A stretch of 64,000 bases of DNA. It comes from Dictyostelium discoideum (lineage: Eukaryota). The notes beneath the pieces were generated by a model, which was not told the DNA's origin, ran no database searches, and was given only the letters and a program-made list of their open reading frames with translations. Of this stretch, positions 1-64,000 are shown in pieces. How positions within the stretch are numbered: position 1 is the first letter of the stretch; the number at the start of each line of letters is the position of its first letter. The stretch lies in assembly GCA_000004695.1 (NCBI GenBank), contig CM000152.2, positions 2,240,001 through 2,304,000 of the forward strand, read 5' to 3'. The translations under genes were made by a program, and so were the position numbers.

Positions 1-521
1 TTATAGCTATGTTTGAAGAAGATTTATATGAAAATGAAAATCAAAGAGAATCAATATTAAAATCATCAGAATTTCCAGAAAAGTCATCAAAAGATTGGGG
101 AGATAGTGTTTTAAATTATTCACCATATATTAGAATGATTGGAGTTAATAAAATAGCAAAGATTATTAATCCATTAGAGAAATATTTGCTTTTAAAACCT
201 CAAGAATATCGTTACAACTATTTATTAGATTGCGATAAATGGATTGATAAACAAGTAATTGAAAAACAAGTACAATCACAACTCATCAATTTCTTTAAAG
301 TTTTAAATAAACGTGATCAACTTGAACTAAAAGAGATCACTTCAACTTGGTTATTTAAAATATTATCAACTTGTTCCAATCATTTATCAGAATATGATCA
401 ATTAAATGTAAACTATCATTTCAATATCACAAATTTCATTTCAACTCAAAGAGGTTACATTTCATATTCTGCCAATAAAATATTTATAACTTTTCACTTT
501 ACTTTTAATGGTAATAATTAA
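1..521 (+). CDS. 3' portion of a protein-coding gene. The frame is open from the window edge (the ORF track starts it at Met 9) to a stop at 519-521. Function unknown, Q/N/K-rich.
   Basis: Reading frame open from nt 1; Dictyostelium-like codon usage; followed by AT-rich 3' flank and (AAT)n at 560-620. No recognisable domain. Confidence 0.4.
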   Translation, partial: IAMFEEDLYENENQRESILKSSEFPEKSSKDWGDSVLNYSPYIRMIGVNKIAKIINPLEKYLLLKPQEYRYNYLLDCDKWIDKQVIEKQVQSQLINFFKVLNKRDQLELKEITSTWLFKILSTCSNHLSEYDQLNVNYHFNITNFISTQRGYISYSANKIFITFHFTFNGNN

Positions 522-569
522 TTATTTTTTTTACTTTTTTCCAAAAAAACTCTATAATTTAACTAATAC

Positions 570-619
<50 letters not shown>

Positions 620-1010
620 CAATTAAAAATAGGTGATTTAGGAGTTAATGAACATATTTCAGCTATAAAAAATTTTAAAAGCTCAATTATTTTTGAATCT
701 ATAGTACCAGAATCACAAGAATCATCTGATTTCAGGTGGAAACTTTGTTTCCTTAATCCATCAACAATTTCAATGTTATCTGTTGAATCTATAATACCAT
801 TATTTTTAAAAAAATAATATTAAACAATTGGTTTTACCAATAAATTTTATAAAGTTAAACTTTTTTTTTTTTTTTTATATATTTTTAAAAAAAAAGTTTC
901 CTCTGTTTGTTTTTTTTATATATTTTTTTTTATATTTTTTTTTTATTCTTTTTTTTCTTTTTTTTTTTTTTTTACTACCTATATATATTTTAATATATAA
1001 ATATTTTAAA

Positions 1011-2523
1011 GTATTTAATTGAGACTCTTTTTCTTGGCGAATTCGAGAGACAAAACAAGGTAATCGTATCTGTGACCATTGAGTTGTTTCAAAGCTTTTT
1101 CAGCTGAATCAAGATGATTGTAGGTAACGTAGGCAAAACCCCTATTAATTTTAAAATGAATGAATGAATTAAATTTGATAATGGTTAGTAAAACATAAAT
1201 ATATAAGAGCTTGAAATCTTTCTCCTTTATATATATATATATCTAAAAAAAATATAATAAAACACATACTTTGATGAACCTTCCATTGATTTTGGAATTG
1301 AAACTCTGCTAACTGGACCAAATTGACCAAATAATTCGTAAAGATCTTTTTCGGTTGCATTTTGTGAAAGATTGGAAACCATAATACTTGGTACATCACT
1401 ACCACTTGGTGCAGAACCAGTGTATCCACCTCTTAAGTTTGGTGCAATGTATTTGTTTGAAATTGGTTTCTCTTCTTTTTCTGATTTTTGTGGTTGAGTG
1501 GCTAAAATAAAAAAATAAATAAAAAAAATAACATATGATTAGCGAATAAAATAATAAAAGTTAAAAGAGAATGAGGCTACAGGCGCATATAATAATTATT
1601 TTCTTTTGAATTGTTTTTTTAAATGTATGTATTATCTCTATTGATCTATCATCATTCTATCCAATTATTATAATAGATTCTTCTCATAATTCCTAAATTT
1701 TTAATTCTGTTGTTTGTTGAACCAACATTTAATGCATCTGTTTCTTTATTACTTTTTTTACTATTATTGAAGAGGAGGAGGGGAAGATTGATTTATTTTG
1801 AAATAAATGAAATGGAATTGATTTAAAATGATAGTTGACATTTGTAATATTGAATACCTGAATACCTAAATTTGTTTTGCCTGTCCTCATCTCTTGTATG
1901 CTAGAGATTATATAAACAAATAATAATAAATCTTACTTAATTCTAAGGCATCCTTGTATGGGCACTTTGTAGTGAAATGGTTCTTTTTACAAATTCTACA
2001 TTTAACAACATCTTTCTCTTCTTCTTTCTATATATATGGTTGAAACCCAAAGTAAATGAATAAAATTGTTAAATAAATATGAAAAATAAATAAATAAACA
2101 AATATATATATAATTAAAAAAAATAATAACATACAACTTCAGCACCTCTAGTTAATACTAAGAATTGTTCATCACCATATGCAGTATTTTCTAAACCAGT
2201 TTTATTATCACATTCACCGAATTTTTTCCATTTCTTTCTTTCATCAACCTTTCTATTTCTCTTTACAGTGATTTGATATTCTTGATATCTTTTAATAACT
2301 TTAACTTCTTCACCTTTATCATTCTTAACGATGACTTCAATGGTTTTTTCAATTGGTACTCTGTTATCACTATATTTAATATGAATGGGAATTGATTAGT
2401 TAATCAAAAAAAAAATTTATTTTATTCTTATTTTTATTTTATTTTTATTTCTTTTTCTTTTTTTCAAGAAATAAATGAAATGAAATTAAAAAATAAATAA
2501 CATACATGTTTGTGGATGTCATT
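1011..2523 (-). CDS. eif3G: Eukaryotic translation initiation factor 3 subunit G (eIF3g), multi-exon (about 6 exons).
   Basis: Minus-strand exons give MTSTN (ATG about 2521-2523, then GTATGT intron). A second exon reads ...DNRVPIEKTIEVIVKNDKGEEVKVIKRYQEYQITVKRNRKVDERKKWKKFGEC..(about 2140-2400). A zinc-knuckle exon EEEKDVVKCRICKKNHFTTKCPYKDALEL lies at about 1935-2030. The C-terminal RRM lies in exons about 1270-1503 and 1011-1140: ...SIMVSNLSQNATEKDLYELFGQFGPVSRVSIPKSMEGSSKGFAYVTYNHLDSAEKALKQLNGHRYDYLVLSLEFAKKKSLN*. The CRICK..CPYKD knuckle plus the terminal RRM ending in ...VEWAK-like LEFAKK is diagnostic for eIF3g. Confidence 0.85.
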
Positions 2524-2600
2524 TTTGATTATATTTATAAACTTCACACTAAAAAAAAAAAGAAAAAAAAATTAAAAAAAAAAAAAATTGAATTCACGAC

Positions 2601-2631
<31 letters not shown>

Positions 2632-2949
2632 AAAAAAAAAAAAAAAAAAAATGAAAAAAAATTTAAAAATTGAATTTTGAGCAAAAAAAAAGAATTAATA
2701 ATATTATTTATATGTCAATATTATTAAATTAAAAAAAAAATTAAAAATTAATAAATAAATAATAAATAAAAAAAAAGGGAAAAAAAAGAGAAAAAAAATT
2801 ATTGAAAAAAAAAATGTACACAATTTTTTTTTTTTTTTTTTTTCCCAAATTACAAAATTATTTATTTATTTTTTTCCAAAAATTACTTATTTATTTTTTA
2901 TGTTTATAAAAAAAAAAAAAAAAAAAAAGAAAAGTTAAGAAAATTAAAT

Positions 2950-3738
2950 TTAATATTTTCCAATATTTGGGAAAATATTTGAAATTGATTTAGAATATTT
3001 TTGAATTGATTGAGTTGAATCTAAATTCAAATTCCAACATTGTGGTGGTAATTGGAATAATTGAGAATCTGGTTCATCCATAAAATTATAAAAAGTAATT
3101 AATGAAAATCCGGCTGGATATAATGGAGTATTATGACAATTTGAAGACATAAAATAACAATTATCAGAATTTACAATTAAAGTATTTGAAGTATAATTAT
3201 TAGTTTGAGGATATTCTAAAAAATCAACATTAACACCACCCATTGTACCTTGACTAACTAAATCTAATGGTGGTATAGTAAATTGAGTTTCTGGATCAAT
3301 CTTTCCAACTGAACAATTTCCACCATCTAAGCTATCCAAAAAATATTGAGTTCCCTAAAATAAATTAAAAAAAAATTAAATAAATAAAATAAAATAAAAT
3401 AATATTAATTAATAAATAAACATAATTACATTTGATTTAAATGCAACTAATTTGCCTTCTTCCCAAATTGAATTTTCATTTCTTCTATATTGGTAAAATA
3501 CTTGGCCATTAATATAATCAGCTGAAAATAAACCTGCTTCATAGAATGTCATTTGATCCAATTGGTCAGTTAAAGGGTTCATATAGTTTGCATTATATGC
3601 AGAGTCAATATATTCATATGTGACCCCTTTAAATCCTTCTGATCCTTTTGAAAAACATTGTTGTACTGATGATGATGACGATGATTCAACAAAACTATTT
3701 ATAGCCAAAATGAGGATTATGGCTAAAAAGAATTGCAT
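2950..3738 (-). CDS. Hypothetical secreted protein, 2 exons (exon1 about 3430-3738, intron GTAATT..TTTTAG, exon2 2950-about 3355).
   Basis: N-terminal hydrophobic signal peptide MQFFLAIILILAINSFVESSSS. GTAATT donor after ...LVAFKSN. Acceptor ...tattttag before GTQYFLDSLDGGNCSV... Cys-containing mature region. No domain recognised. Confidence 0.55.
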
Positions 3739-4073
3739 TTTTAGTATTGAAAAAAAAAAAAAAAAAAAAATGGTTTTTCTTATTTAGTGGTGTGTGAATT
3801 AAAAAAATAAAAAAAAAATAAAATAAAATAAAAAAAATAAAAACCAAAAGATTTTTTATAAAAAAAGTCAGAAACTTTGGTTTAGGAAGGAAGAAAATAA
3901 AATAAAAAAAAAAAATAAAAAAAAAGTAAATAAATTAAACTCTTTTTAATGAAGTGTTTTTTATTTTTAGATATTTTTACATTAATATAGATGGGTTTTT
4001 TTATTTATAATATATTATTTTGTTTTTTTTTTTTTTTTTCAAGGTTTTTGTTTTTTTTTAATATTAAATTTTC

Positions 4074-5038
<965 letters not shown>

Positions 5039-5075
5039 TTTTTATTTATGAATAATTGTGTGGAAGGAAAATAAT

Positions 5076-5106
<31 letters not shown>

Positions 5107-5421
5107 CCTTCAAAAAAAAAAAAAAAAAATTAAAAAAAAAAAAAAAAAATTCAAAAAAAAAAAAAAAAAAAATTTATAATAAAAATGGTTTAAAAGTAAC
5201 CCTTTGTTCAGTTTTTTAATTCACTCACAAAATTGTGTAAATTTTTTTTTTTTTTTTTTTTTTAATTTAAATTAAATATTGAATTTTTTACCAGATCAAG
5301 AGAATGATCTTTTTTGATATTTAAAAAATCAGATAATTATTAATTTTACATATTTGTAAAAAATATTAATTATGTATGTAATAATTATTATTAATTAATT
5401 AATTGAAAATAATTACCAAAT

Positions 5422-5453
<32 letters not shown>

Positions 5454-5749
5454 TTAGTTTTTCAAATAACAAAAGCTTTTTTTTTATTTTATTTTATTTT
5501 AATATTTTTTTTTTTGAAATTTAAAAAATAAAAAAAAAAAAAAAATTTAAAATAATAAAAGACAGAATAAAAAAATAATAAAAACAGAAATATTTTTTAA
5601 ATAAAATTAAAATTTAAAAAAAAGAAAAAAAAAAAAAAAAGATAATATATTATTATCTAATTTAGCAATCTGAAAATAATAATAATAATTTTTATTTTTT
5701 TTTTTTATTTTTTTTTTCAATTTTATATACAATTTATTTATTTATTATT

Positions 5750-5771
5750 TTAATTATGATCTTGTTGCTGC

Positions 5772-5817
<46 letters not shown>

Positions 5818-7159
5818 GATGATAATCAATTAAATTATTATTTTCCATTAAATTAAATAATTGTAAATGATATGTATGAATTGAATCAACTAAAGTTGAA
5901 AAACTTTTAAATATTTCTCTTTTTTCTTTTTCATGATTTGATTTTAATTTAGCGATTGAAGTTCTAACAATATCTAATTCTTTAATTAAATGATCAATTT
6001 TAATTTGAGTTGATTCTCTTTCTTTTTCAATGATTGCTTTTTGATTTTTTAATTCACTTTGTAAATTGATTAATTCAGATTTCTTTGTTATATAGTTATC
6101 CCTATTCTTTTTAAGTGATTCATCGAGTGATAGTAGATCATCATTAAACTTTCTAATATCTATATCCAATTCATTGATTTGTCTATTTTGATCTTGGTTA
6201 ACTTTAGTAGCCTCTTTTGAGAGTTTTTTAGTGGACTTGTACAGTTTATTCTCCTTTTGATAAGTCTCAACCAATTCAAGAGTGGTGCGAATATTTTTAT
6301 TTATTTTTTCCAATTGTTTGGATTTATTTTGAAGTTTTGACATTGAGGGTTCAAATTCCTTCAAACCCTCTTTTTTAAGTGCCAATTTCTGTTTCATATC
6401 ATATAGCACCTTTTTAATTTTATCGGGTGATGGTACTATCAATACTTGCATTCTCGCGCACTCCTCAATCGTATTCTCAATGGAGGAGATTAAATTAAGG
6501 ATTTCCTGCTTGATTGATTCGTTTTTATTAGTTTTATTCAAGATGATTTTACATTGCTCATTTTGATAATGATTGGCTTGTTTTAAACGCTGATCGTCTT
6601 GTTGGTGTTGTTCTATCAATCCATTTACAATGAGGTCCTTTTCGTGCTTTTTCATCCTTTTATTCTCCAATTCTTCCAATAGTTTTTGTTCTTTTCCAAG
6701 TGTGATATCACGTTTTTCACAATTTGATTTATTTAATTTATCGAGATCAGAGTAGATCGATATCTTTAGTTCCATAAATTTGCCAAGGTTAATTATGCCA
6801 CTAAAGATTTTCTTTACTCTTGCCGCTTTTGGATTGTAGATATCTTTATAGGTGAAATCGAATAGTCCGACCACTTTCATCAGATTTGACATTGCTCTAA
6901 GGAATGTTATCTCTCCAATGGCTCCATCTTGTGTAAATAGTTCAATACCTTGTGTTAACTTATCCATACCATATTGACTGGGATGATGACTCGTTGATTT
7001 ATTATAGCCTGTAAATGTAACTAAAATATTTTCACAAAATTCTCTTATCATTGCTGATGTCGGTCGATTTAATTCTTCCATTGTAAATCTATGTCCCATT
7101 TCATCAAGACTTGTTATTATTTCATCATCTTCTAATATTGGAAAACTATATTTTGACAT
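5750..7159 (-). CDS. nuf2: Kinetochore protein Nuf2 (NDC80 complex), single exon. N-terminal CH-like domain, long coiled coil, C-terminal poly-Q (about 20 Q encoded by (CAA/CAG)n at 5759-5818).
   Basis: The N-terminus MSKYSFPILEDDEIITSLDEMGHRFTMEELNRPTSAMIREF matches the Nuf2 signature (human SFPRYNVAEIV...). The segment DFTYKDIYNPKAARVKKIFSGIINLGKFMELKISIY matches human [36 protein letters not shown]. The remainder is heptad-rich coiled coil. Confidence 0.8.
5759..5818 (-). repeat. (CAA/CAG)n trinucleotide repeat encoding the C-terminal polyglutamine of Nuf2.
   Basis: Direct reading: ttgttgctgctgttgttgttg... (the plus strand shows the TTG/CTG complement). Confidence 0.9.
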
Positions 7160-7788
7160 ATTTATTTATTTATTTATTTTATTGTTTTTTTTTTTTTTTT
7201 TAAAATTTAATAAGAAAGAAAAAAAAAAAAAAAAAAAAATTTAAAAAACATTAATTAATTTTCAAAAAAAAAAAAAAAAAAAAAAACAAAATAATAAAAA
7301 TTGGCGGGAAAAAACAATATGTGTAGATTTTTTACCTTTTTTTGTTTTTTTTTATTTTCTTTTTCCTTTTTTTGTTTTTTTTTTTATTTTACTTAATATT
7401 TTACTTTTTAATTTTTAAAATCTATTCTATTAATAATTTAAAAAAAAAAAAAAAAAAAAAAAGTAAAAAACATTTGCTTGAATTTTTGTTTAAGAAAAAG
7501 ATATTTTTTAAAAAAAAAAAGTAGGAGGATTATTACCAATGGCCTTTGTGATCGGCCAAAAGTTTGATGAAAATTTAAAATTAATTTTTTTTATTAAAAT
7601 TAATTTTTTTTTTTTTTTTTTTAAAAAAACAAAAAAAAAAAAAAAAAAAATGAAAATTTGAGATTAAAGTACAAGACCGAATTTGATAGAATTGTTTCTT
7701 TTTTAAAATTTTTTTTTTTTTATATTATTTTTGTGGTGCAGATATTCTTATTATAATCTATATGCCTTTGGTTATAATTTGAAATAGG

Positions 7789-7827
<39 letters not shown>

Positions 7828-8316
7828 AAAATAAAAAAAATAAAATAAAAAATAAAATGATGAGTTTGGTGGGGTATGCTTAGAAAATTAATAAACACAA
7901 GAACACAACTCACTTAAATCTCAAAAAAATAATAATGAATAAATAAAAAAATAAAATAAAAATAATAATAATACCACACCACAATACTATTATTAGTGTT
8001 TTTTTAGTATTCATTTTTAAAAGATTAATAAATGACCTTTTGAATGTGAATTCACACACAACAAAAAAAAAAAAAAAAAAAAAAGAAAAAAATAAAGAAA
8101 AAAAAAAAAAAAAAAATAAAATTAAAATAAAATAAAACAAAATAAAATAAATAGAAACACAAAAAAAAAAAAAAAAAAAAAAACATTGCACTAGAAATTG
8201 TTAAATAATAATAAATAAAACAAATAAAACATAAATAAAATAAACAAATAAAATAAAATAAATAATAGATCCTTTGCAAACATACAACTAACTAATATAA
8301 CATAACAAATTTATGT

Positions 8317-8349
<33 letters not shown>

Positions 8350-8373
8350 TGATATCCATGCCATTTAGTTTTA

Positions 8374-10101
8374 ATGTGGATAGTTGCGGGAGTATGCAGT
8401 GGTGTTGCAATTTTATTATCATTTTACCTTATATATAAACATTTAAGAAATTATACAAACCCAGAATTACAAAAATATATAGTTAGAATATTAATTATGG
8501 TACCGGTATGTATAATACCTAAAAATACTAGTTTAATAATAATAACTAATGCCATAATTAATCAATTTTTTTTTTTTTTTTTTAAAAGATTTATTCAGTA
8601 GATAGTTGGTTATCATTAAGATTTGTAGAGTTAAGTTTATACTTTGATGTTGTTAGAGATACATATGAAGCATATGTATTATATTGTTTTTTTTCACTTA
8701 TTGTAGCATATATAGAAAGAGATTTTGATTTAGTAGAGTTACTTCATAGCAAAGAACCATTACCTCATCCATTTCCTTTAACTTGTTTACCAAAAATTAA
8801 GTTGGATCGTGGTTTCCTTACCAATTGTAAAAGATTTGTTTTACAATTTGTATTCATCAAGCCAATTGTTGCAATCATATCTTTGGTTTTAGAAACTCAA
8901 CATAAATATGGTGAAGGTAAATTTCAAGTTGGAACAGGTTATGTTTGGTTAACAGTCGTTGAAAATATTTCAGTCGGTGTAAGTTGAAAACTACTATTAA
9001 TTTTTTTAAATCCTTTAGGATTTTTACTTTATTTTCAATTGTAATTCTAACTAATCATTTATTTTAATATACACAACATAACATAACATAAAATAACATA
9101 AAATAACATAAAATAACATAAAATAAAATAAAATAAAATAAAATAACATACATACATACATACATACATATAATTCTTATAGTTGAGTTTGTATTTTTTA
9201 GTATTATATTATAAAGCAATGGAGGAAGAATTAAAACCATTTAAACCATTGGGTAAATTTTTATGTATAAAGAGTATTTTGTTTTTCAGGTAAGTCAATT
9301 TTATAATATCAACTAATTCTTTAAGATATGATTTCTTTCTTATTAATTCATTTTAATTTCAATTTTAATTTTAATTTCAATTTCAATTAATAATTTCAAT
9401 TTCAATTAATAATTTCAATTAATAATTTCAATTTCAATTTCAATTTCAATTGATAATTTCAATCTCAATTTCAATTGATAATTTCAATCTCAATTGATAA
9501 TTTCATTTGATAATTTCAATTTCAATTTTCTGTTTCAATTCTCAATCTTTATTTCATTATTAATTTTAATCAATTTATTTTATTTCAATTTAGTTTTTGG
9601 CAAAGTATTGCAATTTCATTTTTAGTATATTTTGGAGTTATATCACCAATTGGTAGTTGGTCTGTTGATAATATATCTTCAGCACTTCAAGATTTTATTA
9701 CTTGTGTGGAAATGGTGATTTTAGCGATTTGTCACCACTTCTTTTTTAATTACCAAGAGTTTAGAGATCCACATAAAGTTCCATTCATTTATGATAAAAC
9801 TACAAAAACATTTTTCAATAACCCAAAAACAAATATTACACCTATAATAAAAGTAAATATCAAAAAAAAAAAAAAAAAAAAAAAAATATGTATATATATA
9901 AAATGATTTACTAATTTTAATTCCTTTTAATAGAATTTTTTTACAAATGTTACAAATATATCAGACGTTATTTCAGATACCAGAGAAACTTTTATTTTAC
10001 CTTTACTATCACCAGATCATCATCATAATCATCCAACTACTAAAAAGAAAGATGAAGAAAGCAATTTATTAGAACCAGAAGATAAAGATATTATAATATA
10101 G
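8374..10101 (+). CDS. TMEM184 / Ost-alpha (DUF300) family multi-pass membrane protein, about 5 exons.
   Basis: Exon1 MWIVAGVCSGVAILLSFYLIYKHLRNYTNPELQKYIVRILIMVP ends at about 8504 with a GTATGT donor. Exon2 (from about 8589) IYSVDSWLSLRFVELSLYFDVVRDTYEAYVLYCFFSLIVAYIERDF..., so the MVPIYS(L/V)DSW motif spans the splice. Later exons read LYYKAMEEELKPFKPLGKFLCIKSILFF, FWQSIAISFLVYFGVISPIGSWS..., and ...PDHHHNHPTTKKKDEESNLLEPEDKDII* (stop 10099-10101). The hydrophobic-helix pattern is typical of TMEM184. Confidence 0.7.
9340..9545. repeat. Intronic minisatellite in the TMEM184-like gene: tandem units of about 12-24 nt (caatttcaatt(aat/gat)aatttcaatt).
   Basis: Direct tandem repeats visible. 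Also (acataaaata)n at 9080-9130 and (cata)n at 9150-9168 in the preceding intron. Confidence 0.85.
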
Positions 10102-10583
10102 TCATTTAATTAGTTGTAAAAATAAATAATAATAAAAAAAAAGAAATAAAAAATAAAAAATAAAAAATTTTATAAATAGGAGCGATTAAGTTTGGAGTAC
10201 TCCTAAGATAATTAGAGTGGAAAGATATAACTTTTTTTTTTTTTTAAAAATAAAAAAAAAAAAAAGACACCAAAACCTGGAAAAAAAAAAAAAAAAAAAA
10301 ACTAAAACCTAGAAAAAAAATCTCAAAATGAAAAAAATAAAAAAAGAATTTTTTTATAAATGTTTTATCTTTTATTTAAAAATAGAATAAATGATAAAAA
10401 AAAAAAACTAAAAAGTTGTAAAAATGAATTATATTTGATAGTACTATTTGATTATGTTTTGAAATAAAAGGGTTTGTATTGATTATTTTTTTTTTCTTTT
10501 TCTTTTTTTAATTTTTTTTTATTATTTTTTTTTTTTATTTTTTTTATTTTTTTTATTTTTTTTACTTTTCCATTTATCCTTTT

Positions 10584-12903
10584 TTAAACTTGAAGTATCT
10601 TCTTTTGAATATGAATTACGTAAGGAGTCTTAATTTGATGAATGTAGGGTACAATAATTTTTACAAGTTTTGCGTGTTGAGTATCATTACTGACGTCCAA
10701 AGCGGTTTGGATCACGAAGTTGGCATATTTATCTTGAAGCAAACTGAGGATATCAGCTTCTGTCAAAGCCTTGATGATCAATTCATAGGTTGGAGTATCA
10801 GCCAATTGTAAACACTTTTCAATGACATTGGAGCTAAACTTTTGGATGGATAATTCAGCAATGTTATCTTTGAGTGAGACAATCAATTTTGAAGAGTAAG
10901 CTTTATTCTTTGAGAGGAGATGTTGAACGACATAGTTGCCAAATTGATCTTGTACCAATTTGAGGGAATGTTCAGTGATTTTATCGACCAATTTCTCTAG
11001 TTGCTCAGGATTGGCATTATCGATACAACGATTGACGACTGTACAGCCAACTTTATGGGTACAAATCTCCTCAATATTACCCATGATTGCATCACAAACA
11101 AATTGATTGACCTCTGGTGAAAATTGTTTCAAAAATGATTGAATCAAGTAGTTACCCTTGTTATCCTTTGATAATTGTATTACCTTACCCTTGATGGAGG
11201 CAATGATGGATTCGACTTGATCGGGTGAGAGGTATTGAAGTAGCTTTTGAATACCATGAATACCATAGACATGACAGGCAAAGGTCTCTACACTTGGAGC
11301 GATTTTGTCGACGATTTGTCTTCTTTGGTTGTTGTCGCAATATTTCATCAATTGTGGAATCAAGTATTGACCATATGGATCGATCATCAATTCGTTCAAA
11401 TGATCAAATACCTCGTTGAAAATCAATGTTACATGTTCAGAGTCTGGTTTCTCTTCCAATTTCTTTTGAAGGAATCTACAACCAGCTTGATACTTGGTAA
11501 GATGATAGATTTGACCAGTGATCTCTTCCAAACTTGTACACTTTGGATCTTGATTGTTCAATCCAATTGAACTCATTGATACTGATTTGGTCATTGGTTT
11601 TCTTGGTTGATGGTCGGTTGATTTCTTTGTTGGTGAAACAGAATCATCCTTTGTGCTAGAACCATTCATTCCACTTCCAATGTTACCAAGTGAAGAGTAA
11701 ACGTTGGTATTAATTTTGCCACCTGATAAATTTGGTAATCCAGTGGAGATTGAGTTGGCAGATGAACTTAAACTACCATTGTTTGGTTTAATGTTACTAA
11801 AACTTATATTACTGTTACTATAGTTGTTATTATTATTATTATTATTACTAGCAAGGTTTGGTTTATTTGGTGATTTTAATGATTCGCCATTTAATTTACC
11901 GGCGATTACTGGCATCGATGGTGATTTTTTCATTTTACCTCCACTTGGTTGGAATGATGTTGGTGTAGTGGTTGTGGTTGTGGTTGATGGTGAAGTTGAT
12001 GATAATGGTGTGGTGGTTGTAGTTGATGGAGATACAATATTGCTTGATGTATTTGGTGAAGATTCGTTTGAAAAACCTGGTGGGATTATTGAAGTTAATC
12101 CACTACCAGATGTATTTAATTTTCTTGGAGATTTGAATGGGGCTTGTGTATTTGGTGTTGTATTAGTAGATGTTGCTGGTGATGAGGTAGATGATGAAGT
12201 TGATATTGAACCACCAGATGAATTTAATGAGGATGGTGTAGAAGATGATGATGGATGTCCAATTGGTTGTTGTTGTTGTTGTGTTTGTTGTTGTGATGAT
12301 AATGGTAAAACTGGAATTGATGGAACAGATTCAACCTTTCTTGGAGATCTTAATGGTGGAAGTGATCCTGAAATTGAAGAATTTGCTGCATGTGTTGAAA
12401 AAAATGAATTTAATGGTGTAGGTGACATTTGTGATGGTTCAACATCTCCTAAAAAAACAAAATTTTGAATTGGTCCTCCAATATCTGGTATTCTTTTTTG
12501 ATTGTAATCATCTAAAAAAAATTTATTTTTTAATTAGTAAAAAAAAAAAAAAAATTAAAAAATTAAAAAAATAAAATAATTTACATACCAACTAAAAATG
12601 ATTTACCAAGATTAGATTCAGAGAATACCATTCTCATCATACTCATTAAATTATCATCTTTTGAATTTACAATGATTGATTTTAATCTTTGGATAATTCC
12701 TCTATATTCGTGTGTTTGGTTATTTTCCAAATCGATATTGTTGTTGAATAATTCACCACCACCTAAATGAGGTGCACCAATTGGTTGTTGTGGTTGCATT
12801 ATATTTTGTGAAAATTCTTTTGTTTTGTTTTTATCAAATTTTTTTAAAAAATCTATTATCGATGAATGAAAAAAAAATATTTGAAAAATAATTTTTTGTT
12901 TTT

Positions 12904-12941
<38 letters not shown>

Positions 12942-13245
12942 TTCATAAATGTGTGTTAAGTTGTGGTGTGTGTGAATGTATGTGTTTAATTAAAAAAATA
13001 TATATTTATAAAATTATTGGTATTAGTATTTATATTTAATTTATAAATAATATTTCAATCAATCATTGAGTTATATTATTAGACATACCTGATGTATAAA
13101 CTATTTTTTGCTTTCTATCTGAATCATCAAAACCAGTATTGTTGTTATCATCTTGCAAACTTGCAGATGAAAAGTTTTGAATGTTTGGACTTTCAGTTTT
13201 ATTGTTTAAAACTTCTGTCATTGCGAAAAAAAACCTAGGATCCAT
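10584..13245 (-). CDS. Pumilio-family (PUF) RNA-binding protein, 3 exons (about 13063-13245, 12590-12946, 10584-12428). Long S/T/N/Q-rich N-terminal region, C-terminal Pumilio homology domain with 8 Puf repeats.
   Basis: The C-terminal 330 aa give a repeated Puf-repeat pattern: CRFLQKKLEE...DPYGQYLIPQLMKYC..., HVYGIHGIQKLLQY..., KDNKGNYLIQSFLKQF..., HKVGCTVVNRCIDNA..., QDQFGNYVVQHLLSK..., IQKFSSNVIEKCLQ..., QDKYANFVIQTALDV.. Donors are GTATGT after ...KSFLV(G) (about 12590) and after ...KIVYTSG (about 13063). The start is ATG 13243-13245 or the in-frame ATG at about 13216. Possibly the known Dictyostelium pufA, but I cannot confirm the symbol. Confidence 0.8.
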
Positions 13246-13542
13246 AAAATTATAATATTGAATATTTGTGTTTGATGATGAAGTGTTGGTTGTTGATGTT
13301 ATTTTTGAAAATATTTATTATATTAATAAAATTATTAATATAATTATCTTTTTTTTTTTTTTTTTTTAACAATAGGAAGAATTAAAAAAAAAAAATAAAA
13401 ATAAAAATAATAAAATAAAATAAAAAATAATAAAATTTTATAAACAAGAATGATATTGTAGCAGGGTTGTAGTGGTAATAAAATGAAAGGGGGTGTTGTA
13501 ATTTATTCTTTTAAAAATTTAAAAAATAGAATTGTAATGGTG

Positions 13543-13575
<33 letters not shown>

Positions 13576-13959
13576 AAATTATGAAATTATAGTAATTGGA
13601 ATATTATTAAACAAATGTATTATTATTTTTATTATTTATATAAAAAAAAAAAATAATGAAAAAAAAATAAAAAATAAAAAAAAATAAAAAAAAAAAAGGT
13701 ATGAAAATTTTGAGACAATGCCAAAATATTTAAATATCTGAGTTATCTAAAATGAAAAAAAAAAAAATGAAAAAATCTATTTTTGATTATTTTTGGGAAA
13801 AAAAAAAAAAATAAAATAAAATTATTTTTGCTATGAAATCAAGTTATTATTATTTTTATATATGATAATATTATAGGAAGTAATTTTATAAAATAGTAAT
13901 AATAATATTGTTGTTGTTGTAGTTGTTGTTCTTTTTATAATTGATTATTGTTATTTTGA

Positions 13960-13993
<34 letters not shown>

Positions 13994-14002
13994 ATTTTAT
14001 AA

Positions 14003-14039
<37 letters not shown>

Positions 14040-14696
14040 TAATTTTAATTTTTAAAATTCTTTTTACCAACACAACAATTTAGTTTTTATATTTAATTAT
14101 TATTATTAATAATATTTAAAAATACTTTTTAATATGTAAAGTAAAAATAAAAGAAAAATTGGGTATATGGTTTGATGGCACAATTTTAAAAAATAATAAA
14201 AAAAAAACCACACACAGTACATAAACAAAAATGTGGAATATATATATTTGGATTAAGGTGGTGGTGTTTATGTGTGAGTGTTGTTTTGAACGAAAGTTGA
14301 CTAAAAGAATAAATTTTTAAATTTATGTGGGTGTGTTTGTTTTTTTCATTTTCTATTTTAAAATAACGTGGGGTGGGGGTTTATTTTTTTAATGTGGTTA
14401 AATAACAATAAAATCTAAAGGTGCGTGTTATTTAAATAATTTTGAAGGGTGGTCATAATTTTAAATTAAGCCAAATTTCACCAATGAACACATATAATAT
14501 ATATCAAGTATGAATGTGTTAAATTTTAATTTTATAAAAAAACACGATAGCAAACAAATGAGATGGTTTGTTATTAAAAATATAGATTTGGAAGAAAAAT
14601 TATGATTTTATTTAAAACAACACAATTGAAAATAAAAAAAATAAAATAAAATAAAATTAAATTAAAGTGACTTTTTTTTTAATACATATATGTGAT

Positions 14697-14739
<43 letters not shown>

Positions 14740-14951
14740 CTTTTGTTGCAAAAAGGATACATTATTATATAAAATAAAATAAAATAAAAAAAAAGAGAAC
14801 CACAAAATTTTTATAAAACCGAAAAGAAACAATGAAATATATTTCAAGTAATATATACTTTTAGATTTAATTATTTAATTATTACAAAATTTTTTTTTTT
14901 TTTTTTTGTTTTTGTTTTTGTTTTTGTTTTTTAAAAAAAAAAATAAAATAA

Positions 14952-15009
<58 letters not shown>

Positions 15010-16959
15010 CAAAAAATGATAATCTAGATTATCATTATCATTATTATACATACCAATTGTTATTATGTTAGAGAAAAAAAAAAAACTATTGATTAAATAA
15101 TAATTTTATTTGCTATGGAAATAAATTATTACTATGATTATATAATAATATCGGATTATTTTTTATACTGATAAATTTGAAATTATTCTTTTTTTTTTTT
15201 TTTTTTTTTTGTTTTGTTTTGTTGTTTTTGTTTTTTTTTAAAAAAAAAAAAAAATTATATTTCTTGTTGTAATGTTAATTTCAAGATTATATTTATTGGT
15301 ATATTATTATATTTATTATTATTATTGTTGTTGTTATTGTTGTTATTATAAATTTTTATTTTATTGATTTTATTTGATTGTTATTATTGTTATAATTATA
15401 TTACTAAAATGGAGCTTTTTTCACTTCAATTATTATTATTACTTTAATATTATTATTATTATTATTGTTATATTACTTTAGGTTGATTTATTATTATTAT
15501 TATTATTATTGTTATTATTGTTATTGTTATTATTATTATTTCTAAAAAACTGAAAACTATATTAAAAAAAAAAAAAGGTATAAATGTTTGAGTATTTGAA
15601 TGTACAAAAAAAATTAATTAAAAAGAAAAAAAAAAAAAAATTTAAAATTTATTATAAAAAAAAAAAAAAAAAAAAAATTAATTTTTTAAAAAACTTTTCT
15701 TTTCCAATGTTTTTTTTTTTTTGTTTTTCCTTTTTTGGATCTTTTGTTGAAGAGATTTTTATTTGGGGAAAAAATTTAAAAAAAATTATAATTTTATAAA
15801 AAAAAATAAATAAACCTTTTGTCTTTTTCATCAATGTAACTAAACCCCTTTGTTCATTGGATAAAATTGTTGGCTATAAAAAAAGTTTTTTTTTAATTTT
15901 TTTTTTTTTTTTTTTTTTAAATTAAATCATCACTTGAGTATACAGATTGAATTTTTCCCAAAAAAAAAAAAAATAATTAAAAAAAAAAAAATAATTAAAA
16001 AAAAAAAAATAAAAATAAAAAAAATGTGAAATTGTAAAAAGACCTTTTTAGTAAATTTAAAACATACCTTTTTATATATTTGACAAAGTGTTTTGAGGGG
16101 ATAATATAAAATTTAGAAGATTTGATTTCGTAAAAAACAGCAGTGTGTGATGAAAAATCAATTTTGTGTCTGTGGTGTGAAAATTTTTTTTTTTTTTTTA
16201 ATATATTTATGAGAATTGGTATAAATAAAATTAAAATTTTTTAAAAAAAAAAAAAAAATTAATAAATATTGTTTATATAAAAAAAAAAAAAAATTTAAAA
16301 ATTAAAAAAAATAGTAAATAAAATAGTAAAATTTAAAAATAAAAGTAAGATAGTAATGGTATTTAAATGGTATTTGTACAATGAAATTAAAAAAATGATT
16401 TTTTTTTTTTTTTTTTTATAATAAAAAAAAAAAAAAACACTATTGTTAAAGTAGATTTTTTCAAAAAAAAAAAAAAAATTTTATTTTTGATTTTTTTATT
16501 TTTTTTTTTTTTAATTTTTTTTTAATTTTTTTTTTTTTTTTTTTACAAAAACAATCTTCGCCTCGTTTTGAATCGATAACATTTATTTGAAAAACAAAGG
16601 ACTGTTTCATATTGAGGTGGTTTTTTTTTTTTTGATTTTTTTTTTTTTTTTTTTTCGCCTGTCTTCATATGAAAATAAATATTTTTTCCTTTAAAACTAT
16701 TTTAAGTGCAAACATCATGGATGTGTGTGCGTGTTATTTTTAGGTTATTTTTGTTTGGTTATTGAACTAATTATAGGAATGAAATGGTTTTTTATTATTT
16801 TATTTTAAACTAATCTAATTTTATATCCACTTATTTTTTTCATTGGTTTGTATTTTTAACACATTTAAAATTTTTTTTAGCAAAAATTAAATAAAAGAAG
16901 ATTTAAATCAGCTGATAAAAAAAAAAAAAAAAGGTTTATTTTTTAATTTCTAATTTTTT

Positions 16960-17130
16960 ATTTTTTTTATTTTTTTACCTGTTTGGTTTTAATGATTTCT
17001 TATAATTTTTTTTTTTTTTTTTTTTTTTAATTTATTATTTTTTTTTATTTTAATTATTTTTTTATTTTTTTATTTTTTTTATTTTTTACCTGTTTCGTTT
17101 GACGATTTCTTATTATTTATAATTTTTTTT
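16960..17130. repeat. Two copies of a roughly 60-nt direct repeat (tttttttatttttttacctgttt[g/c]gttt..gatttcttat.atttttttt) in the 3' flank of the Pcf11-like gene.
   Basis: Direct comparison of 16960-17010 with 17070-17125. Confidence 0.6.
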
Positions 17131-17246
17131 TTTTTTATTATTATTTTTTTTTTTTTCAATCTTTTTTTTTTTTTTTTTTTTTTTTGAGATATTTAAAAAA
17201 AAAAAAAAAGAAAATTTAAAATTAATTAAAATGAAAAAATGATAAA

Positions 17247-17826
17247 TTAACCATCAACTTTTAATTTTTTATTTTGATTTTCGGCTTCGTTGTTATTATC
17301 GCTTAGGATACTAATAATAGGTTGAGGATTGGAATTTAATTGACTACTATCTCTTTTGAGAGAGGATGTTGGTGATAATAGTGAGGAAGAAGAGGAAGAA
17401 GAAGAAGTTGGGGAAGAAGTAGGTGAAACCTGTTTCTCATCAATAACACATTTAACATGAATAATTTTTTTAGTTTTATTATCAATTTGAACTCCTCTAT
17501 ACATCCAATCCTCCGACTCTCCATCCCAAAACTTTTCAAACTTTTCTCTACATACTGGACAACTTGTTTGATCATCATCAGCAACCAATGTTGGCTCGAT
17601 CTTTACTTCAACTTCTTTTTTGGTATCATTAAAAAATGGAATTGCTAATTATTATTATTATTATTTTTTTTTTTTCCAATTACAAAATTTTAAAAATAAT
17701 TTAAATTTAAATATAAATAGAATATTAAAGATATTAAAATAATAAGGGCATAAAATTTTAAAATAATTTAAATATAAATATAAATAGAAATATTAAAATA
17801 ATAAATATAAATTTTAAAAATAATAT

Positions 17827-17865
<39 letters not shown>

Positions 17866-18303
17866 AAAGTATTAGTTTCAAAAATTTATTTTTAATATTA
17901 TTATTATTAATTGTTAATTGTTAATTATTACTTACAAGGTTGCTCAGAGATATCGATGGATGGATCAAATTTAAAACCTATCCAAGATTCTTCTGGTAAA
18001 TACCAAGCTCTTGACATTGGATGTTTAGCACGTTTCTTTATTCTTTGATTGACTTTATAATGATGGTCCATGTGTTGATCCATTTTGTCTTGAGTTTTAA
18101 ATCTAGCTGAACATGTTTTACATTGCAATGGATAACCTTTATAAAGATCTTCATATAAACTATATTCACTCCTTTAATATATCAATTTTAAATAAAATTA
18201 AATAAATAAATAATATTAAAAAAAAAATTAAAAAAAAATTAATATATGGGTTGTATTAAAAATAAATAGTGTAAATAAGATTTGTCTTTTTCTCTTTCCC
18301 TTT

Positions 18304-18340
<37 letters not shown>

Positions 18341-18572
18341 AGATTTACCAAAAAAAAAAAAAATAAAATAAAAAAAAAAGAGGAAAAAAAAAGAAAAAAA
18401 AAAAGTAAAGAATAGTGATACACATATTATATATATATGAATGAAAATATGCAAAAATAAATACTTTTTATTATCAATTGATCCAGATTTGTTGAAATTT
18501 GATTCAATTGACAAAGGGGATTGAGAAGGAGACATTGATGATCTAAGGTTATTATTATTATTATTGTTGTTA

Positions 18573-18664
<92 letters not shown>

Positions 18665-20333
18665 ATTGATATTATTCATCATTGGTAAATTTGTTGATAG
18701 TTTTGGCTCGCCTAATTGATATTTATCTTGAAGTACTTTAAAATCAATTTTAAGTTTATTATATTGTTGTGGGGTATGTGGACCTTTAAACAAAGTGTTT
18801 TTAAGTTGTTGAAGGTAATTTTTTAATTCGTCAATTCCACTCTTCTCAGATGGTAGTCCTTCAAAAAACTCAATCAATGAAAAGAAATAATTTTGATCCA
18901 AAGTAATTTGTTGTGTATTGATGATTTGTTGAGGTTGTTGTTGAGGTGGTGTTATTTGTGACAATGGTGGAGATTGTGTTGCCTTTGGTATCATTGGGAA
19001 ATTAATATTTGCAATACTTGCAAAATATGATGGAATTGGGCTATTGTTACCTTTATTAAAATTATTATCCATATTTGGTGAATTATTATTGTTTGGGTTA
19101 TTCATATTAAACATATTATTATTATTATTATTCATATTATTATTATTATTCATATTATTATTATTATTATTCATATTATTAATATTATTATTCATATTAT
19201 TATGATTATGATGATTATGATTATGATTATTCATATTATTGGGCATATTTTGATTATAAAAGTTATTTGGCATATTATTGTTATTGTTGTTGTTGAGGTT
19301 CATTGAATTCATTCCTTGGTTTCTATTCATGATATTTTGATTATTATTCATATTGTTCATGATATTTTGATTATTGTTCATCATTCTATTGTTGTTCATA
19401 TTGTTCATCATGTTTTGATTATTGTTCATCATATTCATATTGTTCATATTACCCATATTATTCATTCCATTCATCATATTCATATTATTGTTATTATTAT
19501 TCATACCGTTCATACCGTTCATATTATTCATCATATTATTATTATTATTGTTATTGTTATTATTCATATTGTTATTATTATTAAATCCAAAATTTTGAGG
19601 AGCGCTTCCTTTAAATCTTGGATCGATTGGTTGTGGTTGTTGATGAAAGTTTGGATTACCTTGCATTTGATTTTGAGTGTTGAATGGTCTTTGTTGTTGG
19701 TTTGGGTTATTATTACCTTGGTTTTGGAATGGTGGTTGTTGTTGTTGTTGATTAATGGATGGTCTTTGTTGTTGATTTGGATTACCTTGGAAATTAACTT
19801 GGTGTTGAGGGGTTGGACTAACTCTATTTTGAAGTTGTTGTTGTTGTTGCATTGGTTGTTGTTGTTGTTGTTGTTGAATTGGCTGTTGTTGTGTTGGCTG
19901 TTGGTAGGTTGGTTTATTTGAAGTAGGGAGTGGTCTGCTACTAGTGCTGCTACTGGTGCTAGTGTTGTTGCTACCACTTTGCTTTTTTGGGAACATAATA
20001 GCAATTCTTTCAAATTCACTTGAAAGTTGTTGTTGAATTTGAGTTAAAAGAGCAGAATTGACCAAGGATCTTTCTTTCCAAATATTATAAAGGTTTAACA
20101 TTGATGACTTGGTTTGATCGTCAAAGCCTTGGAATGAGCTTACATAGATATCGACAATATTCTTTGAAAATATGGAATTGTAAACTTTGCTAACATTTTT
20201 ATTCAACGAGTCTAAAAGGTAAATTGAACATAATTTTGTTTTTGGTAATGCACTCTAAATGAATTTTAAAAAATTATAAAATTAAAAAAAAAAAAAAAAA
20301 ACATAAAATAAAATAAAAAATTAAAATAGAGAG

Positions 20334-20364
<31 letters not shown>

Positions 20365-20974
20365 AAAAAATAAAACAAAATCAAATATTAGAATCTACTT
20401 ATGTAATATACATATATTACTTATTTATCGTTACAATCTCATATATATATAAAAAAAAAAAAAAGAAAAATCAATTTAAATTATAAGAAAAAAAAAAAAA
20501 AAAGAAATAAATGGTTTTTATTTCTCATTATAATTTTTTTTTTTTGTTTTTTTTTTTTTTTTTTTTTTTTTTGTTTTTTTTTTTTTTTTTTTTTTTTATT
20601 ATTATAAAATTGTATTTCTTTGTTTTGTTTTGTTTTGTTTTGTTTTATTTGTTTATTTTTTTTTTTACTGTTATTTAAAATAATTACCTCTTTTATTTTT
20701 TCCTCTACCATTGTGGCAATTTCATTAGCTATAACTTTATAGATTGCTGATAATTGAGTTAAATCCTTTATGATAATTGCATCGTTGGTCTTTAAGTTGC
20801 TAACTTTGCTCTAAATTCATTAATCATATCAGTGTGAGATTTCTCTTCCATTCTTCCACCTCTAAAACTACTACTGTTATGGTTGTCACTACTACTATTG
20901 GAACTATTTCTTTGTTGCGATGTTGGTTGTTGTGTTTCTACTACTCCTACTGATACTTGTGGTTCTTCTGTCAT
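17247..20974 (-). CDS. Pcf11-like pre-mRNA cleavage/polyadenylation factor. N-terminal CID (RNA Pol II CTD-interacting) domain, very long N/Q/M-rich middle, two C-terminal Pcf11-type zinc fingers. At least 5 exons.
   Basis: CID exons (about 20686-20790 and about 18467-20244) read SKVSNLKTNDAIIIKDLTQLSAIYKVIANEIATMVEEKIKE and ...ALPKTKLCSIYLLDSLNKNVSKVYNSIFSKNIVDIYVSSF...MLNLYNIWKERSLVNSALL, resembling yeast Pcf11 ...KLTAFYALNDV... and ...LARLVHIWDERQVF. A GTATTT donor follows ...SGSIDNKK at about 18466. The exon at about 17938-18170 reads SEYSLYEDLYKGYPLQCKTCSARFKTQDKMDQHMDHHYKVNQRIKKR... (C2H2-like finger, donor GTAAGT). The exon 17247-about 17652 reads ...DDQTSCPVCREKFEKFWDGESEDWMYRGVQIDNKTKKIIHVKCV, which matches the Pcf11 C-terminal motif CPxCxExFEQyWDeEeEeWxxxNAi..dGKiyHpsC. 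The 5'-most exon (20792-20974, MTEEPQVSV...) does not join in frame to the next exon without an extra small intron, so the N-terminus is uncertain. Confidence 0.6.
18540..18665 (-). repeat. (AAT)n coding microsatellite (poly-Asn tract) inside the Pcf11-like gene.
   Basis: Perfect (att)n on the plus strand. The gene has many more imperfect AAT/CAA tracts across 19050-19900. Confidence 0.9.
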
Positions 20975-21385
20975 TATAAAAAAAGGCCCTATAAAAATAT
21001 AAAGAATATAAAAAAAACACTAATATAAAACAAATAAAAAGAATTTATTTTTTGTTGATACTAGTGTGGAAAATTTTGAAATAATAAAAAAAAAAATTAA
21101 AAAAAAAAAAAAAAAAATTAAAAAAATTCAAAAAAATTCAAAAAAAAAAAAAAAAAAAAAAAAAATTTAAAAAAAAAAAAAAAAATAATTAAAAAAATAA
21201 ATAAAAATCTAAATTAGGTGAGTAAATTTTGTTAATCCAAAAATAAAAAAATAAAAAAATAAAAAAAAAATAAAAAAAAAATAAAAAAAAATAAAAATAA
21301 AAATTTCCATATTTGTTTAAATAAAAAAATAAAAAAATAAAAAATAAAAAATAAAAATTTATATATAAATGTTAAAAAATAAATG

Positions 21386-21431
<46 letters not shown>

Positions 21432-21453
21432 TTTTTTATAATTTAAATTTAAT

Positions 21454-22870
21454 TTATTGATTTTGTTGTTTTAAAAAGAAATCTGCAATGAATCTTCTTT
21501 GAATTTTACCTGAAGCAGTTTTTGGGAAATTATCAGTGATAATGATTTTCTTTGGCACTTTGAAAGAGATTAATTTCTTTTGGAGGAATTGGGTGATTTC
21601 TTCGACTGTAATTGATTGAGGTACTTTTGGGATGACGGCAGCCCAAATCTCTTCGCCATACTTTTCATCTGGTACACCAAAGCAAACAGCTTCGAGAATT
21701 TTATCATTTTCCAAGAGAGCATTATCAACTTCCAATGGGGAGATTTTCTCACCACCTCTATTGATGATTTCCTTCTTTCTACCCTTGAGAATCAAGTAGC
21801 CGTCTTGATCTAAATAACCGATATCACCAGTGAGGAACCAACCATCCTTTGTAAAGTTATCAATGTTTGCTTGTGGATTATTATGATAACCATGCATAAC
21901 ATTCTTGCCCTTGATACAAACTTCACCTACATCACCTTGTTTTTGATGCTCGCCATTGTCATTGACAATACTAATTTGAACATTGAATCCCTTACCGACG
22001 CTACCAGGCTTTCTTGGACCGTCTTGTGGCAATGGGTTCGATGCCATTTGGTGGGAAGCCTCTGTCATACCGTAGGACTCAATTACTGGACAGCCAAAGA
22101 ATTGCTCCAATGTCTCTAATAAAGTTGGTGATAATGATGACGACGATGATCTAATGAATCTAAGTAACCCTTTGTTGGAAGAGGATGCAGAGGATGTGGC
22201 CGATTGCTCGACGTTGCAAAGAATTGTATGAATTGTAGGTACGGCACTATACCAATTTACAGAGAATTGTTTAACTTGGCTCCAAAATACACTTGCAGAG
22301 AATCTTGGTGGCACAACTAAACTAGCACCAGCATTGAATGTTGATAAACAAACACCAATTAAACCATGAACGTGGAATAATGGCATGACTACATATGAGC
22401 AATCGGATGGGGTTAAATGGAATGTTGAGGAAATGTTTGCACTTGAGGTTGCCAAATTTTCATGAGTCAATGGTACACCCTTTGGTCTGCCAGTGCTACC
22501 ACTAGTATGCAAAAACAATGCTTTGTCATCTTTATCTGGAACAGTCTCCAATTTAATTTTATCACCTTCATCCTCTCCTGAAATTGTTTCACTTGAGAAA
22601 ATCAAGTCATCTCCATTGCTTGGATCTGTAATTCTATAATAAAGTTTACCTTCCTTTTCATTTTCAACATTTTCAATTTCCCAAACTTTAATACCTAATT
22701 CCTTGGCTGATTTCAATGCTTCACTTAACCCTTTTTGAACAATAACAATATTTGCTCCCATATCTTTATAATAGAAATTAAATTCTTCACTCTTATATGC
22801 TGAATTTAATGGTGCTGCAATACATCTTGCAAATGTTGATCCCTTTTTTTTTTTTTTTCTTAAAGAATTA

Positions 22871-22911
<41 letters not shown>

Positions 22912-23171
22912 GAAAAAAAAAAAAAACTTACCAAGAAACATGATAAAATTGGATAACCATTTGTAATAACTAATGAAACTACATCACCAGTTTTAATACC
23001 TTTTTCAATTAATTTATTTGCAAAGCTAACTGAATCATTTAAAAACTTTTGATAGGTGATAGAGAGTGAACCAAATGATTGACTATCCTCTTTGGCAATA
23101 GGAATTGTTATCAATTTTTTTTTATTATCTCTTGAAGTTGTATCTTTGAAAATTTGATATAAAGTTGACAT
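21454..23171 (-). CDS. AMP-dependent acyl-CoA synthetase/ligase (4-coumarate:CoA-ligase-like / oxalyl-CoA-synthetase-like), 2 exons (exon1 about 22929-23171, intron about 22861-22928, exon2 21454-about 22860).
   Basis: Exon1 MSTLYQIFKDTT...ITYQKFLNDSVSFANKLIEKGIKTGDVVSLVITNGYPILSCFL has a GTAAGT donor. Exon2 reads GSTFARCIAAPLNSAYKSEEFNFYYKDMGANIVIV... and carries the AMP-binding box LHTSGSTGRPKGV plus YGMTE, GEVCIKG, DGWFLTGDIGYLDQDGYLILKGRKKEIINRGGEKISPLEVD and PKTASGKIQRR, which are canonical ANL-superfamily motifs. Confidence 0.85.
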
Positions 23172-23180
23172 TTTAAATTA

Positions 23181-23213
<33 letters not shown>

Positions 23214-23679
23214 TTGTGCAAATGAAATTAAAAATGAAAAAAAAAAAAAAAAATGGAATGAAAATTAAAATAAATAGAATTTTTTTTTTTTTCAACAACC
23301 ACTTCGTCTGGGGGATTCTGATATTAAAAAAAATAAAAAATAAAAAAAAAAATTAAAAAAAAAAAAAAAAAAATTAAAGATTAAGATTTTAATACCTCCT
23401 CCTTTTTTGTTTTTTCAAAAAATTATTTATTTTTTTTTTCAAAATATTATCTAGTCTGATTGTTTTATCTTTTTTTTTTTTTTTAAAACAACTGAAAATC
23501 ATTTTGGAAAATAAGAGTTTTTTTTTTTTTTTTTAATAAAAATAGAAACAAGAAAAAAAAAACAATAAAACAAAAAAAATCAATATTCTGAAAATTAAAT
23601 TCTACCTTTATTTTAATTTATAAAATTAAATTCTTAATTCTTTATTTATTTATTATTTTTTTTTTAAATAATTAAATCC

Positions 23680-23755
<76 letters not shown>

Positions 23756-24494
23756 AAAATAAATAAATATTAGAAAATCAAAAATTTAAATTTTGGTATT
23801 TTTAGTTAAAAAATAAAAATAATAAATAAAAAATGATAAGTTTTATTTATTTATTTTTTTTCATAACAATTAGTTTTATTTATTTTTAATATGGATTTAG
23901 TGTTATAATAAAGCACCCAAAAATAGAAAAAATGATATAAAATATAAAAAAAAAAAAAGAAGGCAATCAAAATATTATTTTTAAAATTTAATTTTTTTTC
24001 ACTCATTTTTAAAAATTTAAATCCAGATTTAAAAAAAAAATTAATAATTTTTTTAAAATATTATTCTTTAGGCGAAGATGAATTTAGTGAGTGATTTCAA
24101 AGTAGAAAAAAAGAAATTTTTTTTACCAAACAATTTAGATTGTAATTTGTTTATAAATAAATAAATAAATTAATTATTAGTAATTTTATTTTTTTTAAAT
24201 TTGGAAATAATTATTTGTTAATTGAGTACTTAGTCTATTTTAGGAATTTAAAAAATAAATAAATAAAAAAATAAATAAATAAAATACAACAAAAATAAAA
24301 TAAAATTTAAACATAATTAAATAAAATAATGAACAATATTGTTTAAAAAAGTTTTTTTATTTTTTTTTTTTTTATTTTATTTAATTTTTTTTTTTTTTTT
24401 AATTTTTTTTAGTTTCAAAATTTTTTTTTAATTTTATTCATTTCATTTCATTTTTTTTTTTTTTTGTCATTAATATATATAATTAGATTATTAT

Positions 24495-25670
<1,176 letters not shown>

Positions 25671-25775
25671 TCAACAAATAAAATAATAAAAATTGTAAAT
25701 AGGATAAAAAAAAAAAAAAAAAAAAAATAAATGTTAAATTTTCACCACAATTCAAAAAATGCACCAATTGGAAAT

Positions 25776-25810
<35 letters not shown>

Positions 25811-25878
25811 TTAATTGATTAATTAATTAATTTATGTTAAAATTTTATATTTTATATTTTATTTTATTTTTTTAAAAT

Positions 25879-26731
25879 TTAATAATCAGTTTCAATTACA
25901 CGAATAAAACCTTGACTTGAAGCAAATGCTAAACAATTTGAATAATTTGTATTTTTATTCCAAGAGACAACTGTTAGGTTTACTTTTGGATCAGGGAAAT
26001 GACAAGATTCTATTGGTTTATAAACAAACATTGATTTATTAGCAAAAACAGCTCTTTGATTTGGAAATTCTTTTAACATTTTTGGTTTACTTAAAAATAC
26101 TAATGACTCTTTTGAGGCTTCATCATTATTATTCTTATTTCTATATACTTGAATTTGTTTTTCTTTTTCACTAGTTTCTTCACTAGTTTCTTCATTATTA
26201 TTATTATTATTTTCATTATTTTGAATAGTTTGTTTTTTTAATTTTAAAGATTCATAATGAATTAATGCATTTGATTTTGATTTAAATTTATATTTTCTTT
26301 TATCATTTGAAATTGGATAAATTGTTAATTTACCATCAGAATCAACACTTGCACAATAATGTAAATTCTTTGAGAGATCGAAATCCATAATATCATTTTC
26401 ATGACAAGGTAAACCAAATTTTTGAAGATTCATTAAACTAAAAGTCTTTATATTTGAACCTTCAGAAATTAATACTGCTGGTAAATTTGAATTTTGTGGC
26501 CATTTCATTTTAGTCTTTGAACAGAAATCTCTTGAATTGGTAAATATTGGTAACGAAGAATTCCTTCTATCCCAAAATATAGTTGATCTTTGATAATTTA
26601 TTAAAAATTGATTCCTATCTAATGGATTAAATGTAACACTTGTAATATAATCCTTTTGATTATTACTAAATAATGGTTCAACAAAATATAATTCACAATT
26701 ATCATTATCATCATCATTATTATTATTATTT

Positions 26732-26763
<32 letters not shown>

Positions 26764-29163
26764 TTCAATTGATAATTGATATTGTTTAATAATTAAATTT
26801 AAATCGAAAATGAATGAGGAACCATTTGAACAACCAATTAAAATCCAAGGTGGTGAAGTTTCATCAAAACAAGATGACCAAGCAATACTTGTACCAAAGA
26901 AATCTTTTTCATCTTTTGCAGGTGTTGAAATGAATTCACAATTTTCATAGTTATTTAATGATTGATCATTTAAATTTAATGATTGATCAAAGATTGGTTT
27001 AATCTTTAAGAATTTGGTTAATTGAGTTTTAGTTTTTGAATTATCATTATTGAATTGTTTTTCAACAAAATCTGGATGAGGAATTGGCCAAATCTTTACA
27101 GTACCATCACCTAATAATGCTGATAAAACACCCAATCTAATTGGTGACTTTGTTTCCTTATCTTCATAATATCCACCATATGGCATCCATTTCAAATCCC
27201 AACAACAATTACCTTCATGTGTAATTGAGTATACTAATTTCGGACAACTTGTATCACTTGGTGTTGCATTAATATGTTCAGCTTTATTAAAATCTGGTTT
27301 TTTTTTTTTTGTTTTATTTTCATCACTTTCATTCTCTTTTTCGTTTTCATTTTTATTATTATTATTATTATTATTATTGCTATTATTATTACCATCTTCA
27401 TCATCTTCACCATCTTCATCGTCATCATCATGATTTGATTTAAAATGAGGTCTAATTGAATATTCATAAATTTGAATTATATTTTTACCTTGATAAACTT
27501 CTCTCTTTTGATGAGTTGATTTTGAATCTTTATGAGCACTAACTGCTAAATATTGTTTAGTGGTTGAACAATTGTTACCAACGATTGGCAATGGACACCA
27601 GTCCAAAGCACTAATATGACCACCACACCAAGTTAATGTATCTTTATTTCTAAATTCGGTTGGATTTTGAATGGATTCAAATTGTGAAAGTGAACGATCG
27701 GCTGTATCGTTTTTATCTGATGAGAATCTAAATTCACATGATTTCTTTTCATGATTCCAATGATACCCATTCGATTCTCTTTTACTGAGGAAAGAGAATG
27801 ATGGTTTTAAAACTTCCTTCAAATGAAGTATTGGTTTATTATCAAAATTTGGTAATTCAGTACCATAGAAAAGACCTTCATTTGGAACTCTATCAAAATT
27901 ATATGCTGGTACATAAACACTTAACGTATTTCTATTTGATGGTTCACCATCACCACCAGCACCTTCAATAATCGATAATTCTCTTGATAAAGATGGTGTT
28001 GATGATGCTCTTTTTGGTGTCGCTCTTTTTGGTGTTGCTACTCCTGCTACTGTTGATGCTGCTTTTTTTGGAGTTGCTGCTTTTTTTGGAGCTGCTGTTT
28101 TTTTTACTGTTGTTGGTTTTCCTTTTTTTGCTAATGATCTTTTATTATTCTTACTTGGTATCTTAAATTCTTGTTCAATTTGTTCTTCTTCACCATCATC
28201 TGATTTATATATTTCTGGTTCTGATTCTGATTCTGATTCATGTTCAGATGCTGTTTGATAATCATCACTTGAATCACCACTGGATGCTGACTGATAACTA
28301 TCGTCATCAGAACTTTCAATAGGTAATTTATTTACTACTTTTTTTGATGATCTTGCTGGTCTCTTTGGTGTCATAGAATTTATTGATTTTCTTGAAGGTA
28401 TTTTATTATTACCTTCATCATCATTATCACCACTACCACCACCACTAACAACATCTCCATCATTGTTTGTATTTTTTGATTCTGTAAATTTCTTTTTTGA
28501 TTCAATAAATTTATTGATAAGATTTTCATTTTTATCATTTTTATATTTAGTACCTAAGAATTCAATTTCTGGATATTCATTATTTTCATCTAAATAATTA
28601 TTATTATTATTACTATCATCATCTTCATTATTATTATTATTATTATTATTGTTATTTTTTATACTACTATCATTGTTTTTATTATTAATATTTTTACTAT
28701 TACTTTTATTTTTATTATTATCTAATGGTATTCTATCTTTACAATCTTCCGGACACTTATGACGTCTTGATCTGTGAAATTGACATGCTTTAGATGATTT
28801 TGGAGTTGATTTTGGAGTTGATTTTGGAGTTGATTTTGATGTTGATTTTGATTTTGAAGTTGATTTTGGTGTTGGTTTTGGTGTGATTACTGTTGGTTTT
28901 GTTGTTTCTGAAGTTGTTGCTGTTATTGTTGCTGTTGTTTCTGTTGTTGTTGTTGTTGTAACTGTTGCTTTTGAAATGCTATCACTACTACAATCGACAA
29001 CTACACTATTGAAATTAATATCTTTCTTTTTTTCTTTTTCTTCTTCATTTATTTTAGTTTCTTTTTGAAAAAATGATGTTATTAATGAATTTTCACCACC
29101 CGATGATTTCTTTGCATCATAAGGTTTTGGTTTTGGTGTTTTATCTTTTTCGACTTTGGGCAT
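25879..29163 (-). CDS. Large (1094 aa) single-exon protein. Basic, proline/lysine-rich AT-hook- or histone-H1-tail-like N-terminal third, WD40-like beta-propeller C-terminal half. Function uncertain (a TFIIIC-subunit-like architecture is a guess).
   Basis: Uninterrupted ORF with Dictyostelium codon usage. The N-terminal third carries the repeats TPKSTPKSTPKSSK and KTAAPKKAATPKKAASTVAGVATPKRATPKRASS. A central acidic D/E run is present. The C-terminal half contains many W/G-H/D dipeptide-containing segments (TWCGGHISALDWCP, CWDLKWMPYGG, DGTVKIWPIPHPD, SDGKLTIYPISND, FASSQGFIRVIETDY). Confidence 0.55.
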
Positions 29164-29234
29164 TTTTAATTATTATTTTTTTTTTTTTATTTTTAAATGA
29201 TTTTGTATAAAGAACGATTAACCAATCAACTCAA

Positions 29235-29265
<31 letters not shown>

Positions 29266-29946
29266 GAGATTACACTATTTTTGAAAAAAAAAATAAAAAA
29301 TAAAAAAAAAATAAAAAAAAATAAAAAATTCAAAAAAAAAATATATTTATAATCGTTTTAACTGTTTTTTTTTTTTTATTTTCATTTGTTTTTACTAAAT
29401 ATAGAACATATGTTTTTAAATTAACATAGTTTTTTATTTTTATTTTTTATTTTTCTTCATTTATTTTAAAAATAATTGTGTAAAATTGTTTTTTTAATTA
29501 ATTTTTTTTTTTTTTTTATTTTCTTGGTTTTTTGAAACTATTATTATAAAAAAAAAAATTGATTTATTAAAAAAAAAATAAAATAAAATAAAATTTAAAA
29601 AAAAAAAAAAAAACAGTGGCAATAAAATAGAATTTTGACGAAATGGTAGATTTACACTATAGTAAGATCATCAGGTGAAAATAATTTTGATTTAAAAAAT
29701 TCGAGCGTTGCACAAAATGCAGTTAGTGTATTCTTTTATTCATTTTCTCAAAATATTCTTTATTTGGAAATAATTATTAATATCTAAAATTCAAAAAAAA
29801 AAAAAAAAAAATTAAAATATTAGTTTTTTAAAAATTAAACAAAATTGATTAAATCTTAAATAAAGATATGGAAGACTTTTAAAAATGAGATTAATTTAAT
29901 TGAAAAAAGAAAATATAAAAAAAAAATATAAATTTAAAGAAATAAC

Positions 29947-29985
<39 letters not shown>

Positions 29986-30085
29986 ATTTAATTTTTTACC
30001 AACAAACACCCTATACATATCGGTTTTTAATGATAATCTTTCAAAATTCTCACATTTAAATCTAAATTCAATAAGATTAAATTCT

Positions 30086-30128
<43 letters not shown>

Positions 30129-30167
30129 AATTTTGGTAATAATCATTTCTTGATTTAAAAATTTTAG

Positions 30168-30198
<31 letters not shown>

Positions 30199-31016
30199 AA
30201 GATTAAAAAAAAAAAAAAAAAATCAATATTTTTAATCAAAAAAAGTAAAAATTTATTTTTGGTTTTTTTTTTATTTTTATTTTTAAAAAAAATTGATTTT
30301 TTTTTAATTTATAAATCTCAAAAAAAAAGATTTAATATCTTTTTTTTTTTTTTGAAAAATTCAATTGTTTTTGTGTTAAAAATAAAAATTCACACCCAAT
30401 AAAAATGTTATTGATAGATTTGAGGGGTAATTATAAAAAAAAATTCCAAATTTAACAAAAATATAAAATAACCACATTAACGAAAATTATTTTTGGTGTG
30501 AAAAAAGTAGTAACTTCAAAATCTCGAAACCAGATTGTGTAAGGTTGACTTTGAGACCAAAAAAAAAAATTGTGGGTTAATTTGTGATATTTCCTAAAGA
30601 AAAAAGGTTATTATTGGATGTGAATAAATAATAAACTAATTTAATACCCAATCATGTTTTTAGTCTATTATTTCTATCAAGGGATATTTCCTTTTTTAAT
30701 GAAAATCATGATTAAAAACCACAACTTTTTTACATTTTTAACAACAAGTTCATTGAATAAATTAATTTTTTTTTTTTTTTGGGGTTTTTTTTTTTTTTTT
30801 TTAGTTTAAATTTAAATCCAATTCATTTTTTTCAAGATTCTAAAAATAACAAACTCATAAATTAATTTATTTAAATAATAATAATAATAAAAAAAAAAAA
30901 ATATAAAAAAAAAAAAAAAAAACTATATATACATATATTTATTAAAAAAATAAAAAAAAAAAATAAACAAAAAAACAAAACATTTATTATTCAAATAATT
31001 ATATATAAATTAAAAC

Positions 31017-31355
31017 ATGGATAAATACCAACCAATATTACCAAATAATCTTAAAATACTTTCAAAACCTATAAATGGTACTAATACCAATATTTCTAAT
31101 AATAATAATAATAATAATAATACCAATATTGGTATTAAAAACAATAATTCTAATAATAATAATATTTCAATAAATTGTGATAACACACAATTCCAAACTA
31201 TATTAAGAGAATTAAAAAAAAGAGAATTCCAAAATAAAACTAGAAAACCAATTAATAAAAAATTAAATTCAAGTAATAGCAATAACAATAACTATAATTT
31301 GAAAATTGAAGATAATTTTATAAATAATAATAATAATAATAATAAAAATAATAAA

Positions 31356-31388
<33 letters not shown>

Positions 31389-31847
31389 TCAACAGAATAT
31401 TTCGTTCCAATAAGTCATAATAGTTCATCAACTATATTTTATAAACATTTAAATGTTTATTTTGATAATAATACTACTACTGATAATCAATATTATAATA
31501 AAAACAATAATTATTTAAAAAATATATATTCCAACAATAATAATAATAATAATTTTAATAATTTTGAAAATCAAACATCAACACAAATTAAAGTTCAAAA
31601 AACTCCATCAACATTTTATTGTAATTTATTAAAAAATAAATCATTACCACCATTACCAAAATCAAAAAGAATTTATAAATTAAATGATGACTGTGTTGTT
31701 CCATCCATATATACCGAAATTGGAGAATTCTATTTAAATAAACCAAAGAAAACTTCTTCAATAAGTCTACCAAGTATAAATCAAATTCAAACTTACTCTT
31801 GGTCTTCTCTTGAACTTCCACCAATTGACGTGGATGCTGAAAATTAA
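31017..31847 (+). CDS. Hypothetical Asn-rich protein (276 aa), single exon.
   Basis: ORF with an ATG in an A-rich context. The composition is dominated by AAT codons, with non-repetitive ends (MDKYQPILPNNLKILSKPINGT... ...TYSWSSLELPPIDVDAEN*). Divergent orientation relative to the upstream gene. No domain recognised, so coding status is moderate. Confidence 0.4.
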
Positions 31848-32080
31848 ACTTTGATATAGAAGCTTTAATTAAAATATAAAAAATAATTTTTTTGGAAACC
31901 ATGTACATAGTTCTATCTTTTTTTTTTTTTAAAAAAAAAAAATAACATATAAAAAACATATAAAAAACATATAAAAAAAACATATAAAAAATAAATAAAT
32001 AAATAAAAAAAAAAAAAAAAAAATATATAATATAATAAAATATAAATAATACAATTTATAATAAAAAATTAAATAATTTA

Positions 32081-33528
32081 TTATTGATCCTTTTGTTGTT
32101 GTTGTTGTTGGTGTTGATTATAATTATTAATAATTTGTTGATTTTTCATATTTGGTAATGGTAAACCAGTTTGTCTTCTTGGTTCTAATAATAAAGATTT
32201 ATCAAACATTTCATCATCATTTAAGATTGGTCTTGATAAGATTTTATCACGTAATGCAACATTTGAAGGCATTGGATAAGGATTTGAACGATATAATCTT
32301 AAATTCTTTATAATTAAATGAATTGATCTTAATTTTTCAAAATTAATTAATTGTGTTGATTTATATTCTTCATCATCATCATCATCATCATTATTATTAT
32401 TATTATCATTATTATCTAAATTATTTGATTTATTATTTGATTTATCATTATTATTATTATTTATAATTAAAGTTGGATTTGAATCTTCAATAACTAATAA
32501 ATCTTTTGTATATAAACCTAAATATGGAATTAAAGGTGGTGAAGATGAATTTAAAACTTCTCTATAATTTTTATGATTTGATTCAGTTGAGAAAATCTTT
32601 TGTAATTCTTCAAATTGATTCATTGATTTCTTTGAAATTTTATCCCAAGTTAAATATAATCTTTTAATTGCATAATGATAAATTCCTTGAGTGATAGCAT
32701 AACAACAATGGAAATTTTTTAAATTTAAAAGTATGAAAGCAATCTCTATGAATTTTTCAATTACAAGTGCACGTGATGCTGGTGTTGTACAATTTAAAAT
32801 CTCTGAACCAACCCAAGAACTCCATCTATTGAATAGTTGTACCATAGATTGAAAGTTTGGTGAAAGATCAGGTCTAACGAATTTCTTTTTCAATAATTCA
32901 AAAATTGGTATCATTCTAAATGCTTTCTCATCAATTAATGTAATTTGAATAGCTGCTTGTGTACTATCAATATCACAAAAATTAAATTTCTTTGATGTAG
33001 AATTCTCACCACCACCACCATTCAATGATAATGATGATGTTGTTCTTGATCCACCAAGTATAAAATTATGTAATTGACGTTGCATTAATAATGAATCTGA
33101 ACTAATTCCCATTGGATTTTGTGATAATGATGGTGATAATGTTTGTGGTACTGAATTATTATTATTATTACTATTAATATTATTATTACTATTATTATTT
33201 GTTGTTGTTGTTAATATTGATACTGATGTTGTTGGTGTATTGTTTACAGAAGATAATGGTGAAGAATTTGAAATTAAAGGTGATGAAGAAGATGAAGGGA
33301 ATGGAGGTGGTAAACCACTTGATAATGTTGGAGTTGATGGTGAAGATAAAGCAGTTGGTGTACCAGTTCCACTAAATCCACCAATATTATCATAATAATA
33401 TTGATTATAAGTTTGTGATACTCTTTTACAAAAATCACTAAAAAATTGAAAATATTTAAATTCTTCATTTGGTAATGGTTGAAAATAATTTCTACCATTA
33501 TTATTATTGTTATTGCTATTATTATTAC

Positions 33529-33559
<31 letters not shown>

Positions 33560-33991
33560 TTGAATTGGTTGTTCAAAATATTTTTCAGTAAAATCTTGAA
33601 TTAATTCAACTGATGAATTACATTCTTCAATTTGATTCCAAAACATTGGTTTAAATTCAATTAATGATCTAATTAAAAATAAACATCTCTCTCTAATTTT
33701 CATTCTAAACTCTAATTGAATATTATATAAATTTTCATAATGTTTCTCTTGACTATATATTGATATCAATGACTGAATGTATGATTCAGTAGATAAGAAA
33801 TAATCATTATGACATAAATTTACAATTTCAATAAATGTATCATCCTTATAATAATAATCCATCAATTTCAATAAAATTTGATTAACTGTAACATTCTTTA
33901 CAACTTGATTACCTTTTTTAATTATATAATTTGATTGATCTTTTTCGTTAATCTAAATTAAAAATAATTTATTATATTTTAATATTAATAT

Positions 33992-34022
<31 letters not shown>

Positions 34023-36340
34023 AAAACCTACATCAAATATTTTCTTTAAATTTTTAATTATAAAAAATGTAATTAAAATTGCATTATCATATTGTTGAAT
34101 ACTAGCATCATTATTAATTTTAAATAATATTGGACCAAAAATATTTGAAATTTTATGTTGAATAATTTCTAATTTCTCTTGGTCTTCATAACTTAGAGAT
34201 TCAATTAAATTAATATCAAAACTATTATTATGATTTTCATTTTCATTTTTATCCATTGTATCAATATTATTATTATTATTACTATTATTATTACTATTAT
34301 TATTACTATTATTACTATTATTACTATTATTATTACTATTATTATTATTTTCAATACCAATTTCAATTTGAATTAATTTACAAAGATGTGATAATAATGA
34401 TTTTAAAACTGTCCAATGAATTTGTGGTTGTGAGAATATTATTGAACGTACAAATGATAATTTATATCTTTCATCATTTTCATCGATAATCTTATTAATA
34501 GTTTCAGAAAGTAATACATCTGGTAAAATTGAATTTGGTAATACTTTAAAGAAATGAATTAATAATTCACCCAATACTTGTGGTTCTACCATTTCATTCA
34601 AATTTTTATATGCATCCTCTTTTCCTCTAGTAACTAATTTAATTAATGATTCAATTGTTATTCTATTTCTTGGTGATGATGGTTCAATAATTGTTGTTGT
34701 CATAACAATTGGTTGTGGTTGTGATTGTGGTGGTAGTGGTAGTGGTAGTGGTAGTGGTAGTGGTGGTGGTGGTTGTATATTTCCACTATTTCTTATATTT
34801 GATGTTTGATTGTTATTATCTGTACCAATATTTAAATCTGGTATAGTTATACTATTTCTTATATTTGATGTTTGAATATTATTAATATTATTAATATTAT
34901 TATTATTATTTACATTATTATTACAATTATTTGTATTTGTATTATTGTTACTATTTGATTCGCTGCCGCTGCTGCAAATTTTACTATTATTTGTTGAGGT
35001 AGAAGTTGAATTATTTATATTATAAATAATTTCAATTGATTCTTTAGTTGATTCTAAATGAGTTATTAGATGATGTAAGAAAACAGGATAAGGTGAATCA
35101 CCTAATAATCGCATTGATTCTAAGGGTATACCAAATACATCCTCTTTGAAACAATATTGTTGTACATCACCCCTTGCATTTCTAGTTGTTAACATTTTAC
35201 TTAATGTTGATGCTGCTGCTTCTTTATTTGTATCAACTGTTGATTTTTTACTTGTTTTAAATAATGGTTTAAAAACCAATGCTGTTGTATTTGATCTTTC
35301 TCTAGGTGAGACTGGTACTTCAATATTATCATTATTATTATTACCATTATTATTATTTGTATCAAATCCAATTGTTACATTATTAGCACCATTTTCACTT
35401 GTAAAACGTGGTGATGAAATTGGTGTTGATTGATTTGATGATTCTTTTGAACTAAATAAAGATATTAAAATATTTTGACCAAATGCAATTGATTTATGAG
35501 TTTCTCTACTTGGTTTTCTTGATGCAACACCATTATTATTATTATTGTTATTATTATTTGATTGTTGATTAATTGAAAATTGATTGGTTGAATAGGATCT
35601 TGGTGGTGAATTAGAATAAGGTGAATTTGAAGTTGTAGTTGGGGTTGATGCTGGTGTACTCCCATTACCACTATTAGTAGTAGTAGTTTGAGAGTTTGTT
35701 GCTGTTGTATTATTATTATTATTATCACTATTAATAGAATCTTGATCTTCCTCTGCAGCCAATACAATCTTTGAATCTTTATCTTTTAAAGGTGATAAAA
35801 GATAATTTAAATTATTTGTTTTATTCTTTCTTAATGTTTTACCACCACCACCACCACTGCCACCACTTCCACTACCACCAAATGATGGTAATGAACCACT
35901 TCTACTTCTAGTCTCTGGTTTCAATCTAGATTCTTGATGAACAATATTCAAATTCTTACTTGGTGATGTTGATAATTGTAATGGTGGTATCTTTGGTGGT
36001 GATGATGAAATTTTATCGTCTTCTATTCCGTTGTTATTGTTTTTGTTATTATTATTCTTTGGAATTGGTAATGATGGTGAAGTATTTGTAGTTGTTGTAT
36101 TTTTTGTAGTATTAATAATTGGTGGTGGAGTTGTAACTTCAGTTGTTGTTGGTGTCGATACTATACTTGGAGTTGAAGGAGCAGTATAAGAACCACTATT
36201 ATTATAATTATTATTTATAATGATTGGATGATTTGATTCTTTTAATATTGATTTCGAAGGTGATTGAACAGAAACACTAAAGAAACGATTTCTCTTTTTC
36301 TCAAAGCTACTTGGTTCACCATTAAATGTTAATTTCTTAC

Positions 36341-36387
<47 letters not shown>

Positions 36388-36899
36388 GTATTACTAGTTG
36401 AAACTGATGTTAATCTTGGACTTTGAACTGATAGTTTATGTTGATAAATTAATGCTTGATATGCAGATTCAACATCTTCAAACATTCCAAAAACATATTT
36501 CTTATAAGATGTTGTAATCTCTATAGAATGCCCTAAAATAACTGATGATACTCTTTTAATTGATAATACATTTTTAAAATCTGAATATTTCTTTTGTGAG
36601 AAAAAAAATAAAAAATAAATTATTAATAAATATACGTTAATATAATATATTATTATATAATATTATTATTATATATTAACAACTTACTTTAATTTCCTTA
36701 TTAAAAATTAAACTATAAAAACAAAAATAATTATTTGTAATGAATAATTTACCAGCTTTTGAAACCTTTCTTCTATATGCACAAACATATGGTTGTTCTG
36801 ATACTAATCTCTCAAATTCTGGTAACTCGAATATTTCTAAAATATTAATTGAAAATTTATTTTTAAATGGTACAATAGTATCCTCTGTTGTTTCTTCTA

Positions 36900-36945
<46 letters not shown>

Positions 36946-37554
36946 GTTATTATTATTATTGTTGTTGTTGTTGTTATTATTATTATTATAATTATTATTA
37001 TCTTTAAATATATATTTAACTTTACTTAATAAGGTTTGTCTTCTTCCATTATTGTTAATATTTCCTAATGGTGGTTTTAAAGGTGATGAAGAAGGTGAAC
37101 CAATTGGTGATGATGATTTTCTTACAAAATCTGAATGTGCTTTTTCATTAAGATCATATGAGTATGATGTTGAATTTGGTATTCCATTATTATTACTACT
37201 ACTACTACTACCATTACTAATTGATTGTGATCTAGTTTGTTGCATCGACTCATCGAAATAAAATGTTGCAGGTGGTAACTGTACTTTTAATGGTGCTGCT
37301 GGTGTCATGGTGCTGCTATTTCTTGATGTAGTAGCGTATTTCCATGTTTTATCATTATCATTATTATTTTTATTTTTATTTTTAATTATTTTACCATTAT
37401 TACTTTCTTTTTGAGTCGAAGATGAAGATTCTAAATCAACATCTTCAAAAAATTCTTCCTCTTGATTTTTATTAATACCATTACTACTACTACTAAATGA
37501 TATTGATGTGGATGCGGATTTTTTTAAATTTCCACCATTGTCACCTGAACTCAT
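32081..37554 (-). CDS. Multidomain signalling protein of about 1780 aa: N-terminal GRAM domain, RhoGAP domain, then RasGEF N-terminal (REM) domain and RasGEF/CDC25 catalytic domain. 3 exons (about 36680-37554; about 33975-36605; 32081-about 33955).
   Basis: Exon1 ends ...[46 protein letters not shown] with a GTAAGT donor. It continues in frame as [50 protein letters not shown], completing the GRAM domain. RhoGAP: ...[38 protein letters not shown]...[36 protein letters not shown]...[30 protein letters not shown] donor after ...KKIFDV, an intron of about 80 nt, then the acceptor ..aatttag. The last exon then gives [48 protein letters not shown]... (REM). CDC25 domain: ...[52 protein letters not shown]...[40 protein letters not shown]. 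Confidence 0.75.
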
Positions 37555-37570
37555 TTTTTATTTTTTTTAT

Positions 37571-37610
<40 letters not shown>

Positions 37611-38446
37611 TTTGTTTATTCTTTTACTTTTTTTTATTTATTTATTTATTTATTTGTTTTTCTTAATGTGTTGTGTCAATCAATTTTTTTTTTTTTTTTT
37701 TATTAATTAATATTTTTTTTTTTTTTTTTTAAATTTTTATTTTAAAAAAAATTTTTTTGGAAAATAATAATAAAAATAAAAATTAAAAAAATAAAAAAAG
37801 TTAAAAGATAATAATATTCATATGTGTGGGTTGAGTGTTTCAGGGTGTGTGTATATATGTTGGGTTGATTATTGGAATTCTATTAATTTTTTTAAAAAAA
37901 TAAAAAAAAAAAATTTCTTTTTGTTGCTATCAATATCAAAAAATGAAATTTTTATTTTTTTTTTTTTTTTATTTTATTTTTTTTTTTTTTTTTTATTTTT
38001 TTTTTTTTTATTTTATTTTTTTATTTTAAAATATCTGAATCCTGCAAAAATAATCTGATTTTTATATTTTTTGATTATATTTTTTAATATGTGTTGTCCC
38101 AAGGTTAACCAAATAAAAAGATTTAAAAATAATTTGGTTAATAATAAAAATTAATTGGTAATAAAAAAAAATATAAAATAAAAAAAAACCCAATTTAATA
38201 ATTTATTAATTTTATAAAAAAAAAATTATAAGAAGAGTGGTCGCATTTAAAAAAAAATATAAAATAAAATTAAAATTTTTTAAAATTAATTATTTTTTGA
38301 TTGTTTTTTTTGATTGTTTTTTTGATTGTTTTTTTGATTGTTTTTTTTTTTTTTTTATAAAATTAAAACATCATCAACCACCCAAAGAAATTATTAGAGT
38401 GGAAAGATGGAATTAAAAATAAAAAAGAAAATAAAAAAGAAAATAA

Positions 38447-38509
<63 letters not shown>

Positions 38510-38572
38510 AATTTAATCTTTTTTAAATAAATAAAAAAATAATAATTTGAATAAATTTATTTATTATTTTTA

Positions 38573-40186
38573 TTATAAACCAATTGGTTTATATTGTCTA
38601 TCTCTTTTAACTTTTCTAACAACTAAAACTGCAACTATAACAATTAAGAAAAATCCACCAATGACACCAAATGAAATTCCAACTTTTTGACCAGTTGTTA
38701 ATCCGTTTGTATTATCACTAGAGATTTCGAAATCATCTTTTTCACATTGTAATTTTTTAGATTGATTAATAACAGTACAAAAATATGAAACTGATGGTAA
38801 GCAATCTATACCAAAAGAATTTACAGTATTGGTTTCATTAATTTTAAAAGTAGTACTTGAAAGGTTAATTTTAGAGTTTGTACAATAAACTGAAGGACCA
38901 TGATCATCTTGTTTAGCATAGTTTCCAATGAAGCTAGTACTGTTAATAGTTATACTACTTGAGTAGATATCAATTGCACCACCACTAACTGCTGCGGTAT
39001 TATTAATGAATTGAGATCCAATGATTGTAGTTGGAGTATCGAGAAAAGCATAATTTGAAGAATTTATATTGATAGCACCACCATTTTGGGCAAAGTTATT
39101 GGTGAATATAGAGTTTTTAACTAAACATTCAGTGGCAGTGAGTGAAATAGCACCACCAGAAGAACCTGGTGATTTTTGGTTGTTATTATTTGCAAATAAG
39201 CAACTATCAACTGTAATTAAACCAGAATTTAAACCAAAGATTGGAGCAGTATTTAAATTGTTTACAAAATTACAATTTAAGAAATAAGTCTTTGTAAAAT
39301 AATTTGTGAAAGCAAAACCAATACCACCTAAAGCATTTGTGAAATTTACATTTGTAAATTTGAATTGTGGTGTAGTGAGGAACTCAGATGCTAAAAAGAA
39401 GGCTGCATTAGAAGCAATTGAATCCAATTTTGAATTTGTCATTGTCAATAGACCATTTCTCATATAAATAATACCACCAGATGCTGAGTTTCTAATATTG
39501 CTAAATGAACATTGATCAATTGTAATTACAACATTTAAATCAAAAGCATAAAGTACACCACCGGAAATTTTTGAAGATGTTGAATTATTAAATGTGGTCT
39601 TACTGATATTAATTACACTGTTGGCTGGTGGGTAATCAGATTCGCCATCGGTTGAATCAATTGCAATTGAACCACCACCAATTGTTGCATTATTATTATT
39701 GAATACACAATTATTGATTTCCAATTGTATATTTGATGTACCATTATTGAAAAGTACTGGTCCATATGGTTTATTACCATTTTGAAATGTAATACCAGTG
39801 AATGAAACTATACTTGTGTCATAGATTGATGATGGTTCAATTCTAATAAATGAATCAGTAGCATTTGAAAGATCAATAATTACATCATTGGTTTCTTTAT
39901 TATTATTTACAAGAGTTATAGATTGGTTGGTCACTTTTCCAAATGTTGCTTGATTAATCAAATATGTACCTGGTTCAATATTCATTGTTATGCTTTCAAA
40001 TTGTCCACCACATGATAAAATTGATTGACTAATACTTTGACATGGTGTGGCTGCTGCAGTACCACAATTTTCTGTCAATCCAGATTTTGAGTCTGTATAA
40101 CTAATACATTGTTCTCCTCCCAATACTATATTATCACCAAATATATAAACATATAAAAATAATAATGCAATAATTAATTTATACAT
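38573..40186 (-). CDS. Secreted, membrane-anchored right-handed beta-helix (pectin-lyase-fold-like) repeat protein of 537 aa. Signal peptide, and a single C-terminal transmembrane helix followed by a short basic tail.
   Basis: N-terminal MYKLIIALLFLYVYIFG. Repeated parallel-beta-helix motifs are present: NNNATIGGGSIAIDS, SGGIIYMRNG, GGAISLTATEC, NGGAININSSN, SGGAIDIYSS. The C-terminus reads GISFGVIGGFFLIVIVAVLVVRKVKRDRQYKPIGL*. Single exon. Confidence 0.7.
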   Translation of the reverse strand: MYKLIIALLFLYVYIFGDNIVLGGEQCISYTDSKSGLTENCGTAAATPCQSISQSILSCGGQFESITMNIEPGTYLINQATFGKVTNQSITLVNNNKETNDVIIDLSNATDSFIRIEPSSIYDTSIVSFTGITFQNGNKPYGPVLFNNGTSNIQLEINNCVFNNNNATIGGGSIAIDSTDGESDYPPANSVINISKTTFNNSTSSKISGGVLYAFDLNVVITIDQCSFSNIRNSASGGIIYMRNGLLTMTNSKLDSIASNAAFFLASEFLTTPQFKFTNVNFTNALGGIGFAFTNYFTKTYFLNCNFVNNLNTAPIFGLNSGLITVDSCLFANNNNQKSPGSSGGAISLTATECLVKNSIFTNNFAQNGGAININSSNYAFLDTPTTIIGSQFINNTAAVSGGAIDIYSSSITINSTSFIGNYAKQDDHGPSVYCTNSKINLSSTTFKINETNTVNSFGIDCLPSVSYFCTVINQSKKLQCEKDDFEISSDNTNGLTTGQKVGISFGVIGGFFLIVIVAVLVVRKVKRDRQYKPIGL

Positions 40187-40533
40187 TTTTGTTATTTTAT
40201 TTTATTTTATTTTATTTTTTTTTTTTTTGTTATTTGTTTTTTTTTATTTTTATTTGTTTTTTTTTACTGTTTGTTATGTTTAATAAAAATAAAAAAAAAA
40301 ATAAAAAAAAAAAAATAAAAAATAAAAAACAAAAAATTATAACATACTTTGTGACAATAAAAAGAAAAGGAAAAATTCAAATCGAGCTGTGACGTTTTTT
40401 TTCGAGTTTTTAGGTTTTGGGTTTTTTTTTTTTTTTTGTAAAAGGAACTAAAAAATATTAAAAATTTAGGTTACCAGCCGTTTTTCATTTTTTTTATTAT
40501 TTTTTTTTTTTTTTTTTAAATTAATTATATTTT

Positions 40534-43500
40534 TTACAACTGCTCGTCATTACCGTTTGGGGTGTTGAAAGATGAATTATTAGGTGATTCGAAATCATTA
40601 TTAGAATATTCAGAAGGTGAATTTGAGTTTGAATTATTTGAATTTTGGCGAGAATCGCTGATCATTGTTGATAATTTGGTACTGTTTCTATTTTTTGAAC
40701 CTCCGCTATTTGTTGGACTATTATCTGAACTTGTATTAATATTTCTAGCACGTTGTTCAAAACAATACAAAATACTAAATCCAGGAACGATTTCAGTGAT
40801 TATTAAACCAATGAAACTGAATATCATTGAATTTACATTTCCTGCTACTAAAATCAATACAAATACACAATGTAATAAAAATCCAATCGAACATGCAACA
40901 GTGAGTGTAAAAATTTTTCTTTGATGATTTGATTTTGAGCCCACTTTAATATTGGTTGAACGCATAACAATGAATAAACGGCCACCCAAGTAAATGAATG
41001 CTGCACCCATAATTAATGAAATTAATGCTTGAATCACCGCGTAAACAATACTAACTACACGTTGTGGTGTTGAACTTTCCACTGGAATTATAATACGCGA
41101 ACCACAATCATTACTTGGATCGGTATTGGTATATTGGAAAACTAATACAATGGCAATGAATAATAGGTAGAGGAATGCATTGATTACAAATACAATTGTA
41201 AATAATCTCTTTGATAAATTCTCAGCAGATTTATTCTTTTTCAATACCAAGAATACAATGACATACCAAAGTACTAAAAGAATATTAAATGCTGTAAAGT
41301 AAATAAATGTTGGTAATACCACTAGAATGTAATCGGCGATTGGACTATCAGATAAATTACCACTTGGCATAATAAAGAAATAAATGGCTCTAATTGTGAT
41401 AAATAGTGTTACGACACCAATTAAAAGATGGGTTAGTTGGAAATTTCTTTTTTCTGAAACAAACTGAGTTCTAACAATAAGACATAATTCAAATAAACCC
41501 CAAATTGAGACTACTGAAAAGAGAGCACCCAATGTATACATTAATGCTCTTGATGTTGAGTCGAATGCTTGTTTACTTTCATTTTCCCATTCATCCATTC
41601 GATTAATTGGGAAATAAATTGGATTACCACCTTCAATGGTAACAATTGAACATAACATTAAAACTTCATCTTTACCTGCAGTTACACTATCCTTTGAAAT
41701 TTGAGTGAATATTTTATTTGATTGAATTGGAGTTGGTGTTGTTGATTCACCATCGATTTGAACTGCAAAATCTAAAATTGGATATTTTGTGCTAGATAGA
41801 GATATTTTCAAACAAATGGTTGCTTCATTTATACCATCTTGTGATTTAATCATAATACCATCTCCTAATAATGTACCAATGATTGCATCATTAGAGTTTT
41901 TAACACCATATTTATCAGCTTTCTTATAGGATACGAAATTTGATGCTAATGATTCTTTTTGTGCTGATGTATAGATTTCTCTTGAAATTTGTGAAATTGA
42001 TAAAGATTGACAACTTTGAGAGATTGAATCATTTGAAAATTCAATTTTACCATAATCGAATGAAAATGATGAATTTACACCTGCGCATGGTTTAGTTTGA
42101 CCTAATAATGGTGTTGATGCAGTGAAACATTGTGAGCCACCTTTACCTGAACAACTACATGTAATTGAGTTCAAATTTGATTGTAATCTTTCCATACGAC
42201 AATATGCTTCTGAACGGAATAAATCTGCAACTTGAGTTTTTGCTGCTTTTGTAACACTCTTGTAGAATAGTTGATAATTGAATACACTATCGATATCATT
42301 TGGAATGAATGATTTCGCAGTATTCCAAACAATTGGTTTATAAACACCTGGTAACCATGTAGCTGCTTTCCATTGGAATTTATTTGTCCATTTATTGAAT
42401 GAGTCCATACAACCTTCACATAAATCTTGATCCATTTCATTGAATTGGTAGTTGAATGGTAAATTATTAACTGTTATAGTGGATTCTAAAATTTTACAAC
42501 CCATTTGTGATGTACATGAACTTTGATTTCTTGCCGGTATCCACCATACACCACCATCATCTTCACAACTAACTTTACTCAAGTAGTCCAATCCTAATGG
42601 ATAACAACCATTTGGTGAATCTTGTTGGGCATATGGTTCACAACTTATGCCACTAAATTTACCATGTGGGAATAAACATTTACCATATCCATCAGGATAA
42701 TTATAATTTCTTGTAGTGGCTTGATTGAAATAAAATTCATCAGAACAAATACCTGCTGTTAAACATTCTTGTTCAGTTTGACACTCAATTGGTTTTAATG
42801 AGCATAAACTTTGTTGAGCATCTGGACCAATGCATTCACCTTCAAGTTTTGTTGAACAATCTATCCATGTATAACCTGAACCAGCAGTAATACATTGTTG
42901 TTCATCTGTTGCAGATTTTAATATACAAACTTTTGCTTCGGTTGACCATTCAGTTGTACCTACAGGATTATCTAATGCTGCACAATTTGTGCTATTCATT
43001 CCGGTTTGTAAAATTGCACAATAATCATCTTGATTATTTGCTAAACTTGAAGAGCATTCATAACCACATGGTACTGAACATTTACCTTTAGAATTACAAT
43101 TACTTTCGCTTGTTGCTGTTAAATCATATTCACCATTTGGTAAAAGACAAATTTGATTTTGAGTTTGACATGATGTTTGATCTGTAAATTCAGTAGCTAC
43201 ATGACATTGAGTATCTTCATTTGTACAAACACCACAAAAATCTTTTAAAACACAAGCATCTTCACATGACTCTTCAATACCATTTTCAGTATATGTATTA
43301 TCACTGCATGACAAGTATGGACAAATACCCCAAGAAGTACAATTATCAAAATGTGATACTAATCTAAAATCCCAATATAAAAACATACTATCCAAACAAG
43401 TATCATGATGAGAAAGGCATGAACCATCCAAACATCCATTTGTTGAATAACATTGTTCTTTGCTGTATGATACTCTTGACCCCCATGTATATGTAGAACG

Positions 43501-44348
43501 TTCATTTATATCATTTTGACCAATACAATCATCTTTTAAATGTTTATTGAAAACTTTAGTAACAACATCATCATTTACAATGGTTGAACTCTCCAACAAT
43601 GAGAATAATGTACCAGGTGATAAATTTGATAATACACATTTTACATATTCAAAATCGATTTTATTAAAATTTGGTAAACAAGTTCTTGAATATAAATTAC
43701 ATTTACCATCGCCATATCCATTACAATCTGTATCATTTGTACAAAATGATGTTGGTGGTATTAATTTACTCTTGCAATCTCTTAAAACTGTAATTGATGT
43801 TAATTCTAATTTGGTTGGTTCAGTTGATGGCACAGCACAATCATCAATACCATCCAACGAGCTACCATAATCTGATAATACTGATGAGGTACATTCTAGA
43901 CTTGAACATTGTTCACCTACTAAACTTTGATTCACCGATACGAATTGTGTGATGTTAGTTGGAATAATTGATGGATTACAGCATTGATAATAATCCTGAA
44001 TTGGTGAACAACATGGATCAGTTTTATATTCTGGATCAGTACTTAAGTATTGACATAATCTAATTGAAATATTCTTTACAACAGTTTCCATATGTAATAA
44101 TGATAATGCTTTATTACTACAACCTATCCATGCATCACTAATAGTTAATGAATCTAAACTATATCTATAATTATTTAATTCATCAATATCTGATACATTA
44201 AATAATACTTTTTCTGTATTTTCTAACAATTCCAAAACTTGTTGAAATTTATCAGTATCACATTCAATTTCTTTTTCTTTAAATCCAACTTGAATATTAA
44301 TTGGCTAATTAAAAAAAAAAAAAAAAAAAAATGGTTAGTAAATAATAA

Positions 44349-44429
<81 letters not shown>

Positions 44430-45961
44430 CTTACATTATCATTTTCATCAAAAATATTTGAAAGAAATTGTAATTTTGAATTTAAAATTGTTTCAAAATC
44501 AAATACTTTAACTAAATCATTTTTACCAACACTTGAGGAGAGTCTGACAGAAGCTTGAAATGATTTTGGTTTATAGGAACTAAATGAATCCTTTATAATG
44601 TCATCATAAATTAAAAGGTAGTCAAACTTTGGTGTATGGAAAAAGAAGGATGGGACTGGATATAATGGATTAATATCAGTTTGTGGATATAAAATTGTAA
44701 AAGGGTCAGATGCATCAAATGTTGGACCATCATAATATGAAGTTGGGGTATCCAAACGAGCTGTATTTACTAATGATATTGCACCTGCTTGAGTTGTCAT
44801 AAAATTACTTTCATAAAATGAATATCTATATCTATCACCTTGTGTTGTAATTGAAAAAGTATAATTTGTTGAATAAGTTGGTACAGCTGTTATATATATT
44901 GTTGATGGTTCTAAATATAAAACTATATAGTTATCAACTATTTTAAAATAAAAAAAAAATAAAAAAAAACAAATAATAAATATTAAATTAAAAAAAAAAA
45001 AAATTTGTATTAAATTAAAAAAAAAAAAAAACTTACAATCTTCTGATAATTGCCAAAAAGAATCCAATTCTGTTGGCTTTTGAGTTGAATTTGACATATA
45101 ATAAATTACATTTTGGTACATGCATGGGAAATTAAAGTAATAAAATTCTGCTTTATCAACTTGAAAAGAGTAATATTGTGGTTCATATGCCTCTGCCACA
45201 TTATTAATAATTTCACCAGTGGTGATACAAATGTGGTCAGGAGTTGCAGATTGGCAATTTGAAGTATCTACTGTAGCATTTGGTACTTTATTTGTATGAA
45301 GGATTAATGAGAATTTGAAATATTGGCTTTGTGGTACAACATTTATAAAGTAGGTATCTCTAGTCCATGATAATGTATATGAATAATGTTCAGCTACATC
45401 CCAATTATCAGATGGGCAAATATTAAATAATGCCAATCTTTGTGATTTATACTCTGATGAATATCTTTGATAGGTTAATGATGGTGTTGAGCCAATGTAT
45501 GTATCACCATAACCTTCCATTGGAGTGACTTTAAGGAAAACACCATTACAACCAAACGAATCGGCTTTAACCCTAAATCTTTGAATTTTACCACCTGATG
45601 ATTCAAAGCTATATTGTTTATCGAATTCAACCGTTTTCCATTCTCCACTGCATAATTCAATTCCTTCAACGCCAGTTTCGTCACATACATTTGTACAACT
45701 TGGATGACGGATTTTTGGACATTCGTTCATATCTGTATAATCACATGTACAATCAATTTCACTATCACTTGGAATATCTGTACAATTATAGTTTGGACAT
45801 CCCAATGAATCATATTTATAAATATCTTGATCAAATTCGATATCAATCAATGCATATGATAAATCAACACCCAAAACGTTTACATCTTTTTTAACAACTG
45901 TTGATGATTTAACTTCAAAACCTATTTAAAATTATTTTTTATTGTGTTTTTAGAATTTGAG

Positions 45962-45997
<36 letters not shown>

Positions 45998-46201
45998 CAA
46001 TTTCGTAAAACAAAAAATGATCAAATTTGCTTAAAAAAAAAAAAAAAAAAAAAAGACAAATAAAACAAAATAAAATAAAACAAAATAATAATAATATAAA
46101 ATAAAATAAAATAAAATAAAATAAAATAAAATAAAATTACCTTTAATCAAATTTATTATACTCAAAAAAATAAATAGAAATAATAAAAAATTATTCTTCA
46201 T
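40534..46201 (-). CDS. Giant 7TM receptor-like protein, paralogue A (about 1800 aa). 4 exons: about 46141-46201 signal peptide; about 45047-45921; about 44446-44935; 40534-about 44305. Divergent beta-rich N-terminal domain, long Cys-rich ectodomain, C-terminal 7 transmembrane helices, S/N-rich cytoplasmic tail.
   Basis: Exon1 MKNNFLLFLFIFLSIINLIK is followed by a GTAATT donor. Exon2 GFEVKSSTVVKKDVNVLGVDLSYALIDIEFD... runs to ...WQLSED with a GTAAGT donor. Exon3 ..DNYIVLYLEP... runs to ...IFDENDN with a GTAAGT donor. The (AAT)n intron ends ..aattag. Exon4 PINIQVGFKEKEIECDTDKFQQVLELLENTEKVLFNVSDIDELNNYRY... is the 1233-aa ORF. The ORF-track start MELLE is a TTG codon, not a real Met. Seven hydrophobic helices: ALMYTLGALFSVVSIWGLFELCLIV, LLIGVVTLFITIRAIYFFIM, YILVVLPTFIYFTAFNILLVLWYVIVF, LFTIVFVINAFLYLLFIAIVLVF, VVSIVYAVIQALISLIMGAAFIYLGG, IFTLTVACSIGFLLHCVFVLILVA, MIFSFIGLIITEIVPGFSILYCF. 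Confidence 0.7.
44340..44420. repeat. (AAT)n microsatellite in the last intron of paralogue A. The equivalent (AAT)n lies at about 50800-50930 in paralogue B.
   Basis: Direct reading of perfect trinucleotide runs at orthologous intron positions. Confidence 0.9.
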
Positions 46202-46371
46202 TTTTTTAAAAAAGAAAAATTATAAACTATTCTTTTTTTGATGTGAAAAAAAAAAAAAGTGTTTATAAAAATATATTTATAGATTATTATTTGATGAAGG
46301 AAAGATTTATTTCAAGGACCTCTTTTTTTTTTTTTAAATGAATTATATATATTTTTTTTTTTCCTCTTTTC

Positions 46372-46411
<40 letters not shown>

Positions 46412-46693
46412 AAAGTTTGTTTTGATCAAAAAATTTTCGTACGAGAGACCCTAATACTTGCAAGACCGTCCCAAAGATAAAGGGAAAAAAAATAAAAAAA
46501 TAAAAAAAAAAAAAATAAAAAAATTTAAAAAAATGTTTTTAGCTTTTAAGGATAAATCTTTGAACACAGATTTGTGTCAGTTTACTTTAATATCTTTTTT
46601 TCTCAATAAATTAAATTAAAATTTTTTTATTTTTTTTTTTTTTTTGTAAATAAAAAAATGTTTAAAACTAAAAATAAAACCACAATTAATCAA

Positions 46694-46725
<32 letters not shown>

Positions 46726-46921
46726 ATAATTTATATATTCTCAAAAATATCTTATATTTATCAACAAAAAAGAGGTATCTTTAAAAAAAAACAATTTTTT
46801 TAATTTTATTTATTTAATATTTTTTTGTTATATATTTATTTTTAGTTAATTATGTTTTTTTATTTTTATTTTAAATGTACAAAACTTATTTTTTCAATTA
46901 AAAAAAAAAGTTATTTTATTC

Positions 46922-52826
<5,905 letters not shown>

Positions 52827-53477
52827 TTTTTTTTTTTTTTTAATTTTTAATTATTTAAGTTTTGGTATGAATTTTTACCTTTGCGTTTTCTTTATTTTTT
52901 AGAAAAAAAAAAAAAAACAAATAATAATAACTTCATATACGAAGATTATTGTTTTGTAAGCGATAATTATTTAGAAAAACAATTGGAAAAAAAAAAAAAA
53001 AAATTAAAAAAAGAAAAAAAAAATAAATTAAAATAAAAAAAAATTACAAAAAAAAATTTGAGTAGATATTATAATAATTGATTGACGAGGTTTCGACAAA
53101 GGCTATAAAAAAAAAAAAATTCAACCAATCAAATCTTTTGGATATAGATTTTTTTTTTTGAATTTTTACAAAAAAAAAAAAAAAAAATTGAAAAATCTAA
53201 GTATGCTATTAAAATCATTTTAGATGGTCCAATCAACAGATTGTTTTTTAGGTTTAAAAATCATTATCATAATAACCAACTGTTTTTTTTTTTTAAAATT
53301 AAAAAACGTAAGGTGGGCCAAGTTTATTCCTTTTTATTGTAATTTTTTATCACTTTTTTTTTTTCTGACTTTTTATTTTTTTTTTTTTTTTTTTAATTTT
53401 AGCGTACCTAAAACTTTTTTTTAATTTTTATTTTTTTTTTTATTTTTATTTTTTTTTATATTTTTTTTTATTTCGAA

Positions 53478-56400
53478 TCAATCATCATTACTGGTTGGAG
53501 TGTTGACTGATGAATTATTGGGTGATTCGAAATCATTATTTGAATACTCGGATGGTGAATTGGAATTAGTATTAATTGAATTTTGACGAGAATCGCTAAC
53601 CATTGTCGATAATCTCGTTCCTTTTTCTCTCTTTGAGCCACCTCTACTGCTACCCCTAGTTGTTCCACTTGCGGTGTCAGCAACATTATTTTTAGCACGT
53701 TGGTCAAAGCAGAATAAAATACTACATGCTGGAATAATTTCAGTGATTATTAAACCAATGAAACTGAATACCATTGAATTTACATTTCCTGCTACTAAAA
53801 TCAAAACAAAAGCACAATGTAATAAAAACCCAATTGAGCAAACGAATGAAAGTATGAAAATTTTTCTTTGATGATTTGATTTTGAGCCCACTTTAATATT
53901 GGTTGAACGCATAACAATGAATAAACGGCCACCCAAGTAAATGAATGCTGCACCCATAATTAATGAAATTAATGCTTGAATCACCGCATAAACAATACTA
54001 ACTACACGTTGTGGTGTTGAACTTTCAATTGGAATTATAATACGTGAACCACAATCATTGGTTGGATTTGATTTGGTATATTGGAAAACCAATACAATTG
54101 CAATGAATAATAGGTAGAGGAATGCATTGATTACAAATACAATTGTAAATAATCTGTTTGTTAGATTATCAGCAGATTTATTCTTTTTCAATACCAGGAA
54201 AACAATGACATACCAAAGTACTAAAAGAATATTAAATGCTGTAAAGTAAATAAATGTTGGTAATACCACAAGAATGTAATCAATGATTGGACTATCGGAT
54301 AAATTACCACTTGGCATAATAAAGAAATAAATGGCTCTAATTGTGATAAATAGTGTTACGACACCAATTAAAAGATGAGTTAATTGGAATTTTCTTTTAA
54401 TTGATATATTTCTTTGTTTATATCTTGCAATTGCGATTAAACATAGTTCAAATCCACCCCACAACGCGACAACCAAAAAGAAGGTGGCCAATGTATACAT
54501 TAATGCCTTTGATGTCGAGTCGAATGCTTGTTTTCTTTCATCCTCCCATTCATCCATACGATTAATTGGGAAATAAATTGGATTACCACCTTCAATGGTA
54601 ACAATTGAACATAACATTAAAACTTCATCTTTACCTGCAGTTACACTATCCTCTGAAATTTGAGTGAAAACTTTACTTGATTGAATTGGATTTGGTGTTT
54701 TTGATTCAATATCATAACTACCATCATTTATTTGAATTGCAAAATCATAAATTGGATATTTTGAATTATTTGTTCCAGATATTGTTAAACAAATGGTTGC
54801 TTCATTTATACCATCTTGTGATTTAATCATAATACCATCTCCTAATAATGTACCAATGATTGCATCATTAGAGTTTTTAACACCATATTTATCAGCTTTC
54901 TTATAGGATACGAAATTTGATGCTAATGATTCTTTTTGTGCTGATGTATAGATTTCTCTTGAAATTTGTGAAATTGATAAAGATTGACAACTTTGAGAGA
55001 TTGAATCATTTGAAAATTCAATTTTACCATAATCGAATGAAAATGATGAATTTACACCTGCGCATGGTTTAGTTTGACCTAATAATGGTGTTGATGCAGT
55101 GAAACATTGTGAGCCACCTTTACCTGAACAACTACATGTAATTGAGTTCAAATTTGATTGTAATCTTTCCATACGACAATATGCTTCTGAACGGAATAAA
55201 TCTGCAACTTGAGCTTTTGCTGCTTTTGTAACACTCTTGTAGAATAGTTGATAATTGAATACATCTCTATTTTCATTTGGAATGAATGATTTTGCAGTAT
55301 TCCAAACAATTGGTTTATAAACACCTGGTAACCATGTGGCTGCTTCCCATTGGAATTTATTTGTCCATTTATTGAATGAATCTATACATGCTTCACATGT
55401 TTCTTGGTTCATTTCATTAAAATGGAAGTTGTATGGTAAATTGGTTTCATATGATTCTAAAATTTTACAACCCATTTGTAATGTACATGAACTTTGATTT
55501 CTTGCTGGTGTCCACCATACACCACCATCATCTTCACAATCGATTTGAGTTAAAACCATTGGATTAATAGAGTAGCAACCATTTGGTGAATCTTGTTGTT
55601 CAGACTCCTTACATGAAATTAAATATTGATAATTATCATGTGGGAACACACATCTACCCAATCCAACAGGATAATGATTATTTGCAAGAGAACTAAAGTA
55701 AAAGTCATCGGAACAAGTACCTGCTGCTGTTAAACATTCTTGTTCAGTTTGACATTCAATTGGTTTTAGTGAACAAAGTTTTACATTATTTAATGGTCCA
55801 GAACATTCACCTTCAAGTTTTGTTGAACAATCTATCCATGTATAATTTGTACCAGTGGCAGTACATTGTTGTTCATCCGTTGCAGATTTTAATATACAAA
55901 CATTTGCTTCGGTTGACCATTCAGTTGTACCTACAGGATTATCTAATGCTGCACAATTTGTGCTATTCATTCCGGTTTGTAAAATTGCACAATAATCATC
56001 TTGATTATTTGCTAAACTTGAAGAGCATTCATAACCACATGGTACTGAACATTTACCTTTAGAATTACAATTACTTTCGCTTGTTGCTGTTAAATCATAT
56101 TCACCATTTGGTAAAAGACAAATTTGATTTTGAGTTTGACATGATGTTTGATCTGTAAATTCAGTAGCTACATGACATTGAGTATCTTCATTTGTACAAA
56201 CACCACAAAAATCTTTTAAAACACAAGCATCTTCACATGACTCTTCAATGCCATTTTCAGTATATGTATTATCTTTGCAAGACAAGTATGGACAAATACC
56301 CCAATCAGTACAATTATCAACATGAGAAACTAATCTAAAATCCCAATGTGCATAAATTGACTCAATACAAGTATCATGATAGGTAATACATGATTCATCA

Positions 56401-58845
56401 ATACATTCTTGATGTTGAACTGCATAACAATCATCTACTTGGAATCCTGGTGACCAAATAAATGTTGAACGATCTTTAATATAATTATGACCAATACAAT
56501 CCTCTCTTATATGGTTATTGAAAACTTTAGTTACAACATCATCATTTACTGTTGTTGAACCTTCTAACAATGAGAATAATGTACCAGGTGATAAGTGTAA
56601 TAGTACACATTTTACATATTCAAAATCGATTGTATCAAAATCTGGTATACAAGTTCTTGAGTATAAATTACATTCACCATTTCCATATCCATTACAATCT
56701 GTATCATTTGAACAAAATGGTGATACTAATTTACTCTTGCAATCTCTTAAAACTGTAATTGATGTTAATTCTAATTTTTTAGGTTCAATTGATGGCACAG
56801 CACAATCATCAATACCAGTTAACGAACTACCATAATCTGATAATACTGATGAGGTACATTCTTGACTTGAACATTGTTCACTTACTAAACTTTTATTCAC
56901 CGATATGAATTGTGTAACATTTTTTAAAACAATTGATGGATTACAACATTGATAATATCTAGCCAATTCTGAACAACATGGGTCAGTTTTATATTCTGGA
57001 TCAGTGACGAAATGTGAACAATATTTTGTTGATATATTCTTTGCAACAGTTTCCATATGTAATAATGATAATGCTTTATTACTACAACCTATCCATGCAT
57101 CACTAATAGTCAATGAATCTAAACTATATCTATAATTATTTAATTCATCAATATCCGAAACATTAAATAGTGTTGTCTCTGTTTTTTCAATAAGTCCCAA
57201 AACTTTTTCAAATTCTGTATTATTACATTCTAAATTTTTTTCTTTAAAATTAATAGTTAAATCAATTGGCTAAAGTAATAATAATAATAATAATAAAAAA
57301 TAAATGTTAATAATTTTTTAAAAAATAAATGTTAATAATTTTTTAAAAAATAAAAATAAAAATTTAATATTATTATTTACATTATTATTTTCATCAAAAA
57401 TAGTTCCAAGGAATTGTAAAGATGATTCTAAAATTGTTGAATAATTTTCAATAAAATCACCACCAACTGAAAGAATAAATGCAACTTGAAATGATTTTGG
57501 TTTAAAAGTATTTAATGGTGGCTGTAAAATATTTAAATAGTTAAATGAAGTTGAATCAATGAAACGAGCAGATACTGGCCATAATGGATTTATATCGTAT
57601 TGTGGATAAATTGCGGTGAATGTAGTGCTAGTTGTAAAAGCTGCTGAATCATAATCAATAGTTGGCAAACGTAAACGTACACTATTAACCAATGCTAAAG
57701 TACCAGGTTGTGTTGATAATGATCCCAATGAATATCTATACCTATTACCTTGATTTGTAATTGAAAATGAATAATCTGTTTCATAAACTGTATATACACT
57801 TAAATAAATAATTAATGGTGTTGTACTATCAACTGGTTCCAAATATAATACCATATTATTTTCATCTAAAAAAAAAATAAAAAATAAAAAATAAAAAAAC
57901 AATTAATAAATTAATAAATTAATAAATTAATAAAATTATTATTATTTAAATACGTTACAATCTTGTTCTAATTTCCAAGTTGTATAACTGGCATTTGGAA
58001 ATATATATTCGTTTGAAATAAATATTGAAGTACTTTGAAAAATTGAAGGGAAATTAAAATAATAGAAACCAGCATTTTCAACTTGAAATGAATAATGTTG
58101 ATATTGATTATCTGTTAAGAAACCATAGACAACTTGACCAATAGTTACACATATATGGTCAGATGATACTGGTTGACAATTTGAAGTGTCGACAGGTTCA
58201 CTTGGTACATCATTTGAACGAATGATCATTTTAAAAGTATAATTGTTACTAAGTGGTTGAATTCTTAAAAAGTAAGTGTCACGACTCCAAGAATCTGTGA
58301 ATGTAAAATGTTCAGTTCTATTCCAATTATCTGATGGACATATATTGAATAACATATTTCTTTCAGGTGAAAAACCAGATGAATAACGTGAATAGCTTGA
58401 TGATGGTGTTTTACCATTAATATAAACTTGACCATATCCAGAGATTGGTAAAACTTTTAAAAATAAACCTTTACAACCAAATGAATCGGCTTTCATTCTA
58501 AAAAATAGATCCTCTGATGTAGTATAGATTTTTTCTGTATCCGATTCAATAGTTGTCCATTCGCCATTACAAATATTCTCAGTGACATTACATGCATTTG
58601 TACAACTTGGATCACGGATTTTCGGACATTCGTTCATATCTGTATAATCACATGTACAATCTATATTCTTATCACTTGGAATATCTGTACAATTATAGTT
58701 TGGACATCCCAATGAATCATATAAATAAATATCTTGATCAAATTCAACATCAATCAATGCATATGATAAATCGGTTCCCAATAAGTTAACATCTTTTTTT
58801 ATAATAGTTGACGATTTAACTTCAATACCTATTTACAATTATTTT

Positions 58846-58899
<54 letters not shown>

Positions 58900-59214
58900 G
58901 TATTTTTAGAATTTTTGATTTTCACGTTTTACAAAAAAAAAAAATAGTGCGAAAAAAAAAAACAGTGCGAAAAAAAAACAGTTCGAATTGTTTTTTTTTT
59001 TTTTTTTTCAGATTCCGTGTGGTAAAATAATTATAATTGTTTATTTTTTGATCTTCGTAAAAATAAAAAAAAATAAAAATAAAACAAAAAAGATAAAAAT
59101 AAAAAAAATAATAATAATGAAAAAAGAAATTAATTTACCTCTGATTTTATTTATAAAAAAAAGATGGAACGAAAATAAGAAAATGTAAAATATTACAATA
59201 TTTTTAACATTCAT
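53478..59214 (-). CDS. Giant 7TM receptor-like protein, paralogue C, same architecture: about 59139-59214; about 57966-58828; about 57381-57869; 53478-about 57268.
   Basis: Exon1 MNVKNIVIFYIFLFSFHLFFINKIR(G) has a GTAAAT donor. Exon2 GIEVKSSTIIKKDVNLLGTDLSYALIDVEFDQDIYLYDSLGCPNYNCTDIP...TWKLEQD has a GTAACG donor. Exon3 (acceptor ttttttag) ..ENNMVLYLEPVDSTTPLIIY...IFDENNN has a GTAAAT donor. Exon4 is the 1240-aa ORF MGLIEKTETTLFNVSD...; its real exon start lies upstream at the ..ctttag acceptor at about 57268. The 7TM region is about 95% identical to A and B. Confidence 0.7.
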
Positions 59215-59628
59215 TTTTTTTTTTTTTTTAATTTTTTTTTTTTTTTTTTTTTTTTTCTACAGTACAATTATAATTATTTTATTACTTCACATTAAAAAAA
59301 AAAAAAAAAAAAAAAATAAAAAAAAAAAAAAAAGTAAACTCTTGAAAAAAGAAAAAATACAAAATTAAAAAAATAAAATATTTTAAATTTAAATAAAAAA
59401 ACTTTAAAAAAAATATTTTTATGGAAATCTTAGGAATCGCAGGAATTTTTTTAAATTTAAGAAAAATTTATTTTTATGCAGATCAGTTGTGCCGAACAAA
59501 TTTAAATAATCATTGGCTACTTATTTTTGATCAACGTTTAACATTAAGTTGGATTATTTTTTTTTTTTTCCTCATCTTTTGAGAAAGATATTTTTAAATG
59601 TTATTAATTATAAATACATTTTTCATTG

Positions 59629-59660
<32 letters not shown>

Positions 59661-60512
59661 CAAAGCATTTTTTTTTTTTTTTTAATTCGATCTCACCTAA
59701 AATCTTTTCAAAGAGTTTTGGTAATTTTATTTGATCATGAGATGTATGATAGATTTTTTGTTAGGTTTGATGATCATAATTCTCCACACCAAAAAAAATA
59801 AAATAATAAGAATTTATTCATTCTGGTTACAAAACAAAAAATTGAACAAAAATAATTATAAAGGAATTTCACTTTTTAATTTTTTTTTTTTTTTTTTTTT
59901 TTTTCGGATGAATTGTTTTATTAGAAAAAAAACATGTGGGTCAGAAAACAAAAAAAAAAGACTATAAATACTATTTTAAAATTAATTTTTTTTATTTTTT
60001 TTTTATTTTGAGGGGCGAAAAAAAAAAAGATATTTTTGATAAGAACATTTCAATTTAAATTTTTAATTTTTCTTTCACCTTTTTTTTTTTTTTTTTTAAT
60101 TATTAATTTATATTTTTCTTTTTTTCCTTGTTTTTTTAAGAAAGCATTTTTTAATTTTTTAATATCAATTTTTTATTAATTTATATATTTTTTTTTTTCT
60201 TGTTTTTTTTTTTTTTTTTGGTCTACCAATTTTTTTTATATTTTTTTTTTTAAATATTAAAAGATTAATATTTAAAGGAATTTAATAGTGTCTTTTTTTT
60301 TTTTTTTTTTTTTTTTTTTTGGCGTATTCCAAAAGTCTAAGAATCTCTTCAAGAATTTGATAGGGTTATAAAAAATAAAATAAGAAAAACGATTCACGCT
60401 TTACAGCATTCATATAATATTAATTGTGTGTTCCTTTATTTATTATGATCAATAATACATTAAAAAAAAAGAAAAAAATAAAAAAAAAATAAAAAAATAA
60501 AAAATAAAACAA

Positions 60513-60580
60513 AAGGACAACTCGCGAAGGGTTTTTTTTTGGAGAAAAATTCAGAGTAATTGCTGTAAGGCGAGCTTATT
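60513..60580 (-). ncRNA. Candidate Dictyostelium Class I non-coding RNA gene (about 60-70 nt).
   Basis: The minus strand reads AAGCTCGCCTTACAGCAATTACTCTGAATTTTTCTCCAAAAAAAAAACCCTTCGCGAGTTGTCC. It contains the exact 11-nt CCTTACAGCAA motif immediately after a 5' arm (GCTCGC). That arm can pair with a 3' arm (GCGAG), giving the short terminal stem characteristic of Class I RNAs. It ends in a U-rich tract, and a DUSE-like element lies about 60 nt upstream. Confidence 0.6.
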
Positions 60581-60634
60581 TAAAAATTAAAAAAAATCTA
60601 TTAATTAGTAAAAAAAATTTTAATAATAAAATTT

Positions 60635-60646
60635 TTATGGGATTTT
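60635..60646 (-). promoter_or_regulatory. DUSE-like (Dictyostelium upstream sequence element) box TCCCATAAAAA, about 55-65 nt upstream of the candidate Class I RNA.
   Basis: The plus strand shows tttttatggga at 60633-60643. Its reverse complement matches the [A/T]CCCA[C/T]AA consensus that I recall from Dictyostelium ncRNA promoters, with the expected spacing to the RNA 5' end. Confidence 0.5.
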
Positions 60647-60678
60647 TTTTTTTAATTTTTTTTTTTTGCCTCAGCTCC

Positions 60679-60718
<40 letters not shown>

Positions 60719-60929
60719 TTATTTAAAACAAATTAATAAACTATTTTTATTTGTATAAATGAAATTGAAAGTAGATTGTATTCTAGTTTATCATTTGATA
60801 AATGATATTTTAGTTAATTGTAATATTGAAAATCATGATTCAACTTTTTAAATGCCCCATGTTATAACTAAATAAATGTGGTGTTGGGATAATTACAAAC
60901 TATGAATTTGTAACTACCATAATATTAGG

Positions 60930-61575
60930 TTTCAAACCACTAACACCAAAATCGCTTGCACAATATGCGTCGATACCACATGATTGGATAATATCACCAA
61001 ATGCAGTTTAACATAACCAACAATATCGGATTCTGTGGAGCAAGGGAGGTAACTTCCATTTCTAAGAGACTTCCATATTAAATTGGTGCATGGAAGTGGT
61101 TTTATATCGATATAAAATTTCAAAACTTTTCGATACCAAAGTTGCTGGTTGATGATTTTTCGCAACAGATTGGATATGATATGATTGAGCCCGACCTCTC
61201 ACCCAAAGGAGGTAAAGCATGTTCAAAAATTTTCATCTTTGCTTCTGTATTATGTAAATTGTATATTAGTTAAAAAGTTTTGAAATTAATTTAAATTTTA
61301 AAATCATATTTTAAAAGGGATTGACATACCATATAAAACATAAAGATGAGTTGGAATATTGTTTTCATTTAATTTGGTTTCAATATCTAATTCATTTTCG
61401 CCCAATCCACAACCTACTGGTTGTTTATCGAAAATTGATAAATCTTTTGTTTTATATTGTTTTTCATCATTGCTAATATATTCTGCTATTATTTTTAAAA
61501 CATCAAATATTGTATTTACTGATTCAAATTTAAATTTGATCTTTTTTTTTATTTAAAAAAACAAAACAACTGAAA
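60930..61575 (-). CDS. Possible small multi-exon gene (roughly 110 aa) in a GC-richer island. Product unknown.
   Basis: Minus-strand coding-like segment ...NTIFDVLKIIAEYISNDEKQYKTKDLSIFDKQPVGCGLGENELDIETKLNENNIPTHLYVLYG ends at a canonical GTATGT donor at about 61330. After an AT-rich intron with a ...atacag acceptor at about 61244, a downstream exon reads EAKMKIFEHALPPLGERSGSIISYPICCEKSSTSNFGIEKF*. A possible first exon MVSF lies at about 61560-61575. The local GC content, about 35-40%, is coding-like for this genome. No homology recognised. Confidence 0.25.
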
Positions 61576-62145
61576 GAAACCATTATTATAATTACTATTT
61601 TATAAAATAGTTGAAAAGAAATTTGAAATATTAAAAAAAAACAATAAAAATTAAAAACCAATCCAAATAATTTAAATGAAGAGTTTCTTTTTTTTTTTTT
61701 TTTTTGATATTGACCAGTTAGGATTTCTAGCCGACTTGCATGTAATTCCCCAATTGTGTTTTTATGGACCTCGTTAATTCGTGGGAAGACCAAGATTAAA
61801 AAATTCACATCAAAACTCTTTTCTTATTTGATTATTTAATTTTTAAAAAAAGAAAAACAAATACAAAAAAAAAAAAAGGTATCGATAGTTGAGATATTTC
61901 CAACAATTGTTTGATTTTTAAAAAAATATTGCAAAATGTTTTTTTTTTTTTTGAGTGAATTGTTTTATTAGAAAAAAAAAAAAGTGGTTCAGAAAAAATG
62001 AAAAAAAAAAAATCTATAAATATTTTAATTTTTTTTTTTTTATTTTTTATTTAATTCGAGGTTTTGGGTGAAAAAAAAAAAAAAAGATATTTTTGATCAC
62101 AAATATTTGCAGAACAAAACATTTTCTTTTTTCTTTCTTTCTTTT

Positions 62146-62176
<31 letters not shown>

Positions 62177-62295
62177 GGTTAATAATTTATATATTTTTTT
62201 TCATTGTTTTAAGAAAACATTTATTAATAAATAAAAATATTATTGATATCCTGTAACATAATAAAAAAATAAAAAAATAAAAAAAATAAAAAAAA

Positions 62296-64000
62296 ATGGA
62301 AGATGAAGTCACTAAACATAAGGCAATTATATCAAATAATGAAGCCTATGCAATTATTAGAGCGATATTATGTTTATATTCAGTGAATAAAACAGAAGAA
62401 TTTAAAAATAGTGCCAATGAAAAAACAATGGGACCAGTATTAAAGAAAGCATTTGGATTATCAGATGAACAATATAATGAAATCAGTGAAAAGATATTAG
62501 AATATTCTACAGAAGAAATTACAATCTCTGAATTACAATTAAGATATGCTTGGAAAGATAATCATCCAATTTATAAAAGTAAAGCATTCAAAGATCCAGA
62601 TGGACATACTAAATGGCAAAAAAAAGAATTTCAAGATATTAAAAAATTATTAAAAGATCCATCACTTTTAGATTTAAATACAAAATTACAATTAAATGAA
62701 AAAAACAATAATAATAATAATAACAATGAAAATAATTTAAAACCCTCAATTCAAGATGTATTTAATATTACATTAAAAAAACATACAATTGAAAAATCAA
62801 ATGGTGGTAAAGATAATATTCATATTGGTTATAAGATATTAGTTAATGCATTCCTTCAATATAGTTCACAAGAAGTTTATAGAGAAGATAGACAACATCC
62901 GATTAAATCATCATTATTAAAATCAAATGATTTATTTAATCTTGGTTTATTACCAGAGTTTACATGGATTTTAAATGAATATTCAATACTCTATGGTATT
63001 AGAGATTTCTATAGATTGCTTGTAATTTTCGATGTCCTAACAACTAGATTCGATGATAATTTAAATCAATTAAATTTATTATCAAATTGTTTTAAAAAAT
63101 TACAATCAATTAGAAAATTAATTCAAAATAATGAAACAATTGATGGTAGTGGTGGTAGTAATGGTATTAATTTAAATAATCAAAATGATTTTATAACTGA
63201 AGATGAAAATGATTTATTTAATAAAATTTCATCAAATTTATTTAATAATTTATTAATTAGAATTGGTAATTATAGAATTTGTTTTACACCAAATCAAGTT
63301 GAAAAATTACCACAACGCCAATCACAACATTATCAAAGATTAATTAAATCAATACCATTAACATTTGCATTAAATTTAATGAAATATATTGTTGATGAAT
63401 TATTCTCTGATTTAATTGATTTTCAAAGTGTACTTAAAAAAGCAATCATTGAAGCCAATGAAAAAGAATACATTAGATCAATGGAACATTTAGAAGCATT
63501 ATATAATGGTCAATTAAATTCAAATTATCAACAAATATTTTTATTATCAAAAGTTATAAATGATATAATTGATAAATGGTTTGATTGGGAAATTTATTAT
63601 TTTGATTTATCATTTTCTGAATTTTTAAAATTAAATAATAATCAAAATAATAATAATAACCAAAATAATAATAATCAAAAAATTCATTTAGAAATTATAT
63701 TTGAAACATTTTCAAATTTTATAAATAAATCAGTTTTAAATATTTATAAACGTTATTCAAATGAAGAACATACAGTTAGAAATAGTAAAAGTGGTAAATT
63801 GGAAGCTGCACCATGGATAACATGTTTATTTTCAGAGTTAATACCATCTTTGGTCAAATATAATGAGATTGTATTTGGTTTGTTTAAAAAGAAACCAATA
63901 CCATTAGAAGGTGAAATTAGTTTTTTAACAGGTCAGTTCATTTTAAATAGAATTTCAATTTTAAATACAAATATTAAACATTTAATAAAACATCAAGAAT
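62296..64000 (+). CDS. 5' portion of a large protein-coding gene, at least 568 aa, running off the window end. Mostly non-repetitive and helical-looking. Function unknown.
   Basis: An ATG at 62296 in an A-rich context opens a frame that stays open to nt 64000: MEDEVTKHKAIISNNEAYAIIRAILCLYSVNKTEEFKNSANEKTMGPVLKKAFGLSDEQYNEISEKILEYSTEEITISELQLRYAWKDNHPIYKSKAFKDPDGHTKWQKKEFQD... ...SKSGKLEAAPWITCLFSELIPSLVKYNEIVFGLFKKKPIPLEGEISFLTGQFILNRISILNTNIKHLIKHQE. The ORF track omits it because it has no in-window stop. Confidence 0.6.
   Translation, partial: MEDEVTKHKAIISNNEAYAIIRAILCLYSVNKTEEFKNSANEKTMGPVLKKAFGLSDEQYNEISEKILEYSTEEITISELQLRYAWKDNHPIYKSKAFKDPDGHTKWQKKEFQDIKKLLKDPSLLDLNTKLQLNEKNNNNNNNNENNLKPSIQDVFNITLKKHTIEKSNGGKDNIHIGYKILVNAFLQYSSQEVYREDRQHPIKSSLLKSNDLFNLGLLPEFTWILNEYSILYGIRDFYRLLVIFDVLTTRFDDNLNQLNLLSNCFKKLQSIRKLIQNNETIDGSGGSNGINLNNQNDFITEDENDLFNKISSNLFNNLLIRIGNYRICFTPNQVEKLPQRQSQHYQRLIKSIPLTFALNLMKYIVDELFSDLIDFQSVLKKAIIEANEKEYIRSMEHLEALYNGQLNSNYQQIFLLSKVINDIIDKWFDWEIYYFDLSFSEFLKLNNNQNNNNNQNNNNQKIHLEIIFETFSNFINKSVLNIYKRYSNEEHTVRNSKSGKLEAAPWITCLFSELIPSLVKYNEIVFGLFKKKPIPLEGEISFLTGQFILNRISILNTNIKHLIKHQE

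Follow-up and report, generated by a model that had tools for sequence, protein, structure and literature searches.

A single Dictyostelium gene encodes a GRAM domain, a probable pseudoGAP and a RasGEF module in one predicted protein

The stretch of Dictyostelium discoideum DNA analyzed here (the window, 64,000 nucleotides) contains a gene predicted to encode a GRAM domain, a RhoGAP-homology domain and a RasGEF module in one polypeptide. Alignments indicate that the RhoGAP-homology domain is probably a pseudoGAP that keeps the fold of its family while having lost both the arginine finger and the equivalent of p50RhoGAP Asn194. Neither the gene nor the pairing of RhoGAP and RasGEF domains is a new discovery, since both are already catalogued and papers of 2005 and 2016 had described the architecture in Dictyostelium (PMC1273635, PMC4865317). 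What the present analysis adds is that the RhoGAP-like domain is without its catalytic Arg here and in every sampled amoebozoan relative. The reading we favor, and consider likely, is that the protein is a GRAM-targeted GEF for a Ras/Rap-family GTPase, equipped with a non-catalytic RhoGAP-like module that binds Rho/Rac, and that it is one of a published trio of such proteins.

Gene structure, domain order and identity

The gene occupies positions 32081..37554 and, like every feature described below, lies on the minus strand. Three open reading frames are found there (36676..37554, 292 aa; 33972..36485, 837 aa; 32081..33871, 596 aa), at the positions given in the original prediction, which had joined them into one spliced protein of about 1780 aa. 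The single spliced protein stands but the length does not, as the spliced coding sequence of 5298 nt translates to 1765 aa without internal stops. Exon 1 (36688..37554) encodes aa 1-289, which take in an N-terminus rich in S and N and the opening half of the GRAM domain, inside which lies intron 1 (36591..36687; 97 nt, GTAAGT...AAAAG, phase 0). Exon 2 (34032..36590; aa 290-1142) supplies the second GRAM half and the RhoGAP-like domain, joined by a long disordered linker, and intron 2 (33953..34031; 79 nt, GTAGGT...TTTAG, phase 0) falls between that domain and the REM. Exon 3 (32081..33952; aa 1143-1765 and a TAA stop) encodes the REM, a linker, the CDC25 domain and a Q-rich tail. The GC content of the exons is 24-25%, compared to 9% and 7.6% for introns 1 and 2, respectively. 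The linkers are as long and as rich in N, S and T as had been proposed (17% Asn, 13% Ser).

The joined gene model is supported by the GRAM match, which spans junction 1, and by the absence of an intron at each junction in at least one dictyostelid orthologue. Junction 1 (NKEIK/KYSDF, aa 289/290) is uninterrupted in Polysphondylium violaceum, where it sits in a single stop-free exon of 3.1 kb, and Acytostelium subglobosum shares the intron position (SEIK/E). Junction 2 (KIFD/INEKD) is contained within one A. subglobosum exon covering aa 88-1062 and within a single 1108-aa reading frame of Heterostelium album, and P. violaceum carries an intron at the identical phase-0 position. In another assembly of D. 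discoideum (GCA_054859355.1), the syntenic locus is annotated as one gene with both junctions unchanged, and its 1761-aa product is 96% identical to ours. It is very improbable that the three reading frames are separate genes, or that the RasGEF part has an mRNA of its own. An internal ATG coincides with the beginning of the middle frame as listed, and the third has one near its start, but initiation at these sites would halve the GRAM and REM domains. The gaps between the frames are short (79-97 nt, 8-9% GC), have GT..AG ends and keep a matching phase, and six other dictyostelid proteins have the complete architecture. On the strength of these low-GC, in-phase gaps and of the orthologues without introns we rejected separate genes. 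At the level of sequence, a real three-exon gene is confirmed by the intron phases, the orthologue exons and the second-isolate annotation; as had been anticipated, a view limited to the reading frames would overlook its unity.

Pfam searches of the spliced protein, together with orthologue profiles, give the domain order GRAM, RhoGAP-homology, weak REM and full CDC25 RasGEF, bearing out the order originally proposed. The GRAM domain (36447..36837, intron 1 included; aa 240-337) matches PF02893 with an E-value of 1.6e-13 and 50.9 bits, above the 23.6-bit cut-off, and is kept in orthologues. The REM, or RasGEF_N, domain (33560..33931; aa 1150-1273) is divergent, and its match to PF00618 is below the cut-off (E 0.0043; 17.7 bits versus 28.3). 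The same profile was found in 5/5 orthologue segments, with a best E-value of 1.1e-7, and the REM of SOS1 matched the predicted segment weakly (E ~1).

Three Dictyostelium proteins have been described as combining a RhoGAP domain with a RasGEF domain, namely GflB, GflD and GefD (Senoo 2016, PMC4865317), and the window gene likewise places RhoGAP-homology and RasGEF domains in one D. discoideum polypeptide. The gfl genes were defined by the absence of a clear RasGEF_N domain; GefD was described with a RhoGAP homology domain, GRAM was mentioned for GefU alone, and knockout of gefD gave no obvious phenotype (Wilkins 2005, PMC1273635). The sub-threshold REM suits the gfl definition and thus favors gflD over gefD. 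A short D. purpureum protein with RhoGAP, REM and CDC25 domains and a strong REM (P0108) fits the GefD type. The size of GefD, which we take to be ~668 aa, also forms part of the basis for this choice. Judging from descriptions rather than from alignment to a reference sequence, the gene is most likely gflD (UniProt Q54WL2, by a gene-name text search) and less likely gefD; organism group and the near-identical protein of the second isolate agree with either. GflB itself was rejected, as it has 1601 aa with Asn repeats at 72-126, compared to 1765 aa and an Asn tract at ~186-218 in the window protein. An exact-sequence look-up of the spliced protein in a protein collection gave no match, and the literature yielded no functional study of GflD. 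The window gene therefore appears to be catalogued but uncharacterized.

The RhoGAP-homology domain

Orthologue and family profiles compared with solved RhoGAPs place the RhoGAP-homology domain at 34032..35150 (aa 770-1142). Its Pfam core spans aa 932-1040 (PF00620, E 1.8e-10; 41.3 bits versus a 24.5-bit cut-off), and low-complexity inserts break the domain at aa 816-929 and aa 1037-1086. Where active GAPs read GIYR or GIFR, the alignments place IIYN, putting Asn813 (codon 35019..35021) at the arginine-finger position. The p50RhoGAP Asn194 position is occupied by Lys1102 (codon 34152..34154; K-ISNIFGP versus N-LAVVFGP in active GAPs), and the equivalent of p50RhoGAP Lys122 is Ile. The first two of these substitutions extend to the orthologues: the finger position is Leu, Leu, Leu, Ile and Leu in five other species, leaving 7/7 GflD-type sequences from six species without an arginine finger. 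The Asn194 equivalent is K/R/K/Y/Q in the GflD-type orthologues and Lys in most other members of a wider amoebozoan family, the cassette described below. The check for an intact arginine finger that accompanied the original prediction thus fails.

The assignment of these residues was drawn from several alignments. Asn813 aligns opposite the catalytic Arg of p190A (3fk2/5irc) and also of p190B, and hhalign, which also provided the Lys122 assignment, set N813 opposite R85 of p50RhoGAP (84% probability, 170 columns). The p50RhoGAP sequence in this comparison was entered by hand, and the real PDB sequences of RhoGAPs in the other alignments gave a concordant residue assignment. A profile of 13 cassette members matched ARHGAP15, p190A, DLC1 and p50RhoGAP along the entire domain (E 1e-25 to 1e-21), with a non-Arg consensus opposite the catalytic Arg and Lys opposite Asn194; for the family profile the ARHGAP15 match, again over the full domain, had an E-value of 1.3e-25, and the range for ARHGAP15, p190A and DLC1 was 1e-25 to 3e-23. 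A regular-expression scan for finger motifs was uninformative, and the finger positions were assigned by alignment instead. AlphaFold gave low-confidence models of the domain whether the window sequence (pLDDT 46) or the compact orthologue from Acytostelium (pLDDT 54, pTM 0.53) was placed first, and a Foldseek search of the PDB was uninformative, placing p50RhoGAP at the top with E ~1 and a TM score of 0.24. The residue assignment therefore comes from sequence and profile alignment only. The 114-aa insert after the finger loop contains arginines (RNR, aa 930-932), one of which might in principle extend into the active site, but we rejected them as a substitute finger because they are not conserved in orthologues.

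RhoGAP-homology domains without a finger, such as the BH domain of p85-alpha and the ASH-RhoGAP-like domains of OCRL1 and INPP5B, serve in GTPase binding or scaffolding. These domains resemble the window domain in having a RhoGAP fold without the catalytic Arg, and they are matched in the PDB by the family profile (E 8e-14 and 4e-13), but they differ in partners and context, being found in lipid kinase and phosphatase subunits. It is active GAPs (ARHGAP15, p190A and DLC1) that the family profile matches best, and so the pseudoGAP state had an independent origin.

The exchange-factor module and competing readings

The CDC25-homology RasGEF catalytic domain (32330..32953; aa 1476-1683) matches PF00617 over profile positions 3-180 of 181, with an E-value of 2.1e-49 and 168.3 bits versus a 23.1-bit cut-off. 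It also matches RasGRF1 (2ije, E 5.5e-31), as well as RalGPS1, Epac2, Cdc25, RasGRPs and SOS1. In CDC25 domains, a hydrophobic and an acidic residue of the helical hairpin (SOS1 L938 and E942) expel Mg and nucleotide. As aligned to RasGRF1, the hairpin of the window protein (32291..32527) consists of two 21-residue arms flanking a 37-aa, N/D-rich insert at the tip (aa 1639-1675), and includes an 18-residue stretch aligned to PYLGMYLTDLVFIEEGTP of RasGRF1. Leu and Asp occupy the positions equivalent to L938 and E942 (SOS1 numbering); across six species the acidic position is invariably Asp, and the hydrophobic one is either L or F. The length of the tip insert ranges from 0 to ~150 aa among the six species and differs also between isolates, while the hairpin motifs are invariant or conservative, a combination that suggests a tolerated loop. 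The hairpin, which had likewise been singled out for checking, is intact and carries the disordered insert at the tip.

In our favored reading, the GRAM domain would give the protein its membrane or lipid targeting, and the REM and CDC25 domains would act as an exchange factor for a Ras-family GTPase, Ras or Rap1. The pseudoGAP would most likely serve as a Rho/Rac-binding or intramolecular regulatory module that places or gates the GEF, providing Rac input to Ras/Rap instead of Rac-GTP hydrolysis.

The original prediction was of a bifunctional enzyme, in which a catalytic RhoGAP switches off Rho/Rac while CDC25 activates Ras/Rap. The two domains do have true homology to their respective families, but a coupling of Rho/Rac inactivation to Ras/Rap activation is unsupported given Asn813 at the finger, Lys at the Asn194 position and Ile at the Lys122 position, and an Arg at the finger position was absent from every cassette member examined, as it was from the GflD-type sequences. 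The nearest exception is a distant cassette member, P0114, with an Arg one residue beyond the finger position. In gflB-null cells Rac activity is slightly raised, from which Senoo et al. proposed a RacGAP role for this paralogue (PMC4865317); a domain of this family without the finger could thus still lower Rac activity in vivo, whether through sequestration or through an unconventional mechanism. We found no biochemical GAP assay on any member of the family in the papers examined, and on balance we regard a bifunctional enzyme as improbable. About as improbable is that both signaling domains are degenerate, making the protein a scaffold or pseudo-enzyme, or else a GEF for a small GTPase that is neither Ras nor Rap. 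The sub-threshold REM and the disordered 37-aa insert at the catalytic hairpin would fit such degeneracy, and Wilkins et al. considered that gfl proteins might have more distant relatives of Ras as their targets (PMC1273635). However, the CDC25 domain matches its Pfam profile end to end and RasGRF1 strongly, its hairpin motifs hold across six species whatever the length of the insert, and the paralogue GflB, likewise a gfl protein, is active as a Rap1 GEF (PMC5997169).

Relatives and the amoebozoan cassette

GflB provides a paralogue precedent for the GRAM-targeted GEF that we favor. It is a Rap1 GEF stimulated by G-alpha2 (PMC5997169), and its region holding the RhoGAP and RasGEF domains binds RacE, Rac1A and RacB, whatever the nucleotide state of RacE. 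GflB shares with the window protein a layout of N-terminal lipid- or membrane-binding region, RhoGAP-homology domain and RasGEF, and belongs to the same amoebozoan cassette. It differs in having, in place of a GRAM domain, an N-terminal region that binds phosphatidylserine and F-actin, and in being up-regulated during development, unlike GflD and GefD (PMC4865317). Yeast Bem2, in a comparison taken from Wilkins et al. alone (PMC1273635), also combines RhoGAP with RasGEF-like domains, but Bem2 is described in the literature as an active RhoGAP, and it differs in domain order and content. GbpD (GefU) is a Dictyostelium RasGEF in which GRAM is paired with REM and CDC25 (PMC1273635), but it has domains that bind cyclic nucleotides and lacks a RhoGAP-like one.

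An upstream RhoGAP-like domain (E <1e-4) is present in at least 25 of the 150 closest CDC25 relatives. Pfam found RhoGAP and RasGEF in 9/9 members checked, with RasGEF_N between them in eight; P0098 has no RasGEF_N between the two and has a C-terminal RGS domain. The genera represented are Dictyostelium, Heterostelium, Thecamoeba, Luapelamoeba and Balamuthia. The window protein conforms to the cassette as defined in the present analysis, an order of RhoGAP-like, RasGEF_N and RasGEF domains without a finger Arg. Three GflB-sized relatives (P0103, P0068 and P0139) likewise lack it, D. discoideum GflB itself being outside this comparison. Word-indexed homologue searches returned only four proteins with a de-inserted query and no matches with the trimmed RhoGAP alignment, and so could not retrieve the D. 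discoideum paralogues. It is possible, and we propose it tentatively, that the RhoGAP module of the cassette lost its catalytic Arg before the split of dictyostelids and Discosea and is now a Rho/Rac-sensing domain that gates the adjacent Ras/Rap GEF. If so, the cassette, which spans GflB-, GefD- and GRAM-bearing GflD-types, would be a hard-wired relay from Rac to Ras/Rap rather than a GAP, and the proposed RacGAP role of GflB would need reinterpretation.

Crosstalk between Ras and Rac at the leading edge is central to chemotaxis and macropinocytosis in Dictyostelium, and GflB is a key Rap1 GEF there. If the RhoGAP-like domain is indeed a pseudoGAP, experiments on GflB, GflD and GefD should regard it as a GTPase-binding or regulatory module, and information may flow from Rac to Ras/Rap, as opposed to Rac being turned off while Ras is simultaneously turned on.

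Structure of the gene and its neighbors

The window is AT-rich (GC about 13-36%), and its coding poly-Asn tracts are of the kind usual in Dictyostelium. Three long minus-strand ORFs lie head to tail at exactly the positions given in the original prediction, and are separated by two short gaps with the features of introns. The 5' gap (intron 1, 97 nt, 9% GC) opens with GTAAGT straight after AAA (Lys289) and ends in ...CACAAAAG, and the 3' gap (intron 2, 79 nt, 7.6% GC) opens with GTAGGT after GAT (Asp1142) and ends in ...AATTTAG. Both are phase 0, and the exons they separate have 24-25% GC. Splicing gives a gene at 37554..32081 on the minus strand with a CDS of 5298 nt, encoding 1765 aa with no internal stops; only A/T-rich sequence lies 5' of the ATG at 37554. 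Pfam assigns aa 240-337 to GRAM, aa 932-1040 to RhoGAP and aa 1476-1683 to RasGEF. The GRAM match runs continuously over junction 1 (aa 289/290), the earliest ATG in the middle ORF falls within GRAM, and the earliest ATG in the last ORF falls within the REM region.

The complete architecture is common to six dictyostelid proteins, and each junction is validated because at least one orthologue that lacks the intron encodes it. The junction-1 residues of Polysphondylium violaceum (NKEIKKFAHF) lie within one stop-free 3.1-kb exon, and this species has an intron (IFN|DNDD, GTATGT..ATAG) at the exact site of intron 2. Acytostelium subglobosum has an intron at the junction-1 site (SEIK|E) and a single exon covering aa 88-1062, junction 2 included, and in Heterostelium album junction 2 is internal to one 1108-aa ORF. 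A second D. discoideum assembly, GCA_054859355.1, carries a syntenic locus that differs by ~2% nucleotide substitutions and by indels in repeat length and that shares the donor sites; its annotation there is a single protein of 1761 aa, whose junctions are identical. The claim that the three ORFs form a single gene is therefore borne out by the GRAM match across junction 1, the intron-less orthologues and the second annotation, and at the level of sequence we regard it as confirmed.

Intron gain and loss among the dictyostelids is reciprocal: Acytostelium retains intron 1, which P. violaceum has lost, whereas P. violaceum retains intron 2, which is absent from Acytostelium and Heterostelium. 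Differences between the two D. discoideum proteins are nearly all changes in repeat length (aa 186-218, 896-910, 1037-1086 and 1639-1675), affecting poly-Asn, (Pro-Leu)n, an Asn-Ser repeat in the RhoGAP-like domain and an insert at the tip of the CDC25 hairpin.

Directly upstream of the gene is a minus-strand 537-aa ORF (38573-40186) with no Pfam domain; its N-terminus is hydrophobic, it contains repeats rich in G/N/S/T, and in its C-terminal part a hydrophobic stretch precedes a basic tail; its counterpart in the other isolate is a 535-aa gene. Within the intergenic DNA upstream of the window gene, an (ATTT)n microsatellite occurs at about 38430-38500, and CAATCAAAAAAA is present in four direct copies at about 38290-38345. 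Farther along, three tandem minus-strand ORFs of ~1240 aa (40534..44235, 46922..50683 and 53478..57200) all have a seven-transmembrane domain of the THH1/TOM1/TOM3 type (PF06454, E between 1e-10 and 9e-14) at their C-terminal ends. The upstream neighbor in GCA_054859355.1 is annotated as a 5173-aa product extending past the fetched locus, and may be a merged model. On the other side, a plus-strand Asn-rich ORF of 276 aa (31017-31847), with no Pfam domain, is convergent with the 3' end of the gene, the two stop codons lying ~230 nt apart; the other isolate has an annotated gene of 266 aa in this position. Four further genes, all on the minus strand (5750-7159, 10584-12428, 21454-22941 and 25879-29163), carry by Pfam a Nuf2 kinetochore domain, Pumilio/PUF repeats, AMP-binding enzyme domains and, in a 1094-aa ORF, a weak WD40 match.

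The RhoGAP-homology and exchange domains

The RhoGAP-like domain extends from aa 770 to aa 1142 and is broken by two low-complexity inserts (aa 816-929 and aa 1037-1086). Active RhoGAPs have the finger-loop motif (E)GI(F/Y)R-xSG. The arginine finger, whose integrity the original prediction had marked for checking, is not intact: the loop reads EIIYN-INN, with Asn813 at the finger position, and orthologues have Leu or Ile there (SIYL in four, DLYI in one). Orthologue-profile HMM alignments to p190A-RhoGAP (3fk2, 5irc) and p190B (2ee4) set this post-Tyr residue opposite the catalytic Arg. An hhalign comparison with p50RhoGAP (84% probability, 170 columns) pairs Asn813 with R85, Lys1102 with N194 and Ile967 with K122. 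AlphaFold models of the domain were too poor to add anything.

Between this domain and the CDC25 domain, aa 1150-1273 form a putative, divergent REM that scores below the Pfam cut-off (PF00618, 17.7 bits) and matches the SOS1 REM weakly; the corresponding segments of all five orthologues match PF00618 (best 1.1e-7). The CDC25 domain is complete, closest to RasGRF1, RalGPS1, Epac2, yeast Cdc25, RasGRPs and SOS1, and the hairpin motifs are conserved. The hairpin tip carries a 37-aa Asn/Asp-rich insert. Orthologues have anything from 0 to about 150 aa here, and the two D. discoideum genomes also differ in the length of the insert, which suggests that it is a tolerated loop.

Gene identity

Neither the gene nor its architecture is new to the literature, and the gene is most likely gflD (Q54WL2) rather than gefD. 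Senoo et al. (PMC4865317) name GflB, GflD and GefD as the three proteins of Dictyostelium in which RhoGAP and RasGEF domains occur together. The length of Swiss-Prot GefD, about 668 aa, was counted in favor of gflD, and a short D. purpureum RhoGAP/REM/CDC25 protein with a strong REM fits the GefD type, which favors gflD for the window gene. The choice is also favored because the REM of the window protein falls below the Pfam cut-off and because, in the survey of Wilkins et al. 2005 (PMC1273635), GRAM is mentioned for GefU only. That survey lists 25 gef genes, in which REM accompanies CDC25, as well as four gfl genes, in which CDC25 has no clear REM beside it, and notes the RhoGAP homology domain of RasGEFD (PMC1273635). 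GflB was rejected as the identity of the window protein, as it is 1601 aa long with Asn repeats at residues 72-126 (Senoo et al., PMC4865317).

An amoebozoan cassette and its proposed mechanism

An exhaustive search with exon 3 returned 8716 matches, and among the 150 nearest CDC25 domains, at least 25 have a RhoGAP-like domain upstream (E < 1e-4). Nine relatives from Dictyostelium, Heterostelium, Thecamoeba, Luapelamoeba and Balamuthia were checked against Pfam; RhoGAP and RasGEF were found in 9/9, with RasGEF_N in between in 8/9. The exception, P0098 (813 aa), lacks RasGEF_N between the two domains and instead has a C-terminal RGS domain in addition to its finger-less RhoGAP-like domain and RasGEF. 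This RGS domain hints that the protein couples directly to heterotrimeric G proteins, in the way reported of GflB with G-alpha2. The GflD-type RhoGAP-like domain occurs in two A. subglobosum genes, P0016 and P0019, of 1062 and 1364 aa.

A 13-sequence cassette profile aligned with solved RhoGAPs across the entire domain (ARHGAP15, 1.3e-25; p190A, 8e-25; DLC1, 3e-23; p50RhoGAP, 3e-21), which makes the assignment of the RhoGAP fold secure. The profile has a Leu consensus opposite the finger Arg, with Arg in 0/13 sequences, and a Lys consensus opposite Asn194. That the RhoGAP-like domain is finger-less throughout the cassette is new in a modest way, and we found no statement of it in the literature examined.

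The original prediction had proposed that one polypeptide couples Rho/Rac inactivation to Ras/Rap activation, and this proposal finds support only in part. A single protein with both domain types does exist, but its RhoGAP domain lacks the finger Arg and the Asn194 equivalent. Residual or unconventional GAP activity of this domain is an alternative to consider, as Rac activity is slightly higher in gflB-null cells, which the authors read as RacGAP function (Senoo et al., PMC4865317); sequestration of Rac would account for this rise equally well. We propose instead that the window protein would act as a GRAM-targeted GEF for a Ras- or Rap-family GTPase, in which the RhoGAP-homology module would be a non-catalytic, Rho/Rac-binding or autoregulatory domain. 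A precedent for such a mechanism is the paralogue GflB, as it binds RacE, Rac1A and RacB by way of a stretch holding both domains, whatever the nucleotide state of RacE, and is a Rap1 GEF stimulated by G-alpha2 (PMC5997169).

Follow-up and report, generated by a model that had tools for sequence, protein, structure and literature searches.

A predicted double beta-sandwich head on THH1/TOM1/TOM3-type seven-pass proteins encoded by three tandem Dictyostelium genes

The plant TOM1, TOM3 and THH1 proteins are seven-pass proteins of about 290 amino acids, TOM1 being a tonoplast protein, and to our knowledge none of the plant members bears a large ectodomain. In bacterial ColG, the domains s3a and s3b, which like s3 of ColH belong to the PPC family (Pfam PF04151), are jelly-roll sandwiches of about 95-115 residues that stand in tandem, C-terminal on a secreted protease; the ColG collagen-binding domains (CBDs) have a Ca2+-dependent N-terminal linker. 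SID-1, SIDT1 and SIDT2 have at their N terminus a double jelly roll of some 260 residues, ahead of a multi-pass membrane domain, and the SIDT ectodomain lines the dimer interface (PMC10769365). The GOST proteins (TMEM87, GPR107/108, GPR180 and TMEM145) carry a luminal or extracellular beta-sandwich head, possibly ligand-recognising, on a 7TM body (PMC11605061, PMC9711517), and a choanoflagellate GPCR family, the one related mention that our literature search brought up, has a weak structural link to THH1/TOM1/TOM3 (PMC12716839). Here we describe three tandem genes of Dictyostelium discoideum whose products carry familiar beta-sandwich binding folds, in an unannotated and lineage-restricted arrangement, on a TOM1-type 7TM protein; our literature search found nothing specific on this protein family in Dictyostelium, and no experiment either.

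The window, by which we mean the whole stretch of 64,000 nucleotides that was analysed, is very AT-rich (GC 15-33%), with Dictyostelium-type short gtaag...ag introns and homopolymer runs. The three genes lie in tandem on its minus strand: copy A (exons at 46141-46201, 45037-45921, 44435-44937 and 40534-44304; 1739 aa), paralogue B (46922-52826; 1775 aa) and paralogue C (53478-59214; 1740 aa), and tblastn detected no copies beyond these in the 64-kb window. Exon 1 of copy A (46141..46201, minus strand) consists of an ATG and a hydrophobic 19-mer (KD 1.84) that make up the signal peptide, MKNNFLLFLFIFLSIINLIK(G), followed by a gtaat donor. The second and third of the four exons occupy bases 44435-45921 (minus strand) and correspond exactly to residues 22-483, referred to below as the N-module. 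This supports a first-pass annotation of the locus, which had read the region as an extracellular module at the N terminus of each of three tandem paralogues, although the module ends at residue 483 (44435) and not at about residue 520 as had been proposed there. The equivalent modules of B (50996..52514; exon 2 at 51600-52514, exon 3 at 50996-51486) and C (57381..58828; exon 2 at 57959-58828, exon 3 at 57381-57865), both on the minus strand, are 44% and 55% identical to that of A, respectively.

The second intron of copy A (44938..45036, minus strand; 99 nt, gtaag donor and ag acceptor), whose splice sites were chosen so that the copy stays colinear with B, C and the orthologues, is in frame and stop-free. 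The mechanical open reading frame at 44309-45874 runs through it, and this read-through adds a phenylalanine-rich pseudo-peptide; in B and C, unlike in copy A, exons 2 and 3 sit in different frames. The third exon had been taken to start at LYLEP. Because A, B and C stay colinear and the D. firmibasis and D. purpureum proteins match, its first base is most likely 44937, five codons upstream of LYLEP, with the junction falling between ..ED and F-DNYIVLYLEP. Intron 3 of A (44305-44434) and of B (50783-50995) is mostly a long (TAA/ATT)n microsatellite with flanking poly-A/T runs; the copy C intron at 57270-57380 has no long array of this kind.

Copy A opens with a signal peptide made of hydrophobic residues 1-19; next come the N-module and a Cys-rich region of some 900 aa, then seven hydrophobic segments (residues 1403-1662) and finally a tail. 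Exon 4 (40534..44304, minus strand) encodes the Cys-rich extracellular region, the 7TM THH1/TOM1/TOM3 domain and the cytoplasmic tail, and the proteins nearest to it in the databases are those of D. firmibasis, at 77% over this exon. The membrane part matches Pfam PF06454 (THH1/TOM1/TOM3) at 47.1 bits (cut-off 25; E 2.8e-12; HMM positions 15-258 of 273), which is its sole Pfam match, and the homologues bear the same precomputed annotation. Given the signal peptide and the 7TM domain, we infer from the sequence that the N-module faces the cell exterior or a lumen. The resemblance to plant TOM1/TOM3/THH1 covers the C-terminal 7TM region, which matches PF06454 above the gathering score; the N-module and the stalk formed by the Cys-rich region are additions found only in the amoebal family.

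The fold of the N-module was assessed on an AlphaFold2 model, computed with a 33-row alignment, of the copy A orthologue in D. firmibasis, whose N-module is 86% identical to that of copy A, and not of copy A itself; this model reached a pLDDT of 87.8 and a pTM of 0.87, with one loop below 50. It bears out the earlier expectation of a beta-rich region and suggests four parts, given here with the residues and minus-strand coordinates of copy A. Residues 22-61 (45800..45921) are predicted to form a long beta-hairpin and a third strand (VKSSTVVKKDVNV / VDLSYALIDIEF / YKYDSL; model strands E4-16, E19-30 and E35-40; pLDDT 89-96), and this is the stretch of the N-module most conserved between paralogues, its strand positions being 77% identical in A, B and C. 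Residues 62-114 (45641..45799) make up a disulfide-rich knot with eight conserved Cys (CPNYNC...IDCTCDYTD.NECPKIR.PSC..VC...C.G; columns 42, 47, 59, 61, 69, 77, 81 and 92, conserved at 90-100% in about 30 sequences) and scant regular secondary structure in the model (pLDDT 75-92). Beta-sandwich 1, residues 115-237 (45272..45640), has seven model strands (E105-213) and contains FRVKA, FGCNGVFLKV, LFNICPSD and SWTRDTYFINV together with two conserved Cys (model positions 126 and 170). Beta-sandwich 2 is encoded by both exons: residues 238-315 in exon 2 (45038..45271; model strands E231-293) contain C..H.C, the QYYSFQV strand and the FYYFNF strand, and residues 316-360 in exon 3 (44804..44937, coordinates confirmed by translation; model strands E299-336) contain NYIVLYL, STIYITAVP, TNYTFSIT and RYRYS. 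In the model, YYSFQV and FYYFNF are consecutive strands of this sandwich. The first-pass annotation had predicted exon 3 to be beta-rich; in the model exon 3 is no separate beta-rich unit, as the exon 2/3 boundary splits sandwich 2, and LYLEP is a mid-sandwich strand, not a domain start. The last part, residues 361-483 (44435..44803), is an alpha/beta subdomain (H346-353, E357-455) that ends at the exon 3 donor; it carries the family-wide NPL(W/Y)PVP and KPKSFQ, and its pLDDT is mostly 84-96 with a loose loop at 407-414.

Twelve Cys columns of the N-module, the eight of the knot and two further ones in each sandwich, are 90-100% conserved among about 30 members of the family, drawn from four dictyostelid genera. 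Several motifs had been put forward as kept in all three D. discoideum copies. In the alignment, CPN(Y/F)xC(T/K)DIP...IDCTCDYTD(M/V)NECPKIR(H/D)P(S/T)C and LFNICPSD(N/S) are indeed found in A, B and C; FGC(N/K)G..LKV holds for A and C, but B reads YDCKGLYFKV, and D(K/N)A.FYYFNFP holds for A and B, but C reads ENAGFYYFNFP. The FYYFNFP motif is conserved only among close Dictyostelium species, and the wider family keeps only the Y of YYxF and the P. Family-wide, the strongest motifs in about 30 members are ICPxD, WTxDTYFI and NPLWPVP, the last of which is 70-90% conserved and was absent from the motifs first listed. Copy A also has a thirteenth, unpaired Cys at residue 287 (~45122-45124, FYYFNFPC), shared with its D. 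firmibasis orthologue and missing from B and C, which could be a free thiol or a site for an intermolecular disulfide.

Foldseek searches with the model gave their best matches to SIDT/SID-1 ectodomains (E 2e-8, about 285 aligned columns), followed by the tandem CBD of ColG (E 5e-8), with both sandwiches aligned in each case; TM-scores of about 0.19 to SIDT/SID-1 and ColG reflect the same domains in another mutual orientation. Matches of sandwich 1 were to PPC/collagen-binding and jelly-roll domains, and in a viral fold library tail-fibre, receptor-binding, CUB, PA14 and CBM modules, all binding sandwiches of a generic kind, matched the N-module model. The modelled jelly-roll sandwich is superposable on solved PPC/collagen-binding domains. 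ColG offers a parallel in its tandem arrangement and perhaps also, as a weak profile alignment suggests, in a 'YYxFxV' strand followed by a hydrophobic partner strand like that of sandwich 2.

Sequence comparison gave a different answer. Neither A, B nor C matched PF04151, and of 33 family members, the exons of A, B and C among them, one reached it at a sub-threshold E of 0.02; the N-module of copy A had no Pfam match at E<=1, and neither a 3-row nor a 33-row profile found a match among PDB sequences. Using hhalign with a two-sequence template profile of ColG s3a/s3b (the ColG query sequence being 100% identical to 5iku_A), the sandwich 2 profile aligned at E 1.4e-3 and a probability of 17%, with 72-81 columns in register across the entire domain, YYtFxV set against D(Y/F)YxFxV, and the YYSFQV/FYYFNF hairpin weakly paired with the DYYSFEV/GEVNIEL hairpin of s3b; sandwich 1 aligned to ColG at E 0.09. 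We make no claim of an internal duplication relating the two sandwiches to each other (E 0.029, probability 1.7%). As judged from the model, the N-module is PPC-like in fold and fails the sequence test of the PPC family, such that the likeness to PPC or similar beta-sandwiches suggested in the first-pass annotation stands for the fold and falls for Pfam membership. The same annotation had left the module unassigned, as novel or poorly described, and this agrees with the lack of any matching Pfam or PDB sequence family.

Further differences separate the N-module from PPC/ColG. Identity is 10-14%, the host is eukaryotic and not bacterial, and conserved Cys pairs appear to stand in place of the Ca2+-dependent linker; the hairpin-knot and the alpha/beta subdomain flank the sandwiches here, and PPC proteins have neither. 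One might postulate that the sandwiches are nevertheless a true PPC pro-domain, aiding secretion or folding and cleaved after export as in bacterial pre-peptidases, a reading to which the E of 0.02 of one family member lends something. We regard it as highly improbable, given that the module is N-terminal, after a signal peptide, on a 7TM protein and not a C-terminal extension of a secreted peptidase; that Pfam finds no peptidase domain in copy A; that it is built into a compact unit of four parts (pTM 0.87); and that its twelve conserved Cys suggest a stable mature extracellular structure.

The model likewise agrees in fold with the double jelly-roll extra-cytosolic domain of SID-1/ChUP proteins, but the remainder of the protein differs. 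The membrane part has seven hydrophobic segments and PF06454 as its only Pfam match, with no SID-1_RNA_chan, and is a 7TM THH1/TOM1/TOM3 domain and not an 11-TM zinc-site ChUP core; the sandwiches are oriented differently, a stalk of about 900 residues precedes the membrane, and there is no sequence similarity. These comparisons bear on the possibility that the double sandwich is a structural cap or dimerisation module, which would oligomerise or shield the stalk or 7TM domain with no specific ligand, its divergence being neutral drift beyond the reach of gene conversion. Beta-sandwiches do also serve purely structural or dimerisation roles, and the SIDT/SID-1 ectodomains, the best Foldseek matches, belong to a group in which the ectodomain lines the dimer interface (PMC10769365). 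Against this, the long stalk separates the N-module from the 7TM domain and so rules out the direct seating on the membrane domain that is seen in SIDT, and the TM-score to SIDT is just 0.19, with the sandwiches oriented otherwise. GOST proteins share the principle of a beta-sandwich head on a 7TM body; their fold scores were weaker than those for PPC, however, they bear one GOLD domain, placed immediately on the 7TM part, and copy A has neither that arrangement nor a match to PF06814 or PF10192.

The first-pass annotation had argued that the N-module is where the copies differ most and so is the candidate ligand-binding part. Paralogues are 44-55% identical in the N-module, against 74-82% in the middle of the gene and 87-89% over the 7TM region; within the module, 56-77% of hairpin and knot positions and 22-40% of those in the sandwiches and alpha/beta subdomain are invariant among paralogues, loops being slightly more variable than strands. 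Nei-Gojobori estimates for the three paralogue pairs gave a dS of 0.65-0.95 and a dN/dS of 0.48-0.57 for the N-module, 0.18-0.35 and 0.44-0.68 for the middle (stalk) region, 0.21-0.28 and 0.24-0.32 for the 7TM region, and 1.15-1.42 and 0.16-0.35 for the cytoplasmic tail. The dS of exon 4 is three- to four-fold lower than that of the N-module. The head is not faster-evolving relative to silent sites; it is the middle of the gene that is young at silent sites. Positive selection was rejected as the cause of the divergence, the dN/dS of the N-module being about 0.5.

Gene conversion homogenises exon 4, and this is part of the reason why the rest of the gene looks conserved. Some 100-codon windows between A and C have a pS of 0.00-0.03. 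Over residues 822-921, A and C are 100% identical, compared with 83% for the pair formed by A and its D. firmibasis orthologue, and over residues 1222-1321 the corresponding values are 96% and 89%; between its own two paralogues, D. firmibasis shows 96-100% identity over the same segments. The pattern between exon 4 of A (40534-44304) and C (53478-57269) is a mosaic, with A residues 822-921 and 1169-1321 as examples of segments in which the two copies are 96-100% identical, closer to each other than to their respective D. firmibasis orthologues (83-89%), and makes the cluster a clean example of mosaic concerted evolution. Because dN/dS is no higher in the N-module than in the stalk and conversion lowers the dS of exon 4, which drives much of the contrast, the step from divergence to ligand binding was an overreading.

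A weaker form of the argument holds nonetheless. Each N-module is closer to its D. firmibasis orthologue (A 86%, C 82%, B 67%) than the paralogues are to one another (44-55%), and the N-module and the tail keep strict orthology. Given this strict orthology of the N-module, the three head types predate the split of D. discoideum and D. firmibasis and each has been maintained since, a pattern that fits three specialised, selectively maintained binding heads. These data also return us to the cap or dimerisation module, with which an N-module dN/dS of about 0.5, the same as in the stalk, is compatible, as is a dS three to four times that of exon 4, which makes the contrast partly a conversion artefact. 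The excess of orthologue over paralogue identity (67-86% versus 44-55%) argues instead that each version is under its own purifying selection and has not merely drifted; on balance we consider a purely structural role unlikely. The cytoplasmic tails (40534-40770, 46922-47160 and 53478-53720) have diverged like the N-module, with 40-69% identity between paralogues and a dS of 1.15-1.42, and keep one-to-one orthology at 84-90%; each head type travels with its own tail, which may indicate paralogue-specific intracellular partners.

An alternative scenario is that the N-module serves in cell-cell recognition or adhesion, making homophilic or heterophilic contacts in aggregation like other diversified tandem surface-protein families of social amoebae. 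The genes do form tandem arrays, an arrangement that D. firmibasis shares, RB653_004105 being the neighbour of RB653_004106, and variable heads on a homogenised body resemble recognition-receptor families. The 82-86% identity of A and C between species, however, runs contrary to hypervariability, dN/dS gives no signal of positive selection, and Pfam finds no Ig/IPT or other known adhesion repeats; an adhesive role therefore seems improbable to us.

We consider it reasonably probable that the region is the membrane-distal head of a receptor-like 7TM protein, with a four-part N-module whose sandwiches would bind a macromolecule. The protein would be type-I-oriented, comprising the signal peptide, the N-module, the Cys-rich stalk of about 900 aa, the THH1/TOM1/TOM3-type 7TM domain and the cytoplasmic tail, and its N-module would consist of a beta-hairpin clamped by the eight-Cys knot, two tandem PPC/CBD-type sandwiches and the NPLWPVP alpha/beta subdomain. 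By analogy with PPC/collagen-binding and CBM- or CUB-like sandwiches and with the SID-1 double jelly roll, the two sandwiches most likely offer a binding surface for an extracellular or luminal macromolecule, be it a glycan, a matrix component or a protein. The three tandem genes would then present three different heads on a near-identical stalk and 7TM body, and binding would be relayed to the 7TM domain. This interpretation must be made cautiously: we infer ligand binding, the kind of ligand and the relay to the 7TM domain by analogy with other proteins.

These proteins are already in public databases, as 'hypothetical' or 'THH1/TOM1/TOM3 domain-containing' only, with some 1380 ectodomain residues unannotated. 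What is new is that the first 460 residues are given a confidently predicted fold, a tandem PPC/collagen-binding-like double sandwich; as that fold suggests a possible binding role, an anonymous gene cluster becomes a receptor hypothesis. Nothing known is overturned, as the folds are common and the function is argued from them. A bolder proposal would be that the hairpin-knot, the double PPC-like sandwich and the NPLWPVP subdomain together constitute an undescribed ectodomain family that defines an amoebal class of TOM1-type 7TM surface receptors, in which conversion would homogenise the signalling body and selection preserve at least three recognition heads. We think this doubtful as it stands; if true, the heads could act as sensors of bacterial or matrix polymers or could, in the manner of SID-1, take up a cargo of nucleic acid or lipid, and the proteins would be the first candidate ligand-gated members of the enigmatic TOM1/THH1 7TM fold.

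When 1.84 billion representative proteins were searched exhaustively by HMMER with an N-module profile, 32 matched, none outside this protein family, and all from dictyostelids or a few environmental eukaryotes. Three quarters of these (24) had E <= 1e-10, nearly all at 1100-1870 aa; among the 24 are two models that are short or partial, at 287 and 1345 aa, and a fused two-copy model of 3464 aa. Where the source was looked up, it was D. firmibasis, D. purpureum, Cavenderia fasciculata or Acytostelium subglobosum, and the protein name was always hypothetical or 'THH1/TOM1/TOM3 domain-containing'. The remaining eight are short metagenome or SRA fragments that hit the hairpin-knot and, if long enough, sandwich 1. 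On one short eukaryotic contig (from SRR30176336, GC 32%) the N-module homologue runs colinearly into the stalk region, and because of this the environmental fragments are, as far as their sequences go, distant members of the same family and not another use of the module. On another contig (from SRR29457793, GC ~42%), the called reading frame stops and a short downstream frame, ..RLSFCPAD...LYIQL, resembles ICPxD...TYFI, which suggests an intron or a frameshift at that point.

Two public gene models seem faulty: RB653_004106 of D. firmibasis (3464 aa) is an apparent head-to-tail fusion of the B and A orthologues, and in DICPUDRAFT_96277 of D. purpureum some 250 aa of unrelated sequence precede an N-module that has no signal peptide. 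Three further models (P0004, P0006 and P0007 in our set) begin at exon 3.

Elsewhere in the window, minus-strand reading frames at 5750-37554 have Pfam matches to Nuf2, Pumilio/PUF repeats, an AMP-binding enzyme, RasGEF, RhoGAP and GRAM, plus a sub-threshold WD40; these are ordinary housekeeping or signalling genes without evident link to the cluster. Directly downstream of the cluster lies a minus-strand gene (38573-40186), whose product is 537 aa long and bears both a signal peptide and a C-terminal TM anchor. This protein has no Pfam match, and its N/G/S-rich repeats (e.g., NNNATIGGGSIAI and AAVSGGAIDIYSS) are reminiscent of parallel beta-helix or polymorphic-membrane-protein repeats.

Follow-up and report, generated by a model that had tools for sequence, protein, structure and literature searches.

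The Class I RNA locus in the window (the whole 64,000-nt stretch of Dictyostelium discoideum chromosome 3 that was analysed), together with its DUSE (Dictyostelium upstream sequence element), was with near certainty the known gene DdR-36 (r36, DDB_G0295547; approximately 2,300,517–2,300,575, minus strand). The minus strand contained a 58-nt RNA-like segment starting with a 5' G (GCTCGCCTTACAGCAATTACTCTGAATTTTTCTCCAAAAAAAAACCCTTCGCGAGTTG, 60575..60518), which was identical at 58 of 58 positions to DdR-36 in the curated set ddi_curated.fa (Kjellin et al. 2021, PMC7919456). The published BED file lists r36 at 2300516–2300575 on the minus strand of DDB0232430 (chromosome 3), i.e. the window position plus exactly 2,240,000 (35 × 64,000), so that the window corresponds to 2,240,001–2,304,000 of this chromosome. 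When the whole window was searched with Rfam 15, the sole match at or above the gathering score was RF01414 (Dicty_Class_I_RNA) at 60518–60575(−), which covered the full model (1–56) and scored 43.6 bits (E = 4.8e-5), the gathering score being 41.5. The margin was only 2 bits, since the stem GCUCGC and the 3' end UUGU depart from the GUUGAC and CUGU of the majority. The published covariance models (CMs) scored 39.9–58.1 bits at the DdR-36 coordinates, and Table S2 of that study gives r36/DdR-36 a classifier score of 58.8 and a CM score of 39.9 (PMC7919456). No evidence was found against the identity as DdR-36.

The initial annotation had described an unannotated-looking Class I ncRNA gene with a DUSE about 60 nt upstream. 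Gene class and promoter were borne out by the RF01414 match, the covarying terminal stem and the identity to a published, expressed member, and the covariance-model comparison that it had proposed was positive. The Soderbom group had, however, already placed an annotation at precisely these coordinates, namely DdR-36/r36 (DDB_G0295547, AJ699397). Its entry in the dictyBase-derived GFF reads Name=r36, ID DDB0237349, gene DDB_G0295547, source 'Soderbom group', type class_II_RNA and GenBank AJ699397; the computationally predicted loci in that file are without an accession (PMC7919456 supplement). The annotated ends vary between 58 nt for the CM match (60518–60575), 59 nt for the curated BED entry (an extra 3' U at 60517) and 62 nt in dictyBase (60516–60577). 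DdR-36 is a published, cDNA-cloned RNA, and its gene was reportedly cloned in 2004. Cloned, annotated in dictyBase and re-analysed in 2021, it is already known, and there is nothing new at this locus. The features of the locus are listed in the table.

Features of the DdR-36 locus, in window positions
Feature	Position	Strand	Basis and remarks
DdR-36 (r36) Class I RNA gene	60517..60575	−	Rfam RF01414, 58/58 identity, published BED/GFF
Terminal stem, 5' arm, GCUCGC	60570..60575	−	RNA positions 1–6; Rfam alignment, MFE fold, covariation count
11-nt Class I motif CCUUACAGCAA (DNA CCTTACAGCAA)	60560..60570	−	RNA positions 6–16; first C shared with stem
Terminal stem, 3' arm, GCGAGU	60520..60525	−	RNA positions 51–56, then UG(U); Rfam alignment
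DUSE, putative promoter box, TCCCATAA	60635..60642	−	Pattern search; −67 to −60 from 5' G
T-runs TTTT G TTTT A TTTTTT, candidate Pol III-type terminator	60499..60514	−	Sequence

DdR-36 agreed with the Class I family in CM score, 5' G, 6-bp stem, 11-nt motif, DUSE distance, size, GC content and intergenic position; among the features tested, the UUGU 3' end was its sole departure. With 58 nt and 41.4% GC, the RNA was within the family criteria (approximately 42–65 nt, median approximately 60; GC 32–41%). The exact 11-nt Class I motif that had been read from the minus strand was present there: CCTTACAGCAA occurred as a single exact copy in the window, compared to approximately 0.0085 copies expected from base composition on both strands. 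The GCTCGC 5' arm was also present, but did not lie strictly ahead of the motif as had been described, its last C being the first base of the motif (RNA position 6). The complementary GCGAG(U), placed about 45 nt downstream in the initial annotation, was found 44 nt past the 5' arm. The family end CUGU is 'almost perfectly conserved' and its C pairs with the 5' G; in the UUGU end of DdR-36 this C was replaced, and the pairing with G1 was kept as a G·U wobble. DdR-35 also ends in UUGU, and both RNAs have been curated as Class I members despite this end (PMC7919456). A relaxed scan of the window, which required a G at the 5' end, the invariant positions of the motif and TG after a closing stem of 6 bp, returned the DdR-36 locus only.

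All six pairs of the GCUCGC/GCGAGU stem were standard, comprising five Watson–Crick pairs and a G1·U56 wobble. As had been anticipated for the two ends, the minimum free energy (MFE) fold at 37 °C (−5.9 kcal/mol) contained the 6-bp terminal stem, but its stability was not distinctive, the folding energy being no better than that of shuffled sequences (z = −0.92). The stem pair probabilities (ViennaRNA) were approximately 0.8 at 37 °C and approximately 0.5–0.6 at 22 °C, the lower values at 22 °C arising because an alternative fold of the U-run with the A-run competes. The mean predicted unpaired probability of the 11-nt motif was approximately 0.7. Thermodynamic support for the stem was only moderate; given the z-score and the competing fold at 22 °C, folding energy was dropped as a discriminator and covariation was used instead. 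The terminal stem covaries across the Class I family, whose criteria ask for conservation of its structure and not of its sequence. In the 25-sequence family alignment, 95.3% of the cells paired, both-side changes were seen in four of the six pairs, and the observed covariation score was reached by none of 500 shuffles. When control structures were slid by 1–3 columns, 6–48% of the cells paired. The majority stem is GUUGAC/GUCAAC; in DdR-36, pairs 2, 4 and 5 differed from it by compensatory changes, and pair 1 was a wobble.

The predicted DUSE box was present and ended exactly 60 nt from the 5' G at 60575. The DUSE consensus is WCCCAYAA ([A/T]CCCA[C/T]AA), and by the Class I criterion it lies approximately 60 nt ahead of either the start or a TGTG box. 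No TGTG box was found within 200 nt upstream of DdR-36; likewise, Table S2 gives r36 the same DUSE TCCCATAA, a distance of 60 and no TGTG box (PMC7919456). All expressed Class I genes are preceded by a DUSE, and high-scoring loci without a correctly placed one are silent (PMC7919456). The chance probability of a DUSE at the right distance from a given site was approximately 0.0009. The consensus was not enriched in the window (7 copies versus approximately 10 expected). The six other matches were situated in coding-like DNA, none indicating another ncRNA gene; three of the seven matches occupied the same coding position in the three copies of a tandem gene repeat. The T-rich 3' stretch noted in the initial annotation was also present, starting 4 nt past the 3' end of DdR-36. 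T-runs downstream of many Class I genes have been noted and Pol III has been suggested, while the DUSE occurs at both Pol II and Pol III genes (PMC7919456). The T-runs are weak evidence, because TTTT occurs no more than 12 nt further on from 28% of the spacer positions.

Expression of DdR-36 is documented in published small-RNA-seq libraries, the kind of signal that had been proposed as a check. The reads for r36 amounted to 79,233 and 93,470 at 0 h, 115,049 and 143,784 at 4 h, and 147,465 and 142,199 at 8 h, with an expression-validation flag of 1 and a discrete 5' end at the locus (PMC7919456). These reads were full-length 50-mers, and mapping allowed no more than one mismatch (PMC7919456). 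In our own comparison, an indel at RNA position 25/26 gave at least five ungapped mismatches between DdR-36 and DdR-35 within the first 50 nt; therefore, the read counts should be locus-specific. The raw counts for r36 climbed between 0 h and 8 h, in contrast to the developmental down-regulation described for the family; being un-normalised, they are no measure of regulation.

The closest relative of DdR-36 was DdR-35 (r35; chromosome 1, DDB0232428:3001192–3001250), with 96.6% identity. Both RNAs have the same stem, motif and UUGU end, and similar read counts. A single indel in the U-run and a single A/C difference in the loop set them apart, and their genes are on different chromosomes. The DUSE flanks of DdR-35 and DdR-36 were nearly identical (AAAAAAAAAA TCCCATAA AAAATTTATT versus AAATTTTATT), which, together with the 96.6% identity, indicates that the promoter was duplicated along with the gene. 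The termini GCUCGC...GCGAGUUG seen in the window were shared with DdR-35 only, out of 46 curated sequences of D. discoideum and D. firmibasis. The next closest relative was DfiR-7 of Dictyostelium firmibasis (JH723771.1:159595–159654), which was 83% identical to DdR-36. DfiR-7 shares the motif and the promoter layout, with the DUSE TCCCATAA at 57 nt and no TGTG box, and its loop closely resembles that of DdR-36 (CUCUG..AAUUUUU(U)CU..CCAAAAAAAA..CCCUU). In contrast, its stem is GUCUGC/GCAGAC, with pairs 2–4 changed on both sides, pair 1 being G–C instead of G·U, and its 3' end is CUG. The three pairs swapped between DdR-35/36 and DfiR-7 represent compensatory transitions. Class I RNAs normally vary in their loop, but this was well conserved between DdR-35/36 and DfiR-7, and a DUSE at approximately 57–60 nt without a TGTG box was common to all three.

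The majority of D. discoideum Class I RNAs (RF01414), including DdR-21, share with DdR-36 the 5' G, a 6-bp terminal stem and the exact 11-nt motif. They are also alike in size (42–65 nt), GC content (approximately 40%), DUSE promoter, intergenic position and high expression. The majority can be distinguished from DdR-36 by their stem (GUUGAC/GUCAAC) and CUGU end, and their DUSE is mostly located 70–90 nt upstream with a TGTG box in between, whereas that of DdR-36 is at 60 nt without a TGTG box. Aspegren et al. 2004 are said to have described Class II as Class I-like RNAs with conserved termini of their own. The class_II_RNA label of r35 and r36 reflects their differences in stem, 3' end and promoter. 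dictyBase types DdR-35 and DdR-36 as class_II_RNA, whereas the 2021 study treats both as Class I (PMC7919456).

The dictyBase typing raises the alternative that DdR-36 and DdR-35 form a separate 'Class II' family, with partners or targets of its own, that merely resembles Class I. We regard this as rather unlikely. It would fit the deviating stem with its G·U closing pair, UUGU in place of CUGU, and the DUSE placed directly at approximately −60, in the absence of the TGTG box that most D. discoideum Class I genes have. It would also fit DfiR-7, in which the DdR-35/36 loop and promoter layout recur with a different, fully compensated stem. Yet the exact 11-nt motif, 5' G, stem length, size, GC content and DUSE are all common to DdR-35/36 and Class I, the gathering score of the Class I model was exceeded, and both RNAs served as Class I seed members in 2021 (PMC7919456). 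The promoter layout itself (DUSE at 60 nt, TGTG box absent) is ancestral for Class I in other dictyostelids (PMC7919456). The difference between DdR-35/36 and Class I is at most one at the level of a subgroup.

Two further alternatives concern whether the locus is an active gene in its own right. One is that the motif match is fortuitous, or that the locus is an unexpressed relic copy (pseudogene) of a Class I gene within AT-rich intergenic DNA; in its favour, some annotated or high-scoring D. discoideum Class I loci are silent, e.g. r45, r57, r62 and r54 (PMC7919456), and the folding energy of DdR-36 was unremarkable. Neither the exact 11-mer nor the correctly spaced DUSE was expected by chance, however, and silent loci generally do not have a correctly placed DUSE. 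Moreover, r36 carries the accession AJ699397, which predicted loci in the GFF do not, and the published expression (79,000–147,000 reads per library, flag 1) refutes this explanation, whose probability we consider negligible. An origin of the small RNA by processing of a longer transcript, such as the upstream region or 5' UTR of a minus-strand gene (ORF from near 58781), also appears highly improbable. DdR-36 and that gene have the same orientation, DdR-36 being approximately 1.7 kb upstream, and a precursor transcript has been considered for Class I genes with a TGTG box (PMC7919456). DdR-36, in contrast, has no TGTG box but a DUSE of its own at the canonical 60 nt, and T-runs follow immediately downstream.

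For DdR-36 as a Class I gene with its own promoter, we propose that the DUSE directs transcription from the G at 60575, probably by Pol III, which would stop in the downstream T-runs. The ends of the resulting 58–59-nt product would be closed by the 6-bp stem, leaving the 11-nt motif single-stranded. Class I RNAs are mainly cytoplasmic (PMC7919456). For DdR-21, and for DdR-21 only, direct binding to the RRM protein Rnp1A and disturbed early development upon knockout have been shown (PMC7919456). By analogy with this paralogue, an RNP of DdR-36 and Rnp1A probably accumulates in the cytoplasm, where the bound protein would be titrated or escorted and early multicellular development thereby modulated. 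Both a role as protein sponge or chaperone and base-pairing to mRNAs have been proposed for Class I RNAs (PMC7919456). For DdR-36, the protein-binding RNP is probably the better model, based on the motif and stem architecture shared with DdR-21, and direct base-pairing to mRNAs is less favoured.

The window had a GC content of approximately 22%, as is usual for D. discoideum. DdR-36 was located in a spacer of approximately 2.7 kb without any ORF of at least 80 aa between 58781 and 61530, so that the gene-poor 3-kb spacer of the initial annotation was roughly right. The RNA gene formed an island of 41% GC in this mostly AT-rich spacer (mean 19%), in agreement with the reported 60-nt island of normal complexity, but it was not the only one: the segment at 60.8–61.5 kb was also GC-richer. 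The short ORFs of the GC-richer segment beside DdR-36 (60.9–61.6 kb) gave no matches in a Pfam scan. DdR-36 and the 60.8–61.5 kb segment were bracketed by a direct repeat of approximately 300 nt (approximately 59.88–60.19 kb and 61.93–62.25 kb, spacing 2048) with blocks of clear identity, e.g. GAATTGTTTTATTAGAAAAAAAA and AAAGATATTTTTGAT. The repeat may have arisen by local duplication, or its two copies may be the ends of an element.

Downstream of DdR-36 and on the same strand was the last copy of a three-fold tandem repeat (40500–59000) with a period of approximately 6.48 kb and 77–100% identity between copies. Each copy contained a large minus-strand ORF, that of the last copy (53478–57200) with a THH1/TOM1/TOM3 domain (PF06454). 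Between 12000 and 20000, very AT-rich DNA (13–27% GC) showed a sustained positive GC skew (+0.2 to +0.43) and many tandem repeats, both of AAT/TAT/TTA type and longer.

No tRNA genes were found in the window with ARAGORN, and a permissive Rfam E-value scan of the window for other ncRNAs returned only a sub-threshold match to sR20, an archaeal-type C/D box snoRNA family (35407–35452(+), 25.6 bits versus a gathering score of 44, E = 0.36). This match is most likely due to chance. At 30490–30577(−), a DUSE-like ACCCACAA was followed, approximately 20 nt further on, by GTCAACCTTACACAAT, a sequence similar to the Class I 5' end GTTGACCTTACAGCAA. This look-alike (approximately 30549(−)) was rejected on the basis of its wrong spacing, the lack of an Rfam match at E ≤ 1, its absence from the published CM output and a fold z-score of −0.82; it is probably a chance occurrence or a decayed relic.

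Recognition of a real 58-nt ncRNA gene and its promoter within 64 kb of AT-rich sequence by knowledge of the motif alone serves as a positive control. Class I RNAs are of biological interest as abundant, dictyostelid-restricted RNAs linked to aggregative multicellularity, to which the DdR-36 locus itself brings nothing new. Tentatively, and with more doubt than confidence, DdR-35, DdR-36 and DfiR-7 may be a conserved, functionally distinct Class I subgroup (the old 'Class II'), with a selected loop, a compensated stem and the ancestral promoter with the DUSE at 60 nt and no TGTG box. The loop of this subgroup includes a U-run and an A-run that could form an internal hairpin. If true, it would follow that this subgroup has a specific target or partner other than that of the bulk of Class I RNAs.
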